Origin: an uncultured Candidatus Micrarchaeota archaeon
GTDB taxonomy: Archaea; Micrarchaeota; Micrarchaeia; Micrarchaeales; Micrarchaeaceae
Length of the DNA: 64,000 nucleotides
Assembly: GCA_963741095.1 (NCBI GenBank)
Contig: CAVUGN010000002.1
Location: 32,001 to 96,000, forward strand
Reading direction: 5' to 3'
Under the pieces are notes generated by a model. It worked only from the letters and a program-made list of their open reading frames with translations. It was not told where the DNA came from and searched no databases. The translations under genes were made by a program, and so were the position numbers. The number at the start of each line of letters is the position of its first letter. The stretch's first letter is position 1. Positions 1 to 64,000 of the stretch are shown here, in pieces.

Positions 1-2
1 AC

Positions 3-410
3 AAGGACTGCGTCGGAAGCCACGGCCAGGTCTGCAAGGTGGACATGAACACCGGCAAGGCGAAGGTCGAGGATTATGACGGGATCATACTCATAGACGG
101 CAAGGGCATCGACGCCTACAAGATCTACGACTTCCGCCCGTTGCTCGATCTGCTTACGAAGTTCAACGATGGCAAGAAGGCGATCATCGCGATCGAGAAT
201 GCCCTGAAAATACCGGCAAGGGCGAACATAATCAAGGGCAGGAAGATAGCAATGCCCGACGACGAGGAATCGAAGAGGCTCGTCCAATTGTTCCACGGCC
301 TGGCGTCCGAGGAGAAGATGGAGATCTCGGGCAACATCATATCGGTGCGCGACCACACGGACCTGGAAAGCTCCATGCAGAAGATAGTGGACCGGCTAGG
401 TGTGTCCTAA
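3..410 (+). CDS. DJ-1/PfpI family protein (5'-truncated by window edge), nucleophile Cys apparently absent
   Basis: Frame open from position 3; 'EDYDGIILIDGKG' and 'KKAIIAIENA...ARANIIKGRK' match the DJ-1/PfpI fold; AIENA stands where AICxG/A is usual. Confidence 0.65.
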   Translation, partial: KDCVGSHGQVCKVDMNTGKAKVEDYDGIILIDGKGIDAYKIYDFRPLLDLLTKFNDGKKAIIAIENALKIPARANIIKGRKIAMPDDEESKRLVQLFHGLASEEKMEISGNIISVRDHTDLESSMQKIVDRLGVS

Positions 411-414
411 TTCT

Positions 415-747
415 ATGGAGCGCGGAAGGCTTATCAGGGAGATAGCCGCTGAGCGGATACGGATACTCTACGACCTTGCCGTAGCCAGGGCCGGAAAGGA
501 CGTCGCGCTTTCGACCGAGTATGTGAAGACGCTGAGAAGGATGAGCGCACACTACAAGGTCGGCATTCCCGAAGATATCAAGGACAGGATATGCAAGAGG
601 TGCAACCTTGTCCTGATACCGGGACTGACGGCCGGAGTCAGGCTCGCCAGCAGCAAAGGCTATGTTGTCTACTCTTGCAACAGGTGCAGGGGGGAGAACC
701 ATATATTCTACAAGCCCGTACGGGCCGCACGGATTGCGCGCAACTGA
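415..747 (+). CDS. rnp4: Ribonuclease P protein component 4 (Rpp21)
   Basis: 'IAAERIRIL...ICKRCNLVLIPG...YSCNRC' zinc-binding Rpr2/Rpp21 pattern. Confidence 0.9.
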   Translation: MERGRLIREIAAERIRILYDLAVARAGKDVALSTEYVKTLRRMSAHYKVGIPEDIKDRICKRCNLVLIPGLTAGVRLASSKGYVVYSCNRCRGENHIFYKPVRAARIARN

Positions 748-807
748 GAAAAGTTAATAGCATTGCTCTTGAATACCTAAATCAGGCGCAGTCGTGAGAG
801 TGTCGAT

Positions 808-2796
808 ATGAAATTGAACCTGTTCGCTCTTGTCGTGCTTTTGCTGTTGTCGTGCCAGTTTTCGGCGTTTTCCCACGCCAGCAGCAACGTAGTGACCGCA
901 AACGTCATCGTGATCTGCCCGTTCTCCCTGACTGCCAATGTCCTGCCGGCCTATGCGATCGGCAACACGATAAACCTGAATTACACCCTGTTCACGCAGG
1001 CCCAATGCAGCATACCCACCCTGCAGGGCAGCTTTGCATTGGAGTACAGCGGCAACAACGTGCAGGTGCTGTACGATTCGCTGACTTCGACGGCCACGCA
1101 GACGCCGCTGCTGTACAACATTCCACCGATAAATTCGATGACCCTGGCGCGCGACAGCTACAAGGCCGTGTTCGATTTCTCTGCCTACGGCACCAGCAAC
1201 CAGAGCGTGCAGAGCTTCGTCCTGGTCAGCCAGTCCAACATCATAATAACGAACTTCACGGTCAGCCCAAGCTCAGTCAGTGTCGGCTCCCCGCTGACCT
1301 TCACGGTCAACGTCCTGAACGACGGAGAGCTCGCATCAGGGCCGATAGGCATGAACATAATCATAACCGGGCCGCAGAGCTTCACGGTGACCGAGTCGGC
1401 TAGCCCTCTCTCGCCGGGCCAGAGCGAGATCCTGACGTTCGTGCTGAGCAACGTTACCGGAGCTGCGGGAGACTACTCTGCGAGCACGTACGCGACGTTC
1501 ATCTACAACAACGCCGCCATAGAGTCCAATCTGTTGAACGCTGCATACACGGTTACGCAGCAGCCCGCGCCGTCACAGGGCGCGCCACCCTCGCCGACAT
1601 CGGTCATCACGGTCATACCGAAACTCCAGTTCACGCAGGTGCCCTTCTACTCCTCGCTCGCGCTGGGCTCGATAGAAGTAACATCGCTGGGACTTCAGGA
1701 CCTGGCGAATGGGAACATAACCGTCAGTCTCGGAGTGCCGCTGGCGTTCGACAACATATTCGACGTCTCGGCTCACAGCATTTACCTTGTTCCCAGCGAG
1801 AGCGTGTTTGTGCAGCTGGTCTTCGATTCCAGCCACGTGAGCGCGCCCGGCACGTACGTGGTGCCCTTGAACGTGAGCGTGAGCGCGGCGAACAGCGTGA
1901 CGGTGGGCACCACCCAGTACCTGACTTACATAGTGTCGAAGAATTCCAGCAGCGTGAGCATGTACAGCCAGATACAGACCGCGCGCAGCAATGCGACAGT
2001 GACCACCTCGATCATCGGCGCAAGGAACCACAGCCTGACGAACGCCACGCTGGTCACCATGCTGCCGCTCTCCGTGGTCAGCAACGCCTCGCAGATAAAG
2101 ACTTATGGATTGCCGGCGACGATAACCTTCGGTACCGGCGGCCCCCAGATAAACTGGCTGGTTCCATACCTGCCGCCGGGCAAGGGCATAACGCTTTCGT
2201 ACACCATAAACAACGCGCAGAACGTCGGGCTGCTCTCCGCGGTGCAGACTCTTCTGGTCGTGCAGTCACAGCCCACGCCCACCAGCATACTGAAGGTCGT
2301 CAGCATACAGACGCCGACATTCTACGCAAACACGCTGAACAAGGTATCCGTTGGGGTGCTGTACACCGGGACAACCATGCAGGGCGTGAGGTTCACCCTT
2401 ACGACTCCCGGCACTGCGACAGTGCTCAATCCGATTCAATTGGTGAATGCAAGCCCGAACCAGCTGCTGCAAGAGACCTTCAACATCAGAACGGAGAATG
2501 CGACCGGCACTTTGCTGCTGAATCTTGGCATAGAAGCACAGAACGCGAGCATCAACTACACGCTGCCGGTGATCGTAATGCAGAAATTCACCCCGACGAC
2601 GAGCACGATACCGCAGGTGACCACGACCCCGATAAACGTTGCGAAGTACGTGCCGTGGGCTGTTGGGGCCGCAGTCGTGGTCGCGGCCGCATACCTGGTC
2701 CGCGGCATAAGAAGAAGGCCGAGATACCAGCCTGGAAGAGCAAAGGAATTAATAAGGATTAGAGAGCAAATAAAGCGCAGCGATGAGCATGCCTAA
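808..2796 (+). CDS. Secreted multi-Ig/CARDB-like surface protein with C-terminal membrane anchor; putative filament base/anchor
   Basis: Class I signal peptide (…FSHA|S), beta-rich S/T/N-rich domains including CARDB-like 'FTVNVLNDGE', many N-x-S/T sequons, C-terminal TM followed by RRRPR; mature N-terminus SSNVVTANVIVIC resembles the N-terminus of the 9226 subunit. Confidence 0.75.
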   Translation: MKLNLFALVVLLLLSCQFSAFSHASSNVVTANVIVICPFSLTANVLPAYAIGNTINLNYTLFTQAQCSIPTLQGSFALEYSGNNVQVLYDSLTSTATQTPLLYNIPPINSMTLARDSYKAVFDFSAYGTSNQSVQSFVLVSQSNIIITNFTVSPSSVSVGSPLTFTVNVLNDGELASGPIGMNIIITGPQSFTVTESASPLSPGQSEILTFVLSNVTGAAGDYSASTYATFIYNNAAIESNLLNAAYTVTQQPAPSQGAPPSPTSVITVIPKLQFTQVPFYSSLALGSIEVTSLGLQDLANGNITVSLGVPLAFDNIFDVSAHSIYLVPSESVFVQLVFDSSHVSAPGTYVVPLNVSVSAANSVTVGTTQYLTYIVSKNSSSVSMYSQIQTARSNATVTTSIIGARNHSLTNATLVTMLPLSVVSNASQIKTYGLPATITFGTGGPQINWLVPYLPPGKGITLSYTINNAQNVGLLSAVQTLLVVQSQPTPTSILKVVSIQTPTFYANTLNKVSVGVLYTGTTMQGVRFTLTTPGTATVLNPIQLVNASPNQLLQETFNIRTENATGTLLLNLGIEAQNASINYTLPVIVMQKFTPTTSTIPQVTTTPINVAKYVPWAVGAAVVVAAAYLVRGIRRRPRYQPGRAKELIRIREQIKRSDEHA

Positions 2797-3595
2797 GCCT
2801 TACAGCATAATAGTTTCATCGCAGAAGGGTGGAGTCGGCAAGACGACCATCTCGGTCAACCTTTCAACAGCGTTGGGGCAGAGTGGGTACAAGGTATTGT
2901 TGGTTGATGCTGATTATTCCAATCCGTGCGTCGGCTTCCATCTCGGCCTCGAGAACGCGAATGCCGGCCTGAGGGCAGTTGTCACCGGCAGGGCGAAACT
3001 CGAGAATGTGGTTGTCCTGCACAACCCCACAGGACTGCACGTGCTCACCGGGGAGATAACCGCGAAACCGTTCCATCCCAGCGCGTCCCAGCAGAAATAT
3101 CTCCGCGAGAGCCTGGAAAAAAGCGGTTATGATTTCGTGATAATAGACATGCCGCCTGGCGCGGAGGATCTTGAGGAGGTAGAGGCCTTTTGCTGCGAGA
3201 ACAGCCGACAGGTCATAATCGTCCTGACTCCGGAGATGTCCGCATGCTCGAGCGCGATAAGGCTTGCGCAGATCTACGAGAAGCAGCACATACTCCACAA
3301 CATGGTCGCCAACAGGGTCAAGAACAAGGCCTACGAGTTGAGCGTCAGTGAGATAGAGGACGCGGTGGGAGAAGGATTGATGGGTGTCTTGCCGGAAGAC
3401 GAGAACGTCCCGATAAGCATAGCGCAGCACATACCTGTTCTGCTGTTGAAGAACCGGTCCGGCTTTTCCGGAGCGATAAAGAGCCTTGCCAGAAGGGCAT
3501 CGAACCGCGTAGGCTACGAACCGGGCGAGGAAAGGTACGTGCCGCATAGGGGCGGAGGCTTCTTCGCGTGGCTGATGCGGCTGTTCGGCAGATAA
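2783..3595 (+). CDS. minD: MinD/ParA family ATPase
   Basis: Deviant Walker A 'QKGGVGKTT', 'LVDAD', 'IIDMPPG', C-terminal amphipathic membrane-targeting helix 'GGFFAWLMRLFGR'. Confidence 0.85.
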   Translation: MSMPKPYSIIVSSQKGGVGKTTISVNLSTALGQSGYKVLLVDADYSNPCVGFHLGLENANAGLRAVVTGRAKLENVVVLHNPTGLHVLTGEITAKPFHPSASQQKYLRESLEKSGYDFVIIDMPPGAEDLEEVEAFCCENSRQVIIVLTPEMSACSSAIRLAQIYEKQHILHNMVANRVKNKAYELSVSEIEDAVGEGLMGVLPEDENVPISIAQHIPVLLLKNRSGFSGAIKSLARRASNRVGYEPGEERYVPHRGGGFFAWLMRLFGR

Positions 3596-3617
3596 ACCAC
3601 AGCCGGACAATCTGCGC

Positions 3618-3628
3618 AAATTATTTAA
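3618..3628 (+). promoter_or_regulatory. Putative BRE/TATA box for the large adhesin gene
   Basis: AAATTATTTAA about 30 nt upstream of ATG 3660 in an otherwise GC-rich context. Confidence 0.4.
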
Positions 3629-3659
3629 TGCTGAAGTGGGATAAGGTAGCGACCCGATT

Positions 3660-6600
3660 ATGGAGAGGAAGGCGACCCTGCTCTGTGCGCTGCTGGCAGC
3701 AGTACTGCTTAGCATAGGCATTTCCGCGCAGGGGAACGTCACCTCGTCGCTCAACACGACGTCGGCTGCGACTTCCGTAAATCTTACGATGAGCAACGAT
3801 CCGGTGGCTTACGGGGAGACCCAGGTGCTCACCGCCGCGCTGCTGGGCGGCGCCGGTCCGTTCATCTACAATTTCCTCGTCTACAACGCGTCGGGAGTGC
3901 TCGAGGCCAGCGTGCTGACGCCCTACATATCGCCCTCGAATTATTCCTTCCCCGTCCTGCAGCAGGCCGCGTGGGGCTTCGGGGTGTTCACCGCCAACGT
4001 CGTGGCCATAGACAGCGCTTATCCCGGCATTCCCGTTGCCAATTCCATACTCTATGTGGTGCAGTCCACCACGACGACATCGACAGCCTCTTCCACCTCT
4101 TCCTCCGCATCAACTTCCACATCCACTTCTTCGACGGTGTCGTTGGCGACATTGCCCGGCAACGCGATGAACGCGACGAATTCCATATCGCCGACAATGC
4201 CGCACAACGTGATTTCGGTGGGGACAGGCGCGAAAGCCACGCTTGCATATCAGAATGGCGGAAACAAGGGTATGGTGATGATTCAGGGCAACGCGATAAG
4301 GCTGGCCGCAAGCAGGTCGGTGCTGAGAGAGGTTGATGTGGGGCTGGCAGCAACAAATCTCACAGTTAACGTCAGCATAACCAACCAGTCGCAGGTTCCG
4401 GTTAGCTTCGCCCAGCCAGCAGCTTCGGTGTACCAGTTCGTGCAGATAAACGGCAGCATAGCCAATAGCGTTAGTACCGACATAGACCAGTACATCACCA
4501 GCGTGACCTACAACTTTACCGTCCCTTCCGCTTGGATTGGCAGCATGGGGACTAACGCCGCGAGCATATTGCTCTTCAAGTACTCGCCTTCTTTGCAGAC
4601 CTGGAATCCGCTTACAACGACTCTGATAGGTTCGAATCAAACGTCTTATTTCTATTCCGCAACATCAAACTCATTCTCGGCTTATGTTGTTGGCTTTGTG
4701 ACAGGCAGCGGTTCGGCGACGGCAAACACCGTGTCAAACACAATAGTCACTGGAGGATACGCCTATGCGACTTATTTCTGGGGCGGAGCGATATCGACAG
4801 TGGGTAGAAATTCGATCGGTGCCACAGCTACCACATCGAGTTGGACCGTTGACGGCAACTATCTTGTCAGAAGCACGACTGCCTCAGCCACGTCGAACTT
4901 CAACACGGTTGTGATAGGGCACAATTCGCTAAACTCGGCAGCATTCACGACGAATTTCATAAAATCCGCAAACGGCAACGTCGTGAATGCGATAATAGCG
5001 GGCATAGGGGCGAACGTGATATTTGCGAATGGCAAAGCGTATTCGTCTAACGGCGTGGGCACAGCTGCTACAGTCCTTACTTTCAACGCTGCGGCCAACA
5101 GTTTTATTGTGCTTGTTTATGCTTCTGCCGGAACAGTCATGAGCGCTTTTTCAACAAATGCGCCCGGAAGTTCTCTCGCGGTAAATGTCGTAAGTGCGTC
5201 CGGTTCCGTAGACCAAGTTGCAATACAAACCGTCAATTCGCTGACTTCTGCGGTCGGTAGCTTTAATGCTGTGATAAGCACGGCCACTTCAGCATCAAAG
5301 AGCATGGTAGCGTATGTCTTCCCACCCTACGCGGTGAACCTTGTCGATAATCCGGCAACCGGAAGCATAATGACCAGCAACATGGTCGGCGGACCCAACA
5401 CTTATGCGAGCGGCCAGACGATAAACGTGATAGGCACGCAGAGCATAAACGCCATAGTGCCGACAGGCTACCGCTTCGCCAGCTGGACCGTAAGCAGCTC
5501 GGCCAACCTCATAGTCACGAGCACAAGCACGCAAAACACCTTCCTCACCGTGGAGGGCAACGGCATTCTCACGGCCAACTTCGCGCCTCCGACCGTAGCG
5601 ATAACTTCAGGACCGACCAACGCGATAGCTGATGTGGGGCAGTATGAATATTTCACTGCCACCGTAACGAACGGCAATGGACAGCCATACACCTACAACT
5701 GGATAGCTAGTAACGCGGTGTCAGGTGCGCTGATAGGCGGAGCAAACATGCTCTTCACGAGCTGCACCCTCGCGACCAACGCCCTTGGCTGGATAGTCGG
5801 CGCGAACGAGCCGACCAACTCGCCGGTAGCATGGAACGTGATAGTGACGGATACCTTGGTGACGTACAATTCTGTTGATTCCGGAGGCTACGGCGCCAAC
5901 ACGGCACTTGCTGCAGGCCTTCTCACGGAATCGAACACGGTGATAGACAACACCCAGTATTCGCTGCTCACTGCCAACCCTTCCGGAGGCAGCATGGGCG
6001 CGGGCTCTTCGTACAACTGGTTTGCCAACACTGTTGGAAACCCCAATTGCAACAGCGCGAACGTCGTGGGAGGCCAGACCTTAAAAACTTATCTGGCGAA
6101 CCCCAGTTCGACCACCTACTACTCGTACAACGTCATCGACTCGGCCAGCACGAAGACCACCGTGTGCAATCTGGCGGGGAACAGCATAACCGTCCAGTCG
6201 ACGCCCTCGGTGTCGACCCCGGTGCCTTCGAATGTCCTATTGGACTCGGGGCAGATGGTTGTCTACAACACGATACTCACAAGCCCGAGCGGCGGCTCGT
6301 CGTTCACGGTCAACCTCGTCAACATGGGTTCGGCGGGCTTGGCAAGCTCGCTTACGGGCCAGAGCGCAGGAACATTGGTCTTCGTGGCAAACACGCCGGC
6401 AGTGGGGACAGACACCTTCGAGGTGGTCGCAGCCGACGGCAGCACGACAAGCCCGTTCGTTTTCACCTCTGGCGTAAACACGATTGTGGTCAACACGGCG
6501 ATGAACCCGCAGCTGAGCAGCACGCCTGCATTGCCGGCAACTTTGAACACCGGCCAGACAATAACCTTCAACGCGCAGGTGGGCCCTCTGGCAATGGGAG

Positions 6601-9137
6601 GTTCGAGCCCTTTTGTCGTCAATGGAGTTGGCGCATGGACTTTCACAAACAACCAGCCGTTGCCGAGCGTGGATGCCCAAGGCGAAGTCGTGTACGGGAA
6701 CATCATCTACACCATAGGAGGTACGATAGGCGTCTCGTATTACAGTAATGCGGTCTACTATGCGCCGGTATCGGGCACAGGTGCTGGCGGTTGGACCGCG
6801 ACCAAGAATTACCCGATAAACGTGTTATTTCAAGGCGGGAGTTGCGTTGCATTTAACCAAAACATATATTGTGTGGGCGGCGAAGACAATTTGGGGCATA
6901 TTTTTAATGCGGTTTATTACGCCCCGATACTTGCCAGCAATGCGCTGGGGTCTTGGACCGCGACCACGAATTATCCGCTTAACGGATTGGAAGTGGATTG
7001 CTTGCTATCCAGTAGCAACATCTACTGCGTAGGTGGCTTAGGCACGTCCCCAAAATACAATGCAGTATACTACGCGCCCATACTCGCAAGCAATGCGCTG
7101 GGGTCTTGGACTGGGGTAACCAACTATCCCGTGAATACAATGGACGCGAGCTGCAATTTGTATGGCAATAACATCTATTGTGTAGGTGGCTTCGCTGCCC
7201 TCAGAACCAACTCAGTATACTACGCGCCCGTACTTTCCAGCAACGCGCTGGGGTCTTGGACCGCGACCACGAATTATCCCATAAATACGGTTACCCCATG
7301 CGTTCAGTATAGCAACTCGATTTTCTGTACGGGTGGCAGCACGACGGGCCCCAACACGAATGCAGTATACTATGCGCCCATACTTTCCAGCAACGCGCTG
7401 GGGTCTTGGACCGCGACCACGAATTATCCGGTGAATGTAGCGAATGAAGGCTGCGTCGGCTATAGCAACGACATTCTCTGCGTTGGCGGGACTACGGGTA
7501 CCGGGAGCACTTACACTAATTCCGTTTACTATGCGCCCATAACGGGCGCTGGTGGTGCCGGGGCAAGCGTAGGCGCTTGGACGCTTGCAGGGACCACGAC
7601 GATATCTGTTTCCAATTTCCCCACATGTGTGCTGTCAAACAGCATAATCTATTGTTTGGGCGGCGAGCAGCTTGTGGGAGGGGTTACATATAACAGCGTA
7701 TACTACGCGCCCATACTCGCAAGCAACGCTCTTGGCACGTGGAACCAGGCGGCGACAAATTACCCGTTCTCGCTTGGTTATATTAGCTGCTCCACATACA
7801 ACAGCGTGATTTACTGCGTGGGTGGATTGACCATTGGCCTTCATGGAGTCAACAGCGTCGAATACGGCCTGGCGCAGAGCACAGGGGTGAGCACGTGGAC
7901 GCCAGGCGGCAACTATCCGTTCTCCTTGTACTCGACGTCATGTGTCACGGATAGCAATATGATCTATTGCATTGGTGGCAGCGGTAGTACAAGTGGGCCC
8001 ACTTATAACAGCGCTTATTATGCCCCGATATATGCTAACACTGCAATAGGTAACTGGGTAAGTATGACGTCTTATCCCGTGAATGCCAACCCCGATTGCA
8101 TGGCGTACAACAACGACATCTATTGCATAAGTGGGCCAAATAACAACATTTACTACGCGCCCATACTTGCCAACGCTGCAATAGGCACATGGTCGTCAGG
8201 CACGGCAAATTATCCGTTGGTTTCGGCGGGCGGCTGCGTTGCATACAGCAACGACATCTTTTGTACGAGCGGAAGCAGCGATGGGCTATATGATGGTGGT
8301 TCAAACTCCATTTATTACGCCCCTATCTCTAGCACCGGAGTTGGCGCCTGGACGTATCTAGTAACACCCCTCTTCCCGATGAATACGTTCGAGCAATACT
8401 GCGCCACATTCGGCAATGCGATATACTGTGGGGGTGGAGTGACACAAGGTGGCACCCAATTCTGGCCCCAGTTCTACTGGGCGTATTTGACCGGCACTAC
8501 GGTCTCGAGCGGCAGTAGCAGCACGATTTTCGGCACGCCGCCGTACAGCTATTATTATTATGTTGCAAACGCCATCAACAACTTCGTCATGCAGATCGGG
8601 TCCGACGTCAGCGACTTCGCGACGTCCAACACCTTCGCCTGGACGATACCCTCGAACATGGGCGGCAACGTCCTTGTCGCGAACGTCGTCATCACGGACA
8701 GCGCGACCACGCAGGCCACCGCGAACTCCATCTTCAGCAACGTATTAACTATACCGGGTGCCGGCAGCGCGTGCCTGACAAATTCCGCTCCGAGCATGAT
8801 AAATTTCGGCAGCATCAACCCGACAAACAGCGTTAACACCCAGAACCAGATCATTGATACCAACTCCGGGAGCGTTGCAGCATACATGTATGTGTTCGGC
8901 GGCAACTGGATTGTGACAAGCTCGCAGCTGAACGGCTTCGGCATAAGCAACACCACCTGGGCCACGGGCAGCGGCGTGTCTTATGCATCTGCAACAAAGC
9001 TGAGCACAAGCCCGTACAACACCTTGCAATTGGTACCTGCAGGAGGCAGCAACTCGGTGTGGTTCGGCCTCAATATACCGCCTGCTACGACGGCAACGAC
9101 ATTCAACCAGATCATAACGATAGAGAATTCGTGTTGA
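3660..9137 (+). CDS. 1825-aa secreted adhesin-like protein: Ig/PKD-like domains, PGF-pre-PGF-like domain, 12 Cys-rich Kelch-like repeats, C-terminal pilin-like domain ending IENSC
   Basis: Signal peptide; S/T linker; 'VYQFVQIN…NFTVPSAWI…WNPLTT…FYSATSNSFSAYVVG' (PGF-pre-PGF-like); repeats 'YYAPI…GxW…NYP…C…IYCVGG'; no C-terminal TM. Confidence 0.8.
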   Translation: MERKATLLCALLAAVLLSIGISAQGNVTSSLNTTSAATSVNLTMSNDPVAYGETQVLTAALLGGAGPFIYNFLVYNASGVLEASVLTPYISPSNYSFPVLQQAAWGFGVFTANVVAIDSAYPGIPVANSILYVVQSTTTTSTASSTSSSASTSTSTSSTVSLATLPGNAMNATNSISPTMPHNVISVGTGAKATLAYQNGGNKGMVMIQGNAIRLAASRSVLREVDVGLAATNLTVNVSITNQSQVPVSFAQPAASVYQFVQINGSIANSVSTDIDQYITSVTYNFTVPSAWIGSMGTNAASILLFKYSPSLQTWNPLTTTLIGSNQTSYFYSATSNSFSAYVVGFVTGSGSATANTVSNTIVTGGYAYATYFWGGAISTVGRNSIGATATTSSWTVDGNYLVRSTTASATSNFNTVVIGHNSLNSAAFTTNFIKSANGNVVNAIIAGIGANVIFANGKAYSSNGVGTAATVLTFNAAANSFIVLVYASAGTVMSAFSTNAPGSSLAVNVVSASGSVDQVAIQTVNSLTSAVGSFNAVISTATSASKSMVAYVFPPYAVNLVDNPATGSIMTSNMVGGPNTYASGQTINVIGTQSINAIVPTGYRFASWTVSSSANLIVTSTSTQNTFLTVEGNGILTANFAPPTVAITSGPTNAIADVGQYEYFTATVTNGNGQPYTYNWIASNAVSGALIGGANMLFTSCTLATNALGWIVGANEPTNSPVAWNVIVTDTLVTYNSVDSGGYGANTALAAGLLTESNTVIDNTQYSLLTANPSGGSMGAGSSYNWFANTVGNPNCNSANVVGGQTLKTYLANPSSTTYYSYNVIDSASTKTTVCNLAGNSITVQSTPSVSTPVPSNVLLDSGQMVVYNTILTSPSGGSSFTVNLVNMGSAGLASSLTGQSAGTLVFVANTPAVGTDTFEVVAADGSTTSPFVFTSGVNTIVVNTAMNPQLSSTPALPATLNTGQTITFNAQVGPLAMGGSSPFVVNGVGAWTFTNNQPLPSVDAQGEVVYGNIIYTIGGTIGVSYYSNAVYYAPVSGTGAGGWTATKNYPINVLFQGGSCVAFNQNIYCVGGEDNLGHIFNAVYYAPILASNALGSWTATTNYPLNGLEVDCLLSSSNIYCVGGLGTSPKYNAVYYAPILASNALGSWTGVTNYPVNTMDASCNLYGNNIYCVGGFAALRTNSVYYAPVLSSNALGSWTATTNYPINTVTPCVQYSNSIFCTGGSTTGPNTNAVYYAPILSSNALGSWTATTNYPVNVANEGCVGYSNDILCVGGTTGTGSTYTNSVYYAPITGAGGAGASVGAWTLAGTTTISVSNFPTCVLSNSIIYCLGGEQLVGGVTYNSVYYAPILASNALGTWNQAATNYPFSLGYISCSTYNSVIYCVGGLTIGLHGVNSVEYGLAQSTGVSTWTPGGNYPFSLYSTSCVTDSNMIYCIGGSGSTSGPTYNSAYYAPIYANTAIGNWVSMTSYPVNANPDCMAYNNDIYCISGPNNNIYYAPILANAAIGTWSSGTANYPLVSAGGCVAYSNDIFCTSGSSDGLYDGGSNSIYYAPISSTGVGAWTYLVTPLFPMNTFEQYCATFGNAIYCGGGVTQGGTQFWPQFYWAYLTGTTVSSGSSSTIFGTPPYSYYYYVANAINNFVMQIGSDVSDFATSNTFAWTIPSNMGGNVLVANVVITDSATTQATANSIFSNVLTIPGAGSACLTNSAPSMINFGSINPTNSVNTQNQIIDTNSGSVAAYMYVFGGNWIVTSSQLNGFGISNTTWATGSGVSYASATKLSTSPYNTLQLVPAGGSNSVWFGLNIPPATTATTFNQIITIENSC
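6620..8495 (+). repeat. Twelve intragenic Kelch-like beta-propeller blade repeats (~50 aa, ~150 bp period)
   Basis: 12 units counted in translation; 49-bp identical DNA blocks at 7231-7279 and 7381-7429, near-identical copy at ~6935-6978. Confidence 0.85.
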
Positions 9138-9191
9138 GTGGGTATCGTGGATGAGCAAACAATTGGTGAAAATTCCGCTATTAAACAAACA

Positions 9192-9205
9192 GAAGGGTTT
9201 TTAAT
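9192..9205 (+). promoter_or_regulatory. Putative BRE/TATA box for the pilin-like subunit gene
   Basis: GAAGGGTTTTTAAT just upstream of ATG 9226; similar GAAAGGGTTTTAAG lies upstream of gyrB (~40278-40291). Confidence 0.45.
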
Positions 9206-9225
9206 TATTAGTTATGAAACCGTAA

Positions 9226-10215
9226 ATGGCGATCAGGATGGAAGAAATGCACAGTAGACCGATTTATGCAATACTTTTAATAGGGGTATTAGCGGCAGCC
9301 ATGGGGATATTCCTGGCTGTTCAGGCTATGCCGTTGGCGATGGCCGGAACGACGACAAATACGGTGACGGCCAACGTGAACGTGCAGGGCATCTGCTGGA
9401 CTGCGGCGCTGCCGAATCCGGCAACATTCGGCAATGTGAACCCCAGCACCGCTTCGGTTACGAACCTGCAGGTCACCGATAACGACGTTGGCGGCAACAT
9501 GGCGGCATTTCTTTGGATAAATGCAAACGGCAACATAAACAGCGGCAACTGGCAATGGGGAACCAACACGATACTCGTCGGCAACACGGTCTACAACGCG
9601 ATCAGCCAGGGCGCATACCTCGGCAACACGCTGACAACCACGCCCACGAACACGAACATCGCCCTGGCTGCACCAACGCTTGGGGCGCCGACAAACTCTG
9701 TCTTCATATACTTCGGACTGAACATACCTGGCGGCACTCCGGGGGGATTGTACACACAGGCATTGGTCTTCAACAACATATGCACCACGACAAACGCGAA
9801 CACCCTGAGCCTGACTGCGAACGTGCAGCAAGTATGCTACACTACGACGACTCCGAACGCGATAACGTTTGGCAACATGTACCCTGGTACTACGTACCCC
9901 GCAAACGTTGTCGTTACGGATAACGATGTCGGCGGGAATGTAGGAGCGGCGATGTACGTCGAGGGTCAGAATCCAAATTGGGTGTTCGGTTCAAACAACA
10001 TAGCGGTCTCGAATACAGTGTACAACGCGATCAGCCAGAGCACGTACCTTGGCAACGCGCTGACCACCTCGTTCGTGAATACGAACATTGCCATAGCCGC
10101 ACCCACACAGGCTACCCCGTACGCAACGGCCAATGTGTACTTCGGAATGGCTGTGCCAGGGGGCACTGTTGCGGGTCTGTACACAGAGAACATAATCATC
10201 GAGAATTCGTGTTGA
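9226..10215 (+). CDS. Secreted tandem two-domain pilin/fimbrial-like subunit ending IENSC
   Basis: Signal peptide (AMA|G); two homologous ~145-aa domains (TANVxxxxC…TFGN…VTDNDVGGN…NTVYNAISQ…YFG…PGGTxxGLYT…N-[IS]-C); similar to the C-terminal domain of the 3660 protein. Confidence 0.75.
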   Translation: MAIRMEEMHSRPIYAILLIGVLAAAMGIFLAVQAMPLAMAGTTTNTVTANVNVQGICWTAALPNPATFGNVNPSTASVTNLQVTDNDVGGNMAAFLWINANGNINSGNWQWGTNTILVGNTVYNAISQGAYLGNTLTTTPTNTNIALAAPTLGAPTNSVFIYFGLNIPGGTPGGLYTQALVFNNICTTTNANTLSLTANVQQVCYTTTTPNAITFGNMYPGTTYPANVVVTDNDVGGNVGAAMYVEGQNPNWVFGSNNIAVSNTVYNAISQSTYLGNALTTSFVNTNIAIAAPTQATPYATANVYFGMAVPGGTVAGLYTENIIIENSC

Positions 10216-10224
10216 AGTGCTAAC

Positions 10225-10989
10225 ATGAAAAATCTATTACCTGCGCTGTTGGGCAGCCTTTTATTGATTTTGGTATTGTTTGGGGCGTCTTATGCCCAGA
10301 TTGGAGAGGTCGCAGGACCGTTGAATTTCAACGTTAGCATTGGGACCAGACAGTCGCTGGGCTTGACAATAGTGAATGGAGGCAGTACCGGTTCCATCTC
10401 GTACATGTCGACGCCGACCATAACCACCGTGATACCTAATTCTACAACTCCGCAAGTGACCGTAACACCGATGAATGGGACCATACCGCCGCGCTCGATG
10501 GTCCATCTGAATGTGACAGTGTACATGCCAGGCGGCAAGAACAGGGCAGGAATGGTGTGGAACGGGTACATATCCACAGTCGAATTGACAGACAACTCTG
10601 TTACCAGCGGAGCGAACATACAGGCAGGGGCGCTCAAGATAATGACGATAACTGCTGCGCCACCCAAATTCCAGGAGATATACATACTAATCGCAGCGCT
10701 TGCCGTCACCTGCGTGGGCGTAGGAGCCTATCAGGTAGTGAAGAGGCAACGCGCCAAGAAGGTTGCTAAGAGGGCCAGGACGAAGGCTGCGGTGAAGGTA
10801 AAGAAGGCCGCGACTGTTGCATCGGCAAAGGTGAAGAAGGCCGAAGGGAAGGCAGCGGTGAAGGTAAAGAAGTCCGCGGCCACCGCATCGGCAAAGGTGA
10901 AGAAGGCCGAAGGGAAGGCAGCGGTGAAGGTAAAGAAGTCCGCAAGAACCGGAAGGGCAACAAGAGGAGGGAGGCGGGCCAGAAGGTAA
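10225..10989 (+). CDS. Membrane-anchored single Ig-like domain protein (PapD/DUF916-like pattern) with Lys/Ala-rich cytoplasmic tail
   Basis: Signal peptide; 'VTVTPMNGTIPPRSMVHLNVTVYMP…WNGYIST…GANIQAGALKIMTIT'; TM 'IYILIAALAVTCVGVGAY'; KKA-rich repeats. Confidence 0.65.
   Translation: MKNLLPALLGSLLLILVLFGASYAQIGEVAGPLNFNVSIGTRQSLGLTIVNGGSTGSISYMSTPTITTVIPNSTTPQVTVTPMNGTIPPRSMVHLNVTVYMPGGKNRAGMVWNGYISTVELTDNSVTSGANIQAGALKIMTITAAPPKFQEIYILIAALAVTCVGVGAYQVVKRQRAKKVAKRARTKAAVKVKKAATVASAKVKKAEGKAAVKVKKSAATASAKVKKAEGKAAVKVKKSARTGRATRGGRRARR
10783..10943 (+). repeat. 66-bp tandem repeat (~2.4 copies) encoding 22-aa Lys/Ala-rich units
   Basis: GCGGTGAAGGTAAAGAAG starts at 10789, 10855 and 10921. 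Confidence 0.9.
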
Positions 10990-11097
10990 CCGCATCCTCT
11001 CTTACCCCAAGGGCTATTCCTAAAGACAGCCTTGCTGAGTAGACGCAGGAAGGTTTAGAGCTATAAATAAAGCCTATGAAGATTATCTGGTGAGGTC

Positions 11098-11712
11098 ATG
11101 AGAAAAATAATCGTACAAAATATGGTATCATTGGATGGCTTCATAGCAGGACCTAATGGGGAATTTGACTGGCCTCTTGCGGACCAGGAATTTGAGCAAT
11201 ATGCATTGGAAAGACTAAACACTTATGATACCTTTCTACTCGGACGTGTGACTTACCAGATGTTTGCAAGCTACTGGCCTACTGCAATCACTAACACCAG
11301 CGGGACTTTGAGCAAAGAAGGGGTAAAATTCACCGTGCCAAAAGAAGTATCTGACATACACACGGAAGTTGCAAATAAAATGAATTCTTTGCAGAAGATT
11401 GTTTTCTCAAAGACACTCAAAAATGCCGACTGGAACAATTCTAAATTATTTGTTCAGGTAGTGCCCGAGGAGATAATGAAATTGAAACAACAGAATGGCA
11501 AGGATATGGTCATGCTTGGTAGTGCAGACCTTATATCAACATTTACGAAGTTGGATCTAATAGACGAATATCATCTTTTCGTAAATCCCGTTGTTTTAGG
11601 CGACGGAAAGCCTATGTTCAAAGACCTGAATGAAAGGCTTAAACTGAAGCTCACAAAAACAAAGACGTTTAAGTCTGGACTGGTTGGACTTTATTACCAG
11701 CCAGTAAAGTAA
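11098..11712 (+). CDS. Dihydrofolate reductase family (RibD C-terminal-like) protein
   Basis: 'MRKIIVQNMVSLDGFIAGPNG', 'LLGRVTY', 'LIDEYHLFVNPVVLGDGKPMF'; visibly AT-richer than flanks. Confidence 0.9.
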   Translation: MRKIIVQNMVSLDGFIAGPNGEFDWPLADQEFEQYALERLNTYDTFLLGRVTYQMFASYWPTAITNTSGTLSKEGVKFTVPKEVSDIHTEVANKMNSLQKIVFSKTLKNADWNNSKLFVQVVPEEIMKLKQQNGKDMVMLGSADLISTFTKLDLIDEYHLFVNPVVLGDGKPMFKDLNERLKLKLTKTKTFKSGLVGLYYQPVK

Positions 11713-11839
11713 CCCCTTTTGGAAAAGGCATGTACGCCCCACCCCGTCAACCGGCAGTAAACTCGAGATCGCGAGAATATCCCGCGAAAATGGAGAAGGG
11801 GTGCAAAAATCTGTTTGGTATATAACCCCTGATGCGGTA

Positions 11840-11946
11840 TGGGCCCGGTGAGATTTGAACTCACGACCTACGGCTTTCCTGGTGGGACCTTCACTGAAAG
11901 CCCCACGTATAAGACCGTCGCTCTAACCAGGCTGAGCTACGAGCCC
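11840..11946 (-). tRNA. tRNA-Ile(UAU) with 32-nt intron at 37/38 (intron ~11876-11907)
   Basis: Reverse complement GGGCTCG TA GCTC AGCCTGGTTA GAGC G ACGGT CT TAT A [intron] A GCCGT AGGTC GTGAG TTCAAAT CTCAC CGGGCCC A; 75-nt mature cloverleaf. Confidence 0.88.
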
Positions 11947-11998
11947 ACAACTTTAATGGTAATGATAATCTAATCAAGGTATTTAATCCGTTGGCTGA

Positions 11999-14900
11999 TC
12001 AGGGCATGGTGTAGTTGTTGTGCACCCATGAAGGCTTTGGCGGCACCGGAGGCAGCCCGCCGGTGTAGTTGTTCAGCGCGAATATCCTCACCGCATAGGT
12101 CCCGTTGACTAGGTTGACCCCGGTGGCGTTCGTGACCGGGTAGACCTGTGTGAAGCCCGGCAGGTTGCCGAGCATGAAGCCCTTGTAGTAGTTCGAAGTG
12201 TAGAAGCCTGATGGCGCGTTATTCACTATGCCGGTGGCGTCGGGCAGGTATATCATGAGGAACTCGACAAAAGGCGTGCCGCTGACGTTCACCACGCCGA
12301 GATAGTATGAGGATTGGATGACCGCATTCATCTTCACGCCGTTGGAGCTGTAGACCCCGAGAACGCCGCTCTTGTTCGGGTTCGGGCTGACGCAGACCGT
12401 GTTGTTGGAGAGCGAGCTGCCGATGACCAGATAGGCCTTGGCGTAGATGCTGTTGCTGGTTGAGATGGAGCAGTAGTTGTTTATGCTCTGCTGCGTCTCG
12501 TTGGGCACGAACACAGATAGGGGTATTAGCGCGTACTGCGGGTCGTTGTCGAGCTCGCACTGCGAGGTGCCGAGCACGTAGGGAACCCCCTGCTGTGCTC
12601 CCTGGGCCATCGCGTAGGCCTCTGAGGTCGCATTGACGTTTATGCAGGCCAGGAAGTCGAGTGCCTGCCATTTCGATATGAGGTCCTCGTCCATCAGCAC
12701 GTACTTCGTTTGATTGGAATTCATGAAGTGTGCAAGGCTTTGTGGGGTGTAGTTGTACTTCTGTCCCAGCACGAGGTTCGCCGCGGCCGCGTAGTCTTCT
12801 GCCGCTACTGCGTTGTCGCCGCGGAGGAAGGCGTTGGCGTTGCCGAACCAGTTGATCCAGTCGCCATAGTCCCACCAGGACAGCACTCTCGGGGCGTTGG
12901 TGTTTATGTTGGTCTTTATCCATGCCATGGTGTTGAGCCAGTATTTCGGCACCGTGTTGCAGAATATGCTCTCTCCCAGGACGTTGTTGTTGTTTGTGAG
13001 CGTGGTGCAGGCGGTCGTTGGCGTGGTGCTGAAGACGAAGAGCGCCCTGAATGAGGACAGCATCGATGCGCTCTCACCATAGAAGAACATGCGCTGCGCT
13101 AATCCGATGAACGAGAGTATCAGCAGCAGTATCATCAATCCGAGGAACAGGTAGTAGACCGTGCTCGGCTTCTTCTGCGAATAGTTGCGCAGCGCGAGGT
13201 ACGCGAGCAGTATTGACGCGACGATCGCGCCGAACATGAAGAAGACCCCGACCATCAGGACGAGGTTGGCTAGCGTGCTGTGCTCGGCGTAGAAGCTGCT
13301 GCTTATGTGGCCCGCCTCGTCGTACGCAGACCTTACCTTCAGCTTGAAGTTGTCCTGCGCGAGGTACATGACCTCACCGAGGACGATGCAGAACATTATT
13401 ATGTAGGCGACGCCGAGGTGCGGGAGGTACTTGACTTCAGAGAAGCCCGCGAAGAGCAGTGGCAGGGCTATCGCCATGTAGAGTATGCCCGTCCTGTTCC
13501 GCCTGTAGATTATGCTGATTGCCAGCAGGATGATCGACGCTGCAGAGATGATCCATACCAGGAGCGGGACGCCGAAGATGTTCGCGCCTATCGCGCCGAA
13601 GCCCTGGGCGCCGAAATTATAAAGCAAACCGGTCGGGATGTATTCCTGCACCGTCATGAAGAGAGGTTTTGAGGGCGTTGTGAACCTTGCGCTCAGGTTA
13701 AGGTAGGACTTGATCGGCCCGCCCAAAGGCGTCAGCAGCAGCACGGCCAGCGCGACTACGATTATGGCGAATATGACCAGCGCTCTCGATGCGGCTTTGG
13801 AGTACTTGCTCGCGGTGCCGATGAACTCGGATATCTTGGGCGCAAGCATGTTCGACAGGTATTCCGCGACCACGACAAACAAAAGGCTGAAGAGCGGGAA
13901 GGCGACTATCACGGGTATGTCCAGCAGGTTGGGTATCCTGTTGGCGAGCGTGGAGCTGTAGGGGTTGTAGACCGCGTAGAAAATTATTATGATCGCCAGC
14001 ACCCAAGCATTCATTGTGTAGAAATCCTTCAGGTTCTCCTTCCTTGTTATGCCGATTATGCCCTGAAGTACTATGTAAGCGGCAAGTATGCCGGTGGTGA
14101 CCGTGTAGTAGTGTGCGCCGAGGAAGTTCGAGGCGAAGGCGATGCCCGCAAGGATCGCAAGTCGCTTGTCCTTCGGATTCCTGACCGCAAGCAGGTAGCT
14201 TGCGAGGAAGAAAAACAAGGCGAATATGCCCCACGGTTCGAGGAGCTGCTCCCCGGCGATGAATGTTGTGTACAATACGGGCATCATCATGGCTAGCGCT
14301 GCGCCGATGAGCCCTATCTTCTCGTCATATTCGTGGTACAGCAGCTGGAAGACCACGAAAACAAGCAAGGCAGCAGTTATTGGAGGATAGAAGCTGCCGA
14401 CGTAGCTCATAAGGTTGGTGTTGAATGTCGCGTAGTGCGGCCCCAGCACATTCGCCAGGTCGTACCAGTAAGCTTCGAGGTAAGGTATCAGAGGTTCCAC
14501 CCTGAGCACCGTGCCAGCTGCCACGCCGGGCCATGCCGAGGGCGAGAGCAGGACCTGATAGCCGTAGGTGATCACTGATTCCGTGTTGAGCATGTCGAAG
14601 TATGGGTCGAACTCGAAGAATTTCGGCGCCACGCTGATGTTGAACATCCTTGTAGCGAAGCTGAGAATCATTATTATCAGAAGCACGGTCCAGACGGCCC
14701 ACATCTTGTCGCTTTTCTTCGACTCCTTTGCGGGTGTGGTTACGGGTTGTATGTCCTTGAGCAGCAGCTGCTCTTCGCGCATGTGCTCCTCGAGAAGCCT
14801 GTTCTGGTCTTCGGTGTGCAGCGCGGAGATCTTGTCCTTCTCCTCTTTGGTGAGCCCCGATGCGAGGCGCATTTCTTCTTGCTGCTTCGAATGCAATGCC

Positions 14901-15322
14901 TTTTCCTCGTCTATGTGCCTACTGACTATCGCCTCTCCCTTCGGCATCATCGAGAGTATCTGCCTGGCGTCCTCGACGACGGTCTCGTTTCTCGATGGAT
15001 TTGCCTTGGGCTTGCCGGCGATGAGGGCCTTGAAGTCCTTGAAAACGCCTTCGGTGTAGCACAGCACCAGCCCCACCAGCGTCAGGAAGAGCACGTTGAC
15101 TGCGAAAAGCGTCAGAGAGAAGCTGAAGAAGTGTATGTAGTCCATCAGGTAGGATTCCAGCCAGGTGAGGGTAGCTGGTCCGATCAGGCCGAAGATAACG
15201 CCTATGACCGTTATCTCGAAAGCGTGCAGCTCTGTTTTTCTTAGAAGCGCGAAGGAGAGCAGCACTCCAGGAACTAGTATGGATAGGAACGCCACCAGTA
15301 TCGTTGCATCTATCCCGAACAT
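11999..15322 (-). CDS. aglB: Oligosaccharyltransferase AglB (STT3 family) with N-terminal extension
   Basis: 'FEFDPYF', 'TVQEY', 'SWWDYGDWI', 'DEDLISKW' DK-type motif, multiple TMs. Confidence 0.93.
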   Translation of the reverse strand: MFGIDATILVAFLSILVPGVLLSFALLRKTELHAFEITVIGVIFGLIGPATLTWLESYLMDYIHFFSFSLTLFAVNVLFLTLVGLVLCYTEGVFKDFKALIAGKPKANPSRNETVVEDARQILSMMPKGEAIVSRHIDEEKALHSKQQEEMRLASGLTKEEKDKISALHTEDQNRLLEEHMREEQLLLKDIQPVTTPAKESKKSDKMWAVWTVLLIIMILSFATRMFNISVAPKFFEFDPYFDMLNTESVITYGYQVLLSPSAWPGVAAGTVLRVEPLIPYLEAYWYDLANVLGPHYATFNTNLMSYVGSFYPPITAALLVFVVFQLLYHEYDEKIGLIGAALAMMMPVLYTTFIAGEQLLEPWGIFALFFFLASYLLAVRNPKDKRLAILAGIAFASNFLGAHYYTVTTGILAAYIVLQGIIGITRKENLKDFYTMNAWVLAIIIIFYAVYNPYSSTLANRIPNLLDIPVIVAFPLFSLLFVVVAEYLSNMLAPKISEFIGTASKYSKAASRALVIFAIIVVALAVLLLTPLGGPIKSYLNLSARFTTPSKPLFMTVQEYIPTGLLYNFGAQGFGAIGANIFGVPLLVWIISAASIILLAISIIYRRNRTGILYMAIALPLLFAGFSEVKYLPHLGVAYIIMFCIVLGEVMYLAQDNFKLKVRSAYDEAGHISSSFYAEHSTLANLVLMVGVFFMFGAIVASILLAYLALRNYSQKKPSTVYYLFLGLMILLLILSFIGLAQRMFFYGESASMLSSFRALFVFSTTPTTACTTLTNNNNVLGESIFCNTVPKYWLNTMAWIKTNINTNAPRVLSWWDYGDWINWFGNANAFLRGDNAVAAEDYAAAANLVLGQKYNYTPQSLAHFMNSNQTKYVLMDEDLISKWQALDFLACINVNATSEAYAMAQGAQQGVPYVLGTSQCELDNDPQYALIPLSVFVPNETQQSINNYCSISTSNSIYAKAYLVIGSSLSNNTVCVSPNPNKSGVLGVYSSNGVKMNAVIQSSYYLGVVNVSGTPFVEFLMIYLPDATGIVNNAPSGFYTSNYYKGFMLGNLPGFTQVYPVTNATGVNLVNGTYAVRIFALNNYTGGLPPVPPKPSWVHNNYTMP

Positions 15323-15365
15323 GAAACCAAGTTGTAATAGAAGGTATTTAACTGTTGGGAAATGT

Positions 15366-15989
15366 TTAGCTGTTGCGTATCGATTTCGGCATCTCTATGG
15401 GCTTTATTATCCTGTCCTGGAAAACTGTTCCCGGCGGCACCAGCCTGACCTTTACGCCTATCGCGCCATACTTCGGGTAAGCGACGGCGGTGGCCTCCCT
15501 GACCAGCCTCGATATGTCACCGGCCTTGGGTATGTAGCCTATGCTCTTCCTTATCGACTTCGCCCTTGCACCTTTCGCCGCGAGCTTGCCGCTTGCAACT
15601 ATTTCAGCACCAAGCGCGCCGTTCTGTATTATCTCCCTGAGCGTCGACTGTATGACCTTCCTCGCGTTTATTCCGCGCTCCAGCCTCTCCGTTATGCCCT
15701 TTGCGACCAGAAGCGGCTCGAGCATTCGGTTCTGAACCTCCATGACGTTGATCTGCGGGTTGTCTATGCCGAATCTCTTCCGGATCGTGTCAGTAACAGT
15801 ATCAATGGTCTTTCCCGCCCTGCCGATGACCCTGCCCGGATTCAGAACAAATACGGTTATCCTTGTAAGCATCGGCGTCTTCTGTATCTCCACCCTTGAG
15901 AAGCCCGCACGCGAAAGCTCCTTGCTGAGGTACCTGGATATGTTCATCTTGATTATTGCGTCGTTTATGAATTTTTTCTCAGTGGCCAA
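15366..15989 (-). CDS. rps3: 30S ribosomal protein S3
   Basis: KH 'PGRVIGRAGK', 'GAEIVASGKL', 'GAIGVKVRL'. Confidence 0.96.
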   Translation of the reverse strand: MATEKKFINDAIIKMNISRYLSKELSRAGFSRVEIQKTPMLTRITVFVLNPGRVIGRAGKTIDTVTDTIRKRFGIDNPQINVMEVQNRMLEPLLVAKGITERLERGINARKVIQSTLREIIQNGALGAEIVASGKLAAKGARAKSIRKSIGYIPKAGDISRLVREATAVAYPKYGAIGVKVRLVPPGTVFQDRIIKPIEMPKSIRNS

Positions 15990-15997
15990 TCCAACAC

Positions 15998-16690
15998 CTA
16001 ATTCTTTGCCGCCTCTGCCTTCGCGGTCTCCGTCTTCTTCTCCGCCTGCTTCTCTGCTACCGGCTTCTCAGCCTTCTTTTCCGTTTTGACTGCGGGTTTC
16101 GCCGCTGCTTTCGGAGCCTGCTTTACCGTCGGCTTCTTCGCGTTGTTCTTGCTCTCGATCATGCTGAAGAGCTTGACTATCTTGGTCGATTCCTTGCCCA
16201 GCTTGCCCTCGTACTTGCTGCTCAGGCCGATCTCGACCTTCGAGAACTCGAGATTGCTCTTTCGCATTGAAGTGTAACCGTATCCACCGACTGTGACTGC
16301 CCTCGCTCCCTTCGGCGGCGACCTCGGCGCCGTTAGCGTCTTGTTTGCGCAGGCGTGCACGACATGCATGAGCTCAGGTTCGTAGCCCTTGTTCTTCGCG
16401 TTGGCGTACGCGTTGGCGAGGACCTTCCTTACTATCGCGGCGCACTTCTTCGGGTACCTTCCGGTCTTCCCGCCAAGCTCGTGCCTCGAACCCATGTACC
16501 TGTTCCACCTGTTGTACTTTATCGGCTTTTCGCCGCTTGCGGTCTCGTCCAATATTTTCATCGCTGCCGGGACGCTCCGGTACCTTATGGCGTCGCACAC
16601 GGCGCAGAGATCCTTGAAGCTGGCGTTCAGGTCGTTCGCTGTCGCGAAGACGACGTCAGTTCTGTCGAGATTGAATGAGTATGCCATCAT
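15998..16690 (-). CDS. rpl22: 50S ribosomal protein L22 with Lys/Ala/Glu-rich C-terminal tail
   Basis: 'GRYPKKCA…LANAYANAKNKG'; position between S19 and S3; true start MMAYSF overlapping the S19 stop. Confidence 0.93.
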   Translation of the reverse strand: MMAYSFNLDRTDVVFATANDLNASFKDLCAVCDAIRYRSVPAAMKILDETASGEKPIKYNRWNRYMGSRHELGGKTGRYPKKCAAIVRKVLANAYANAKNKGYEPELMHVVHACANKTLTAPRSPPKGARAVTVGGYGYTSMRKSNLEFSKVEIGLSSKYEGKLGKESTKIVKLFSMIESKNNAKKPTVKQAPKAAAKPAVKTEKKAEKPVAEKQAEKKTETAKAEAAKN

Positions 16691-17082
16691 TTCACCGCAA
16701 GGAACTTGCTGCCTCTCGTGGCCCTTATACCCGGAGCAGAGTGCCTGACCGGCTTTGTGCTGTATGAATATTCTCCCAGCCTGTGGCCGAGCATGTTTGC
16801 GGTTATCAGCACCGGCATGAACTCCTTGCCGTTGTGCACCGCGAACTTCAGGCCGATCCACGACGGTATTATCATCGCTTCCCTGACCTGCGTCCTTATG
16901 GGCTTGTCTATGCCCTTCGTCTTGTACTTCTCGACCTTTGCAAGCAGCTTCTTGTAGTCAATGCCGTTCCTCTTCATGCTCCTCCTTTGCCTTGACTTGA
17001 CCATCTTGAGGTAATCGGCAGTGGTCACTGTGTTCAGCTCCGTTGCCGTCTTCCCCCTATAAGCTACTCTTTCGATTGCCAT
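16687..17082 (-). CDS. rps19: 30S ribosomal protein S19
   Basis: 'VHNGKEF…MLGHRLGEY…HSAPGIRATRGSKF'. Confidence 0.96.
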   Translation of the reverse strand: MAIERVAYRGKTATELNTVTTADYLKMVKSRQRRSMKRNGIDYKKLLAKVEKYKTKGIDKPIRTQVREAMIIPSWIGLKFAVHNGKEFMPVLITANMLGHRLGEYSYSTKPVRHSAPGIRATRGSKFLAVK

Positions 17083-17086
17083 TTGA

Positions 17087-17797
17087 TTACCTCTTCTTCC
17101 TTCCTACGCGGCTTGCAGCGATGTGGCCGACCTTCCTTCCTGGAGGCGCGTTCCTCGAGATCATGCTGCTCCTTCCCTTGTGGTGGCCCTTTCCGCCGAA
17201 CGGATGGTCAACCGCATTTGTGTGGACGCCTCTTATCGTAGGCCATGTCCTATTGAGCGGGCGCATTATGTAATGGTTCTTTCCTGCCTTCATCAGCGGC
17301 GCTTCAGACATTCCGCCGCCTGCAATAACGCCCAGTTGGGCCCTGCATTCATTGTCCAGTACGACGTTTGACTTTGATGGCATGACTATTGTCGTGTTGG
17401 CTCCCAGGTGCGCCGACACATAGGCGACGCTGCCCGCGGCCCTCACGAACTTGCCCCCGTCTCCCGGAGTTGATTCGACGTTGAATATCGGCATTCCCTC
17501 AGGAACGTCCATTATCTTCACGACGTTGCCCAAGGAGAACTTCGCTTTGTCGCAGATCGTTATCTTGTCGCCTATTCTTATGCCTTCGGGCGCTAGCAGA
17601 TAACCCTTTGAGAAATTATCGTAAAGCACCTCTATGAGCGGCGCGGTGTGGCCGGTGTGGTTTATTATCCCGACGACCTCGCAGGTCGTACCGGCGGCCC
17701 TGCCGGAATAGTTGATGCTGAGGTCGAAGGTGTTGGGTTTCTTCGTGTAGACGTTCGAACCCTTTCCTCTCCTCTGTTGTCTTAGCTTCTTTCCCAT
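17087..17797 (-). CDS. rpl2: 50S ribosomal protein L2
   Basis: 'MGKKLRQQRRGKG', 'PGDGGKFVRAAG', 'NAVDHPFGG', 'PPGRKVGHIAA'. Confidence 0.97.
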   Translation of the reverse strand: MGKKLRQQRRGKGSNVYTKKPNTFDLSINYSGRAAGTTCEVVGIINHTGHTAPLIEVLYDNFSKGYLLAPEGIRIGDKITICDKAKFSLGNVVKIMDVPEGMPIFNVESTPGDGGKFVRAAGSVAYVSAHLGANTTIVMPSKSNVVLDNECRAQLGVIAGGGMSEAPLMKAGKNHYIMRPLNRTWPTIRGVHTNAVDHPFGGKGHHKGRSSMISRNAPPGRKVGHIAASRVGRKKR

Positions 17798-17799
17798 TT

Positions 17800-18057
17800 T
17801 TACACCAACTTCAGCTTTATCGCCACGTCGCTTGCCTTGTACCCCTTCGCCAACTTTATGTACGCCTTCTTGTAGTTCGTCGGCATGTTCGAGGTGCGCA
17901 CGCCTGCGACCTTCACGCTGAACAGCTTCTCGAACTCCGCGGCTATCTGGGTCTTGGTTGCCCTGTAGTCGACGACGTAGGTTATGACGTTGCTTTTGTC
18001 AATCACACTGACCGATTTTTCGGTTGCCAGCGGGTATTTTAACGTCGTCATGATCAT
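17800..18057 (-). CDS. rpl23: 50S ribosomal protein L23
   Basis: 'KYPLATEKS', 'KKAYIKL'. Confidence 0.95.
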   Translation of the reverse strand: MIMTTLKYPLATEKSVSVIDKSNVITYVVDYRATKTQIAAEFEKLFSVKVAGVRTSNMPTNYKKAYIKLAKGYKASDVAIKLKLV

Positions 18058-18845
18058 TGCACCTTGATGTTCTCTATCGCCCTGTTGAGGTTGTTGACCG
18101 CGCTCTCGCTCCATACAGTCATTCTTCCTGGAATGCCGCCCGGAGCGAGCAGGTTGACTGTCAGTTTTGAGACCTCGCAGACATCGACTCCGTGTATGTT
18201 CCTTGCCGCCTTCATAACGCTCGCCTCCTTTCCTACGACAAGAAGCAGTTTCCTTGAATAGATCCTCATCCTTGTTGATCTTCGCACCCCCTTTCTGATG
18301 TGCGGCTTCCTGTTCTCGTCCATGTAGTCCGACAGGCTGATGCTCTTCAGCACGGCCATCACCTCCTTGGACTTCTTGAGCGACTCTATCTCGTCAGAGA
18401 CGACTATCGGCAGGTGGATGTTTGATTGTGACATCTTTGTGCTCTTTATTGCAGTTGCGGAAACCGCGCTTGCAATCGCCAGCTGGTATTCCTTGTTGTT
18501 TATCTTCTCCGTCAGTATCTTTTCGACGATGTGTGGGTGCGCCCTCCTTCCCTTTGTTGAAGATGGAATTCTCTTGACCTTGCCCTGCACCCCGCCTCCC
18601 AGCTTCTCTCTTGGCCTTATCGCAATTCCCATGTGCCTGCCCGTTCTGTAGGATCCCATGGCGCCGAAGTAGGCGGCGCTGGTCTGCATACCCGCCAGCC
18701 TCATGTGGCCCTGGGGCTGCAGTTTGTAGGAATTTTCGGCGAGCACAGCCCTCTGTATGAGCTCCGGCCGCACTCCTTTGGAGAATGCGCTCGGCAGCTC
18801 TATCGAGTGCTTGATCTTGCCTTCGAGCGTTAGAACGTTTGCCAT
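18054..18845 (-). CDS. rpl4: 50S ribosomal protein L4
   Basis: 'VRPELIQRAV', 'GRRAHP', 'LLAPGGIPGRMTVWSE'. Confidence 0.96.
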   Translation of the reverse strand: MANVLTLEGKIKHSIELPSAFSKGVRPELIQRAVLAENSYKLQPQGHMRLAGMQTSAAYFGAMGSYRTGRHMGIAIRPREKLGGGVQGKVKRIPSSTKGRRAHPHIVEKILTEKINNKEYQLAIASAVSATAIKSTKMSQSNIHLPIVVSDEIESLKKSKEVMAVLKSISLSDYMDENRKPHIRKGVRRSTRMRIYSRKLLLVVGKEASVMKAARNIHGVDVCEVSKLTVNLLAPGGIPGRMTVWSESAVNNLNRAIENIKVQ

Positions 18846-18849
18846 TGAT

Positions 18850-19812
18850 TCACTTCGCTATGTAGCTTACCTTCGATTCCTTGATGCCCCTTGCGTTCCT
18901 GTTCCTTATCGATTTCCTTATGCGCACCAGCCTCTTCGCCGGACCCGGCACAGAGCCGTTGAGCATCACGTAGTCGTTCCTTATCTTCCCGTAGTTCTGG
19001 AATCCTTCCGGAGGGGTTATTGTCGCGTCCCCCCTTGAACCTATTTTAAGTATTCTTTTGTTGTGCTCTGTTCGGTAGTTGAATCCGAGCTGTCCTGCTT
19101 GAGGTATTGTGTACAGAACCTTCGGCACTCCGAACGGACCCAGTGATCCGACGTGCCTCGTCTTTCCGGTTGCCTTGTGGTATTGCACGGCAATGCCGAA
19201 CCTCTTGACCGGGCCCTGCCATCCCTTTCCTTTGGATATGGATGTAACATCGACAAATTCGCCGCTCTTGAAAACATCAGCCGCCTTGAGCTCCTTTCCG
19301 AGCATTCCTGCGACGAAATCGAACTTCTCTTCGATGGTCTTGCCGCCGACGTGCGATTCGAACCTCGAGGTGTGGTGCTGCTCTGCGCCCATTCCCTTCG
19401 GGAACGCGGCCACAAGGGCGACCACATCGGTGAACTCGGCAATCTTTGATTTTATGAGCGCCACTTTTGTCTCGTCGTTCTTCACGACCTTCATGTGGAG
19501 CTTCTTCGCCGAGGCGCTGTTTATGACCTCGAGCGTCGACACTTGATAATGGGTGTTGGGATCCTTTGAGTACAGGCGCATGCCGTAGACCTCCATGGTT
19601 GGGATTTCCAGGAGCGTGCAGGGCCTGCTCACCTCTGCGCCCTTCGATGCGGCGCCGGTGTCGTCGGTGACCATCGCGTGGGTCATCCCGACCTTGAATG
19701 CGATTATGCTTGAGAGCGTGGGCTCCTTGATGTAGGACGGCGAAGTGCGCAGCCTGGGAAGCCGTGTCTGGGCGCGTCTGTGATGCCAATATTGCATTGA
19801 GCCTTTGTGCAT
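18850..19812 (-). CDS. rpl3: 50S ribosomal protein L3
   Basis: 'FKVGMTH', 'SKGKGWQGPVKRFG', 'GSVPGPAKRLVRIR'. Confidence 0.96.
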   Translation of the reverse strand: MHKGSMQYWHHRRAQTRLPRLRTSPSYIKEPTLSSIIAFKVGMTHAMVTDDTGAASKGAEVSRPCTLLEIPTMEVYGMRLYSKDPNTHYQVSTLEVINSASAKKLHMKVVKNDETKVALIKSKIAEFTDVVALVAAFPKGMGAEQHHTSRFESHVGGKTIEEKFDFVAGMLGKELKAADVFKSGEFVDVTSISKGKGWQGPVKRFGIAVQYHKATGKTRHVGSLGPFGVPKVLYTIPQAGQLGFNYRTEHNKRILKIGSRGDATITPPEGFQNYGKIRNDYVMLNGSVPGPAKRLVRIRKSIRNRNARGIKESKVSYIAK

Positions 19813-19944
19813 GATGTACACTGTGGTCGATTGTGCTAAGTCGGAGAGCACAAAAAGCAGAAAGAATCTGCCTGTCCTTTTATGTTGTTTTACTCTATGT
19901 TTTTATATACCTTTACCTTTTGCGGAAGTGGCGACCTTCCCTGC

Positions 19945-20235
19945 TTATCTGCCATGTTTTCCTCTGCTGCTGTTCTTCAGCTTCAGGTTGTCTATTGAAT
20001 CCAGCACGCGGATCTCGCGCATCATGGAATTTATTGAGGCGTGCAGCGCGGCGAGGTCATCCGCCCTTATCGTGATTTTCAGGCCGGTGCGCGTTTCTGT
20101 TATTGCGGTGCTGCTCCTTACCGTTGTCTTTTCGCTCTGCGATGAAAGCAGCTTCCTGTAATCGATCCCGGATTTTTTGGAGAGGGTTATCTCGGCGCGG
20201 CCTTCGTGCTTTGTCGAGGCGATTTTTGACATCAT
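19945..20235 (-). CDS. pcc1: KEOPS complex subunit Pcc1
   Basis: 'LKITIRADDLAALHASINSMMR' Pcc1 signature; context next to L15e. Confidence 0.8.
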   Translation of the reverse strand: MMSKIASTKHEGRAEITLSKKSGIDYRKLLSSQSEKTTVRSSTAITETRTGLKITIRADDLAALHASINSMMREIRVLDSIDNLKLKNSSRGKHGR

Positions 20236-20810
20236 ATCCTTCTTCGGCCCCTTATGTTCTCTCTGACGCTCGGCCTTGCCTTGACGGTGCCGAAGCTCTT
20301 TATCGCTATTCCCCTGTGCTTCTTGCCCACGGACGTGAGCCCGCGGAACGCACGTGCGCGCTGGGCTATGATGTTGTGGTACATCTTGTCCGATTTTATG
20401 GCCGGCACTGCGCGGTCAAGCATTATGACCTCGTAGAACTTCCTTGAGCCGGCGGATCCGACGAAGTATGAGTTGAGGACCTCGCAGTTGATGAACTTCC
20501 TTGCCGCCCTTTCCTCTGCTATGGCCTGCACGGACTTTGCCCTGGCGAAGAACCTTCCGCTCTTTGACGGCTTCCTCCCTCCCCAGTTTCTTTCCCTCTT
20601 CTTCTTTCCGCCCTTCACCTGCACCCTTATGATTATGACTCCCTCCTTCGCCTTGTAGCCGAGCTCCCTGGCCCTCGCTATGTTTGTCGGCCCGTCGACC
20701 TTCGACACTGGCGGCTGCGTGGTCCATTCCACCAGCCTCTGCTTGTAGGCGTCCGGCCGTATCTTGTATTCGTTGACGAAGCTGCTCTTCATTGATTTGT
20801 ACATGCTCAT
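20232..20810 (-). CDS. rpl15e: 50S ribosomal protein L15e
   Basis: 'ARARELGYKAKEG', 'IAEERAARKF…EVLNSYFV', 'RAFRGLTS'. Confidence 0.96.
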   Translation of the reverse strand: MSMYKSMKSSFVNEYKIRPDAYKQRLVEWTTQPPVSKVDGPTNIARARELGYKAKEGVIIIRVQVKGGKKKRERNWGGRKPSKSGRFFARAKSVQAIAEERAARKFINCEVLNSYFVGSAGSRKFYEVIMLDRAVPAIKSDKMYHNIIAQRARAFRGLTSVGKKHRGIAIKSFGTVKARPSVRENIRGRRRI

Positions 20811-20942
20811 ATCATCACGACTGACAATAAGAAGTGATATATTTATGGGGGCAACATTTATAATTGTAGTTAGTATAATGGTCTTGCTGGTAGGGCAGGA
20901 TCGTCGTTTTGGAAGCAGGCGCCTTGCTGGCGATGTGAGAAA

Positions 20943-21644
20943 ATGAAAACCGCTGTTATAATAGCTGGTGGCAAGAGTCTGCGGCTGCTGCCGCTAACTT
21001 CCGACAAGCCGAAGACCCTGGTAGAGGTGATGCGCAAGCCGATCCTCTATTGGATAATGAAGTGGTTGAAGAAGTACGGCGTCGAGCACGTGGTCATGGC
21101 GGTCGCTTACAAGAGGGAGGAGATAGTCAAGTACATGGATAGCAACGGCAACTTCGGCCTGAAGGTCGATTTCAGCGAGGACCCGGGCATTGGGACCTCC
21201 GAGGCGTTCAAGCTTGCGATTCAGAAGTACGTGACCGACGAGGATTTCATAGCCATGAACTCCGACGAGCTCACGAACATGGACCTTTCGAAGATGGTGG
21301 ACAAGCACCTGAAGCACAAACCGCTCGTGACGATGGCGCTCGCGCCGCTGTACTGCAGGGTCAGCGTCGTGAAGGTCGACGGCGGGGACAGGATAGTCGG
21401 ATTCGAGTACGGCAAGAAGTTGCCCTCGGTGCCGGTCAGCATAGGCATCTATGTGTTCAACAGGAAGATCCTGGACCACATATCCGGGACCGGCTCGTTC
21501 GAGCAGACGGTGTTCCACAAGCTCGCGCACGACGGCGGGCTGCTGGCGCACATGCTCACCGACGAGGAGGAGTGGTTCACCATCAACACCGTCAAGGACG
21601 TTGAGGAAGCGGGTGCCGAACTGAAGAAATGGGGCCTCAACTAG
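20943..21644 (+). CDS. Nucleotidyltransferase (sugar-1-phosphate NTP transferase family)
   Basis: 'IIAGGKSLRLLPLTSDKPKTLV' signature. Confidence 0.88.
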   Translation: MKTAVIIAGGKSLRLLPLTSDKPKTLVEVMRKPILYWIMKWLKKYGVEHVVMAVAYKREEIVKYMDSNGNFGLKVDFSEDPGIGTSEAFKLAIQKYVTDEDFIAMNSDELTNMDLSKMVDKHLKHKPLVTMALAPLYCRVSVVKVDGGDRIVGFEYGKKLPSVPVSIGIYVFNRKILDHISGTGSFEQTVFHKLAHDGGLLAHMLTDEEEWFTINTVKDVEEAGAELKKWGLN

Positions 21645-21781
21645 GGGCCCATCGGCTTTTTCTCGGCTTATTCTGCAGAAAGGGGGCGTTTTGACGAAGG
21701 CCATAGCAAGGTATAAATATTTGCGAAGCCATAATTATACATAGACGGAGATTCCTGAAGGTATCACGACAAGGCACTTCT

Positions 21782-22495
21782 ATGTCAAAGAGAAAAATAG
21801 CTAAACGCATCGCTGCACGCAAGAGCGCGAGCAAGAAGGTGAAGGCGGTGAGGGGCAAAACGCCGAAGAAAGCGGTGCATCGCATCGAAACGCCGCACAG
21901 GGCGATCAAGGCGGTAGCCAAGGCTGTGGAGGTCGTAAAGCCGGAGAAGAGGAAGGGAAAGGTCAACATCAACATACCCGCTCAGGCCGACGCCAAGAAG
22001 GCGATAGACGACCTTCTGATCAACGAGAAGGCGGTCGACTACCTCAAGAGGAATGTCAGCAAGAGGGCTGTTGAGGTCATAAACATACTTGATGCGCCGG
22101 AGACCGACGAGGGCATTGCCGAGACCCTGGGCATGAAGATCAACGCCATAAGGAGGATACTCAACATAATGCATGGCTACGGCATAACGAACTATTACGT
22201 TTCGAAGAACGTGAACGGCTGGCTCTCGTTCTCGTGGTACATAAACGCCAACAAGGTGCCCGCCTTCCTGGATTACATAGGCAGCATGGACAGCGGGAAG
22301 GTGGTCGCCGACGAGAACTGCAACGACTATTTCGTCTGCAAGGACTGCTACACGAACGACAAGTTCATCTACACTTTCGATGCAGCCTTCGAAGCTGGCT
22401 TCAAGTGCAACTGCGGCAACAACCTTGACCGGGTCGATAAGGAAAGGGTCGAGGAGCTTCTGGCCGAGAAAAACGAGAGCGTGGAGAGCCGTTGA
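21782..22495 (+). CDS. tfe: Transcription factor E (TFE alpha) with basic N-terminal extension
   Basis: Winged helix 'ETDEGIAETLGMKINAIRRILN…GWLSFSWY', zinc ribbon 'FVCKDC…FDAAFEAGFKCNCG'. Confidence 0.88.
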   Translation: MSKRKIAKRIAARKSASKKVKAVRGKTPKKAVHRIETPHRAIKAVAKAVEVVKPEKRKGKVNINIPAQADAKKAIDDLLINEKAVDYLKRNVSKRAVEVINILDAPETDEGIAETLGMKINAIRRILNIMHGYGITNYYVSKNVNGWLSFSWYINANKVPAFLDYIGSMDSGKVVADENCNDYFVCKDCYTNDKFIYTFDAAFEAGFKCNCGNNLDRVDKERVEELLAEKNESVESR

Positions 22496-22583
22496 TCGTT
22501 TGCGGCCTTGTTCTGCTTGGACAAGAGGATTAAGCACAAATACCTTTCTAGTGTAATATATCGTGTTCTTTCTGCAGTTTCGG

Positions 22584-22658
22584 AGCGAGGTAGGGTAGCC
22601 TGGAGTGCCCGCCGGGCTCATAACCCGGAGATCGACGGTTCAAATCCGTTCCTCGCTA
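22584..22658 (+). tRNA. Initiator tRNA-Met(CAU)
   Basis: AGCGAGG/CCTCGCT acceptor with A1-U72, CCGGG CT CAT AA CCCGG anticodon arm, GGTTCAAATCC T-arm. Confidence 0.93.
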
Positions 22659-22802
22659 TTATGCTTACATACCACAGTGCACTTCCGCTATTCAAAAAAA
22701 GAAACAAAAAACGCCTGTGTGTTAGTTATTTGTTGTCTTTTTTATATGTTATATATATAAGAAGCGAGACGAATAGTGGAACTGTGGGGTGGCGGTGCTC
22801 TT

Positions 22803-23297
22803 ATGACAACGACAATAACGTATGATTATCTCTGGGAGACCTTCCAGAAGGAGAAGGCGACAAACCAGCTTCTTCCCATATCAAGAACTTTCTACACTGA
22901 CGCTTTGTTCTACATAAACGGATTGTCCGGGAAAGGGGAATCGGAATCGGCCACGAAGGCCAACTCGATCAGCATACTCAACAACCTCTTCGAAAAGCGC
23001 AGGCAGAAGATACTAATCTACATAGCCTATGGCAAGCCGCTCCCGCAGCCGATCAGCAACATGGAGCAGGAGCTGTGCAACAAGGTGCTTGACATACTAA
23101 AAGTTAATAAACTGGACGGCACTAATATTAAATCAACAGACAAGGTATCGCTAAGGTCACTGAAGGACATGCAAGAGGTCATACTGCCTTCCGGCAACAA
23201 AGCTGGCCCCTTCAAGAAAGACCAGGTAATGGAGCTCAGCAACCAAGAAAGCGACATAGCTTTTCTGCTCGGCAACGAAATATGCGAACGTCTGTAA
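22803..23297 (+). CDS. GINS subunit (Gins15/Gins51-like)
   Basis: 'EKATNQLLPISRTFY…LFEKRRQKIL' A-domain plus C-terminal B-domain 'GPFKKDQ'; conserved context upstream of L44e/aIF2a. Confidence 0.75.
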   Translation: MTTTITYDYLWETFQKEKATNQLLPISRTFYTDALFYINGLSGKGESESATKANSISILNNLFEKRRQKILIYIAYGKPLPQPISNMEQELCNKVLDILKVNKLDGTNIKSTDKVSLRSLKDMQEVILPSGNKAGPFKKDQVMELSNQESDIAFLLGNEICERL

Positions 23298-23306
23298 CGT
23301 GTTTGA

Positions 23307-23591
23307 ATGGAGATAGCGAAAGAGATAACGACATACTGCCCGAAGTGCAACAAGCACACGGTGCACACTGTGAAAATGCCCTCGAAGGGGCCGCAAAGAA
23401 GCATGAGCAAGGCAACGCGAAGGCACAACAGGGCCATCAAGGGTTACGTCGGTAGCGTAGAGCCGCAGATACACACCAAGAAGCTTGGCAAGCGCCAGGT
23501 CGTTCTTCTGACCTGCAAGGAGTGCAAGTTCGTCGTTAACAGGACGTTCGGCCACAGGTCAAGGAAGAAGATTGAGATAGTGCAGGGTTGA
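23307..23591 (+). CDS. rpl44e: 50S ribosomal protein L44e
   Basis: 'TYCPKCNKHTVH…LTCKEC'. Confidence 0.93.
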   Translation: MEIAKEITTYCPKCNKHTVHTVKMPSKGPQRSMSKATRRHNRAIKGYVGSVEPQIHTKKLGKRQVVLLTCKECKFVVNRTFGHRSRKKIEIVQG

Positions 23592-23593
23592 TT

Positions 23594-24385
23594 ATGATAA
23601 AGACGATGCCCCGTGTCGGCGAATTGGTAATCGCGAACATCAGCAAGGTGATGCGGTTCGGGGCGTACTGCCGTCTTCCTGAATACAACAACCTCGAGGT
23701 CTTCCTGCCGATAAGGGAGGTCTCATCAGGCTGGATAAAGAACATCCGCGAATTCATACACGAAGGCCAGACAGTCGTCTGCGAAGTCTCGTTCTACGAC
23801 AAGGAAAAGAACACCGTCGACATATCGCTAAAGAGGGTCACTCCGAAGAAGGCGAAGGAGAGGATAAGATCGTACAACCTCGAGAAGAGGCTGGCTGCAC
23901 TCTTCCTGCAGGCCGCGAAGAAGGCGGGCGAGCAGGCCAACAAGGACGCACTCATACAGACCGCTCTCGCGGAATTCACCACATACACCAATCTGGTGGA
24001 AAATGCGAAGAACAACACCGAAGAGATAAAGAAATCGCTGTTGCCGAAGAAGCTGAAGTCCGCGATAGTCGAGGTCCTCGAGGCGAACATCCGCGAGAAG
24101 AAGTTCATCGTCTCATACATCATATCCTTGTCGACGTACAACACCCTCTCGGGGGCGACGGAGCTCAAGAGCATACTCACGGGGATGAAGGACATCGGCA
24201 TAGACGTGAAGTATATCAGCGCGCCGAAGTACCGCCTGACTGCCGAGGGCACCGACTACGTCGATGCGGAGAAGAAGATATCACAGGCGGAAGCGATCGT
24301 CAAGGAGAAACTGAAGAAAGGCGTCTTCAGCATCGAGAAGGAAAAACTGAAGCAGGCCAAAGAGAACATAATGGAGAATCTATAG
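23594..24385 (+). CDS. eif2a: Translation initiation factor 2 subunit alpha
   Basis: S1 domain 'PRVGELVI…EVSSGWIKNIRE…DISLKRV', 'YISAPKYR'. Confidence 0.95.
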   Translation: MIKTMPRVGELVIANISKVMRFGAYCRLPEYNNLEVFLPIREVSSGWIKNIREFIHEGQTVVCEVSFYDKEKNTVDISLKRVTPKKAKERIRSYNLEKRLAALFLQAAKKAGEQANKDALIQTALAEFTTYTNLVENAKNNTEEIKKSLLPKKLKSAIVEVLEANIREKKFIVSYIISLSTYNTLSGATELKSILTGMKDIGIDVKYISAPKYRLTAEGTDYVDAEKKISQAEAIVKEKLKKGVFSIEKEKLKQAKENIMENL

Positions 24386-24395
24386 GGCGATCTTC

Positions 24396-25190
24396 ATGGA
24401 CACGATAATAAAGCGCAACAAGACCATAATACCGAAGAACCCGATACTTGTCGTCGGCCTTCCTGGCATAGGCAACGTCGGCAAGCTGGTCGCAGAGCAC
24501 CTGAAGAGGGAGTTCAAGGCGGTCAGGTTCGCCACGCTCTACTCGGAACACTTTCCACATCAAGTAGTGATGCTCAAGAACGGCGGCATAAGGCTCGTCA
24601 GCAACCGGTTCTATCTGATAAAGTCGAAGAAGGCGAACGGCAACGACATAGTCTTACTGACGGGCGACGTCCAGGCGGTGAGCCCAGAAGGCCAGTACGC
24701 AGTCAACTCGAAGATAGTCGACTTCTTCAAGAATGATCTCAAGGGCAAATTCATATACACGATAGGCGGCTACAGCATCGGCGAGGCCAACGGCATCGTA
24801 AAAGCGCCAAGAGTCTTCGGCAATGTGACAAGAAAGGAGATAATGAAGCAATTCGAGGGCACCGGCGTGGTCTTCAAGGAGTCAAGGGGGCTCATCTGGG
24901 GCTCTGCAGGATTGATAATGGCATTCGCAAAGATGAACAAGATTGACGGGATTTGCTTAATGGGCGAGACGAGCTTCCTGGACATGGACGCCAGCGCGGC
25001 AAAGGCAGTGATACTAACCCTTTCTAAGAAGCTGCAGCTCGACGTCGACACCACGAACCTCGACAAGATAATAGCCAAGACCGCCAAGGCGATCAGAGAG
25101 ATCGAGAAGCAGCAAGGAATAGCCCAGCTCGGGCAGTTGCAGCCCACTCTCGATGAGAAGCCAGGCGAGCGGCCGTCATACATAAGATAG
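24396..25190 (+). CDS. PAC2 family proteasome assembly chaperone
   Basis: 'ILVVGLPGIGNVGKLVAEHL', 'TIGGY', 'ICLMGET'. Confidence 0.9.
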   Translation: MDTIIKRNKTIIPKNPILVVGLPGIGNVGKLVAEHLKREFKAVRFATLYSEHFPHQVVMLKNGGIRLVSNRFYLIKSKKANGNDIVLLTGDVQAVSPEGQYAVNSKIVDFFKNDLKGKFIYTIGGYSIGEANGIVKAPRVFGNVTRKEIMKQFEGTGVVFKESRGLIWGSAGLIMAFAKMNKIDGICLMGETSFLDMDASAAKAVILTLSKKLQLDVDTTNLDKIIAKTAKAIREIEKQQGIAQLGQLQPTLDEKPGERPSYIR

Positions 25191-25224
25191 TCCTAAATTC
25201 TTATCAGCACAGATTATTCTCTGT

Positions 25225-25313
25225 GCGGGCGTAGTCTAGCCTGGTAGGACGCAATTTCGAACAAGCGCAGGCTTCCCAAGCTTGTGACCCGGGTTCAAAT
25301 CCCGGCGCCCGCA
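25225..25313 (+). tRNA. tRNA-Gly(CCC) with 16-nt non-canonical intron at the D-arm/anticodon-stem junction
   Basis: GCGGGCG…GGAC[GCAATTTCGAACAAGC]G CAGGC TT CCC AA GCTTG TGAC CCGGG TTCAAAT CCCGG CGCCCGC A; 73-nt mature; exact boundary ambiguous because of a CGCA direct repeat. Confidence 0.85.
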
Positions 25314-25316
25314 TAC

Positions 25317-26156
25317 TTATACTGTATACTTCAGCCTACGCAGTTCTTTCTCAAGGTCAGAGATGTGGTAAAACCTCTCTCTCAGCGCAGCCTCTGTCTT
25401 GAACGCTTCAGCAGCATTTGAAAGCATCAGCATACTGGTATTCTGTAAGCTGATCTTGTTGGCTACGCTTCCCCCAGAAATGTAATTGTTTATTGGAACA
25501 AGAGTTCTATTTCCGACTTTCAATGCGGGGTTAGTGCCATTTATCCTATCAATATCCTCTTGCGAATTAAGGTCTGGGTTCGCATAAGTCATGAACTTGA
25601 AAAGTCTCGGGATTTCCTGCCCTGCGAATACGCGCATTTCCGACTGCATTCCATACTCCCTTCTCAAAATGTCTGTGGTCCTTCTGGCAAGCGCAACCAC
25701 TCCCTCCTGAAAGGTCACTATTGCACTGAATTCCTTGATGCCTGCCGCCATGTTGGCCTCCTGGTGCATCACTACCAACTGGCGCACGAGCGTTATCCCT
25801 ACGCTTCCCTTGGAATGCTCCTTGTCTGCAACCACACAGTACAATTCCGACATGCCATAGACGTCCTTGCCCAATCCAAGATCCTTCTTCAATTCCGGGC
25901 CAAGCCTTGGCGTGCATGCCACGAAAGCCACGGCCTCCCCATTGTCCTTGGCGACGATTATCGCATCGCCGCGCATCAAATCTTTGTAGATCTGGCTGAC
26001 TGTAGTGGGCAGCAGTATCTCCAGATTGTCTGGATGGAATATGAGCCTCTGGTTCACCGATGTTGCCAAACCCATCCTGTCATCAGTGCCCAATCCTGTC
26101 TTGTTTGTGACTGCTATTAATCCTGCAATCGTTGCCATACTATCAAAACCACTCAC
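25317..26156 (-). CDS. Hypothetical protein, possible GNAT-fold acetyltransferase
   Basis: 'AIIVAKDNGEAVAFV…SELYCVVADKEHSKGSVGITLV' resembles GNAT motif A. Confidence 0.5.
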   Translation of the reverse strand: MSGFDSMATIAGLIAVTNKTGLGTDDRMGLATSVNQRLIFHPDNLEILLPTTVSQIYKDLMRGDAIIVAKDNGEAVAFVACTPRLGPELKKDLGLGKDVYGMSELYCVVADKEHSKGSVGITLVRQLVVMHQEANMAAGIKEFSAIVTFQEGVVALARRTTDILRREYGMQSEMRVFAGQEIPRLFKFMTYANPDLNSQEDIDRINGTNPALKVGNRTLVPINNYISGGSVANKISLQNTSMLMLSNAAEAFKTEAALRERFYHISDLEKELRRLKYTV

Positions 26157-26240
26157 TTTATCATAATACTTAAACGTATCGAGATGGCTTTTTTAAGTTT
26201 GTCCCAAACAGGGCAACGCAAGACGACGTATTCCCTAAAA

Positions 26241-27320
26241 ATGCATAAATATCTCCTCAACCATAACGATATTGTGGAGAAGAAGGGGGAAACAATACTC
26301 TGGAATCGCCTTGGCGACGGCAAGGTTTTGTGCTTTGCCTGCGCCAGGCGGTGCCAGATACCTGAAGGGTCGCACGGTTTCTGCATCGTAAGGCAGAACA
26401 AGGGCGGCGAGCTTCACCTTGCAAACTACGGCAAGCTGGAAGCGATGCAGATAGATCCAATAGAGAAAAAGCCGTTCAACCATTTCATGCCAGGCAGCGA
26501 GGTGTTCAGCATAGGCACCACATCATGCAATCTTGCATGCCTGTTCTGCCAGAACCCCGAGATGTCGAAGGAGCATGCCGGAAGAGGGGCGGTGGTATCA
26601 CCGAAACAGATCATAGAACTTGCCCTAGAAAGCGGCACGCAGGGCATCGCGTACACCTACAACGAACCTACAATATTCATCGAATACGCTCTAGAAGTTG
26701 CAAAGCTGGCCCACAAGAAGGGGCTGTACAACGTCTTCGTGACGAACGGATACATGACAAAAGAGGCGGTGCAGGCGATGAAAGGCCTCATAGACGCGGT
26801 TGTCGTCGACTTCAAGGGCAGCGGCGAGCGCGAGTTCGTTGGCAGATTCTCTGCGATACCATCAAGCGACCCGATTAAGGAAGCACTTATAGAGATGAAA
26901 AAGAGCGGGATGCACATCGAGATAACGGATCTGATAATACCAACAGTGGGAGATTCTTTGGCGGCGTGCAGCGAATTGACAAAATGGGTTTATGACAATC
27001 TAGGTCCAGACACACCAATACAGTTCACCAGATTCCATCCTGACTACAAGATGCTCGATCATCCTGAGACCTCATTCGACTCGCTAAAGGAGCATTATGA
27101 CGTCGCAAAAAAGAGCGGGCTCAATTATGTGTACATCGGTAACGTGCCGAACAACCCCTTTGATAACACCTATTGCCCCAAATGCGGCAAATTGGTAATA
27201 GAACGATACGGGCTCTACACTACTGGTTGGGCGCTAGACAAAAACAACCGGTGTCTGTCCTGCAAGACGACCATTCCTATCATAGGCAAGCCTCACGGAA
27301 ACGTGGGCAACCAAAGATAA
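26241..27320 (+). CDS. amrS: AmmeMemoRadiSam-type radical SAM enzyme (PflA-like)
   Basis: N-terminal 'CFACARRC…GFCIVR', 'DPIEKKPFNHF', CxxxCxxC 'CNLACLFC', 'YTYNEP', 'TRFHPDYKM', C-terminal 'TYCPKC'. Confidence 0.85.
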   Translation: MHKYLLNHNDIVEKKGETILWNRLGDGKVLCFACARRCQIPEGSHGFCIVRQNKGGELHLANYGKLEAMQIDPIEKKPFNHFMPGSEVFSIGTTSCNLACLFCQNPEMSKEHAGRGAVVSPKQIIELALESGTQGIAYTYNEPTIFIEYALEVAKLAHKKGLYNVFVTNGYMTKEAVQAMKGLIDAVVVDFKGSGEREFVGRFSAIPSSDPIKEALIEMKKSGMHIEITDLIIPTVGDSLAACSELTKWVYDNLGPDTPIQFTRFHPDYKMLDHPETSFDSLKEHYDVAKKSGLNYVYIGNVPNNPFDNTYCPKCGKLVIERYGLYTTGWALDKNNRCLSCKTTIPIIGKPHGNVGNQR

Positions 27321-27371
27321 CGGTAGTGTATTAAACTTTTCAGCGCATCTTGATACTACACGGGTGTCATA

Positions 27372-28697
27372 ATGAACAAAAAAGTAATTGTAATCGGGGC
27401 AGCGGGTCGCGACTTTCACGACTTCAACGTGCTATTCCGCAACAACAAAGATTATGATGTTGTTGCCTTCACCGCAAACCAGATTCCTTACATAAGCGAT
27501 AGAATGTACCCCAAAGAGCTTGCTGGCAAACTCTATCCCAAAGGGATAAAAATATATGATGAATCGGAGCTGCCAAAATTGATAAAGAAGTTTGACGTCG
27601 ACATCTGTGTACAAGCATACAGCGATCTTCCAGATGTGGAAGTGATGCACAAGGCAAGCATAGTAAACTCCAATGGCGCGGACTTCTGGCTTGTCTCTCC
27701 AGAGCACACTTACCTAAAATCAACAAAACCCATTATCGCAGTCTGTGCGGTAAGGACCGGCTGTGGTAAGAGCCAGACTTCAAGATACGTAGCCAATCTG
27801 ATACGCAAAGCAGGGCTCAGAGTCGTTGCAATAAGACATCCAATGCCCTATGGAGTGTTAAAGAATGAGCGAGTAGAGCGATTCGCTACCCTGAAAGACC
27901 TCGACAAATACAAGACTACTATCGAAGAGCGTGAGGACTACGAACCACACATACTGAACAAGACTGTCGTGTTTGCCGGAGTTGATTACGTCGACATACT
28001 ACACGCAGCGGAGAAAGAGGCGGACATAATAATATGGGATGGTGGGAACAACGATGCATCGTTCATAAAACCAGATATGCTGATAACAGTCGCAGATCCG
28101 CTCAGATCCGGCGATGAACTCACATACTATCCTGGAGAAACTGTTGCAAGGATGGCTGACGTGCTGCTGATCAACAAAATAAATTCAGCCACAAAAACTG
28201 AGATAAAAACAGTGGTCGAAGACCTCCGTTCAATAAACAAAAAAGCAAAAATCATGTATGCAAACTCAACAGTTACACCAGACAACCCGCGGATAATCAA
28301 AGGCAAAAAGGTGCTTGTCATAGAGGACGGGCCTTCGATAACACACGGAGGCATGCGAATTGGTGCTGGCAGCGTCGCAGCGAAGGAATACGGGGCAGGA
28401 GAGATAATATCCGCGAAGAAGTATGCAGTCGGTGCTATAAAAGAGGCATTTGAGAAGTACCCCAAACTTAACAAAGAGCTTCCGGCCATCGGCTACAGTC
28501 CAAAAGAAATAAGGGATCTTCAAGAAACAGTGAACCGGGCAGAATGCGATGTCGTTGTGTCCGCAACGCCCACAAACCTTAGGCACGTGATAAACATCAA
28601 CAAGCCGATTGTGCAGGTCTCCTACGAATTGAAGCCCGTAGGGGGCGATTTTGACAAGAAAATATTGAAATTTATCCGCGCAGCCAAGAAGGCATAA
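27372..28697 (+). CDS. arcE: COG2403 P-loop protein (cyclic 2,3-diphosphoglycerate synthetase-like), most like arginine synthetase ArcE
   Basis: 'GAAGRDFHDFN', 'AVRTGCGKSQTSR', 'IRHPMPYG', 'TIEEREDYEPH', 'WDGGNND', 'EDGPSITHGGM'. Confidence 0.75.
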   Translation: MNKKVIVIGAAGRDFHDFNVLFRNNKDYDVVAFTANQIPYISDRMYPKELAGKLYPKGIKIYDESELPKLIKKFDVDICVQAYSDLPDVEVMHKASIVNSNGADFWLVSPEHTYLKSTKPIIAVCAVRTGCGKSQTSRYVANLIRKAGLRVVAIRHPMPYGVLKNERVERFATLKDLDKYKTTIEEREDYEPHILNKTVVFAGVDYVDILHAAEKEADIIIWDGGNNDASFIKPDMLITVADPLRSGDELTYYPGETVARMADVLLINKINSATKTEIKTVVEDLRSINKKAKIMYANSTVTPDNPRIIKGKKVLVIEDGPSITHGGMRIGAGSVAAKEYGAGEIISAKKYAVGAIKEAFEKYPKLNKELPAIGYSPKEIRDLQETVNRAECDVVVSATPTNLRHVININKPIVQVSYELKPVGGDFDKKILKFIRAAKKA

Positions 28698-28765
28698 ACA
28701 CACATTTGCGGAACTAAGCATAAATGCTTAAATATCTAGTAAGGGGCTATTTATAACGTGGTAGA

Positions 28766-29845
28766 ATGGCAACTAAAACGCAGAATTTCCAATTAAGTAT
28801 CGGGGAAGTGAAGGTAACCAAAGACGAAAGAATGCAGCCTGGCGTCCGATTCGACATGCCAGATTTCAAATTAGGGGACAAAAAATATAATTTAGAAGTT
28901 GTAGGTGCCGATCGTATAAACGAAAAAGTCAAAGAGTGGCAAAAAAACCAAAAGTTCATGAATCTATACGCAAGCGCATATCTTTTTTCACCAGCATGGA
29001 ACCCATATATCAAAGAACAGTTAGCGGAAGAGCGCATAGTACGTAAACAGATCGAAGCGGAAAACAAAAAGGCAGTAGAAGAACATCATCCATTAAAACC
29101 AATACCGGAGAGCGAAGTTTTAAAACTTGTAAAATTATTTAAACAAGATCCCGATAAGGGCGTCGAAACACTCTTGGACCGAATAAACAACTACAAACGC
29201 CCATCCTCGTGGAGTGCTGGTGACGACGAAGTAATGACCTGGGTTATTGAACAATTAGATAAATATATACAAAGCAGAACATCCGGTGCGTTCCGAGAAC
29301 CAGAAGGTTATTACCCTGATGCGGCCATCTTTTATCAAGGATTAGTCAGACAAGGAAAAGGAATTATGGTGGCCATAAAAGATAAAGAAACCAATGAACT
29401 AACGGCAATGACCTTTCTGATTACTGGGAAAACGTGTATGAAGAACTCAACACCAACATCCAAAGAAGTCTTCAAACAAAAAATGGAAAACATGCATGCC
29501 GATCCAAACAAAACAGTATACGTTGCCGAGATGTTTATAGATCCAGAGCTCCGCAGCACTCCACGTAGTGGAAACATGATCAAACTGATGCTTAGGCAAA
29601 GCCAGCAATGGGCAGATGCGTATGCATTCACCCACATATTAAGCTGGACTCCTGGCGAAGAAGGTGACAAAACCAACCCCGTCATCAACATGGAAAACTT
29701 CTTCGGTCTCAAAAATCTCGGAGCGGAAGAACATGGCATCGACGTAAAAATGATAAAAGGAAGAATACGCTTTGCCCCCGGCCCAGATAACGCGCTATGG
29801 CGTGGCGTAGCACTAGACGATACCGTCAACACCGATCGACTCTAA
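28766..29845 (+). CDS. Hypothetical protein with possible C-terminal GNAT-like domain
   Basis: Long AT-rich ORF; 'TVYVAEMFIDPELRS' resembles GNAT motif A. Confidence 0.5.
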   Translation: MATKTQNFQLSIGEVKVTKDERMQPGVRFDMPDFKLGDKKYNLEVVGADRINEKVKEWQKNQKFMNLYASAYLFSPAWNPYIKEQLAEERIVRKQIEAENKKAVEEHHPLKPIPESEVLKLVKLFKQDPDKGVETLLDRINNYKRPSSWSAGDDEVMTWVIEQLDKYIQSRTSGAFREPEGYYPDAAIFYQGLVRQGKGIMVAIKDKETNELTAMTFLITGKTCMKNSTPTSKEVFKQKMENMHADPNKTVYVAEMFIDPELRSTPRSGNMIKLMLRQSQQWADAYAFTHILSWTPGEEGDKTNPVINMENFFGLKNLGAEEHGIDVKMIKGRIRFAPGPDNALWRGVALDDTVNTDRL

Positions 29846-29885
29846 TAAAAGTAATATCAATAAATCCAAAGTAATAATCGATGTA

Positions 29886-30584
29886 ATGGATGCCACGAAA
29901 GCCGGAACGCAAAGTGTAGCGGACATAGCGTCGCGATTGATGAGGCCGGACACCGAACTGCCTGTCAGTTCCGCGTTCTTCATGGGTATAAAGACCGCGA
30001 TTGCAGACGCTAAGCTGGCGCCGAAACGGGTCGCAGAGGACAAATATAGCATAAATGTGTACCGTACACCCGTACCGATCGACAAAGTGATTGCCTTCGG
30101 ATCGCAGAACATATCTCCTGCCCATCAGGGCGGCATTCGGTGGGCCGTGGATTTCTATGTCCCGGAAGGAACTTTGATACGCGCACCATGTCCTGGCTGG
30201 ATATTGGAAATCGTGCAAAAATTCGACGGGCATGGCACAACAATCGATTATTGGGCAAAGGGCAACGGCATATTCATCATGGGTAGCAAAGGCGAATACC
30301 TCTGGCTAGAACACCTGCAGCACAAGTTCGCCAAGGATCTGAAGTTGCATGTGGGGCAGAAGATGGGCTCTGACGAATTGGTAGGCATAAGCGGCAACAC
30401 TGGCATCACCGAAAAGCCGCACGTTCACATGGAAGTGCTTGAGTACGTGGGTAGCCGTTTCCTTTTCTACGAACGGCTCGGCTACCAGAATTACCTGACG
30501 AAGAAGATACGCTTCGACACCAAGGACATCCCCTTCGACCTCTATGTGAAGGAGAAGGAACTCCTTCTGCAGAAGCAGCCGTAA
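29886..30584 (+). CDS. M23 family metallopeptidase
   Basis: 'H…AVDFYVPEGTLIRAPCPG', 'GNGIFI', 'EHL', 'GISGNTGITEKPHVHMEV' (HxH). Confidence 0.85.
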   Translation: MDATKAGTQSVADIASRLMRPDTELPVSSAFFMGIKTAIADAKLAPKRVAEDKYSINVYRTPVPIDKVIAFGSQNISPAHQGGIRWAVDFYVPEGTLIRAPCPGWILEIVQKFDGHGTTIDYWAKGNGIFIMGSKGEYLWLEHLQHKFAKDLKLHVGQKMGSDELVGISGNTGITEKPHVHMEVLEYVGSRFLFYERLGYQNYLTKKIRFDTKDIPFDLYVKEKELLLQKQP

Positions 30585-30635
30585 ACAGAACACCAGAAAG
30601 TTTTATAAGCGGTGGCGACACTTATTAAACAACAT

Positions 30636-30743
30636 GGATTCGTAGCTCAGTTAGGTCAGAGCGGCTGGCTCTTAACCAGTAGGTCGGGGGTCCAAATTGT
30701 CTTTTGAGTAACCTCAACAGGCATGAAAATCCCCCCGAATCCG
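30636..30743 (+). tRNA. tRNA-Lys(CUU) with 33-nt intron in the T-loop (~30698-30730)
   Basis: GGATTCG/CGAATCC acceptor, GCTGG CT CTT AA CCAGT, GGGGG TCCAAAT [hairpin intron] CCCCC; 75-nt mature. Confidence 0.85.
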
Positions 30744-30818
30744 CATGCTTACGTCATTAATCAAACCTGCACGAGAGCTTTATATATCTATAGCGCGTCA
30801 GTCAATCCTTGTGATAAG

Positions 30819-31526
30819 GTGGCCACCGTATATGTCGACAAATCCGCGCTCGGTGCGCTAGTCAACGAACTATCCAGTCCAGCAAAGGCAATAGCCGAAT
30901 CCATAATCCACAACCACGGTATGGCGAATTGGCTTCACAGAGACCTGAATCCCGAAGTCAGGGCAATAGCCGTGCAGTGCGAGAAAAACATGCTATTTGA
31001 AGATGCAGGAAAAATATACGAGCGCCTGCGCGATCCGGAGAACGCCATAATTGCGTATTCACGGGGAAATCTTTACCTTCGTGCAGCGAATCTCAGCATA
31101 ACAATCGGCAAAACCGAAGCCGCAAAAGCGTTTGCCAAGAAGCTCGAGCAGGAGAATACCAGCGAAGCGCTGGATGTCTACAAGACCCTTGGCGACGTAG
31201 CTGGCATCAGAAGGACAACCGAGGCAATAGAGACAAAACAACCATACGCCGCGGGACTAGGGTACATAGCCATTGGCGATAAAGAGGGCGCAAGCCGGTG
31301 CGCCGACGCTCTGGAAGTCATGGTGCAGCAACTTCCTGATAAGAAAGAAGACTTGAAGTCTAAGGTTGCCTATCTCCGCACGCACGCCGGCGAACACGAA
31401 GCCGCAGCAGCGATTTACCGTGAAAAAGGTGTGGAGGATATGGCAAACTCCCTCCTGCGGCAAAGCACGCAAACGACCCCGTATTCTCCAGGCATAAAAA
31501 TCCGGGGCGAAGACACTCTCTATTAA
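30819..31526 (+). CDS. Hypothetical alpha-helical repeat (TPR-like) protein
   Basis: Repeated 'AxxxYExLxDxExA', 'AxxxYxxxGD' helical pattern; start placed at GTG downstream of the tRNA. Confidence 0.55.
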   Translation: MATVYVDKSALGALVNELSSPAKAIAESIIHNHGMANWLHRDLNPEVRAIAVQCEKNMLFEDAGKIYERLRDPENAIIAYSRGNLYLRAANLSITIGKTEAAKAFAKKLEQENTSEALDVYKTLGDVAGIRRTTEAIETKQPYAAGLGYIAIGDKEGASRCADALEVMVQQLPDKKEDLKSKVAYLRTHAGEHEAAAAIYREKGVEDMANSLLRQSTQTTPYSPGIKIRGEDTLY

Positions 31527-32695
31527 GGCTGCATCCAGTCTATCTCGTAATACTCGTAATCGCTGCCCTCCAATTCTATCATTCTGACCTTGTAATAGGT
31601 CACAGCGGTCTCCCTGTCTGCTATTGCAATTATCAGTTCTAGCTTCTGCTCCTTCGCCTCGTTTATTATCGCGGACAGCTCGCTGCCTCCAATGTACTCC
31701 TCTTCGCCCAAGGAAAGCATGCCGTATCTCGGCCTGTTCTCGCTCGGCGTCTCTATCCCTGCTCCTTTTCTGTGGTAAAGCACGAAGTCTATCGCGAGCC
31801 CCTTCCTCCTGCTCTTGCCTGGTATCGCGAGTATGAAGGTCTTCCTGACGGAGTGCGCGACCCTTATGGCCCTTGCCCACTCCGAAATAAGCAGCTTCGC
31901 GTCCCTCGGAAAGACGTGTATGACATGCTTCGAGTGAATCCATGAATTGTCGTCGTCGGCCTTGACCGGCTTCGCGCCCGGGAAGTAAACCCTGAAGTGC
32001 GTGCCGAACTTGAACCCGGTCTTTATCACATAACCCCTGCTGCGCCAGTCCGCGTAGACTTGGTAGAGCTTCATGAAGTCTGATCTTCTCTTCTCCGCGA
32101 TGTCGAGTATCTGCTTCCTGGTGTAATTCCGAACCTTCAGGATGCCTTTGTCGATGAGAAAAACAGTTTCGTATATATCGAGCTTGTTGAGCCTGCCCCG
32201 TTCGCTGACTTTGTATGTGCCGTACTGCCCGAACCAGAAGCCGTTGTATATTGCCTTTCCCTTCTCATCGTCGTCGACAATGGTCGTCATGTCCGCCGGG
32301 AAGAAGACGCCCTCCAAATTGATGCGCCCTAGCTTCAGCGGCGATGCGTTGTATCTCTTCAGCTGCGCCTTCGCCCCCTCTCCAACGAGCCCGGAAGGCC
32401 TCTTAATCACCAATCCGCGATCTCTCCAGTCCTTGTAAGTGAAATACCGTGCCATGAACTTGCTGCTAGCGCTGAATTTCAGGGCTATGTCGTTGAATGA
32501 TACCTCATTGCCGCTCTGCACCGACTTGCACGAGGCGTGCCTCACGTCTATCAGGTACAACCCCTCTTCGGGAGTCAGGATAAGCTTGTCCTTCTCTAAT
32601 GCCCCGAAATAGCCCCCATGCAGGATGTCCTTCGTCGACTGGTCAGTGGCAAATATGGTCTTTGTCTTCTCATCGAACAACAATTCCAGCGTCAT
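31523..32695 (-). CDS. endA: tRNA splicing endonuclease, three-unit (epsilon-type) architecture
   Basis: ~390 aa; duplicated units 'YFTYKDWRDRGLVIK' and catalytic 'VYADWRSRGYVIKTGFKFGTHFRVY…HSKH…RVAHSVRK'. Confidence 0.9.
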   Translation of the reverse strand: MTLELLFDEKTKTIFATDQSTKDILHGGYFGALEKDKLILTPEEGLYLIDVRHASCKSVQSGNEVSFNDIALKFSASSKFMARYFTYKDWRDRGLVIKRPSGLVGEGAKAQLKRYNASPLKLGRINLEGVFFPADMTTIVDDDEKGKAIYNGFWFGQYGTYKVSERGRLNKLDIYETVFLIDKGILKVRNYTRKQILDIAEKRRSDFMKLYQVYADWRSRGYVIKTGFKFGTHFRVYFPGAKPVKADDDNSWIHSKHVIHVFPRDAKLLISEWARAIRVAHSVRKTFILAIPGKSRRKGLAIDFVLYHRKGAGIETPSENRPRYGMLSLGEEEYIGGSELSAIINEAKEQKLELIIAIADRETAVTYYKVRMIELEGSDYEYYEIDWMQP

Positions 32696-32700
32696 AAGAT

Positions 32701-33471
32701 CTAATCCATTGACTTGCACATCGCCGTCACTATCTCCTTTTCAATGCTTGTCATCTTCGCAGGCACGATTATCACCGAAGGCCCGCCGAGCTCCAAGGTC
32801 TTCGCCTTTTCAATGCTGGCGAAGAGCTTCTGCTGCCTCTCCGATGACAGGCAATTGAGCACAATTATCTTCGTGTCCTCCTTTATTATACCCGATTTGT
32901 AGTGTTTCTCCGCCTTTTCCAATATGCTGATTGACTCCTTTATGCTCAAAGAGGCGGCCAGCTCTTGGCTGTAATCCAGCAGCAGGAGCGAATGCAGGTT
33001 GTTCTCAATGTTCCTCCGCAGGGTCTCGTAAAAAGACACTGGCGCGTAGTGCGCGCTCCACTTCGGTATCGTGGCTATGGCGCCAAACCTGTAGAAGTCA
33101 AGTCCGCTCTCGCCTATCGCGGCGGTCAGCACGGAATTCGAATGGATCACCTCAACCTCCACATTCCTCTTCCTTGCCTCTATGAACAATATCTTGTGGG
33201 TCGTTGCCATTAGCGGATCCCCGCCGATGAGCACGGCGACGTCCCTATCGACCGCTTTTGAGACTATGTCCTTTGCACCCTCCTCCATGTCCCTCCTTAC
33301 GAGCACCTTTATCGTGGACTTGCCAGAAAGCTTCTTTATGAGATTAAGATGATCGTCGTCGACGAGGCAGGTGTACCTGTCGACCATCAGCTCGCTCCTC
33401 TTGCAGGCGTCTATGGCCCTCAGCGAGAGGTCATTGCCCGTCAGGCCTATTCCAACTAGAAACAGCATCAC
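32701..33471 (-). CDS. dph5: Diphthine synthase
   Basis: 'LFLVGIGL', 'GDPLMATTH', 'GESGLDFYRFG', 'NLHSLLLLD'. Confidence 0.92.
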   Translation of the reverse strand: MMLFLVGIGLTGNDLSLRAIDACKRSELMVDRYTCLVDDDHLNLIKKLSGKSTIKVLVRRDMEEGAKDIVSKAVDRDVAVLIGGDPLMATTHKILFIEARKRNVEVEVIHSNSVLTAAIGESGLDFYRFGAIATIPKWSAHYAPVSFYETLRRNIENNLHSLLLLDYSQELAASLSIKESISILEKAEKHYKSGIIKEDTKIIVLNCLSSERQQKLFASIEKAKTLELGGPSVIIVPAKMTSIEKEIVTAMCKSMD

Positions 33472-33472
33472 A

Positions 33473-34423
33473 TCAGTCTTTTATGCCTGCAGGCGTTATC
33501 TTCATCACGCATTCGCCTTCCGGCATGTTCGGCGAATCGACAAGCCTCACAATCCTCTTGTCCTCCTTGCTCTTCCTGAGGTATAGCCTTGTAGTGGCCG
33601 CATGGGCGAGTATGTTGCCCCCAATCGGCGTCGTAGGGTCCCCAAACAGCATTCCAGGGTTGTCCATGACCTGGTTAGTGATATAAACAGCCAGGTCGTG
33701 CTTGTCAGCGAGCATCTGGAGCGCGTGTATGTGCTGGTTGAGCTTCTGCTGCCTCTCACCCAATGCACCCCTGCCTATGTACTCCGACCTGAACAGGCTC
33801 ATAAGCGAGTCAACTATGACCAGTTTTATGTTCTTTTCGACTATCAGCTTGTCAGCCCTCTTGACCGCCAGCACCTGCTCGTCGGTCGTAAGAGCCCTGA
33901 TGACCATTATGCCCTCAAGAGCCTTCTCCGGCTCAAGCCCCCTGGCCTTTGCTATGCTCTCTATTCGCTCCGGCCTGAACGTTCCTTCCGTGTCTATGAA
34001 CAAGCATCCGCCTTCCAAGCCGCCCTCGCTCTTGGGCAGCTGCACGTCAACTGCAAGCTGGAAGCCGAGCTGCGACTTTCCGCTCGCGAACCTTCCATAA
34101 GTCTCAGTTATAGCCCCTGTCTCTATCCCTCCACCTATGAGTTCATCCAAATCCTTGCAATTGGTGCTTATCTTGCCCAGCTCCTTCCTCTTCTCGGAGA
34201 CCTGGGTTCCTGTCTGATAATTCAGCGTTACTGCATCATTGGCCGCCTTTATCGCTTCCGTGGCCTTCTCTACGTTTATGCCGCTCAGCTCGCTCAATTC
34301 GTGGGGGGACATCGTGGCTATCTTGTCAAGAGTGTCGACCCCTGCGGCCTTAAGCTTCTCTGCAGTAGTGGGGCCTATTCCAGGCAGGTCCTCTAGAACC
34401 TCTATATCCTTCTCCTTTGCCAT
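33473..34423 (-). CDS. radA: DNA repair and recombination protein RadA
   Basis: HhH 'LPGIGPTTAEKL', Walker A 'GRFASGKSQ', 'IDTEGTFRPER', 'RQQKLN', 'PIGGNILAH'. Confidence 0.97.
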   Translation of the reverse strand: MAKEKDIEVLEDLPGIGPTTAEKLKAAGVDTLDKIATMSPHELSELSGINVEKATEAIKAANDAVTLNYQTGTQVSEKRKELGKISTNCKDLDELIGGGIETGAITETYGRFASGKSQLGFQLAVDVQLPKSEGGLEGGCLFIDTEGTFRPERIESIAKARGLEPEKALEGIMVIRALTTDEQVLAVKRADKLIVEKNIKLVIVDSLMSLFRSEYIGRGALGERQQKLNQHIHALQMLADKHDLAVYITNQVMDNPGMLFGDPTTPIGGNILAHAATTRLYLRKSKEDKRIVRLVDSPNMPEGECVMKITPAGIKD

Positions 34424-34494
34424 GGAAACACGATATAAAATGAACGAATAAGTATTTAAGCCTTGGAAATACAGGAATAACACGTTAGCGATAA

Positions 34495-34578
34495 AGAAGA
34501 AATAGTGCCAGCGCGGCGAACCACGCTGGCAAGGCGACCAGTTCTTCACGACTTTCCTACAGTAGAGAACCCGTGATT
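34495..34578 (-). ncRNA. Candidate small structured RNA (UUCG-capped hairpin)
   Basis: Minus strand TGCCAGCGTGG-TTCG-CCGCGCTGGCA 11-bp stem, second imperfect stem GTTCT…AGAAC, upstream TTTTAAG box, downstream U-rich tract. Confidence 0.35.
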
Positions 34579-34648
34579 TACATTACAAAATATAGGCTTA
34601 AAAACCTATGTTAATAATGGAATAATACCACAAAAATGGAATGTTCAA

Positions 34649-35353
34649 ATGACCTTTCTGACGTTAAATTTCAAGGGTGCACTGCTGACTCTAATCCTAG
34701 GGATAGCCTTTTTCGAGATCGGATTAGACATAGGTTACTTCTTCGTTGCTGTGATGCTATTATTCCTCATCCTGGCCGCAATCGTCACGGCTGTCGGAGC
34801 CAACTACAAGAAGAGAATAGGCACCTTTCAGAAGTACCGCGGAGTCAAAAACGTGCTTGCAAACGGCCTTGCGCCGTTCATGATGGCGTCGCTGTTCTTC
34901 TGGACTGCCACGCATGGTTATCCAACGATTGCAATGCTGTCCATCATAGCATTCGTGGGGAGCGTTGCGGCCGCCACGGCAGACAAGTTCGCCAGCGAGC
35001 TCGGAGTGTTCGGCGGCATGCCCCGGCTGATATTCACATCAAGGAAGGTGAAGCGCGGGGTCTCCGGCGGCGTGACTCCGCTCGGACTTAACGCCAGTCT
35101 CATCGGCGCCTTCCTCATCGCATTGACAGTGCCGCTGATCGCTTACAAGCTAGGCGGTATGGGAAGCATGTACTACTTCAACCCCTTCTTCACCATACTC
35201 GGCATAACGATCGCCGGTCTGCTGGGCAGCATAGTTGACTCAATGCTAGGCTATTATGAGGAAAAGGGCATCGGCAACAAGTCCACCTCCAACTTCGTCT
35301 GCGGGCTTGTGGGTGCCATAGCAGCGGTCCTGGTCTACATCCTCCTGCTCTGA
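34649..35353 (+). CDS. DUF92 (TMEM19) family membrane protein
   Basis: 'RGVKNVLANG', 'AAATADKFASELG', 'GVSGGVTPLG', 'GSIVDSMLG'. Confidence 0.9.
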   Translation: MTFLTLNFKGALLTLILGIAFFEIGLDIGYFFVAVMLLFLILAAIVTAVGANYKKRIGTFQKYRGVKNVLANGLAPFMMASLFFWTATHGYPTIAMLSIIAFVGSVAAATADKFASELGVFGGMPRLIFTSRKVKRGVSGGVTPLGLNASLIGAFLIALTVPLIAYKLGGMGSMYYFNPFFTILGITIAGLLGSIVDSMLGYYEEKGIGNKSTSNFVCGLVGAIAAVLVYILLL

Positions 35354-35357
35354 AGCC

Positions 35358-36650
35358 TTATGGAGTCAGCCGCTTCCTGTCCCTCGGGAACAGCGAGCAT
35401 TCGCGTATGTTCTGCGCGCCCGTGATCTGCATGGTCATCCTTTCGAGGCCTATGCTCCAGCCGGCGTGCGGCGGAGCGCCGCACCTGAAGGCGTTTATGT
35501 AGAAATCGAAGTGCTTCGGGTTCAATCCCTTCTTCTCCAAAGACTTGATCAGCAAATCCGGCTTGTGTATACGCTGCGCGCCGCTCGTTATCTCAAGGCC
35601 CTTGTAGATGAAGTCGAAGCTGTTCGTCAATTCCGGGTCCTCTTCCTTCGGCATCGAGTAGAAGGCCCTTAAAGAAGCCGGGAAGTCCTTCACGACAACC
35701 GCATCGCCGTAGATCTTCTGCAGCGCGGTCTCATGGCCCCTTGAGATGTCGTGGCCGAACTCTATCTCGAATCCCTTCGTCTTCAGCTTTTCAATCGCCT
35801 CAGAATAGGTCACTGTCTTGACCTCCGGCACCTTCAAGTCGACTTTCAAGAGTTCCAGCTCCTTCTTGTTGTTCTCCTTGACGCTCCTTATTATCGAAAG
35901 AACGGTCTCGGAAAGCACCTTGATCGCGTCGTCCGAACCGGACACGAAGGCCATCTCAATATCCATCTGCGTGCATTCCGTCAGGTGGTAGACTGTGTTG
36001 GACTTCTCCGCCCTGAACGCCGGCGTTATCATGAACACCCTATCCATGCCTCCGACTATCGCCAACTGCTTGTACAACTGCGGCGACTGCGCCAGGTAAG
36101 CCGCCTTCTCGAAGTACGCTATAGGGAAGAGGTCGCTGCCTCCCTCGCTCGCCTCCGCGATCATGCTCGGCGTGCGGATCTCCTCGAATCCCATGCCGGA
36201 CACCGCATTCTTGAAGGCGTTCAATACGGTCGATTCTACTCTAAATATTGCCGTAGGCTCGGCCCTTCTTAGGTCGATGTACCTGTAGTTCAGCCTTACA
36301 TCAAGGTCGACCGGCACCTTGCCCGTGACCTCAAAAGGTATGTTTATCGATAATGGATTGAGGTCCTCGACCTCGTTCGGCAGGATCTCGAATCCGGCCT
36401 TCGCCTCCCCGCTGGCCTTCACAACGCCGGTCACCCTGACAACGCTCTCCTTTGGCAGGTCCATCGCCTTCATCACTGTCTCGCTCGTGACTCCCTTCTT
36501 GCCTATGACCTGCAGCGTGCCGGTGGTATCCCTCAGAATGAGAAACTTGATCTTAGCGGTATCCCTGACCTCATGAACCCAGCCCGCGACTGTGACGGTC
36601 TTGCCATCAAGCGCGCCGGTTACCTCTTTAACATAATGAGTCCTTATCAT
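35358..36650 (-). CDS. aspS: Aspartyl-tRNA synthetase (archaeal type, probably non-discriminating)
   Basis: OB domain 'VAGWVHEVRD', 'YLAQSPQLYKQ', 'FRAEKSNT', 'EITSGAQRIH', 'FPRDRKRLTP'. Confidence 0.95.
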   Translation of the reverse strand: MIRTHYVKEVTGALDGKTVTVAGWVHEVRDTAKIKFLILRDTTGTLQVIGKKGVTSETVMKAMDLPKESVVRVTGVVKASGEAKAGFEILPNEVEDLNPLSINIPFEVTGKVPVDLDVRLNYRYIDLRRAEPTAIFRVESTVLNAFKNAVSGMGFEEIRTPSMIAEASEGGSDLFPIAYFEKAAYLAQSPQLYKQLAIVGGMDRVFMITPAFRAEKSNTVYHLTECTQMDIEMAFVSGSDDAIKVLSETVLSIIRSVKENNKKELELLKVDLKVPEVKTVTYSEAIEKLKTKGFEIEFGHDISRGHETALQKIYGDAVVVKDFPASLRAFYSMPKEEDPELTNSFDFIYKGLEITSGAQRIHKPDLLIKSLEKKGLNPKHFDFYINAFRCGAPPHAGWSIGLERMTMQITGAQNIRECSLFPRDRKRLTP

Positions 36651-36716
36651 TCGACCATCTCTATTAGATTAGACAATAATGTTTAAAAACATCCTCGCCT
36701 TAATAATATTGTTCGA

Positions 36717-37004
36717 ATGGCCGATTACTGGAAGATAGACAAAAAGCTCATAGACCGCATATGCGCAGTCGCAAGGCTGACTCTCACGGAAAAGGAGAAG
36801 GAGATGTACGTTAAACAGCTCCAGGATGTTCTTGAGGCATTCAAGCAGATAGACGGCATAGAATCGAAAGAAAGCCCCGCATTCCATTCGGTTTCAGTCG
36901 AGAACGTGTGGCGCGATGACGTTGCGAAGAAGACCGACTGGGAGCCGCTGGGCAACGCAAAGCAGAAGGAAAACGGCTATTTCAAGGGTCCAAGGATAGT
37001 TTAA
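36717..37004 (+). CDS. gatC: Asp-tRNA(Asn)/Glu-tRNA(Gln) amidotransferase subunit C
   Basis: 'VARLTLTEKE…NVWRDD…GYFKGPRIV'. Confidence 0.92.
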   Translation: MADYWKIDKKLIDRICAVARLTLTEKEKEMYVKQLQDVLEAFKQIDGIESKESPAFHSVSVENVWRDDVAKKTDWEPLGNAKQKENGYFKGPRIV

Positions 37005-38405
37005 GTGGCAGCAAAACGACTCTCGGTCGAAGAGTATTTGAAGGGCGCAAATGAAGGCAGCATTTCGGCAGCCGACTCGATAAAGGAAGCGGTAACAAAG
37101 TCAAGGGGAATACAGAAGAAATATTCGCCATTCATAACGATAAACGACAAGGCAGAAGCATCGAAGACAAAGGGCAGGCTGTACGGCCTTGCGGTCTCGG
37201 TCAAGGACAACATCTGCACCAAGGGCCTTCAGACAACAGCGGGATCGAAGATACTCGAAGGCTACATACCTCCATTCGATGCCACCTGCATCGAGAAGAT
37301 AAAAAACGAGGGAGCAACCATAATCGGGAAGACCGCGCAGGATGAGTTCGGCTTCGGAACATTCTCGGTCAACACTTCACTCACAATACCGAAGAACCCC
37401 TCCGACGTAGAAAGGACCTGCGGAGGGAGCAGCGGCGGCGCGGGTTGCATAACCGCAGCGGCAGATTTTCCGCACGTTGCCATAGCAGAATCAACGGGCG
37501 GCAGCATAACCGCACCAGCAGCGTTCACCAGCACAATAGGACTGACTCCGACATACGGCAGGGTGTCAAGATACGGCTTGATCGATTATTCAAACAGCAT
37601 GGACAAAATAGGTGTATTGGGCAACCGTGTCTACGACTGCGCGCTGATGCTTTCAATAATAGCCGGTCACGACCCGCTTGATTCGACAAGCAGCGAACTT
37701 CCGACTGAAGATTTCACAAAATACCTGAACGCGGACCTCAAAGGCGTCAAGATAGGTATGCCAAAAGAATACTTCTCCGATGGCGTCGACAAAAGGATAT
37801 CAAAGATTGTTAGGGACAAGGCAGCAATGTTGGAATCCCTGGGTGCAAAATGCGAGGAGACCTCCTTACCATCGACCCCATACGCAATCCCGTCGTACTA
37901 TCTGATAGCGGTGAGCGAGGCATCAACGAATCTTGCGAAGTATTGTGGCCTAAGGTACGGGCTCCAGAAAGATATCACCGGAAATTTCGACGAATATTTC
38001 ACGAAAGTCAGGACCGAAGGCTTCGGAGACGAGGCAAAAAGAAGGATCATACTGGGAACATTTGCGAGGATGGCTGGCTTCAGGGACAAGTACTACTTCA
38101 AGGCGCTCAGGATAAGGGCAACAATAATAAAGGAGTTCAAGCAGGCCTTCAAGAAATATGATGCGCTGATAACACCATCAATGCCTGTGGTCCCGCCGAA
38201 ATTCTCTGACATCAAGAACCTCACGCCCCTGCAGAACTATTACATGGATATACTTACGACCGCGCCTAACATGGCCGGAATGCCGACGATATCAATGCCC
38301 ATGGAAAAGGTCGACGGGTTGCCGGTCGGCATGCAGATCATCGCCGACCAGTTCAACGAGGGCAAACTGATAAAGATAGCGCACAAATTCGAGGTTTCAG
38401 CATGA
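37005..38405 (+). CDS. gatA: Amidotransferase subunit A
   Basis: Amidase signature 'VKDNI', 'GGSSGG', 'STGGSI', 'PTYGRVSRYGL'. Confidence 0.95.
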   Translation: MAAKRLSVEEYLKGANEGSISAADSIKEAVTKSRGIQKKYSPFITINDKAEASKTKGRLYGLAVSVKDNICTKGLQTTAGSKILEGYIPPFDATCIEKIKNEGATIIGKTAQDEFGFGTFSVNTSLTIPKNPSDVERTCGGSSGGAGCITAAADFPHVAIAESTGGSITAPAAFTSTIGLTPTYGRVSRYGLIDYSNSMDKIGVLGNRVYDCALMLSIIAGHDPLDSTSSELPTEDFTKYLNADLKGVKIGMPKEYFSDGVDKRISKIVRDKAAMLESLGAKCEETSLPSTPYAIPSYYLIAVSEASTNLAKYCGLRYGLQKDITGNFDEYFTKVRTEGFGDEAKRRIILGTFARMAGFRDKYYFKALRIRATIIKEFKQAFKKYDALITPSMPVVPPKFSDIKNLTPLQNYYMDILTTAPNMAGMPTISMPMEKVDGLPVGMQIIADQFNEGKLIKIAHKFEVSA

Positions 38406-39808
38406 GTGTAATGATAGGATTGGAGGTTCACGTCCAGCTCAACACAGAGAGCAAGCTCTTCTGCAGCGACAGCGTCGACACTCGCAACAAGGCGCCGAAC
38501 GAGAACACCTGCCCGATATGCCTGGGATTCCCGGGATCGAAGCCGAAGCTGAACAAGAAGGTCATAGACTACGCGATAATGACCGGCCTGGCACTTGGAT
38601 GCAGAATACCAGAAGAATCGTTCATGTCAAGGAAGATATACTTCTACCCCGACCTTGCGAAGAACTACCAAATCTCGCAGTACGAATCGCCGCTAGTCGG
38701 CGAAGGTTTCATGAATCTCCCAGATTTGAAGATCAGAATACGAAGGATACACATCGAAGAAGACCCGGCGAAGCTGGTGCACATCGGTGGCGACATCACC
38801 TCGGCGGAATACGTCCTCATAGATTACAATCGTTCGGGCATACCGCTGATGGAGATAGTGACGGAACCGGATTTCACCACACCGAAGCAGGCAAGGCAGT
38901 TCCTGGAGAAACTCTCCTCGATATTAGAGCATCTAAACGTCTACGACGCGAGTAAGGAAATGTCGCTCAGGGTCGATGCAAACGTCTCGATAAACGGGGG
39001 CGAAAGGATAGAGGTCAAGAACATAACGGGATTCGAGAACGTAGAAAAGGCGCTAAATTTCGAGATAATAAGGCAATCAGGAATGGCGAGGATGGAAGTA
39101 AAAATAGAAAGGGAAGTAAGGCACTTCGACGCCGAGACCGGCACGACTAAAGGCCTTAGAAAGAAGGAATACGAGGAGGATTACGGCTACGTCTTCGATC
39201 CAGATCTGCCAATAATAAAAGTCGACAGGGCATGGGTAGAAAAAATAAAGTCGTCGATGCCCGAGCTGCCGGACCAGAGGGTGAAAAGATTCACTTCGCA
39301 GTACAAGCTCAACGAGTACACCGCAAGCGTCCTCATATACACGGACAAACATCTCGCGGATTTCTACGAAGAGTGCTGCAAGCTTTACAAGGATCCGGTC
39401 GTCGTCGCAAACTGGACGACCAACGAGCTGCAGAAGAGCCTGAACTGGAGGTCCGAGCGCATAAACGACTCGAAGGTCAAGCCTAAAACATTCGTGGAGC
39501 TCCTAGAATTAATAGACAGCAAGGAGATAACCGAGCGATACGCCAAGGAACTGGTCAAGGAATACGTCGACACCGGCACATCGCCGAAAGCGCTTGCGAA
39601 GAAGAGCGTAGTCAAGCTGTCCAAGAAGGACCTCGAATCTGCGGTGCAGCAGGCACTAGATAAGAATAAGAAGGCAGTCGAAGAGATAAACTCAGGAAAA
39701 ACCGAGTCGCTCCAGTTCCTCATAGGCCAGGTTCTGGCACTGACTAAGAAACAGGCTGACCCGAAAGAGATTAAAGCACTCATACTAGAGATGCTAAAGA
39801 AACAATAA
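38402..39808 (+). CDS. gatB: Amidotransferase subunit B
   Basis: 'IGLEVHVQL', 'YFYPDLAKNYQISQY', 'DYNRSGIPLMEIVTEPD'. Confidence 0.96.
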   Translation: MSVMIGLEVHVQLNTESKLFCSDSVDTRNKAPNENTCPICLGFPGSKPKLNKKVIDYAIMTGLALGCRIPEESFMSRKIYFYPDLAKNYQISQYESPLVGEGFMNLPDLKIRIRRIHIEEDPAKLVHIGGDITSAEYVLIDYNRSGIPLMEIVTEPDFTTPKQARQFLEKLSSILEHLNVYDASKEMSLRVDANVSINGGERIEVKNITGFENVEKALNFEIIRQSGMARMEVKIEREVRHFDAETGTTKGLRKKEYEEDYGYVFDPDLPIIKVDRAWVEKIKSSMPELPDQRVKRFTSQYKLNEYTASVLIYTDKHLADFYEECCKLYKDPVVVANWTTNELQKSLNWRSERINDSKVKPKTFVELLELIDSKEITERYAKELVKEYVDTGTSPKALAKKSVVKLSKKDLESAVQQALDKNKKAVEEINSGKTESLQFLIGQVLALTKKQADPKEIKALILEMLKKQ

Positions 39809-39815
39809 CAACAAT

Positions 39816-39888
39816 GCCTCGATAGCTCAGTAGGTAGAGCGATCGGCTGTTAACCGATAGGTCGCAGGTCCGAGTCCTGCTCGAGGCG
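39816..39888 (+). tRNA. tRNA-Asn(GUU)
   Basis: GCCTCGA/TCGAGGC acceptor, ATCGG CT GTT AA CCGAT, GCAGG TCCGAGT CCTGC. Confidence 0.92.
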
Positions 39889-39913
39889 CCTTATATTCAG
39901 CACATCGATAACA

Positions 39914-40276
39914 TCAAACAGACAAAGCGACTATGCCTAACACTATCAATGCCATGCCCATCACCTGCGTCTTCTCAGGTTTTTCCCCCAGAAAGAACAC
40001 CCCAAACAAGATAGGGAGCATAACCGCGCCAGAAGTAATCGGTGCGATTATTGCAGCAAAATTGAGCGTGACACCAAGATTGTATGATATGCTTCCGACA
40101 AAATTTGCCAACCCCCCAAGTAAAATAATCAGGCAACCTCCTTTTCCAAACGCCATCAACTTTGTACGTTTGGTGCAACCATAACCAAAAATAAGTATTA
40201 ATGTTATCAGATTCAGTAGAAAAACAGCGTCAAACCAACCAAAACAACCATAAAATAGGTTAATTCTCCATCTCAC
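39914..40276 (-). pseudogene. EamA/DMT transporter fragment (C-terminal half only)
   Basis: 'AAIIAPITS…ILFGVFFLGEKP…GMALIVLGIVALS'; short, AT-rich, no convincing start. Confidence 0.6.
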
Positions 40277-40335
40277 AGAAAGGGTTTTAAGCTTAAAATC
40301 CCCATCAATATTGGATCGGTTTCGGATTGATTTTT

Positions 40336-42249
40336 ATGGTTGAAAATAGGTACGATGCAGAAGACATAATAGTCCTTTCCGGTCCGCAAGGTGTCAGAAA
40401 AAGACCCGCAATGTACGTTGGTTCAACTGGCAGCCGCGGCTTCCTCCATCTTCTCTACGAAGTGCTTGACAATGCGATAGATGAATCGCTCGCCGGATAC
40501 TGCAAGAACATAAAAATAACGCTCACGAAGGACAACGACGTCGATGTCGCAGAGATCAGCGATGACGGCAGGGGAATACCCGTAGACATGATGCACAAGG
40601 AGGGCAAGCCCGCTCTCGAAGTCATCATGACCTCGCTGCATTCCGGCGCGAAGTTCGACAGCAAGATATACCAGGTCGCCGGAGGCCTTCACGGCGTTGG
40701 CCTCACAGTCGTAAACGCCCTTTCGGAATACACCGAAGTCACGATAAAAAGGAACGGGAAGACCTACCAGCAGCTTTTCAAGAAGGGAGAGGCGGCAGAC
40801 GAACTCAAGATAATCAACGAAACCGCGACAGACACCGGAACAACAATCAAATTCAAGCCAGATACGACCATATTCTCGGTAAAGAACTTCGATTCGATGG
40901 AGTTGGTTGAGCGGCTTAGGCAATTGGCATTCCTGAACAAGGGCATAAAGATCGACCTTGACGATGCCAGAGAAACCGGAATAGAAAACAAAGCAACTTT
41001 TGCTTCACAAAAAGGAATTCCAGACTTCCTGGATTTCGTCCGCGGCAGCAAGGTCCCCCTTACAAAGCCTATAATGATAGTAAAGGAAGCCGGCGCGACA
41101 AAGGTGCAGCTCGGAATACAGTACGTCGAAGGGTACAGCGAGGAAATCCTTTCATTCGTGAACAACATAAGGACGGCCGAAGGGGGAACTCACGTTTCGG
41201 GTCTTCATTCCGCGCTGACAAAATCGATTACAAATTACATGCAGAAAAACTCCAAGAAGCTTGGCAAGCAGAAGGCCGAGATAGAAGGGGATGACACCAG
41301 AGAGGGCCTGATTGCAATTCTTTCGATAATGATGCAGAACCCGGAGTTCGAAGGCCAGACGAAAGAGAAGCTGGGCAATCCAAGCATAAAGAGCATAGTC
41401 GACACCGCAGTTTACGCTGCATTATCCCAATACTTAGAAGAGAATCCGCCTGACGCTTTGGGCATAATCCGAAAGGTGCTCGGAGCGGCAGAAGCGAGAG
41501 AGTCTGCGAGAAGAGCGAGGGAGCTCGCTAGGAAGAAGAGCCTGTTCGAAGGCCCGCTTCTGCCGGGCAAGCTGTCCGATTGCACGGAAAGCGACCCGGA
41601 GAAGTCAGAGATATTCATAGTCGAGGGGGAGAGCGCGGCAGGCTCCAGCAAGCAGGGCAGGGACAGGATGTTCCAGGCAATACTGCCACTGAAGGGAAAG
41701 ATACTGAACGTCGAAAAGGCATCCGACGAGAAGATATTCAACAACGCTGAACTGCACTCAATGGTCACCGCATTCGGCGTAGGGATAAGAGAGACGTTCA
41801 ATCCGGAGAATCTTAGGTACAAGAAGGTCATATTACTTACGGATGCGGACGTGGACGGCAGCCACATACGAACGCTGCTGCTCACTTTCTTCTACAGGTA
41901 CATGCGCCCGCTCATCGAGCGCGGCAACATATACATCGCCCAGCCGCCTCTGTACAAGATCACCAAAGGCAAGGAATCGAGGTACATATACTCCGATGCC
42001 CTGCTATCTGGGGAGTTGAAGAACGATCCGAAGGTGGCGATACAAAGATACAAAGGTCTCGGAGAGATGAATCCAGAACAATTGTGGGAGACTACGATGA
42101 ATCCGGCGAACAGGGTGCTCAAGCGAGTTTCGATAAAGGACGCGCAGATCGCAGAGGCGATATTTACGGTGCTCATGGGGGTCGATGTAGAAAAGAGACG
42201 CCACTTCCTGGAAGAGCACTCAACGGAAGTATCGTTCCTGGACGTATGA
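40336..42249 (+). CDS. gyrB: DNA gyrase subunit B
   Basis: 'VRKRPAMYVG', 'EVLDNAIDE', 'GGLHGVG', TOPRIM 'VEGESAAG', 'TDADVDGSHI', 'QRYKGLGEMNP'. Confidence 0.97.
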   Translation: MVENRYDAEDIIVLSGPQGVRKRPAMYVGSTGSRGFLHLLYEVLDNAIDESLAGYCKNIKITLTKDNDVDVAEISDDGRGIPVDMMHKEGKPALEVIMTSLHSGAKFDSKIYQVAGGLHGVGLTVVNALSEYTEVTIKRNGKTYQQLFKKGEAADELKIINETATDTGTTIKFKPDTTIFSVKNFDSMELVERLRQLAFLNKGIKIDLDDARETGIENKATFASQKGIPDFLDFVRGSKVPLTKPIMIVKEAGATKVQLGIQYVEGYSEEILSFVNNIRTAEGGTHVSGLHSALTKSITNYMQKNSKKLGKQKAEIEGDDTREGLIAILSIMMQNPEFEGQTKEKLGNPSIKSIVDTAVYAALSQYLEENPPDALGIIRKVLGAAEARESARRARELARKKSLFEGPLLPGKLSDCTESDPEKSEIFIVEGESAAGSSKQGRDRMFQAILPLKGKILNVEKASDEKIFNNAELHSMVTAFGVGIRETFNPENLRYKKVILLTDADVDGSHIRTLLLTFFYRYMRPLIERGNIYIAQPPLYKITKGKESRYIYSDALLSGELKNDPKVAIQRYKGLGEMNPEQLWETTMNPANRVLKRVSIKDAQIAEAIFTVLMGVDVEKRRHFLEEHSTEVSFLDV

Positions 42250-42261
42250 TTGGTATTTTGC

Positions 42262-44703
42262 ATGGCTGAAACACTGGAAACGACCATTGAGAATGAAATG
42301 CAGTCGAGCTACATCGACTACGCGATGAGCGTGATAATAGGCAGAGCGCTGCCCGATGCAAGAGACGGCCTAAAGCCCGCGCAGAGGAGGATACTCTTCG
42401 CCATGTACAAGCTCAACAACATGCACAACCAGCCGACGAAGAAGAGCGCAAGGATAGTCGGAGACGTGATTGGAAAATACCATCCGCACGGAGACGTCGC
42501 AGTCTATGAGACCATCGTAAGGATGGCTCAGGACTTCTCGATGAACCACACGCTTGTCGAAGGCCAGGGCAACATGGGCTCCATCGACGGCGATTCGGCT
42601 GCGGCACAACGTTACACCGAAATACGATTGAGCAAGATAGCGGAAGAGATGCTCGCGGACATCGAAAAAGAATCGGTGCCGTTCGGCCCTAACTTCGACA
42701 ACACCGAACAGGAGCCGCTTCTGTTACCTACAAAGTTGCCCACCCTCCTGCTTAATGGCGCATCGGGAATAGCGGTCGGAGTTGCGACAAACATACTGCC
42801 ACACAACCTCTCCGAACTGAGCGATGCGGTTGTCGCGTATGTGGCAAACCCCGAGATAAGCATAGAAGAAATCATGACTCACATACAAGGGCCCGACTTC
42901 CCGACCGGCGGCTCCGTCTTCCACAACAACGCGCTCGAGATGTCCTACAAGTACGGCAGGGGATCGGTCATTATAAGGGGCAAGACCGTCGATGAGAAGA
43001 TAGGGAACAGGGAGGCGATAATAATAACCGAAGTCCCCTACACGGTGAACAAGGCCACGATGGTGGAAGAGATAGCGAACCTCGTGAGGAACAAGAAGAT
43101 AACCGGCATATCGGACCTTCGCGACGAAAGCGGTAAGGAGGGCATAAGGGTCGTCATCGAGCTCAAGCAGGATGCAGACAAGGCGGTCCTACTCAGCCAA
43201 CTGTACGCGCACACCAATCTCCAAATCTCGATGCCGGTCATGAACATAGCCGTCCTGGGCAAGGAGCTTCTGACGTTCAACATCAAGCAATTCATCAAGG
43301 TGTTCGTCGACCACAGGGTCAACGTGATAAAGGCAAGGAGCAACTACGACCTGAGGGTCGCTTCGGACAGGCTGCACATCGTCGAAGGCCTTCTGATCGC
43401 GGTCGGCAACATAGACCAGATCATATCACTGATAAAGAAAAGCAAGGACACGAAAGAAGCACGTGCGGCACTGATGAGCAAGTACGAACTGAGCGAGAAG
43501 CAGTCCAACGCGGTTCTCGACATGAAGCTCAGCAGGCTTACCTCCCTCGAGCTGGAGTCCCTGCAAAGCGAAAAAGGCGAGCTCACAAAGAGCATAGACA
43601 ACCTGAAACAGATCCTCTCGGACGACAAGCGCGTCTACCAGATAATCAAGGACGAGACACTGGAAATCAAGAAGCTGTACGGCAAGCCGAGAAAGACGAT
43701 AATAGACTACAACGCCCCGCTGCAGGAATTCAACCAGGAAGAGGTGATACCCGACGACGAGTCGACAGTCATACTCACGAACAACGGCTACGTGAAGCGC
43801 ATGCCGACCAAGGTGTACCGCGAACAGGAGCGCGGCGGCAAGGGCATAATAGCGATAGAGCTCAAGGAGGGCGACTTCGTCAGGCAGATAATCTCCTGCA
43901 GGCTGAAGGATTACCTGTTCCTGCTGTCGAACAAGGGAAGGGCGTACTGGTTGAAGGCATACATGGTCCCCGAAGAGAGCAGGTACGGCATGGGCAAGGC
44001 GCTGGTCAACCTCGTCAAGCTGACGGACGGCGAACGCATACGCGATGTCATCAACACGAAGATATTCTCGAACACCTACCTAAACTTCATGACGACGAAG
44101 GGCAGGGTCAAGCGCGTCAAGGCCGAGCGGTTCTCCAAGCCAAGGGCCAACGGGATAAGGGCGATACCACTCTTCCAGGGCGATGAGCTTGCCGGCGTCT
44201 GCCTGTCAAGCGGCTCGAACGAGCTGTTCATAGGCACGACGATGGGCAAATCGCTAAGGTTCAAGGAGACCGACATAAGGCCGATGGGCAGGGAAGCCCA
44301 CGGGATACGCGGCATAAAGCTGAACGCGAACGATTCCGTGGTCAAGATGGCTGCGGTAATGCCCGAAGACCTCATAGTAACCGTTACTGAAAAAGGATAC
44401 GGGAAGGCGACGCCGGTCAACAAGTACAGGCTGCAGAAAAGGGGCGGCAAGGGCGTAATAAACCTCAAGATAAAGGACAAGACCGGTGCTGTGGTCAAGC
44501 TGCTCACCGCGGCCAATGATGACAACATACTCATGATAAATTCCAAGGGGCTCTCCATAATCTTCCCCGCTTCGAACGTGCGCGTCACCGGCAGGGGCGC
44601 AAGCGGTGTCAGGCTGATGCGGCTGGACCAGAAGGTCAAGGTCGTCGACGCGCAAGCAATGGGCAAATCCGTACCGGTGCCTCAATCGGCTGCGGTCGTG
44701 TAA
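42262..44703 (+). CDS. gyrA: DNA gyrase subunit A
   Basis: '[12 protein letters not shown]', 'YHPHGD', catalytic 'AAAQRYTE', GyrA-box-like 'QERGGKG', C-terminal pinwheel repeats. Confidence 0.97.
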
Positions 44704-44769
44704 TAAAATAACGGTTTTCTACAACTAATTCTATCAACCTATCCAGTGCAAGCTAATGCGGGTGGTAGG

Positions 44770-45288
44770 ATGATTTCGGTACTTGCCATTGGCAAGTATA
44801 GCTACTTGAACAGTCTGGACCTGTGCCTTACCGCCAGGGCTTTCGGCGCTTCCGAGATGATGTTCACAAGGCGCAAAGACCAGCGGATAATGCGGTACGT
44901 GGGCAGGATCCAGAAGAACTGGGGCGGGAAGTTCGAAGTTTCCTTCATAAGGAGCTACAAGGAGGCGCTGAAAAGTGCCACAAAATACAAAAAGGTGTAC
45001 CTCACGCGCTACGGCATTCCGCTGAACAAACTGACCTACGTGCTCAACACCTACAAGAACATAATGCTGATAGTCAGTTCTAAGGAGGCTCCCCAAAAGG
45101 TGCTGGACGATCTCGCGGATTTCAACGTCAGCATAACTGAACAGCCGCATTGCAGCGTAGCCTCCATAGCCATTTTCCTGCACGATTTCTACCGCGGAAG
45201 GGAATTTGCAATGCATTTCGAGAACGCAAAATACAAGATTGCCCCGAAAGAGCACGGAGTGAGCGTCGTAAAGACTAATCGAAAGTAG
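44770..45288 (+). CDS. tRNA (cytidine(56)-2'-O)-methyltransferase (aTrm56) homolog, divergent
   Basis: 'LTARAFGA', 'WGGKF', 'YLTRYG', 'LADFNVSITEQPH…ASIAIFL'. Confidence 0.8.
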   Translation: MISVLAIGKYSYLNSLDLCLTARAFGASEMMFTRRKDQRIMRYVGRIQKNWGGKFEVSFIRSYKEALKSATKYKKVYLTRYGIPLNKLTYVLNTYKNIMLIVSSKEAPQKVLDDLADFNVSITEQPHCSVASIAIFLHDFYRGREFAMHFENAKYKIAPKEHGVSVVKTNRK

Positions 45289-45296
45289 ATGCAAGC

Positions 45297-48050
45297 CTAG
45301 ACCGACCAGTACTTCTTGGTCCTTATGAAGTTCTTCTGGGCCTCAAGGAGATCCATGAAGAAAGAGTGCTCGTCGTGCTTGAGCATCATCAATGTGCGCG
45401 CCGCAGTCCTGTAGCCAACACCGTACACCGATAGGGCCACTGCCGCTTTGCCTCCGTACGCGCTGAAAAGGCTGGCGTACCTTATTGCCTCCCGCATCAC
45501 CTCAATCTCGCCGCCCCTCAATCGCATCCCCTTCCTCGTCTTGTCGACGACTTTCTTGTAAGAGTCGTCATAAATCGTCAACATCGGGCTCTGGCAGCTC
45601 GGGCAGGTTATCCTCTCGCTGTCCTTTATCTCGCTCAGCTTCCTTGTGAAGTTGAAGCCGCAGTAGGTGCAGAGGAATTTGATGTCTCTCGAAAGTATGA
45701 ACTGCGAGAACGATTCCACGAGCTCGTTGTTGGGCGTCAAGGGCGCTATCAGCTCCTTCGTGTAATACGCTGAATTCAAAACCGCCTTTGTGAACGGCGA
45801 TGGCGATTCATTATAGACCTCCCTGATCTTAATCTTGTCAAGCCTCAGGTCCTCCAGGAAATCCTTCAGCGTCTTTATGTCTAGGTAGTTGTTCATCAGC
45901 GCCCTGAGCGTCTCTTCATGGATCGGCGTGCCTTCCATCATGGCCATAAGTCTTCTCGCAAGCGAGCGCGATACCGTTGCATCCCTGTCTATCACGCCAA
46001 ACAGCTTCGCCACAACTATGAACTGGTATCTGAAGAGCTCGGTGCCCGTTATCGCCCTCTCAAGCTCCCTCTCCACCAGTTCTGGCTTCAACTGCCTCAG
46101 AGTGTGCTCCATATTGATATGCTTCGGCAGCTCTATGAACACCAGATACGGCGAGGCCTTGACGTTCACGCTGCTTCCTGTCCTCATGTTGAATATGCTG
46201 GCGAGCAATCTTGCAAGCGCCTCGTTCGCCTGCGTGCCCAGCCCCGTGTACAGGACCCTGAAACCCTCAAGCGATTCGATGAAAAGGGTGTCCTTCGAAG
46301 GCAGAAAGAACTGCTTCTGGGATTCAGCAAACTTCTCTATCTGCAACTTTGTCCGCTCATCGGTGCCGATCTTCGCGCCGCCGGCCCTGCCCACCAACTC
46401 GAACACCGTCTGCGCAGTCCTGTACCCGACAGGTATGTCCTCGCCTGTCCAGTCGGGGACCGCGGCCTCAAGCTCCATGCTCGGCTCCACGCTGATCACG
46501 TTCTCCTCTATGCTCAAGACCTTCCATGGCAACCCTTTCGTTATGAAAACCGAACCTTCGTCGACCTCGTTCGCGACGAACCTTTCGTCAAGCGTGGATA
46601 TTATCCGGTTGCCCACTATGTTCTTCACGAGGAATCTCTTCGAATCGGGTATGACGCTGAGGTGCCCGTAGTAGTACATCCTCGTCCTAGGCCCGCAGGT
46701 TATTATCCTGCCATCGAAGCCGACCATCCTCTGCTTGCCCATGAATTCCAGCAGAAGCTTCAGCCTCTCCATGCCGAACGAGGCGTAGAGGTGGGCTCTG
46801 TCGATTATCTTGTGCAGCCCTTCCACATCAAGAGTGCCCTTGTCAAGCGCAATGCCGCACACCTGGTTCGCAAGAACGTCCATCGCGCCTTCCTGCATGC
46901 TGAACCGCTCCAACTGGCCATCAAGCGCCTGCTGGTATATCGCCACCGATTCCACCGCTTCTATCACGTTCGTGGGCACGACGAGCCCCCGCGAGACGCC
47001 CTTCTGCGTGTGGCCGCTGCGCCCTATCCTTTGTATGAACCTCAGCGCCTGCCTCGGCGAGCCGTACTGTATGACGAGGTCGATGTTCCCTATGTCTATT
47101 CCCAGTTCAAGGGAGCTGGTCGCTATTATGCTCTTTATCCCCCCGGCCTTGAAGGAATTCTCTATCGCTATCCTCTCCTCCTTGTCCAGGGAGCCGTGGT
47201 GCACGCCTATGCCTCCGAAGGGCTCTATCGTGTTGAGGTAGAGCAGCCTGCTGCCAAGCGCCTCGACCACCTGGCGCGTGTTCGCGAAGACGAGCGTCGA
47301 CTTCGAGCCGGCAATCCCTTCGGATATCAGATCCAATCTCGCCAGCGAGCTGCTGTCGAGCCCGAACTTGTCCTCCATCGGCTTCAATTCCTTCCTGTAA
47401 CCCGAAGGGATCCTTATCCTGACTTCCATCTCCCTTACGTTCTTGATCGTGGCTATCCTGCAATCGCCCTTGCCGCAGAGGAATTTCTGCACGGCTTCGG
47501 CATGCCCTATGGTCGCGCTTATGCCTATCCTTTGGAAACCCGGCGCCTTTTCTTCGAGCCTTTCGAGTGCCAGCGACAACTGTGCGCCCCTCTTCGTGTA
47601 ATAGAGCTCGTGCACTTCGTCCACGACAACTGCCTTCACGTTCTTCAGCGCGACTCCTAACGTCTTGGTGGGCAGTATGCTCTGCAGCGTCTCCGGCGTA
47701 GTGATCAGGACCATCGGTGCCCTCCTTGCTTGTTTCCCTCTCTCGCTCTGCGTGGTGTCCCCGTGCCTCACGGCGACCGTCATATCAGCAACGGAGCAGA
47801 GCTCTTCAAGCCTCTTTATCATGTCCCTGTTCAGTGCCCTGAGCGGAGTTATGTAGATCAGCATTATGCCTGATTTGTCCCCGTCCTTCATCCTCTCAAG
47901 GAGTGGAAGAACGGCCGCCTCCGTTTTCCCTGCGCCGGTAGGGGCGATTATGAGGCAATTGCTGCCGCTCGCCACGATGGGCATCGCCACCTTCTGTATC
48001 TCGGTGTACCCTCCGTATCTATGCAAAAACGCCTCGTAGACCCCGGACAT
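45297..48050 (-). CDS. lhr: Lhr-like DEAD/DEAH-box helicase
   Basis: 'APTGAGKTEAA', 'DEVHE', 'SAT', 'HHGSL', 'QRIGRSGH', C-terminal CxxC…CxxC. Confidence 0.92.
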   Translation of the reverse strand: MSGVYEAFLHRYGGYTEIQKVAMPIVASGSNCLIIAPTGAGKTEAAVLPLLERMKDGDKSGIMLIYITPLRALNRDMIKRLEELCSVADMTVAVRHGDTTQSERGKQARRAPMVLITTPETLQSILPTKTLGVALKNVKAVVVDEVHELYYTKRGAQLSLALERLEEKAPGFQRIGISATIGHAEAVQKFLCGKGDCRIATIKNVREMEVRIRIPSGYRKELKPMEDKFGLDSSSLARLDLISEGIAGSKSTLVFANTRQVVEALGSRLLYLNTIEPFGGIGVHHGSLDKEERIAIENSFKAGGIKSIIATSSLELGIDIGNIDLVIQYGSPRQALRFIQRIGRSGHTQKGVSRGLVVPTNVIEAVESVAIYQQALDGQLERFSMQEGAMDVLANQVCGIALDKGTLDVEGLHKIIDRAHLYASFGMERLKLLLEFMGKQRMVGFDGRIITCGPRTRMYYYGHLSVIPDSKRFLVKNIVGNRIISTLDERFVANEVDEGSVFITKGLPWKVLSIEENVISVEPSMELEAAVPDWTGEDIPVGYRTAQTVFELVGRAGGAKIGTDERTKLQIEKFAESQKQFFLPSKDTLFIESLEGFRVLYTGLGTQANEALARLLASIFNMRTGSSVNVKASPYLVFIELPKHINMEHTLRQLKPELVERELERAITGTELFRYQFIVVAKLFGVIDRDATVSRSLARRLMAMMEGTPIHEETLRALMNNYLDIKTLKDFLEDLRLDKIKIREVYNESPSPFTKAVLNSAYYTKELIAPLTPNNELVESFSQFILSRDIKFLCTYCGFNFTRKLSEIKDSERITCPSCQSPMLTIYDDSYKKVVDKTRKGMRLRGGEIEVMREAIRYASLFSAYGGKAAVALSVYGVGYRTAARTLMMLKHDEHSFFMDLLEAQKNFIRTKKYWSV

Positions 48051-48060
48051 ACTTCAACAA

Positions 48061-50043
48061 CTATTCGTCCTCCTCGGAATACCTGCCTTTGACGAATCTT
48101 CCAGACAGAATGGCCCCCGATATCGCGATTATGGTCACCGCTATCAGGGACGGAGTTATAAACAGGATCTTCACCGTGCCGCCGGAGAGCAATATATCCT
48201 TCTTGATGCCGAGATATTCAACATAGCCGGACACATGACCGTATGGCACATTCGTGAGGTTCAATACTCCAGAGTCGCCCAGATACGAGACCAGCCGTGT
48301 TCCGTTGTCGAACGTGAGGTTGAGACTCGCGTTGACTGGGGTGCCGAACGCGCTCACTGCGCGTATCTGGACTTCGTACAAAGGCACTTGAAGCGTTACC
48401 GTTTGGGGCATCTGCACGGAGAACTGACGGTTCAGTGGGATCTTCACCCCCTTGTAATAGAGATAGTTCACGGTGTAGCTCTGGTTTTCGAAAAGGTACG
48501 AACTGCTGTTATCGATGTTAATCCCGTTCACGTTGTAATAAGCTACGTTGGGCACCACCTTGCCGGATATGTTCTCGGGCTCGAATGTCACGAGGAACTG
48601 GGTCTTGAACACCGCGGATATGTTTTCGGGTGAACCCGCCAAGAAGCTTATGGTGCTGTTCGCATAGCCGTTGCTCCATTCATAGAATCCGAGCCTGGTT
48701 TCGCTGTTCACCGGCACCACCGTTTGGTTCAGATGCAGGGTCACAACGCTGTTCTGGTTGTACCAACCTGTTCCTTGCACTCCACCGTATGGGGTCGTTG
48801 CGGTTATCTTATACTGCGTGGTCCACAGCGGCTTCAACGTGACCGGACTGCTGACGCGTACCACAGTGGAATTTTTCGCTACACCATTGCTCCATCCGGC
48901 AAAAACCACACGCGTGCCATTGCCAAAGTCTACTATATTGCTCGCATGCAGTGTGGCTGTGCTGTTCGCATCATACCATCCGCTTCCGCTGGTGCCATAG
49001 CTCGAATTGACGCCGACATAGTACTGCGTCTTCCAAACAGCAGTCTCTGTTATATTCCCATTCATCTCTATGGAGGCGTTGGCTTTTTTACCGCTGTAAG
49101 AGCCAGGTCCACTGCCGATCCATCCTGCAAAAGCTGCACGAGTGCCGTTGCTCAGATTGACTGCCTGCGGAACTTGCAAAGTCGCGTAAGCATAGGCTAA
49201 ATAATTGTTTGTTCCGGACACGTTTCCGTATGCCGATATGACCTTGAGCGAATAGCCGATGTCCCACAAGGTGGTCTGGTTCTGCAAAGGCAGTCCGCTG
49301 CCCACCACAAAGTAATCGACCTGGCTATTAACCTCGCTGACTCCGTAAAGGTTGCGCAGCCTTGTGCTGCTGTCCTTGCCATAGCTTATCAGCGAATAGC
49401 CGACCGGCACCGCTTTCGGTCCCTCATTCGAATAGAAATCGAGATTCTTGAACATGACACGCTTCATCGTCTGGGTGTTTATGCTCGTGTCGGCCAATTC
49501 GCCGATTGCGGTCGGGGAATTGATCCCGGACTGCGATGCTCCGAGGTCGATGCTGCCTATCGGCTGCCCATTGAAATAGACCGTCCATACGTTGCCATTC
49601 GACTGGAATGAATAATTGTTGAACGTTCCATTCATGCCTGCCGAGCCGTCCGGTCCGATGCCTCCATAGAACTGGTCGTTCCCGCCGTCAGCAGTGAAAT
49701 ACTCCCAGAACCACGTTGGCTTGCCGGCAGTCAGCAGAGTGCTTCCATCGCACCCGCTAACCGAGCACGTCGTCGGGTAGTCTCCAGACACATTCACTAT
49801 CTGGTATCCTGCCTGTATGAAAGCGTCATTGCTCAGACTCTCGCCGACCCAGAAGCCGAAGGAGCCGTCGCTGACATTCTGCCAAACAGTCTGAATAGAA
49901 ACGCCTGCGCCCTTGTTGAATTCGGCTTTGTTGGAGCCCATCGCGCCGCTCTGGAACCAATAACTGGCTCCGGCAAGGTTTGCGGCTGTCGCAAACGCAA
50001 GGAGCGCAAAAAGCAGGCATGCCCTAAACTTAGACCCTCTCAT
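48061..50043 (-). CDS. Secreted membrane-anchored protein: N-terminal glutamic-peptidase/thermopsin-like beta domain, 'TQY…GSGWY' repeats, C-terminal TM
   Basis: Signal peptide; 'FWVGESL…FIQAGY…WFWEY…AIGE'; repeats 'WKTQYYV…GSGWYDANS…FAGWS'; TM 'LIAVTIIAISGAILS'. Confidence 0.65.
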   Translation of the reverse strand: MRGSKFRACLLFALLAFATAANLAGASYWFQSGAMGSNKAEFNKGAGVSIQTVWQNVSDGSFGFWVGESLSNDAFIQAGYQIVNVSGDYPTTCSVSGCDGSTLLTAGKPTWFWEYFTADGGNDQFYGGIGPDGSAGMNGTFNNYSFQSNGNVWTVYFNGQPIGSIDLGASQSGINSPTAIGELADTSINTQTMKRVMFKNLDFYSNEGPKAVPVGYSLISYGKDSSTRLRNLYGVSEVNSQVDYFVVGSGLPLQNQTTLWDIGYSLKVISAYGNVSGTNNYLAYAYATLQVPQAVNLSNGTRAAFAGWIGSGPGSYSGKKANASIEMNGNITETAVWKTQYYVGVNSSYGTSGSGWYDANSTATLHASNIVDFGNGTRVVFAGWSNGVAKNSTVVRVSSPVTLKPLWTTQYKITATTPYGGVQGTGWYNQNSVVTLHLNQTVVPVNSETRLGFYEWSNGYANSTISFLAGSPENISAVFKTQFLVTFEPENISGKVVPNVAYYNVNGINIDNSSSYLFENQSYTVNYLYYKGVKIPLNRQFSVQMPQTVTLQVPLYEVQIRAVSAFGTPVNASLNLTFDNGTRLVSYLGDSGVLNLTNVPYGHVSGYVEYLGIKKDILLSGGTVKILFITPSLIAVTIIAISGAILSGRFVKGRYSEEDE

Positions 50044-50824
50044 AATCCAGACCCAGCTCGCCAAGCCGCCCTATTATCGTTTCCCTGTCGGCTGCTTTAA
50101 TACTTTTCCATTCTATCGCAGCCACTTCGACTTCCAGATCGGATCTTTCAGCCGCCTTCTGAAGCATGTCGAAGTTGCCTATCTGATATCTCGGCAGCAT
50201 GTGCGCGAAAGCGTACTTGCCCTCCAGCGCCAACTTCGTGAACTTCTCGGGATAGTGCGTTCCGCCTATGCCGATCGCGACCTTCTCGTATTCCCCCTGC
50301 TCATGGTGCAGCATGTCGACTATCGATTCCGCGACCACTCCGGCGTAATCCCTGTTGCCTATCGTCTCGGCATTCCCTCCAAGCTCGACGAAAAGCGACG
50401 GCGTGTTCAACAAAGGCCCATGGTGCGTGGCCTCGTACGTCACCGGAATGGACGTGGTGTTTGTCCTCTTCAGCGCGCACAGCATCGATAGCATGTTCAG
50501 CGGGGATGCCATGCCCAGCGATTTCGGCATACCTCCGAATTCCGCCTTGTCGGACCAGTTGCCTTCCGGATGCGTGGTGAACGTGGCGACGCCCTTGGCG
50601 CTCGAGTGCCTGCTCATGAATACGATAAGGTCCGCGCCAAGGGATTTGTCGAGGAAATCCGCCTTGATGAGCTCCGTGCCCATCTCGACCATGTCGATGT
50701 GCTCGGAATAAAAATGCCTTAGGCCGCCCAACGGCTTCGTTTCCTCGAAATTCATGCGGGCCTTGACCGCCTCGGCTATGTTGACAGACGCGACATCAAG
50801 CGTCGAATAGACAAGGCAGGGCAT
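50030..50824 (-). CDS. dtdA: D-aminoacyl-tRNA deacylase (archaeal DTD2)
   Basis: 'FMSRHSS', 'TTHPEGN', 'YEATHHGP', 'FVELG', 'GIGGTHYP'. Confidence 0.9.
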   Translation of the reverse strand: MPCLVYSTLDVASVNIAEAVKARMNFEETKPLGGLRHFYSEHIDMVEMGTELIKADFLDKSLGADLIVFMSRHSSAKGVATFTTHPEGNWSDKAEFGGMPKSLGMASPLNMLSMLCALKRTNTTSIPVTYEATHHGPLLNTPSLFVELGGNAETIGNRDYAGVVAESIVDMLHHEQGEYEKVAIGIGGTHYPEKFTKLALEGKYAFAHMLPRYQIGNFDMLQKAAERSDLEVEVAAIEWKSIKAADRETIIGRLGELGLDYERV

Positions 50825-50965
50825 CAATCACACCGCATCTGGGGAACGAATAAATTAGCTATACAACATATTAAAGCAGATGCGCTGAAATCTGCAGAGA
50901 AACCCCGCAAACGAACGAGCGCGGGCAAGGCTTAAATTGTTTCACTCACATCCCGTAGTGGTATA

Positions 50966-51343
50966 ATGCTGTACAACTACATAGCGATACTCTTCTTCGC
51001 GGTGCTGGGGATATCGATACCGCTGCTCTTCCTGCTCATTGCAAAGCTCATCGGCCGAAGGTCTCCAGGCAACAAAATAAAGAACGCGCCCTACGAGAGC
51101 GCCGAAGAGTCTCTTGGCGGGAGCAGGGACGTTGACAACGAATACTTGCCCTACTTCATGCTCTTCCTGCCGTTCGAGATAATGCTCGTCATACTTATAC
51201 TTTGGTCTACCGTGGCAAGGACGATAGATTATAATACGGGCCTTGACATCATACTGCTTGTCATCATATCGATGGCGTTTTCACTGGCGGGCTACAAGCT
51301 CATAGGTGGTACTACTGGAAGAGCAAAGACCGTATACGGATAA
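50966..51343 (+). CDS. nuoA: Complex I-like subunit A
   Basis: 3 TM, 'KNAPYESAE', 'YFMLFLPFE'; first gene of the nuoABCD run. Confidence 0.8.
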
Positions 51344-51938
51344 GCAATTCGCGAACGCCGAACGGGAGATGAACCAGTTGCTGGAAGGCTCAAAGCAGTA
51401 CAAGACATCGCAGAACGCGATGTTCGCGAAGCTCAGCGACATCACCAAGATGCTCTCGAAAGGCGTAATAAAATGGGGCAGGACCAACTCGCTATGGCCT
51501 ATGCAGTTCGGCCTCGCCTGCTGCGCGATGGAGCTTCTCGACTTCGGTTCCAGCCACATAGACGCGGAAAGGAAGGGATACCTGCTTTTCAGGGCGACGC
51601 CCAGGCAGACCGACGTGATGATAGTCGCTGGCTGGGTCACGAAATCCATGGCCCCTCGCGTCAAAAGGCTGTACGAGCAGATGGCAAAGCCAAGGTATGT
51701 AATCGCTTACGGCGAGTGTGCCACTTCGGGAGGCCCATGGTTCGAGAGCTACAACATACTGAAAGGGATAGACCAGATACTGCCTGTCGATGTTTATGTT
51801 GCGGGATGCCCTCCAAAGCCGGAGAGCCTTTTCGCTGCGATGATGAAGCTACAGGAAAAGATAAGTGGTAGAAGTGCAGGAAATTCAGAGCGAAGCGTTA
51901 GTGAAAACATTAAGGGGACGGAAGTCAGCGGGCTATGA
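51306..51938 (+). CDS. nuoB: Complex I-like subunit B
   Basis: 'FGLACCAME', 'TPRQTD', 'GECATSGG', 'VAGCPPKPE'. Confidence 0.93.
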
Positions 51939-52248
51939 TTACCTAAAGAAGATAACCGCCGTCGACTACGTTACCTACCTCGAGGTAGTGTACATAATCT
52001 ACAATCCGGCCAAGCGCGAGCAGGAGGTCATCAAGGCAAAGCTCCCCGTAGAAAAACCTTCGATAGACACCGTGACCGAGATATACAAGGCGGCCGATTG
52101 GTACGAGCGGGAATTGTCTGAGATGTTCGGCATAAAGATAAAGGGAAGGACCGCGAAGCGCTTGCTTCTTGAGGAATGGAACGGTTCTGGTGCGCCATTG
52201 AGGAAGAGCTTCACGTGGGGCAAGGAGGATTACGAAAAGGTTGTCTGA
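51865..52248 (+). CDS. nuoC: Complex I-like subunit C
   Basis: 'ITAVDY', '[15 protein letters not shown]', 'PLRKSF'. Confidence 0.9.
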
Positions 52249-53345
52249 TGCCGGTAATGAGCATAAACGTCGGCACTGTGCATCCAAGCACGCACGGAGT
52301 GCTCAGGCTCCTGGTCGACGTGGACGGTGACACGATAAAAGGTGTCGAGCCGCACATAGGCTTCCTCCATCGGGGAGTGGAGAAGCTGATGGAGACGCGC
52401 ATGTACATGCAGAACCCCTCCTACACGGAAAAGCTGGATTATGTCGCCCCGCTGAGTTGGGACGAGCTCTACGTTTCCGCTGTCGAAGCGGCGCTCGGAA
52501 TAGAGGTGAAGGAAAGGGCGCAATACCTGCGTGTTATACAACTGGAATTCCAGAGGATAGCCAGCCATCTGCTCTGGCTCGGCACGTTCTCCAACGACAA
52601 CGGGCAGTTCTTCACCATGTTCATGTGGGCGTTCAGGGAGAGGGACGCGATACTCCGACTGCTGCAGGACGTATCTGGTGGCAGGATGTTCTACCTCAAC
52701 CTCCGCCTCGGCGGCTTCAAGAGCGATCTGCCGCAGGATTTCAGGAAGAGAGCGTACACGCTGACCGATTATCTCGAAGAGAAGATACTCGCGTACCCGG
52801 ATATGCTTGACGCCAACCCCGTTTTCATGGAGCGGACCAAGGGCGTCGGCGTGCTGAGCGAGAGCGCTGCCATTGATCATGGCGTTTCGGGGCCGGTGCT
52901 GCGCGCTTCAGGAGTGGAAGAGGATGCCAGGAAAAGCAGTCCCTATTACGTGTACGACAGGATAAAATTCATAACACCCACCGGGTCCCATGGCGATGTG
53001 TATGATCGTTACCGGGTCAGATACGAAGAGATGCTTCAGAGCATAAGGATAATACGGCAGGCGCTGGACATGATGCCTGACACTGGCGACATCATCGGCC
53101 TGCCGGTGAAGCTGATAGGACCGATAGCGAAACCCGACACTGTGATAGTCCAACGCGAACTGCCAAGGGGCGAAGGCCTGATCTACATGGTGCCGGACAA
53201 GCAGAAGCCCTATCGCATATCACTGCGGGCTCCGACCTTCATAAACCTCGCAGCGCTGCCGAGCATGGTCGAAGGCCAGAAGTTCGCCGATCTATTCCCA
53301 ACCCTTGGCAGCCTGGACATAATACTGGCTGAGCTCGACAGATAA
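52248..53345 (+). CDS. nuoD: Complex I-like subunit D
   Basis: 'HPSTHGVLRL', 'GFLHRGVEKL', 'GPVLRASG', 'ELPRGE', 'AELDR'; no NiFe CxxC motifs. Confidence 0.93.
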   Translation: MPVMSINVGTVHPSTHGVLRLLVDVDGDTIKGVEPHIGFLHRGVEKLMETRMYMQNPSYTEKLDYVAPLSWDELYVSAVEAALGIEVKERAQYLRVIQLEFQRIASHLLWLGTFSNDNGQFFTMFMWAFRERDAILRLLQDVSGGRMFYLNLRLGGFKSDLPQDFRKRAYTLTDYLEEKILAYPDMLDANPVFMERTKGVGVLSESAAIDHGVSGPVLRASGVEEDARKSSPYYVYDRIKFITPTGSHGDVYDRYRVRYEEMLQSIRIIRQALDMMPDTGDIIGLPVKLIGPIAKPDTVIVQRELPRGEGLIYMVPDKQKPYRISLRAPTFINLAALPSMVEGQKFADLFPTLGSLDIILAELDR

Positions 53346-53421
53346 CCGCTGCCGGGAGCCCACCCGCCGATCTACGTGCCGCTACTTCTATAAACTTTAA
53401 CTGGCATAACTGCTTGATAAC

Positions 53422-53766
53422 ATGGATAGGGATCAAATCGAAAAGCTCACCAAGGAGTACCAGACGCTTCAAGACCAGCTTCAGTCGGTCGCAATGCAGA
53501 AGGAGCAGTTCACAGAGATGAAGGAGGAGTTCAAGGAGGCGATGTCCGAATTGGAGAAGGCAACGGGCAAAATATACCTCTCGGTCGGCGGCGTGATAGT
53601 CGAGGTCGCGAAGGAGAAGGCTGTAAAGGACATAAAGGAGAAGCAGGATTCGACGGAGATGCGATTAGGGATAGTCGCGAAGCAGTACGAGGACCTCTCG
53701 AAGAGGGAGCAGTCCCTGAGGGCGAGCATAAACACCGCGCTCAAGGATTTCAAGGGACAAGCATGA
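53422..53766 (+). CDS. pfdB: Prefoldin beta subunit
   Basis: Coiled coil, 'IYLSVGGVIVE' hairpin, coiled coil. Confidence 0.9.
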   Translation: MDRDQIEKLTKEYQTLQDQLQSVAMQKEQFTEMKEEFKEAMSELEKATGKIYLSVGGVIVEVAKEKAVKDIKEKQDSTEMRLGIVAKQYEDLSKREQSLRASINTALKDFKGQA

Positions 53767-53770
53767 TAAG

Positions 53771-54763
53771 ATGAACATCATCGATTTCGAGATACTCAGA
53801 TCAACGCTGACTGATTACCGGACAAAAAGGATAATGCTCACATTCCATTCCTTGGGCGACACCGATTCGGTGTCATCCGCCTTCGGGCTTGCGGAATACT
53901 TCACCAACTCGACGATAGCGACACCGGATTTCATAACGGCGAACTCGAAGCGCATACTCGACCAGCTCGGTTTCGACCAGAACAGGGTCACGAACAAGTT
54001 CGACGACGCAGCCGACCTTGTGATAATGCTCGACGTGAACAACTTCGAGGATTGCGGCGCGTTCAAGGAGAAGCTGGAAGCGCGCAAAAAGCCGATACTG
54101 ATAATCGACCACCACGTGTCGCAGGACATGAACAAGGATAACGTGATGGTGTTCAACGACGAATTCTACAATTCGACGGCAAGCATAATCTACGAGATCC
54201 TGAAGCCCACAGGGATTATGATATCCAAGAGCATCGCGGAGCTGCTCGCCCTCGGCATCATATCAGATTCCGCCGAATTCAGGAATGCGTCATACCGGAC
54301 CTTCGAGGAGGTCGGCGAGCTTCTCAGCATCTCAAATGTCGATTACGTGTCGCTGCTGCCGATAATGCAGCACACCACCTCTGTCGATTCGAGGGAGCAG
54401 TCAATGCACGACCTGTTCAGCTCGAAGACAACGATCGTGGCGGGGCTGCTGTTCGCAAGCGGCATGGCAAAAGGGCACGCGAACCAATCCGCGGACGACG
54501 CGATAAAGGTGGGCGCGGATCTTGCACTATTCTATTCGGTGAACAAGCGGGAAGTCTCCTTCTCGGCCAGGCTAAGGCCGCCGCTTGACAAGGAACTGGG
54601 GATACACCTCGGCAAGATGATGAAGGAACTCGCGCCGATAATCGGCGGGCACGGCGGCGGACATCCCTGCGCGGCCGGCGCATACGGGCCTTCGATCCCG
54701 AAGGCGGCCGAGTTCGCCAGCAAGTTCGTAGCCGGGATATCAAAGACCGTGGACCGCAAGTAA
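53771..54763 (+). CDS. DHH/DHHA1 family phosphoesterase
   Basis: 'HSLGDTDS', 'IIDHH', 'GIISDS', 'GGGHPCAAG'; conserved context after prefoldin beta. Confidence 0.9.
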   Translation: MNIIDFEILRSTLTDYRTKRIMLTFHSLGDTDSVSSAFGLAEYFTNSTIATPDFITANSKRILDQLGFDQNRVTNKFDDAADLVIMLDVNNFEDCGAFKEKLEARKKPILIIDHHVSQDMNKDNVMVFNDEFYNSTASIIYEILKPTGIMISKSIAELLALGIISDSAEFRNASYRTFEEVGELLSISNVDYVSLLPIMQHTTSVDSREQSMHDLFSSKTTIVAGLLFASGMAKGHANQSADDAIKVGADLALFYSVNKREVSFSARLRPPLDKELGIHLGKMMKELAPIIGGHGGGHPCAAGAYGPSIPKAAEFASKFVAGISKTVDRK

Positions 54764-54786
54764 CGCTAAAAGACAAAGGTCAATCC

Positions 54787-55980
54787 ATGAAGCTGGCAAT
54801 CGTCTCAGATTTGCACATAGGGCACGAGAAATTCGCAGAGGACGCGATCAACCAGGCAAGAGAAGCAATGGAGCTCGCCTGCTCCATGTCCGATGCAATA
54901 CTCCTTCCGGGCGACATCTTCGACAAGCGTTCCCCGAAGCCTGATGTTATAGCGCAGGCGATAAACCTGTTCAGGGACATCTCGAAGAAAAGCTGGAACG
55001 CAAAGGTCGTCTCATTCAGCGGCAAGGCGCACACAAACATACCCGTCGTAGCGATCTCCGGCACCCACGAGCGCACGATGGAGGGCAAGGACAATCCGCT
55101 CAACCTGCTCGCGCTGGCCGGATTGCTGGTCGACACGAGCGAGGCCACCACGATCATAGAGAAGGGTGGGGAAAAGGTTGCGGTCTTCGGATTGGGCGGT
55201 CTGTCCGAGGAGCGCGTCAAGGAGAAGCTGAACGAGCTCGATCCGAAGCCTGTGCAAGGCGCGTTCAACATCTTCATGTTCCACCAGTCCGTCTACGAGC
55301 TATTGCCGTTCAACGAAGACGTAATACACTACAGCGACCTGCCCAACGGCTTCGACCTCTACGTCTGCGGGCACATCCACACGAGGATAGAAGACACCGT
55401 CCACGGCAAGAAATTGCTGATACCCGGCAGCACAGTGCTCACCCAACTGAAGGACGGCGAGCAGGAGCCGAAGGGTTTCATAATCTACGACACCGAGAAA
55501 CAGACCTACGAGTTCAAGCACATAAACTCCAGGGAGTTCGTCCATCGGACCATCCGCTTCGAGGGCGCAGAGCCGAAGGACGTGCTCGAGAAGAGCGAAA
55601 AGGAGATCGCTTCGATACTCGCGAGCAGCAAGGGCAAGCCGATAATCCGGCTGAGCCTGGAGGGCACGATAAAGGACGGCTTCACCAACCTTGACATGCC
55701 GATCCAGTCCATAACCGGCAGGTATTCCAGCAAGGCGATACTCAGCATAGACGCGTCAAGGCTCGTCAGCCCCGCAGTCGAGGACAGCATAGAAGACATC
55801 AGGGGCAACAGGGCAGGGAGCCTGCCGATAAAGGAACTGGGCATGGGACTGTTCATATCGAAGCTCAAGGACCTCAAGTTCGGCGACCCCACAAAGGCTT
55901 CAGAACTGTTCGAGATATTGAGCAGCTCCTCGAGCAAGGACAAAGTGATAAAGGAAGCGGAGGAATTCCTCAATCCCTGA
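54787..55980 (+). CDS. mre11: Mre11/SbcD-like DNA repair nuclease
   Basis: 'SDLHIG', 'GDIFD', 'SGTHE', 'FHQS', 'GHIH', 'PGST'. Confidence 0.85.
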   Translation: MKLAIVSDLHIGHEKFAEDAINQAREAMELACSMSDAILLPGDIFDKRSPKPDVIAQAINLFRDISKKSWNAKVVSFSGKAHTNIPVVAISGTHERTMEGKDNPLNLLALAGLLVDTSEATTIIEKGGEKVAVFGLGGLSEERVKEKLNELDPKPVQGAFNIFMFHQSVYELLPFNEDVIHYSDLPNGFDLYVCGHIHTRIEDTVHGKKLLIPGSTVLTQLKDGEQEPKGFIIYDTEKQTYEFKHINSREFVHRTIRFEGAEPKDVLEKSEKEIASILASSKGKPIIRLSLEGTIKDGFTNLDMPIQSITGRYSSKAILSIDASRLVSPAVEDSIEDIRGNRAGSLPIKELGMGLFISKLKDLKFGDPTKASELFEILSSSSSKDKVIKEAEEFLNP

Positions 55981-56763
55981 TCAGCTCAGCATCGATTCCT
56001 TCTTGAACCTCTTTATAGCCACGTAGACTATGAGGCAATCCGCGACTATCAGGACCAGTATCAGGTAGAACATGAAAAGGAACGTTATCTTGGTCTCGCC
56101 GAATATGGCGGCGAAAGGCAGCAAAAGAACGGGCAGCACAAGTAGCGAGCTGATCTGCTGCGCCTCCTTTATGCTCTTCACGTTCGAAGAGACGAAGACG
56201 ACTATGCCCATGCCGGCTATCGCGAGCAGCGGCGAAGCCGCAAGCATCATCAGCCAGGGTACGGTGGGCAGCACATAGGCATGGAACTGCCCATAGGAAA
56301 GGAAATCGACCATAAGGCCGTACAGCGTGAACACAAAGACCGTCAATATCACCGCAGGCAGGAATGACGCAAGCAGTTTGCCAACCAAAAGCTCGTTATC
56401 GCTTATGGGCATAGAGAGAAGCGCCTCACCGGTCTTCCTCTCCTTCTCGCCGACGAAGCTGTCCGCGGCTATGACAGAGGCGGTGAATATCGGCATCGTC
56501 ATGAATATCGGGCCGAGCACGTTGACCGCAAAGAAGAGCGTGAAGGCTATGCTCTTGAGATACATGTCGTTCGCCTGGACTGGCAGCTGCACGAGGGCAA
56601 GCGCGGTCGCAGGCGCGGCTGTTGTAGCGATGTAGAGCGTAAGAGCCGGCAGCACGATCGCAAAGAACATTGGCACTCCGAACATCGGCCCGTATATCCC
56701 TATGTTGCTGAACACCTCCTTGAGGTCCTTCATCGCCACTGCATAAGCGTTTTGGAAGTTCAT
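55981..56763 (-). CDS. ABC-2 type transporter permease
   Basis: 'AADSFVGEKERKTGEALLSMP…GKLLA', multiple TMs. Confidence 0.9.
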   Translation of the reverse strand: MNFQNAYAVAMKDLKEVFSNIGIYGPMFGVPMFFAIVLPALTLYIATTAAPATALALVQLPVQANDMYLKSIAFTLFFAVNVLGPIFMTMPIFTASVIAADSFVGEKERKTGEALLSMPISDNELLVGKLLASFLPAVILTVFVFTLYGLMVDFLSYGQFHAYVLPTVPWLMMLAASPLLAIAGMGIVVFVSSNVKSIKEAQQISSLLVLPVLLLPFAAIFGETKITFLFMFYLILVLIVADCLIVYVAIKRFKKESMLS

Positions 56764-57671
56764 CTCTTTCCACCAAAGACAAGCTTTTCGAGCGCGGGCT
56801 CAGCATAGTCAACGCCCACCACGTACGCGCCGCCGTCGACCAGCGTCTTTATCATCCTGCTGACCTCGCCGTAGCTGTTGACCCTGACTCTTATGAGCGT
56901 CGGATTCTTCGCGTTCTTCCAGACCACGTTCCTTACGCCTTCCAAGAGCTTCTCGCCCATGGGCCTGGCAAGTCTCACACTCACCTCAATGCCCTTGAAT
57001 ATCGTGCCGTAAAGCCCCTCGACCGTGGTCTCGCTCACCAGTTTTCCCTCCCGTATCACAAGTATCCTGGAATTCAGCCTCGTGACCTCGTCCAGCCTCT
57101 GCGTCACGAACATTATCGTTTTGCCTTCCCTCTCCAGGTCCTGGATGTGGCTTCTGACGACATCGGACGCGCTCGCGTCCAGGAAAGCGGTGGGCTCGTC
57201 AAGGAGGAGGACCTGTGCGTCGTTGAGCATCGACCTGCAGAATGCGACTTTCTGCTTCGTGCCCCTGCTCAGCGTTTCGACTTTGGCGTCCATGTACTGC
57301 CCGAGATTGAGCTCTTTCGTGACGATGGCGCTTTTTTTGATGGCTTCTTCACCATGCAATCCGTGGAACCTGCCGAAGAATTTGAGGTTGTCCTTCACGC
57401 TCAAGAAATCGTAGAGCCCGTAGACGTCTGCCAGCAGCGATATCCTGAGCCTCGCATGCGCATCGGTGTAGGGATCGGCATCAAGCACCCTCACCTCTCC
57501 GCCGCTAGGAAGGTAGAGGCCGTCTATGCACTTCAGCAGCGTGCTCTTTCCTGCCCCGTTCGGGCCGAGGATTATGTTTATCCCTCTCTTCGAGGAGAAG
57601 TTGACTCCCTTCAGGGCCGTGTTGTTGCCGAACCTCTTCACGAGATTCCTTACAGCGATGTCGCTCTGCAT
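56760..57671 (-). CDS. ABC transporter ATP-binding protein
   Basis: 'GPNGAGKST', 'LSRGTKQK', 'LLLDEPT'. Confidence 0.92.
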   Translation of the reverse strand: MQSDIAVRNLVKRFGNNTALKGVNFSSKRGINIILGPNGAGKSTLLKCIDGLYLPSGGEVRVLDADPYTDAHARLRISLLADVYGLYDFLSVKDNLKFFGRFHGLHGEEAIKKSAIVTKELNLGQYMDAKVETLSRGTKQKVAFCRSMLNDAQVLLLDEPTAFLDASASDVVRSHIQDLEREGKTIMFVTQRLDEVTRLNSRILVIREGKLVSETTVEGLYGTIFKGIEVSVRLARPMGEKLLEGVRNVVWKNAKNPTLIRVRVNSYGEVSRMIKTLVDGGAYVVGVDYAEPALEKLVFGGKR

Positions 57672-57737
57672 GCTACAACATAACACAAAAAGTATAATAT
57701 CCTGAGTGCCCTGCGCGTGTTGTTGCCGGCCAGAAGA

Positions 57738-57992
57738 TCATTTCTTCCGCGGCGCCTTCCTCTGCTCTTTTTCCTCCATCCCGAGGGTCTTATTGACCAG
57801 CTCCTTGTCCTTTACGTCTATCATCTCCTTCAGGAACTCCAGATGGTTGGTGTTGCACCTCCTCTCCTTCGGCCTCACCGCAGTAACAATGTTCACGAAG
57901 TTGTTGTCAAGAACCTTCGTCACGACCGCCCTGCTGCCCGCGTCCCTCCCGTACTTCTTTATGCATACCCTGCCTACTTCTATCAGTGCCAT
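57738..57992 (-). CDS. rpl14e: 50S ribosomal protein L14e (in frame with upstream cmk)
   Basis: 'MALIEVGRVCIKKYGRDAG…VLDNNFV…RRCNTNHLE'. Confidence 0.92.
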   Translation of the reverse strand: MALIEVGRVCIKKYGRDAGSRAVVTKVLDNNFVNIVTAVRPKERRCNTNHLEFLKEMIDVKDKELVNKTLGMEEKEQRKAPRKK

Positions 57993-58565
57993 TCGCTCAC
58001 TCGTTTTCGTTTTTCTATTTTTTATGAACTCTATAAGTATGTCCGCGACCTTGTCGGCGTCTATGTTGTCCGTGTCGATGTTGATGTCGAAGGGCGCGAG
58101 GTCCTTCCCGAACTCTATGCCGTACAGGCTCTTGTAGAGCTTGTAGTTCTTCTCGTCGCGCTGCTTGACTATCTCGATGCACGCGTCAAGAGATGTCTTG
58201 TCCCTCTCCGACATTCTTTCGGCCCTCTTCTCCGCGCTCCCGGAGAGCCAGACCTTTATGCCGTAATCGCAGATCCACGGCATCGTGTAGCTTGTTATCA
58301 CGACGTCGCCGATCTTCGCCTTCTTTATCAGCAGCGCATCCGCCCTCTTGTCGAAGTCGCTTATCTGCTTGCGGCGTTCCATGAACTTCATGCCTTCAGG
58401 AGTGTCCCACCAGCCCTCGCCGGTGACCTTGAAGCCAAGCTCCTCCGCCATCTCCTTGAGTACGTCCCCTCCGCCGACAACCTTGAGGCCCAGCTTCTTG
58501 GCTACTATGCCCCCTACGGTCGTCTTACCAGCGGCTGGCAGCCCCGAGATGATTATGGCGTCCAT
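57738..58565 (-). CDS. cmk: Cytidylate kinase, read in frame into L14e (apparent Cmk-L14e fusion ORF)
   Basis: 'ISGLPAAGKTT', 'RAERMSERD', 'YKSLYGIE'; no stop before the L14e ATG. Confidence 0.85.
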   Translation of the reverse strand: MDAIIISGLPAAGKTTVGGIVAKKLGLKVVGGGDVLKEMAEELGFKVTGEGWWDTPEGMKFMERRKQISDFDKRADALLIKKAKIGDVVITSYTMPWICDYGIKVWLSGSAEKRAERMSERDKTSLDACIEIVKQRDEKNYKLYKSLYGIEFGKDLAPFDINIDTDNIDADKVADILIEFIKNRKTKTSERMALIEVGRVCIKKYGRDAGSRAVVTKVLDNNFVNIVTAVRPKERRCNTNHLEFLKEMIDVKDKELVNKTLGMEEKEQRKAPRKK

Positions 58566-58574
58566 GAAAACAGA

Positions 58575-58892
58575 TCAATGAGCTACCAATTGTAGCACGA
58601 AAGTCCTCTGCTTTATGCTTATGTCGTCGAGCTTCATGTCCCCCTGCTCTATGCGGCTGCCCATCTTTATCACGTCGGCAGTGCACTTCGCGCAAAGGGT
58701 GCCTCCGAACAGCCTGCTCGTGGTCTTCCTCGACTTGCCGCCCTTCAGGCTTATCCCGCTCAGCTCCTTCCTGCATATCGCGCAGTGCGGCATCGAGCTC
58801 TTGGCTCTCCTGTAGTGCACCACGTTCCTGCCCGTCGGGGTGACCCTGCTCATTCTCTTGAAGCTTGTTGACCTGTGCATTGGTTTTGGCAT
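58575..58892 (-). CDS. rpl34e: 50S ribosomal protein L34e
   Basis: 'TPTGRNVVHY…CAIC…RLFGGTLCAKC'. Confidence 0.93.
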   Translation of the reverse strand: MPKPMHRSTSFKRMSRVTPTGRNVVHYRRAKSSMPHCAICRKELSGISLKGGKSRKTTSRLFGGTLCAKCTADVIKMGSRIEQGDMKLDDISIKQRTFVLQLVAH

Positions 58893-58900
58893 ATAAGCAC

Positions 58901-59425
58901 CTACGCGTGGGCTTTTGCGCCCAGCTCTCCCTTCTCTGCCTTCTCAAGGTTCTGTTCATCGGCCTGCAGCAATTTCTCTTCCTTCTTCGTCATTGCCCGG
59001 TCGTAGAGAAGTATAATCATCGATGAAACGAGGCCCAGTATGAGCACCGTGTAGAAGAATATGGACTGGCCGTTCTTCGCGGTCATGCCTATCGCCAAAA
59101 GCAGCGCTGGCAGTACCAGGTAATAGACCACCAGGAAGACCGGCATGACAACAAGCATGGGCTTCATCGAAGTCCTCATGCTCTCGCTCATGAGCTTCAT
59201 GACCTCACTCTGCTTCGCGGCCTGCTGGTCCTTCGAGGCGTTGTTCCTGACCATCGTGTTGAGCTCGTTGGTCATCGTCTTTATCTGCGACTGTATCTGC
59301 CGCATGCGCTTCGGGTTCGTGAGCTTCCTCTGGAGCAGCACCGAAGCTACCGTGTAGAGCGCGCCTATGATTATGACTATGATCTCGGCCCCGTAAGGAA
59401 GCGAGATCGCAAGAATGCCCATCAT
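58901..59425 (-). CDS. EMC3/TMCO1 (DUF106) family membrane protein, Oxa1-superfamily insertase
   Basis: TM, coiled coil, 'SMKPMLVVMPVFL' TMs; conserved adk-DUF106-L34e-cmk-L14e context. Confidence 0.85.
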   Translation of the reverse strand: MMGILAISLPYGAEIIVIIIGALYTVASVLLQRKLTNPKRMRQIQSQIKTMTNELNTMVRNNASKDQQAAKQSEVMKLMSESMRTSMKPMLVVMPVFLVVYYLVLPALLLAIGMTAKNGQSIFFYTVLILGLVSSMIILLYDRAMTKKEEKLLQADEQNLEKAEKGELGAKAHA

Positions 59426-60015
59426 TGTTCACCGAATATCTCCTTGAGGCAGGCCTTCATCCTCTCCTTGCTGTCCTCAAGCATGTTCTGCCTGTTGAAT
59501 ATTACGTACAACGGGATATTTAAGCAGGAAGAATAGTACGAGAGCGCCGAGATGTTCACCAGCCTCTGCGTGTCTATGTAGACCGGATCCTCCTCGCTCC
59601 TCTTTCGGGTGCCGTCCGTCCTCCTCCTCTCGAGGATTCGGTCCGTGTGCGCATCGACGTAGATGAAGCCCTTCAGGTCCTTTATCAACCGAAGCGATTC
59701 CATCGGCAGCCCCGGCACGTACCTCCCGGTGCCCTCCGCCTCTATGGAACCGTGCGTGTCAACCACGACGTTGCCCTTCAGCGCGCCTATCTTCGCGAAC
59801 GCCTTGTTCCTGAGTTCCGAGTACTGCTCCGCGTTGCTCTTGTGCCTCAGGTCGTCGCGGCCCGCCGCGAACTTGTCCTTCGATGCGAACTCCAGCATTA
59901 TCGTGCCGACGCTCACAAGGGTGAAGTTCTTGTCTTCGGCTATGCTGCTCAATAGCGTCGACTTGCCTGCTCCCGGCGTCCCTGTTACGATTACGGTTCC
60001 TGGCACTAACAACAT
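59422..60015 (-). CDS. adkA: Adenylate kinase (archaeal type)
   Basis: 'VTGTPGAGKST', 'VVDTH', 'YVPGLP', 'RRRTDGTRKR'. Confidence 0.92.
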   Translation of the reverse strand: MLLVPGTVIVTGTPGAGKSTLLSSIAEDKNFTLVSVGTIMLEFASKDKFAAGRDDLRHKSNAEQYSELRNKAFAKIGALKGNVVVDTHGSIEAEGTGRYVPGLPMESLRLIKDLKGFIYVDAHTDRILERRRTDGTRKRSEEDPVYIDTQRLVNISALSYYSSCLNIPLYVIFNRQNMLEDSKERMKACLKEIFGEQ

Positions 60016-60017
60016 CT

Positions 60018-61673
60018 TTAATCCTCTCCGCCCGGCATGCCGCCTCCCATTCCGCCCGGGCCGCCGCTTGGTGCCCTGCTCCTGGAGCTTATCATGTCGT
60101 CGATCCTCAGTATTATCTCAGCGGCCTCGCTGGCGCTCGTTATCGCCTGCTTCTTCACGCTCATCGGCTCGAAGACCCCGAGCTTGCTCATGTCGCCTAT
60201 CGCGTTGCTGAATATGTTCACGCCGTAGACGTAGCCGTCCTTCGCCTTGTGCTTCGTCCTCAGGCTCACGAGCGTGTCTATCGCGTCCATCCCCGCGCTC
60301 TCCGAGAGCGTCTTCGGCACAATTTCGACAGCGTCTGCGAACTTCTGTATTGCGAGCTGCTCCCTTCCGCCTACGTCGCTCGAGTAGTTCCTCAGCCCGT
60401 TCGCTATGTCAACCTCTATGCTGCCCCCTCCGACGACGTAGCGCCCGTTCTCGACCACGCTCGAAATCGCGCCTATCACGTCAGTTATGGACCTCTCTGC
60501 CTCATCCACGACCTGCTGCGTGCCTCCCCTTACGAATATGGTCACGCTCTTCGGGTCCTTGCACTTCTCGACGAACACCATGTGTTCGCCGCTTATCTTC
60601 CTTTCCTCGACCATTCCGGCCCAGCCGAGATCGTCAGCCTTAAGGTCATCGAGGCTCGTGGTTATCTTGGCCTTGGTGGCCCTCGCCAGCTTCTCGATAT
60701 CGCTCTTCTTTATGCGCCTTATCGCTATTATTCCGGCCTTTGCCAGGAAGTGCTGCGCCACGTCGTCTATGCCCTTCTGCGTGAAGACGACAGTCGCTCC
60801 GCTCTTCTTTATCTTCTCGACCATCTCCCTGAGCGTCCTCTCCTCCTGTTGGAGGAAGGCCTGCATCTGCTCCGGCGACGTGATCTCTATCCTCGCATCT
60901 GTCTCCGTCTTCTCTATCTCCAGAGCGACGTCGAGCAGCGCTATCTTCGCGTTGGCCATCGACTTCGGCATGCCCGGATGCGCTATCTCCTTGTCTATCA
61001 GGACGCCGTTTATGAACTGCGTGTCGCTGACGGAGCCTCCCGACTTCTTCTCGAGCTTTATGAAATCATGGTCGATTATGGTCTTGCCGTCCGCGCTCTT
61101 GTCCATGACCTGCTTTACCGCCCTTATGACGAGCTTTCCCAATTCGAGCTTCGTCTTGTCGTCGCCGACGTTCTTCGAGCCCATCGAGACGGCCGCGATC
61201 CTCTGCAGCGTCTGCTCGTCGCTCACGTCGAGCTTCATCGACTTCTCCTCAAGTATCTCTCCGGCCTTCTCCGCGGCCATCTTGTAGCCCTTTACTATGG
61301 TCGTCGGGTGTATGCCCTGCTCCAGCAGGTCTCCCGCTCCCTTGAGGAGCTCTCCAGCCATTATCACGACCGTGGTGGTGCCGTCGCCGACCTCCTTGTC
61401 CTGCGTCTTCGCTATGTCGACCATTATCTTCGCGACCGGGTGCTCGACGTTCATCTCCTGGAGTATCGTCGCCCCGTCGTTCGTTATCACTATGTCTCCG
61501 AGGTCGCTGACCATCATCTTGTCCATGCCCTTCGGGCCGAGTGTGGTCTTGACCGCACTTGCAACCGCCACTGCGACCGCTATGTTGGTCCTCTGTGCAT
61601 CCCTGCCCAGAAGCCTTGTAGCCCCTTCCGGAAGCAAAAGAACCTGTTGTCCGCCTAATTGGTTTTCAGCCAT
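60018..61673 (-). CDS. ths: Thermosome subunit (group II chaperonin)
   Basis: '[11 protein letters not shown]', 'TNDGATIL', 'GDGTTT', GGM tail. Confidence 0.96.
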
Positions 61674-61926
61674 AATACTCACTTTTTAAACAGGATAGTA
61701 ATAGTCAAGCGACTCAAAAACTGACAGCATCGCGCATGCAATATAGAGTTTACACGCTCACTAATAAATTAGCAAAGAAAACTATATATAGGTTACCTTG
61801 CCGACGGTCTCTTTTCGCTCCGCCGACGGGGAAGCATTCCATCAAAGCGAAAATTTGAAGAAGAGTTAAATAGCTTTCCAATTATAATATCTTAAAATAG
61901 GAACTCTATTTGTATAAGGTGTATGA

Positions 61927-62277
61927 ATGAAAATAAGCGATTTGAAGGTAGGAGCTAGTAACGTCACTGTCCAGGCAAAGGTAGTGAACAAGGAGGACCC
62001 GAGGGAAGTCATAACCAAGTACGGGAAGAGGCTGAGCGTTGCAAACATAACGCTTCAGGACGACTCAGGATCGATACCGATGTCACTCTGGGGCAACGAC
62101 ATAAGCACGGTAGACGTCGGCGACACCATAGAGGTGGCGAACGGCTACGTCAACGAATTCAGGGGTGCGCCTCAACTATCAACGGGCAAGTTCGGCAAGA
62201 TAAAGGTCGTGGAAAAGGGCTCGGGCGCAAGCGCCGAGGCCTACTCCGCGGACGAGCCGACAGAGGAAGACGCATAA
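61927..62277 (+). CDS. ssb: Single-stranded DNA-binding protein (single OB fold, acidic tail)
   Basis: 'KISDLKVG…LQDDSGSIPMSLWG…VGDTIEVANGYVNEFRG…GKFGKI'. Confidence 0.88.
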   Translation: MKISDLKVGASNVTVQAKVVNKEDPREVITKYGKRLSVANITLQDDSGSIPMSLWGNDISTVDVGDTIEVANGYVNEFRGAPQLSTGKFGKIKVVEKGSGASAEAYSADEPTEEDA

Positions 62278-62281
62278 TTCT

Positions 62282-63313
62282 CTAGTCCTTTCTTTTATTT
62301 CCTTTTGTGTTCCAGTAGCGTACAGTGTAAGCCAGGAACGCCGCTCCCAAGATGACTCCGAACCAGAGCGTGGCCATCCTCGACATTATCGTCGCAGCTG
62401 AGCTGACGGCAGTGCTCAGGCCGTACACCGAATGCAGCAATGCCACCATTGTGCCGTCAGTCACTCCTATGCCTCCGGGCAGGCTTGAGACCATGCCGAA
62501 GACCAGCGTGGTCGAGTAGGCAAAGATGCTCTCGGTGAGGCTCGGCATCACCCCTATGGATTTCAGCGTGAAGTAGAGTGCCATGGAATTGAGCAATTCG
62601 GCGGGCAGGGTGAAGAGTATCGAAGTGAGATAAATCTTCGAATTATTCAGCACGCTCTGCGATGCGTAGTACTGGTCTCCGTATATCGAGAACAGGCGGA
62701 GCAGCCTGCCCTCCTTCATGTGCTTTTTTATGATATTGTACAACCAATCGTCTATTATGAAAACGAATGGGATCAGCAGCAGGATGTCCACCACCGTTAC
62801 GTAGACCACGTACCTGTTCAGGTAAAGTGACGCGACCAATGCCAGTATCGCTGTGCCGAGGAAATCCGTGAATATGTCCATCGTCACTATCGGCACTATC
62901 TGCGCGAACTTTATGCTCGTTATCCTGTTCAGCGTGTAAGCCGCCACGATCCTGCCTATCCTTGCCGGGGTTATGTCCATGGAATAAACCGACATGTAGA
63001 CCGCGAAGTTCTTCCGCGCCGGCACCTTCAAGCCAAGCTCTTTTATGTAATAAGTCCACTTGCAGTACTTCAACAGGAATCCGGCGAAGACTGCAACGAA
63101 CGCAAGCAAATATATCCAGAGGTTGGCGGTCGACGCTACCTTGAGTACCTCGGAGAAATTTCCCAAAAGGGCTATCGCCATGAACACTATGACGCTCACA
63201 ACGAACGCTGCCACCGCGAAAATGCCTATCTTCTTTATCAGGGCTGTGTACCCCTTCTTGTCGAGCTTCTTGACTCCGATGATCCCGAACCACATCATCT
63301 TCTTCTTTGCCAT
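62282..63313 (-). CDS. UPF0104 / lysylphosphatidylglycerol synthase TM-domain (flippase-like) protein
   Basis: 'ITPARIG', 'LPGGIGVTDG', 'RMATLWF', multiple TMs; next to a glycosyltransferase. Confidence 0.85.
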   Translation of the reverse strand: MAKKKMMWFGIIGVKKLDKKGYTALIKKIGIFAVAAFVVSVIVFMAIALLGNFSEVLKVASTANLWIYLLAFVAVFAGFLLKYCKWTYYIKELGLKVPARKNFAVYMSVYSMDITPARIGRIVAAYTLNRITSIKFAQIVPIVTMDIFTDFLGTAILALVASLYLNRYVVYVTVVDILLLIPFVFIIDDWLYNIIKKHMKEGRLLRLFSIYGDQYYASQSVLNNSKIYLTSILFTLPAELLNSMALYFTLKSIGVMPSLTESIFAYSTTLVFGMVSSLPGGIGVTDGTMVALLHSVYGLSTAVSSAATIMSRMATLWFGVILGAAFLAYTVRYWNTKGNKRKD

Positions 63314-63326
63314 CCGATCAACGTCA

Positions 63327-64000
63327 TCAGTAGCGTATTGTGTCCAAGAACAGTTGCTCGTATTTCTTGGCTATCTTGTCCCAATTGTGCCTATTCATCA
63401 CGAACTTCCTACCTCTCCTAGCCATCTCCGCCATCTTTCTGCGATTATCAAGCGCGTATCTTATCCTATCAGCCAGCTGGTCCACGTTCTCCGGTTCAGC
63501 GTACAATCCATAACCGTCCATCATCTCCGGTATGCCTCCCACCTTTGAGGCTACGGATGGCATCTCGCAGGCCAGCGCCTCCAGTATGACGAGGCCCGCC
63601 GGCTCGTAAAGTGACGGCAGTGCGAACGCGTTCCCAAAATTGTAATAATACGGCAGATTCTTCTCAGCTATTCCATTCCTTATCCAGAATCTGTCACCAA
63701 TTCCGAGCGTTTCAGCCTCTGCATAGAGGTCATCTTCCAAAGGCCCTTTGCCTATGGTGAGCAGGCCAAGATGGTATCCCTCTTTTTCAAGTTCGGCAAT
63801 CGCCCTCATCAGATAAACCTGCCCTTTCTGGTCAATCAACCGGCCGTTAGTGACTATATTTGCGTCATTCGATTCGCATTCATTCCCGAGCTCTTTGACA
63901 ATGTGCTTCACGCCGGCATCTCTTTTGCCGATTGGCCGGAAAAGTTTGTAGTCGACACCGTTGTAGACGAGGTGTGCCTTGGCCATGTCCTTTTTCGGCA
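63327..64000 (-). CDS. Glycosyltransferase family 4 (5'-truncated by window edge)
   Basis: 'VYNGVD', 'GRLIDQKG', 'PSLYEPAGLVILEALAC', 'VGGIPE'. Confidence 0.92.
   Translation of the reverse strand, partial: PKKDMAKAHLVYNGVDYKLFRPIGKRDAGVKHIVKELGNECESNDANIVTNGRLIDQKGQVYLMRAIAELEKEGYHLGLLTIGKGPLEDDLYAEAETLGIGDRFWIRNGIAEKNLPYYYNFGNAFALPSLYEPAGLVILEALACEMPSVASKVGGIPEMMDGYGLYAEPENVDQLADRIRYALDNRRKMAEMARRGRKFVMNRHNWDKIAKKYEQLFLDTIRY

Follow-up and report, generated by a model that had tools for sequence, protein, structure and literature searches.

Introduction

The tip of chaperone-usher pili is an adhesin whose C-terminal part is a pilin domain (FimH or PapG), and PapH serves as their terminator. 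Other donor-strand polymers, such as TasA/TapA of Bacillus subtilis and the AbpA bundling pili, are chaperone-free or accessory-assisted, with the accessory protein engaging the strand-accepting groove. Archaeal donor-strand filaments were found only recently and include threads, bundling pili and cannulae. The thread of Sulfolobus acidocaldarius is formed by the subunit Saci_0406, and a putative cap, Saci_0405, has an N-terminal strand without an acceptor site; the cited passages of that report state polarity, assembly factors and cell fixation as unknown (PMC9715654). The Pam pilus of CPR bacteria, as described in the cited part of a preprint, comprises the PamA/B pilins, the PamT tip, the PamC/D chaperones and the PamR anchor, and the N-terminus of a membrane protein is predicted there to enter the last pilin, thereby stopping elongation and keeping the filament tethered (bioRxiv 2026, PMC13278184).

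Here, a gene cluster is described in a window of 64,000 nt, which is the whole stretch of DNA that was analysed, from an uncultured Micrarchaeota archaeon (Table 1). At slightly better than even odds, the cluster would encode an usher-free, chaperone-usher-like donor-strand pilus that is composed of a tip adhesin (P0003), a pilin shaft (P0004), a membrane anchor (P0001), a MinD-like ATPase (P0002) and an ASH/PapD-like protein (P0005). We assign a probability of roughly 55% to the reading in which P0001 forms the cell-proximal end of this donor-strand-complemented pilus of Micrarchaeota (DPANN); its N-terminal strand most likely plugs into the pilus base and thereby ties the pilus to the cell. 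Literature searches found no published description of this Micrarchaeota system.

The proposed system resembles chaperone-usher pili in its acceptor-only tip adhesin, its shaft subunits with an N-terminal extension and an acceptor, and a donating last subunit that would stop growth; the putative donor likewise has alternating hydrophobic residues and a small residue in mid-strand. It differs in that no outer membrane is present and the terminator would be an integral membrane protein. The outer-membrane usher profile (PF00577) had 0 matches at E ≤0.01 in the genome of the window (G000, 94.4% complete), and control genomes were matched; PapD_N (PF00345) also had 0 matches in this genome, and P0005 has one Ig domain. 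PDB searches detected no sequence relation of the pilin to chaperone-usher pili. TapA is described as a nucleator, whereas P0001 would be a terminator anchored by a transmembrane helix, and no sequence relation to TasA/TapA was detected. The thread shares archaeal origin, Sec export, a donor-strand filament and a donor-only neighbour protein with the proposed system, and its cap, as far as the cited passages describe it, has no transmembrane helix, in contrast to the donor-only P0001 (PMC9715654). No sequence similarity of P0001 or P0004 to any solved chain in the PDB, threads included, was found. The Pam pilus is bacterial and the present system archaeal, and the two are likened by description, not by sequence. 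In the cited part of the preprint, the likeness extends to two-domain pilins, a linker strand, the lack of an usher, chaperones of PapD type (a candidate here) that retain a transmembrane helix at the C-terminus, and an ultra-small episymbiont as the host of the system; the truncated C-terminal Ig-like domain of Pam would have its match in the domain predicted here (PMC13278184). Within the same extent of description, the candidate chaperone here is single-ASH-like, the anchor has a CARDB-containing stalk where that of Pam is RbmA-like, a 1825-aa adhesin takes the place of the single-domain pilin tip of Pam, and the anchor is linked with a MinD-like ATPase.

Table 1. Features of the cluster, with positions in the window.
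Feature	Position	Strand	Basis
P0001, 662-aa ORF, membrane anchor candidate	808-2796	+	translation
P0001 signal peptide, residues 1-24, ends SHA	808..879	+	translation, cleavage judged by eye
P0001 putative donor strand SSNVVTANVIVIC, residues 25-37, Cys37 at end	880..918	+	conservation, profile comparison, motif count
P0001 N-domain, residues 38-143, starts CPF...	919..1236	+	no known family
P0001 CARDB-like Ig domain, residues 146-227	1243..1488	+	Pfam PF07705
P0001 rest of extracellular stalk, residues 228-613	1489..2646	+	family-wide conservation
P0001 transmembrane helix, residues 614-631, YVPWAVGAAVVVAAAYLV	2647..2700	+	sequence
P0001 basic cytoplasmic tail with conserved RAKELIRIREQIKRSDEHA, stop codon included	2701..2796	+	translation, alignment
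P0002, MinD/ParA-like ATPase, C-terminal amphipathic end	2783..3595	+	family matches
P0003, 1825-aa secreted adhesin-like protein, PGF-pre-PGF, Kelch-like repeats, pilin-like end	3660..9137	+	domain matches
P0003 C-terminal pilin-like putative acceptor domain, Cys1705-Cys1825, ends ENSC	8772..9134	+	A2 profile
P0004, two-domain pilin, 329 aa	9226..10215	+	66 homologues; 738 representative clusters at E ≤0.001
P0004 N-terminal strand TTNTVTANVNVQGIC, residues 43-57	9352..9396	+	A49, V53 invariant
P0004 inter-domain strand LSLTANVQQV, residues 194-203, before Cys204	9805..9834	+	alignment, covariation
P0005, candidate chaperone at the membrane, with signal peptide, single Ig domain of ASH/PapD type, transmembrane helix, Lys/Arg-rich tail	10225..10989	+	translation, A3 profile

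Results

Architecture of the anchor protein

The hydrophobic N-terminus of P0001 is kept across the alignment of the anchor family (A1). As judged by eye, the leaders of P0001 and P0004 are long and Sec-type with A-x-A-like sites (AMA at the end of the P0004 signal peptide), and behind them come a polar stretch rich in Ser, Thr and Asn and a β-type alternation; neither protein has the class III signal peptide or the hydrophobic N-terminal α-helix of type IV pilins. Cys37 and Cys67 are nearly invariant in the alignment of P0001 homologues. The N-domain shows no profile similarity to the pilin past the strand and is thus not pilin-like. It is also dispensable, as the anchor family includes forms without this domain.

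The first-pass annotation had described the remainder of P0001 as a stalk of Ig/CARDB-like domains that ends in a transmembrane helix and a basic cytoplasmic tail. One CARDB domain was recovered, with a PF07705 score of 20.1 bits in P0001 that lies under the Pfam cut-off of 22.7; the same family was matched by 14/14 anchor family members (best E 1.3e-5). The description of the rest of the stalk did not carry over, since residues 228-613 matched no family in Pfam and PDB profile searches. The C-terminal part is present as described: the tail (residues 632-662, RGIRRRPRYQPGRAKELIRIREQIKRSDEHA) follows the helix directly and is highly conserved among homologues, with L648, E653 and R657 invariant. 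At the level of sequence, attachment to the envelope by the helix and the basic tail is a family-wide feature. Neither a PGF motif nor an NCBIfam match pointing to PGF-CTERM/archaeosortase anchoring was found for P0001, which has the transmembrane helix and the 31-residue basic tail instead. Searches of the PDB with P0001 and the A1 profile returned nothing meaningful.

A strand common to the anchor and the pilin

A resemblance between the mature N-termini of P0001 and the downstream pilin had been noticed earlier, and it holds. SSNVVTANVIVIC of P0001 and TTNTVTANVNVQGIC, the mature start of P0004 located 8.47 kb downstream, share N.VTANV.V followed by Cys. Six-frame translation of the 1.08-Mb genome gives 2525 ORFs with a minimum length of 100 aa (561,483 residues); among these, VTANV.V and N.VTANV.V.{1,3}C have two matches each, solely the N-termini of P0001 and P0004, and the match between them exceeds chance. 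Conservation in homologues, which had been proposed as a check, was also borne out: the strand is kept in 12/13, and the one homologue without it, P0018, begins with another type of domain. In the alignment V35 does not vary, and A31 and C37 hardly do. Pilins and anchors share at the sequence level the alternating hydrophobic pattern V/L-x-A-x-V-x-V behind the signal peptide. Alignment of the anchor (A1) and pilin (A2) families with hhalign covers 24 N-terminal columns only (E 8.9e-5, probability 60%), and BLASTP of the anchor against the pilin gave no match; therefore, a strand, not a domain, is common to the two proteins. At the level of sequence, this N-terminal extension is separate from the pilin fold, as the pilin-like domain of the adhesins lacks it.

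The position matrix for the strand was refined on the same sequences that it scores, and it has one strong chance match in the genome. This match is a 799-aa membrane protein (G000:C1:1400-3799(-), 22.1 bits), which is encoded by a core gene in 118/121 genomes and is unrelated to P0001; the motif occurs in 0/23 of its homologues, and the candidate was rejected. The strand motif alone can thus arise by chance, and P0001 is set apart by position, synteny and conservation rather than by the motif alone.

The chance match is one of the points in favour of a different and rather unlikely explanation, in which the N-terminal strand is the first strand of its own domain, or a 'strand-Cys' start that is common in the lineage. 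P0001 would then act independently of a filament, and the cluster would reflect the co-regulation of surface proteins. The end of the pilin similarity directly after the strand argues against this explanation, as does the modularity of the strand.

Modularity of the strand and co-occurrence with pilins

The strand was scored, with a cut-off of 13 bits, in 69 anchor ORFs whose hydrophobic N-terminus is intact. ORF starts were set at the first ATG, GTG or TTG, which lengthened some leaders. Anchor ORFs that were shorter than 500 aa or had no hydrophobic N-terminus were set aside, together with all loci of unpublished genomes; copies at contig ends or with frameshifts among them are G350, G218, G021, G139 (740 aa), G154 (459 aa) and G215 (323 aa). 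The strand reaches the cut-off in 46/52 anchors with the N-domain, and four others show a similar strand before the Cys by eye. Anchors without the N-domain reach it in 8/17 cases, to which G375 can be added by eye. In G164, G376, G320, G003, G358 and G372 the strand stands directly before a complete CARDB domain, and in G010 and G362 before another Ig-like domain, such that three domain types are found behind it. A first strand of an own domain would not be expected to persist before three types of domain, some of which are complete CARDB domains.

The distribution of the strand follows that of the pilins. All nine strand-bearing forms without the N-domain (9/9) are from genomes with pilin matches. 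Conversely, 6/8 strand-less forms are from genomes without a pilin match (G204, G139, G239, G178, G099 and G264), and the remaining two genomes (G010 and G362) have a strand-bearing paralogue beside pilins on another contig; the genomes surveyed are related to each other, and the strand-less anchors stem from four genera only. The absence of the strand exactly where pilin matches are missing is a second argument against the own-domain explanation. On the other side, the module of stalk, transmembrane helix and tail also occurs without the strand and inside the open frames of giant proteins, and thus has a life of its own.

The anchor family was matched in 111/401 genomes of the phylum and in 100/176 genomes of two families of the order to which the window belongs. 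Both anchor and pilin were found in 47/93 genomes of the first and 31/83 of the second family; the anchor occurs alone in 10 and 12 genomes, and the pilin alone in 3 and 5. These genome-level tallies, like those of the 799-aa family, include the unpublished genomes G029 and G197, which enter into no sequence-level claim. Judged by these comparisons, the N-terminal strand is a portable element that only pilins and anchors have in common, and it travels with the pilin genes.

The pilin and its inter-domain strand

A total of 150 of the 738 representative clusters of pilins were in scope, and covariation was measured in a set of 109 pilins with two domains (Neff 76). Of 45,451 pairs, Cys57-Cys186 ranks first. 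The inter-domain strand (residues 193-203) favours domain 1 by +0.027 (bootstrap 0.025 +/- 0.006; 60/60 positive), and this preference is seen alike in the subsets with and without Cys57. Ten of the top 40 pairs join residues 189-201 with domain 1, and the first and last strands of that domain are represented among them; windows inside domain 2 are negative in the same measure. Covariation therefore assigns the inter-domain strand to the preceding domain 1, not to domain 2. As the inter-domain strand is homologous to the N-terminal strand, its pairing with the preceding rather than the following domain also speaks against an N-terminal strand that folds into the domain behind it.

The N-terminal strand of the pilin shows no covariation with domain 2 and is neutral to slightly domain-1-like (+0.0075; bootstrap 0.005 +/- 0.004, 92% positive). 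The test has little power because the strand is nearly invariant. Covariation of this strand gives no support to pairing in trans, a result that agrees with the own-domain explanation. The same holds for covariation between anchor and pilin strands across 42 genomes, which is weak without correction for relatedness (BLOSUM z 1.5, 349/5000 shuffles; identity z 1.8, 208/5000). The mutual-information signal can carry subfamily or phylogenetic structure; for example, Cys57 couples also to positions 220, 221 and 255.

The pilin has no relative in Pfam, and the best match of P0004 and the A2 profile among all PDB chains has an E of 0.18, to unrelated proteins. GH123_N_2 matches 27/33 pilin members, confined to the last strands. 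Membership in SCPU (Csu-type pilins) was considered and dropped, as 1/33 members matched it, with E 0.004 under the cut-off. A search of the ESM Atlas with the pilin homologue P0035 yielded a lead to WxL (0.83), taken as chance, and otherwise only clusters from Microcaldota. No sequence homology to the archaeal thread, TasA, AbpA or Csu families was detected in the PDB and Pfam.

The adhesin and the complementarity of modules

The A2 profile matches the end of P0003 (G000:C2:40634-41134, E 7.2e-26). The N-terminal strand motif is absent from P0003 (7.7 bits), and 19/20 adhesins, including P0003, lack an N-terminal strand. The adhesin counts are lower bounds, because one hmmsearch with A2 missed P0003, which was matched by the profile search of the genome. 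P0003 does have a strand before Cys1705. This is assigned as the last strand of the preceding Ig-like domain by homology with the N-terminal copy of that domain, which has no pilin domain behind it. The pilin-domain match reaches the last residue in 57/57 proteins longer than 400 aa among the matches listed, and no ORF matches both A1 and A2. The modules are thus complementary in sequence: the putative acceptor alone in the adhesin, putative donor and acceptor in the pilin, and the putative donor alone, with a transmembrane helix, in the anchor.

That adhesins with the same terminal domain have no strand again disagrees with a strand belonging to its own domain. It also bears on an explanation in which the segment is not structural, and is instead a recognition tag that P0005, a peptidase or a glycosylation step reads after cleavage of the signal peptide. 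The segment does lie directly behind the predicted cleavage site in both P0001 and P0004, and P0005 adjoins the pilin. We regard such a tag as improbable: the adhesin takes the same route and is encoded in the same cluster but lacks the segment in 19/20 cases, a strand of the same type recurs inside the pilin, between its domains, at a site that is not cleaved, and the V/L-x-A-x-V-x-V alternation is the pattern of a buried β-strand.

Neighbouring genes

A total of 40 cluster loci were picked, from 78 genomes with both families, where both matches share a contig. The anchor gene is followed by a MinD gene in 38/41 loci, and 3/41 have no adjacent MinD gene; MinD accompanies the module of stalk, transmembrane helix and tail even where a pilin is absent. 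The P0002 gene overlaps the anchor gene by 14 nt. AAA_31, CbiA and ParA match P0002 above their cut-offs, which gives it the P-loop NTPase fold with a deviant Walker A motif, whereas minD_arch scores 136 bits against an equivalog-type cut-off of 201.75; P0002 is for this reason termed MinD-like and is not a called MinD. A P0005-like gene follows the pilin in 39/41 loci. The profile of the P0005 family (A3) matches ASH-type Ig domains (CFAP65, 2.3e-6; HYDIN, 8.1e-5; OCRL, 0.0049), and the Pfam matches of P0005 itself are limited to sub-threshold ASH, Cep192_D6 and MSP-type hits.

Some loci contain the anchor and the pilin with no adhesin detected. This observation fits a third explanation, which accepts donor-strand assembly and gives P0001 a more active part than that of a passive terminator. 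P0001 would either mount the adhesin directly, without a shaft, or serve as a placeholder whose strand each incoming pilin displaces, such that the filament grows in its tethered state. The terminal domain of the adhesin and domain 2 of the pilin are of one type and both end in ENSC, such that the anchor strand could fit either protein. The conservation of pilin genes beside the anchor speaks against this explanation, which otherwise fits the observations as well as the preferred reading does and to which we give little weight.

Discussion

The preferred reading of P0001 as the cell-proximal end piece leads to the following model. The pilin-like domain, which is bounded by two Cys residues and closes the polypeptide, would fall short of its last β-strand, as the Ig-like fold of chaperone-usher pilins does of its seventh (G) strand; its constant terminal position and the covariation of the inter-domain strand with domain 1 point to this indirectly. 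In the two-domain pilins, the inter-domain strand would complete domain 1 in cis, and the N-terminal strand of the next subunit would complete in trans domain 2, the single domain of the short pilins and the C-terminal domain of the adhesin. The adhesin would be located at the tip, since it has an acceptor domain and no donor strand, and the pilins, each with donor and acceptor, would form the shaft. Residues about 26-36 of P0001 would enter the last pilin, halt growth and fix the filament at the membrane. P0005, the ASH/PapD-like protein with its own membrane anchor, probably holds the subunits ahead of assembly, and the MinD-like ATPase probably acts on the conserved tail of the anchor in positioning or clustering. 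We infer the insertion of the strand in trans, the polarity of the filament and the roles of P0005 and MinD; the strand of P0001 could also pack on the N-domain of P0001 itself.

According to the first-pass annotation, P0001 caps the filament and tethers it to the membrane. The modularity of the strand, its co-occurrence with pilins and the complementary modules favour this proposal by comparison, not by structure, and the term 'caps' can apply to the cell-proximal end only; the 1825-aa adhesin would form the distal end. The annotation also proposed that the stalk could span the S-layer and that the tail could contact MinD; behind the second idea stand the gene adjacency in 38/41 loci, the 14-nt overlap and the presence of MinD beside the module where pilins are missing. 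A bolder and more doubtful extension makes the system the counterpart, in archaea, of the Pam pilus of CPR bacteria. It would then be a host-attachment organelle with an adhesin tip, a Cys-stapled shaft, a displaceable anchor strand, growth from the base and a tail organised by MinD.

Because the donor-only protein carries a transmembrane helix, the polarity of the filament would be fixed by sequence. The combination of an acceptor-only adhesin, a dual pilin and a donor-only membrane anchor opens both anchoring and polarity to direct tests. Widespread as it is, the system occurs in organisms whose way of life is attachment to a host. Cryo-ET has shown filaments that connect a Micrarchaeon with its host, although the authors ascribed these to the host (PMC8975820). 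The parallel with the CPR pilus suggests that the same building principle may be present in both radiations of ultra-small symbionts.

Gene cluster and domain organization

The source genome (G000; 1.08 Mb, 94% complete, 52% G+C) carries, in the window at G000:C2:32001-96000, five genes arranged head to tail, which encode a membrane-anchored protein (P0001, the anchor), a MinD-like protein (P0002), an adhesin (P0003), a two-domain pilin (P0004) and a candidate chaperone (P0005). In P0001, the N-terminal strand (residues 25-37) is followed by a domain of no known family (the N-domain, residues 38-143), a CARDB-like domain (residues 146-227) that is matched in 14 of 14 family members, and approximately 390 residues without an assigned family. 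At the C-terminal end, a TM helix (614-631) is followed by a basic tail that is conserved. P0004 comprises two paralogous domains in tandem, each running from Cys to Cys (57-186 and 204-329) and each preceded by a TANVxV-type strand. P0003 contains a PGF-pre-PGF domain above the cut-off and Kelch-like repeats below their cut-offs, and ends with one further pilin-type domain (Cys1705 to Cys1825); the last residues of this domain and of the second P0004 domain are ENSC. The pilin and anchor families have no relatives by sequence in Pfam, NCBIfam or PDB, and the names on homologues are Micrarchaeota or Micrarchaeia. Two minus-strand ORFs upstream of the window (G000:C2:11163-18389, 2408 aa, and 19248-20594, 448 aa) both contain TANVPV.

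Features of the cluster and its surroundings, in window coordinates
Feature	Position (nt)	Strand	Length	Remark
P0001	808-2796	+	662 aa	
P0001 strand SSNVVTANVIVIC	880-918	+		right after signal peptide
P0002	2783-3595	+		MinD/ParA-like ATPase; 14-nt overlap with P0001
P0003	3660-9137	+	1825 aa	
P0004	9226-10215	+	329 aa	
P0005	10225-10989	+	254 aa	
Large ORF	11999-15322	-	1107 aa	near the cluster

A strand shared by anchor and pilin

The first-pass annotation aligned the mature N-termini of P0001 and the pilin, and this match is real beyond chance. The motif VTANV.V occurs twice in 561,483 residues (six-frame ORFs of the genome), at precisely these two N-termini. Conservation in orthologs, which the annotation named as a check, is also borne out, with the strand kept in 12 of 13 P0001 homologues (V35 invariant, A31 and C37 nearly so); in the pilin N-strand, A49 and V53 are invariant (33 sequences). 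BLASTP finds no match between anchor and pilin, and in a profile-profile comparison the two families align over just 24 N-terminal columns (E 8.9e-5, probability 60%). What anchors and pilins have in common is, on these comparisons, a strand and not a domain.

The strand position matrix also gives 22.1 bits on an unrelated 799-aa core membrane protein outside the window (G000:C1:1400-3799, minus strand; loci L131/L132), which has two TMs and TVNANVIVL directly after the first. Of 121 genomes in the order, 118 have the gene, and none of 23 homologues has the motif, so we reject this protein as a third carrier and regard it as a chance look-alike. Since the motif can thus arise by chance, the weight rests on position, synteny and conservation of the strand, rather than on the motif alone.

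Distribution of the strand among anchors

The strand was scored in 69 anchor ORFs from published genomes, all with an intact N-terminus and none truncated. The threshold of 13 bits lies close to 13.3 bits, the 99.5th percentile for 1138 control ORFs. Among anchors with the N-domain, 46 of 52 score at least 13 bits, four others show by eye a similar strand ahead of the Cys and two (G349 and G215) lack it; because the matrix was refined on the same sequences, such scores describe the family and prove nothing. Eight of the 17 anchors without the N-domain reach 13 bits, and the strand of G375 is visible by eye. Here, the strand directly precedes a complete CARDB domain (G164, G376, G375, G320, G003, G358 and G372) or a different Ig-like domain (G010 and G362). 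Across genomes, the strand behaves as a portable N-terminal extension.

Of the anchors that lack the N-domain, all nine with the strand come from genomes that also match the pilin, and six of the eight without it come from genomes with no pilin match at E <= 1e-5; G239, G178 and G139 have none even at E 1e-3. The strand-less anchors of G010 and G362 are accompanied by a strand-bearing paralogue on another contig, adjoining divergent pilins. This association is a pattern and not a statistic, because no more than four genera contribute the strand-less forms. Anchor and pilin, anchor only, pilin only and neither are found in 47, 10, 3 and 33 genomes of one family of the order (f1) and in 31, 12, 5 and 35 of the other (f2); in several anchor-only genomes, the assembly is fragmented and the anchor lies close to the end of a contig.

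In the G349 anchor (L003/L009, protein P0018), a YVTN/NHL-type beta-propeller (Pfam) replaces strand and N-domain, and this genome has no pilin match. The stalk/TM/tail module occurs without the N-terminal strand at L116 (G204:C5), L115 (G099:C18), L114/L127 (G139:C9) and L006/L109 (G178), and also as the C-terminal part of open frames that can be very long (up to 5658 aa). Such copies often adjoin a second copy and a MinD-like gene; the module seems to serve giant surface proteins generally as a pedestal in the membrane.

Putative donor and acceptor modules

No ORF matches both profiles, and anchors therefore lack a pilin-like domain. Adhesins carry this domain without the strand, 18 of 19 adhesin ORFs scoring below 13 bits (P0003, 7.7 bits). 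A search of 1.84 billion representatives gives 738 members of the pilin domain family at E <= 0.001. All 57 of the listed proteins that exceed 400 aa are matched up to the last residue, so the domain is always chain-terminal, except for domain 1 of tandem pilins, where the inter-domain strand comes next. The putative donor and acceptor modules are spread in complementary fashion.

In many genomes, two to five tandem single-domain pilin genes (~170-220 aa) replace the two-domain pilin, as at L098 (G206), L099 (G376), L102 (G260), L126, L128 and L130, and in-frame stops in two-domain matches at these loci are gene boundaries. These tandem pilins have dissimilar N-strands, a hint that the shaft is ordered or mixed.

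The Ig-like domain before the terminal pilin-like domain of P0003 recurs at its N-terminus, where the final strand (…ANSILYVV) leads into a Ser/Thr linker; the counterpart of this strand, …ANSIFSNVLTIP, lies just before Cys1705. The adhesin strand before the Cys thus belongs to the preceding domain.

Covariation in the two-domain pilin

Mutual information with APC correction was calculated for 109 distinct two-domain pilins (Neff 76, 308 columns). Cys57-Cys186 is the top pair of 45,451 and serves as a positive control, since both Cys are lost together in many members; Cys57 is also coupled with residues 220, 221 and 255, a subfamily signal. Domain 1 is preferred by windows that lie within it (+0.005 to +0.027), domain 2 by its windows from about residue 242 on (-0.02 to -0.034). 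Preference for domain 1 is strongest in the inter-domain strand, 193-203 (+0.027; bootstrap 0.025 +/- 0.006, 60/60 positive; Cys57+ subset 0.016, Cys57- subset 0.027), and the sign changes at Cys204. Residues 189-201 are linked to domain 1 in 10 of the top 40 pairs, with partners that include its first strand (60, 68 and 72) and last strand (177, 178, 180 and 181) in a weak antiparallel register. The inter-domain strand fits a cis 'G strand' of domain 1.

Domain 2, single-domain pilins and the terminal domain of the adhesin would each lack a G strand of their own, and the missing strand may be supplied in trans by the N-terminal strands of pilins and anchors, which are candidates by homology. 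Insertion of the pilin N-strand into its own domain 2 in cis looks impossible by chain connectivity, because the strand runs straight into Cys57, which lies at the far end of domain 1. The N-strand has no domain-2 preference (+0.0075; bootstrap 0.005 +/- 0.004, 92% positive; Cys57- subset -0.001), a weak test of a nearly invariant strand that gives trans pairing no support. Within a genome, the strands of anchor and pilin resemble each other only marginally more than they do across genomes (42 genomes; 349/5000 shuffles reach the observed likeness by BLOSUM and 208/5000 by identity).

In the pilin alignment (A2), Cys57/Cys186 are jointly lost in 65 of the 109 two-domain pilins, with NVIY…NEN-type residues instead. 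The Cys204/Cys329 pair and the C-terminal ENSC are invariant, and the terminal acceptor domain seems to need an N-to-C disulfide staple.

MinD-like and P0005 neighbours

Conservation of the neighbourhood was assessed in 41 loci, the window and 40 with both families on one contig; MinD and P0005 were no selection criterion. A MinD-like gene is next after the anchor in 38 of 41 (exceptions L077, L097 and L098), and a P0005-like gene is next after the pilin(s) in 39 of 41, with both misses at the ends of the stretches examined. At L006, an anchor-MinD pair with a strand-less anchor is followed by a giant surface protein, so MinD goes with the stalk/TM/tail module. The MinD-like proteins have an amphipathic Trp/Phe/Leu/Arg-rich C-terminal tail, which we read as a putative membrane-targeting helix. 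The earlier suggestions that the P0001 tail contacts MinD and that its stalk spans the S-layer are conjectures.

The 28 aligned members of the P0005 family begin with a signal peptide and an invariant QLGEVAG-type N-terminus; a single Ig domain follows, then a TM and finally a long tail rich in Lys/Arg. The family profile matches ASH-type Ig domains in PDB (CFAP65 2.3e-6, HYDIN 8.1e-5, OCRL ASH 0.0049), and individual members match Cep192_D6 (23/28), OCRL-like ASH (16/28), CFAP65 and HYDIN Ig (14/28 and 13/28) and MSP (3/28). The ASH, Cep192_D6, CFAP65/HYDIN Ig and MSP families form the PapD-like superfamily. No match to usher or PapD_N was found in the source genome (94% complete). P0005 is a candidate membrane-anchored pilin chaperone. 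In the Ig domain, W112 and K138 are invariant (homologues e.g. L067:11496-12230 and L093:6427-7140), and the tail of P0005 repeats KVKKAEGKAAVKVKKSA-type units almost perfectly.

Relation to known pili

No published description of this Micrarchaeota system was found in the literature searched. Chaperone-usher pili have the same logic, with an adhesin at the tip that ends in a pilin domain, a shaft of subunits extended at the N-terminus, and a terminator; in contrast, the Micrarchaeota system would have no usher and a membrane protein as terminator. Of the described systems, the closest is the Pam pilus, which has been proposed for CPR bacteria. Its PapD-like chaperones are anchored by a TM, and the N-terminus of the membrane protein PamR is predicted to plug into the last pilin (PMC13278184). 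In Sulfolobus threads, the proposed cap is a donor-only neighbour, and polarity and anchoring are left open (PMC9715654).

The first-pass annotation proposed that the P0001 strand caps the filament and tethers it to the membrane. We infer strand insertion from the comparative and covariation evidence, which favours this proposal; covariation of the pilin N-strand with domain 2 does not add to it. The best-supported reading, slightly better than even at a probability of about 0.55, is that P0001 would be the cell-proximal, membrane-tethering end piece of an usher-free pilus, using its N-terminal strand as donor.

Follow-up and report, generated by a model that had tools for sequence, protein, structure and literature searches.

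A tandem-domain protein of a Micrarchaeota gene cassette as a candidate shaft subunit of a donor-strand surface fibre

A gene of an uncultured Candidatus Micrarchaeota archaeon (assembly GCA_963741095.1, contig CAVUGN010000002.1) encodes a putatively secreted protein made of two similar beta-sandwich domains. A first-pass annotation had read it as a pilin-like head-to-tail dimer whose internal linker mimics the strand that one subunit would donate to another, which raises the question of whether such a protein could polymerise by strand donation and what its neighbours would contribute. The window analysed here is a 64,000-nt stretch of the contig (positions 32,001 to 96,000, forward strand), and its relevant features are collected in Table 1. 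We consider it probable that the open reading frame (ORF) encodes the shaft subunit of an undescribed donor-strand surface fibre that occurs mainly in Micrarchaeota, functions without an usher, and is analogous to the Pam pili of CPR bacteria.

Table 1. Features of the subunit gene and its cassette, in window coordinates
Feature	Position	Strand	Remarks
S1, free N-terminal strand (GTTTNTVTANVNVQGI)	9346..9393	+	proposed donor for domain 2 of the preceding subunit
TTTN turn plus S2 linker strand (ANTLSLTANVQQV)	9784..9834	+	predicted to give domain 1 its last strand in cis
Putative fibre-subunit precursor ORF	9226..10215	+	329 aa plus stop
Sec-type signal peptide, aa 1-40	9226..9345	+	charged n-region, long hydrophobic core, ...PLAMA ahead of mature end
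Domain 1 core, Ig-like sandwich, Cys57 to Cys186	9394..9783	+	Cys pair covaries; AlphaFold2 model; Foldseek
Domain 2 core, Cys204 to C-terminal Cys329	9835..10212	+	proposed acceptor domain with open groove
TATA-like box (TTTTTAATTATT)	9198..9209	+	within 88-nt gap after giant gene
CARDB-type secreted protein, 662 aa	808..2796	+	C-terminal TM helix, basic tail; weak CARDB match; proposed membrane anchor/terminator
S-like strand VVTANVIVIC, mature N-terminus of CARDB-type protein	889..918	+	motif and profile-profile match
ParA/MinD-type P-loop ATPase	2783..3595	+	overlaps end of CARDB gene; Pfam AAA_31 1.7e-21, CbiA, ParA
Giant secreted protein, 1825 aa	3660..9137	+	PGF-pre-PGF and Kelch repeats; proposed tip adhesin
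C-terminal domain of giant, Cys1705 to C-terminal Cys	8772..9134	+	ends ITIENSC; same family as pilin domains
Membrane-anchored single PapD-like/ASH/MSP-fold protein	10225..10989	+	signal peptide, 8-strand sandwich, TM helix, Lys/Arg-rich tail

The precursor, its two domains and their cysteines

The TATA-like box spans nt 17-28 upstream of the ATG at 9226. Counted from an in-frame ATG at 9238 it spans nt 29-40; this alternative start agrees with the N-termini of homologues and may be the true one. Of 46 pilin-like genes in related loci, 34 have a TATA-like hexamer in the 70 nt that precede them, vs. 248 of 2000 random 70-nt windows from the same loci, and this enrichment, together with the box itself, bears out the earlier claim that the gene has a TATA-like element of its own. 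The hydrophobic stretch of the precursor covers aa 10-41. Placement of the signal-peptide cleavage site was inferred from the sequence as opposed to program-predicted, and the alignment column of mature position 1 holds Ala in 59 of 63 sequences. A scan for hydrophobic segments showed that the subunit lacks a membrane anchor of its own.

As first read, domain 1 (9346-9783) ends in QALVFNNIC and continues into TTTN and ANTLSLTANVQQVC, and domain 2 ends in ENIIIENSC directly at the stop, with TGA as the next codon; both were confirmed in the ORF translation. The two domains are arranged in tandem, measure ~145 aa each, and share 50% identity over 145 columns (E 2e-45), a similarity that puts the repeat far beyond chance. 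The protein is thus a covalent two-domain tandem, as had been proposed, and a free single-domain subunit exists in the same genomic slot. The family is found mainly in Micrarchaeota and includes single-domain, two-domain and giant forms. In a domain tree (FastTree, 124 columns), domain 1 sequences were clustered, with 6 changes vs. 51 when shuffled, without forming one clade. The composition of the subunit is extreme: it contains no Lys, Arg or His and is 15% Asn, yet carries no glycosylation sequon. Across the family, sequons are depleted about six-fold.

The pilin of the window matched no Pfam or NCBIfam family, and a profile of its family returned nothing below E 0.2 when searched against PDB sequences. 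Among the best Foldseek matches to the subunit model were the CfaE-CfaB fusion 3f83 (E 5e-6), CsuE, LpfD, self-complemented CsuA/B and SafDAA-dsc, although sandwiches that are not pilins (sialidase, VesC protease and the GH123 N-terminal domain) scored about as well; TM-scores were 0.24-0.54. Several named families were considered and rejected. A single homologue hits SCPU, with E 0.004 and short of the cut-off, and both SCPU and the GH123 N-terminal domain were set aside because homologue matches to them lie at or below cut-off and cover the last strand alone. TasA/AbpA (PF12389) was rejected as there was no PF12389 match and neither protein was among the 50 Foldseek matches listed. Assignment to the type IV pilins or archaellins was rejected on the grounds that the mature model is all-beta, with no helix of at least 4 residues, and that no pilin family was matched.

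The four cysteines of the protein are residues 57, 186, 204 and 329 (9394, 9781, 9835 and 10210). The first-pass annotation had noted exactly two per domain, which is correct for this protein but not for the family: in 63 aligned sequences the domain 1 pair is complete in 16, wholly missing from 47 and single in none, whereas the domain 2 pair is invariant (63/63). The domain 1 cysteines, C17 and C146 in mature numbering (aa 57-186), covary perfectly and are the top covarying pair overall. An all-or-none pair in one domain and an invariant pair in the other favour intradomain staples, in keeping with the original suggestion. A disulfide joining the first and last core residues would clasp the end of the groove, as an optional feature of domain 1 and an invariant one of domain 2.

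The alternative raised at the same time, that cysteines cross-link subunits, was disfavoured. On this view, subunits would be joined mainly by intermolecular disulfides of the terminal Cys as opposed to strand insertion, which is consistent with the presence of a C-terminal Cys in every pilin-like and giant protein examined and with the invariance of the domain 2 pair. However, the homologous pair in domain 1 is gained and lost as a unit and gives the strongest covariation, as expected for partners within a domain, and its absence from 47 of the 63 sequences means that it is not the general subunit link. We consider a mainly disulfide-linked fibre very improbable.

The linker strand and the N-terminal strand

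An AlphaFold2 (AF2) model of the monomer was obtained with a pLDDT of 95.8. DSSP assigned strands to residues 134-145 and 151-160 on either side of a turn, corresponding to a hairpin of the linker strand (S2) with the last strand of domain 1. ATFGNV (residues 26-31) is also a strand in domain 1 of the model, while its equivalent in domain 2 (residues 173-178) is not. Covariation was analysed in 95 distinct homologue rows (Meff 70), and the resulting topology agrees with the model. Antiparallel pairing of S2 with the last strand of domain 1 ranks 2 of 568, parallel pairing of S2 with the ATFGNV strand takes ranks 3-4 of 568, and the rival pairing of S2 with domain 2 ranks 488 of 568. Covariation exceeding 0.15 was seen for 32 of 1690 residue pairs between S2 and domain 1 vs. 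8 of 1628 between S2 and domain 2. The strand partners given here are those implied by the DSSP string and the covariation as opposed to coordinates, and the two sources are not independent as the same alignment lies behind both.

The predicted hairpin and the parallel pairing with ATFGNV support the proposal, made at the outset, that the linker complements domain 1 in cis. S2 would fold back on the last strand of domain 1 and run parallel to ATFGNV, providing domain 1 with the strand that it lacks.

In the same model residues 1-19, S1 among them, are unpaired; folding of the N-terminal strand into its own domain, which had been named as the outcome contrary to donation in trans, was not seen. 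S1 is well conserved, with A9 present in 63, V13 in 62 and V11 in 56 of the 63 aligned sequences. Mean pairwise identity is highest in domain 2 (0.56), followed by S1 (0.53), domain 1 (0.47) and S2 (0.37), making domain 2 the most conserved part of the subunit and S1 the second. The domain 2 strands equivalent to the partners of S2 are unpaired or short in the model, and the last strand extends only over residues 283-287. Since the chain stops at the Cys that closes domain 2, this domain would be left with an open groove.

An antiparallel register for S1 against the last strand of domain 2 (mature residues i + j about 289) can be predicted by homology from S2, and it ranks 4 of 552 in covariation (z 2.6), with three unrelated registers matching or exceeding its score; the rival cis register for S1 ranks 157. 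Prediction of a complex of three mature subunits gave a score of 0.12 against a mark of 0.42 and is evidence in neither direction. From conservation, this modest covariation and the gene context we infer, and only infer, that domain 2 is complemented in trans by S1 of the next subunit. After Sec export and removal of the signal peptide, the mature order would be S1, domain 1, S2, domain 2, each domain being an Ig-like sandwich without a last strand of its own, and filling of the domain 2 groove by the S1 of the next subunit would generate a head-to-tail polymer.

Alternatively, the two-domain protein might not polymerise and act as a monomer, on the surface or after secretion, e.g., as an adhesin module or an accessory to the S-layer; S1 would then be a flexible tail and domain 2 stable alone. 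Non-pilin sandwiches are also present among the fold matches, and the covariation between S1 and domain 2 is weak. A free tail, however, is not expected to be the second most conserved part of a protein, with an invariant Ala and near-invariant Val residues, and the S motif is also N-terminal in a different membrane protein family of the same cassette. In addition, the subunit has no anchor of its own, and pairings like those of S2 with domain 1 are missing from its domain 2. A monomeric role appears unlikely, and a strand-donating subunit remains our preferred reading.

The conserved cassette around the subunit gene

The cassette encodes a CARDB-type protein, a ParA/MinD-type ATPase, the giant protein, the pilin and a single-domain, TM-anchored PapD-like protein; neither an outer-membrane usher nor a soluble two-domain periplasmic chaperone is among its genes. 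The PapD-like gene lies directly 3′ of the last pilin gene in 36/37 loci. Upstream, the ATPase gene is kept in related loci, and CARDB and ParA are both present in 13 of the 23 loci having upstream room, as judged by the filter used. A tRNA within 10900-12100 was found by Rfam and missed by ARAGORN.

The C-terminal domain of the giant is related to the pilin (BLASTP E 5e-11; profile E 9e-27), and every giant among those listed has a domain of this family at its C-terminus. At the other end of the cassette, the N-terminal strand of the CARDB-type protein was the sole profile-profile match to the pilin family obtained with hhalign. Across 16 homologues the residues A31, C37, P38 and F39 of this strand region do not vary, and V33 and V35 hardly do. 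The strict S motif was detected at the N-terminus of 25/52 pilin-like and 14/16 CARDB-type proteins and was absent from that of all 18 giants and all 42 PapD-like proteins. A genome-wide scan for the motif returned the pilin, the CARDB-type protein, a membrane protein of 799 aa encoded on contig C1, and two spurious-looking ORFs.

The protein encoded immediately downstream of the pilin was recognised by profile and Foldseek searches as an s-type Ig sandwich of the PapD-like/ASH/MSP superfamily. Its AF2 model (pLDDT 83) matched OCRL ASH (2.3e-7), the PapD-like domains of CEP192 and HYDIN, MSP and the FaeE chaperone (2.4e-5), and its profile matched Hydin (1.8e-8) and CFAP65 (3.8e-6) among PDB sequences; Pfam matches to ASH, fn3_5 and Cep192_D6 were all below cut-offs. 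The PapD-like fold belongs to a common type of Ig domain, and eukaryotic ASH/MSP domains account for the majority of the matches. We propose that this protein is a candidate chaperone or assembly factor that would act at the membrane, capping the open groove or priming it.

The polarity that we propose for the fibre, and the roles of its neighbours, would follow from the distribution of donor strands and acceptor domains. The giant Kelch protein has an acceptor domain only, which argues for a position at the tip; the subunit has both donor and acceptor, as a shaft component would; and the CARDB-type protein has a donor strand only, together with a TM helix, and would thus be the anchor.

A different arrangement would result if the N-terminal segment of the subunit were left uncleaved, creating a membrane-anchored two-domain stalk whose distal domain 2 groove takes the strand of another protein instead of its own, e.g., the CARDB-type protein. 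The length of the hydrophobic segment and the manner in which the cleavage site was placed leave room for this, and a similar ambiguity is described for the Micrarchaeum S-layer protein in the accessible part of its report (10.1101/2021.04.28.441871). On the other hand, the segment leads into small residues and then a polar, Ser/Thr/Asn-rich mature end, with Ala nearly constant at its first position. A membrane-proximal S1 would also need no strand motif common to another protein, and the presence of this acceptor domain at the end of the giants would be left unexplained. We regard an uncleaved stalk as quite improbable and retain the cleaved, strand-donating subunit.

Relation to known fibres and implications

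Pam pili are thin fibres of an ultrasmall episymbiont of the CPR bacteria (Troman et al. 2026 preprint, PMC13278184). As described in the available portion of that preprint, they resemble the system proposed here in several respects: their pilins are exported by Sec, contain paired cysteines and consist of two domains, the C-terminal one being an open Ig-like fold into which the next subunit inserts a strand; the PapD-like chaperones end in a TM helix; and the system has no usher, a tip subunit without a donor strand, and a membrane anchor consisting of an N-terminal strand and a TM helix. They differ in that Pam pilins donate the inter-domain linker, whereas here the linker would be taken up in cis, which leaves the N-terminal strand as the proposed donor. 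Furthermore, the domains of the archaeal subunit duplicate each other, its PapD-like protein has one domain as opposed to two, and the host is an archaeon. By analogy with the published description, the Pam architecture is matched part by part, which is a likeness of design and does not imply homology.

Chaperone-usher pilins and the engineered, donor-strand-complemented constructs 3f83 (CfaE-CfaB), 6fm5 (CsuA/B) and 5y9h (SafDAA-dsc) are among the best structural matches to the subunit. The DSSP asymmetry of the two domains, the covariation and these matches are in line with an Ig-like domain that would lack its last strand and carry an N-terminal extension. An N-terminal donor strand of alternating small hydrophobic residues and a tip adhesin bearing a C-terminal pilin domain would be further common features, and domain 1 with S2 would be a natural counterpart of the laboratory fusion of a donor strand behind a pilin. 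In contrast to chaperone-usher systems, there is no sequence similarity, no usher and no outer membrane here, the subunit is a tandem, and the putative chaperone consists of one domain tethered to the membrane. The Elr/WxL pilus of Enterococcus, as far as the available text of its preprint extends (Sleutel et al. 2026, 10.64898/2026.10.17.759780), provides a parallel from another monoderm envelope. Its pilin is primed by a chaperone anchored in the membrane and polymerises by means of an N-terminal donor strand, its tip adhesin varies except for a constant module used for attachment, and the chaperone-pilin pair forms the conserved core. Its folds and families are different, however (WxL, DUF916/DUF3324), and it is anchored to peptidoglycan by sortase. 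WxL was a weak Atlas lead in the present analysis (score 0.83).

Among archaeal filaments, Sulfolobus threads (PMC9715654) and Pyrobaculum bundling pili (PMC9245690) are also Sec/SPase I-dependent and insert an N-terminal donor strand into a neighbour, according to the accessible parts of both reports. The same sources describe a TasA/PF12389 jelly-roll for AbpA and isopeptide bonds for threads, neither of which was seen in the subunit of the window, and N-glycosylation of threads and bundling pili, whereas the present family is depleted of sequons. No chaperone candidate was found for threads (PMC9715654), and in the portions available of that report and of the Elr/WxL preprint, archaeal strand-donation filaments are without an identified chaperone so far (PMC9715654; 10.64898/2026.10.17.759780). 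Our literature search found no paper joining Micrarchaeota with donor strands, and one that combined archaea, PapD-like proteins, pilins and chaperone-usher systems surfaced only work on FimD. DPANN archaea and donor strands are mentioned together in the CPR pilus preprint and in a 2018 review. A cultivated micrarchaeon, ARM-1, bears thin filaments whose composition is not established in the accessible text of its report (PMC11329633).

A broader scheme, which we put forward tentatively, is that Micrarchaeota possess a host-contact fibre whose donor-strand assembly needs no usher and is assisted by a chaperone, which would make it the first pathway of this kind in Archaea for which there is a chaperone candidate. 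It would comprise a single PapD-like domain tethered to the membrane that primes subunits, an exchangeable giant Kelch adhesin at the tip, a naturally self-complemented tandem pilin in the shaft, and a stalk whose N-terminal strand both terminates the fibre and anchors it across a pseudoperiplasm of 20-25 nm, in a design that may have arisen or been kept in both DPANN archaea and CPR bacteria, the two major lineages of ultrasmall episymbionts. To our knowledge, the attachment of DPANN archaea to their hosts is largely unexplained, and the cassette offers a concrete candidate for it, with a named tip, shaft, anchor and chaperone. If this proposal is correct, donor-strand fibres with a membrane-anchored PapD-like helper exist in Archaea, nature itself uses the "self-complemented pilin" design engineered by structural biologists, and there would be a striking parallel between DPANN archaea and CPR bacteria.

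Tandem architecture of the subunit gene

The pilin-like subunit is encoded as a precursor with a hydrophobic leader (aa 10–41) followed by two tandem units, which align over 145 columns with 50% identity (E 2e-45). Its four cysteines lie at aa 57, 186, 204 and 329 (9394, 9781, 9835 and 10210), and the Cys329 codon abuts the stop codon. Every string quoted in the first-pass annotation is present at 9346–10215, confirming its description of the sequence. Homologue N-termini suggest that the ATG at 9238 is the real start. Below, mature residue 1 is aa 41 of the precursor, S1 is the N-terminal strand and S2 the linker strand.

Features of the window considered in this analysis
Feature	Position	Strand	Description
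CARDB-type protein	808–2796	+	
ParA/MinD ATPase	2783–3595	+	
Giant	3660–9137	+	secreted Kelch protein
TATA-like element	9198–9209		TTTTTAATTATT; within the 88-nt gap before the subunit gene
Subunit ORF	9226–10215	+	329 aa; contains region 9346–10215
Unit 1	9346–9783	+	
Unit 2	9784–10212	+	
PapD-like protein	10225–10989	+	TM-anchored
tRNA	11840–11946	−	Rfam, 107 nt, 58.7 bits, E 2.5e-12; missed by ARAGORN
ORF	11999–15322	−	1107 aa, multi-pass membrane; contains WWDYGDW
Ribosomal protein cluster	15998–19851	−	L22, L2, L4, L3 (Pfam); a few kb downstream

The TATA-like box earlier assigned to the gene was also found, and of 46 pilin-like genes 34 have a similar element, often TATTTAAAT, 20–50 nt ahead of their called start, compared with 12% of random windows. 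A promoter of its own fits a major subunit. The PapD-like gene begins 9 nt after the subunit stop and is probably co-transcribed with it.

The mature subunit (9346–10212) is 15% Asn and 20% Ser+Thr and contains no N-x-S/T sequon, against 7.9 expected (0 of 300 shuffles were as low); its 63 homologues hold 86 sequons where 516 are expected, while the neighbouring CARDB-type protein and giant have 15 and 13. This scarcity looks like selection against N-glycosylation, in which respect the shaft appears unlike archaeal threads and bundling pili. Lys, Arg and His are all absent and there are only 7 acidic residues, a composition that fits an acid-exposed surface protein. Further downstream, the 107-nt tRNA presumably contains an intron, and the 1107-aa ORF had no Pfam match at E 0.001; its WWDYGDW resembles the WWDYG motif of AglB/STT3 oligosaccharyltransferases.

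Proposed strand complementation and cysteine pairs

The subunit was modeled with AlphaFold2 from a 63-row alignment (pLDDT 95.8, pTM 0.85), and strands were taken from the DSSP string. After the last strand of domain 1 (134–145) come a turn of five residues, Cys146-TTTN, and then S2 as a strand (151–160). The ATFGNV segment (26–31) is a strand in domain 1, whereas its domain-2 equivalent (173–178) is not, and the last strand of domain 2 spans merely 283–287. The two homologous domains are thus not equivalent in the model: domain 1 holds pairings that are absent in domain 2, with S2 as the extra strand. Covariation among 95 distinct two-domain sequences (Meff 70) places S2 with the same domain, as 32 of 1690 pairs with domain 1 exceeded 0.15 versus 8 of 1628 with domain 2, the partners being F28, G29, N30, N32 and T137–V141. 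When all registers were scanned, the antiparallel pairing of S2 with 134–145 (i+j = 293, a hairpin about residue 146–147) ranked second of 568, behind a trivial local register, and S2 parallel to 26–32 occupied ranks 3–4; the rival pairing, parallel to the last strand of domain 2, ranked 488. Model and covariation share one alignment and are not independent, but together they support S2 taking the place of the canonical final Ig strand in domain 1, contributed by the sequence that follows that domain, as the proposal of completion in cis by the linker had it.

Among the best Foldseek matches in the PDB are the donor-strand-complemented CfaE-CfaB fusion 3f83 (E 5e-6, TM 0.54), CsuE (6fjy_B), LpfD (5afo), CfaE, self-complemented CsuA/B (6fm5) and SafDAA-dsc (5y9h). 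Sialidase, VesC protease, GH123 N-terminal domains and ciliary proteins fall in the same score range, and the predicted fold is pilin-like, though not uniquely so.

The first-pass annotation had named S1 folding back into its own domain as the case against its proposal; in the model, residues 1–19 (S1 and Cys17) form no strand, and the corresponding register, parallel to the last strand of domain 1, ranked 157. Carrying the S2 registers over through the domain offsets predicts that S1 lies antiparallel to the last strand of domain 2 at i+j of about 289–290. Register 289 ranked 4 of 552 (z 2.6) and 290 ranked 25, with S1 parallel to the ITFGNM strand of domain 2 at ranks 16–86; this signal is only suggestive, because three unrelated registers equal or exceed its score. 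Mean pairwise identity is higher in domain 2 (0.56) and S1 (0.53) than in domain 1 (0.47) and S2 (0.37), and within S1 every sequence keeps Ala9 and nearly every one Val11 and Val13, a pattern that would fit an interface serving several partners. The topology suggests that S1 exits domain 1 opposite to domain 2, so that contact between S1 and domain 2 within one chain looks infeasible. Completion of domain 2 in trans, by S1 of the next subunit, is the best reading.

Two roles had been offered for the cysteines, stapling each domain or cross-linking subunits. The domain-2 pair is invariant in the 63 rows, and all pilin-like ORFs and giants tabulated across the loci end in a Cys. The domain-1 positions are Cys+Cys in 16 rows, (Ile/Val/Leu)+Asn in 47 and half-present in none, and form the strongest pair of the whole protein by mutual information; they therefore behave like partners of one disulfide. 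This pattern argues for intradomain staples and disfavors cross-linking as a general role. The earlier interpretation is largely borne out: the cis strand and intradomain cysteine coupling are supported, and the trans strand is inferred.

Gene cassette and proposed fibre

Comparison of 47 related loci by tblastn and ORF calls revealed a conserved order: a CARDB-type gene (~660 aa), a ParA/MinD ATPase, often a giant (730–2057 aa), one to three pilin-like genes and a homologue of the PapD-like gene. Of the 37 loci with room for it, 36 have this homologue directly behind their final pilin gene; a cut giant ORF accounts for the exception. With at least 3.5 kb upstream, CARDB and ParA genes were both present at 13 of 23 loci and CARDB alone at 3 more; a giant was directly upstream in 12 of 25.

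The AlphaFold2 model of the PapD-like protein (pLDDT 83) has a signal helix, an eight-strand sandwich (26–145) and a long TM-plus-tail helix. Foldseek matched it to ASH/PapD-like/MSP domains (OCRL 2.3e-7, CEP192, HYDIN, MSP) and to the fimbrial chaperone FaeE, alone and pilin-bound (2.4e-5 to 6e-5); among PDB sequences, the family profile picked up Hydin (1.8e-8) and CFAP65. At the mature N-terminus of the PapD-like protein, LGExAG is near-invariant. The cytoplasmic tail (10700–10989), modeled as a long helix, is a Lys/Ala/Val-rich repeat carrying SAKVKKAEGKAAVKVKK twice; homologue tails are all Lys/Arg-rich and vary in length.

The CARDB-type protein has a signal peptide, a C-terminal TM helix and a basic tail. 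Directly behind the signal peptide it reads ...VVTANVIVICPF, where 16 homologues all keep A31, C37, P38 and F39 and nearly all keep V33 and V35. The sole profile-profile match of this family to the pilin family pairs the N-terminal strand with S1 (19 columns, E 0.001, probability 21%). Within the first 90 residues, a strict S motif occurs in 25 of 52 pilin-like and 14 of 16 CARDB-type proteins, and in none of 18 giants or 42 PapD-like proteins. PGF-pre-PGF and Kelch models match the giant in the window, whose C-terminus is a pilin-type domain (E 5e-11; profile 9e-27). Together, motif distribution and giant C-terminus suggest a simple polarity: the giant would form the tip, with an acceptor domain and no donor strand; the subunit, with donor and acceptor, the shaft; and the CARDB-type protein, with a donor strand and TM helix, the anchor. 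As speculation, a ~580-residue stalk of Ig-like domains could span the pseudoperiplasm, given as 20–25 nm in the accessible part of a report on a cultivated micrarchaeon (10.1101/2021.04.28.441871).

Some genomes carry extra giants ending in a pilin-type domain at pilin-less loci (L040–L045 and further rows of the genome survey), which could be alternative tips for one shaft. A 799-aa membrane protein in genome G000 (contig C1:1400–3799, − strand) has an S-like motif, TVNANVIV, after its N-terminal hydrophobic segment, followed by a sequon-rich ectodomain, a TM helix and a ~200-aa cytoplasmic domain; the motif may reflect chance or a further fibre partner.

Distribution and relation to known filaments

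A word-indexed search recovered 66 relatives of 280–357 aa, the few named ones being hypothetical proteins from Micrarchaeota or 'Marsarchaeota' MAGs, and the subunit matched no Pfam or NCBIfam model or PDB sequence. Against 1.84 billion cluster representatives its profile matched 756 clusters at E ≤1e-3, 277 at 1e-10 and 86 at 1e-30. Among the 150 clusters listed, the main forms are of ~310–340 aa (two domains), ~150–200 aa (one) and ~500–1600 aa, the match reaching the last residue in every long protein; the others, shorter or intermediate, are probably partial sequences. All 47 loci, from species-representative genomes, have Micrarchaeota-type titles. Matches occur in 79 of 301 sampled Micrarchaeota genomes, most of them in the window's family (41 of 74) and its sister family (22 of 54), tallies that include one unpublished genome (G029). 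In the 1.08-Mb genome of the window the domain family is represented by a single subunit gene and by the C-terminal domain of the adjoining giant.

Single-domain subunits (152–200 aa), with two Cys in all but two and otherwise three, fill the pilin slot in 13 of 47 loci (L007, L022, L023, L026, L027, L031–L034, L036–L038 and L046, counted without the near-duplicates L035 and L039), and the two-domain protein thus joins two copies of a unit that also serves on its own. In a FastTree domain tree (only 124 columns), both domains of an eight-protein clade (the window's, 9394–10212, with P0003–P0010) group together (16 rows, support 91), nested in the general domain-1 group, a grouping that may point to gene conversion between the domains, or to their re-duplication, in this lineage.

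In design, the cassette corresponds component by component to the Pam pili of CPR bacteria, which are described as having pilins of two domains, a strand exchanged into a C-terminal Ig-like domain that is left open, cysteines in pairs, PapD-like chaperones bearing a TM helix, a donor-less tip and an anchor comprising an N-terminal strand and TM helix (PMC13278184). Pam pilins donate the linker strand, as described there, whereas the micrarchaeal subunit spends its linker in cis and leaves the N-terminus free. The Elr/WxL pilus, in which, from the portion available, a membrane-anchored chaperone primes an N-terminal-donor pilin, resembles it as well (10.64898/2026.10.17.759780). In archaeal threads and bundling pili the donor strand is N-terminal, and in the accessible parts of those reports no chaperone is identified for threads. 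Other archaeal filaments reported, again from partial texts, are cannulae (PMC12518558) and haloarchaeal Tat pili (PMC12337348, PMC11821415). Our literature search found no paper tying Micrarchaeota or DPANN archaea to such a donor-strand fibre; the micrarchaeon ARM-1 is reported to bear thin filaments 'that could represent archaeal pili' (PMC11329633).

Taken as a whole, a donor-strand fibre built from a tandem subunit, with a candidate membrane-anchored PapD-like helper, is a moderately probable model. It would place a donor-strand fibre in a new family and in DPANN archaea, with a tandem subunit that is naturally self-complemented.
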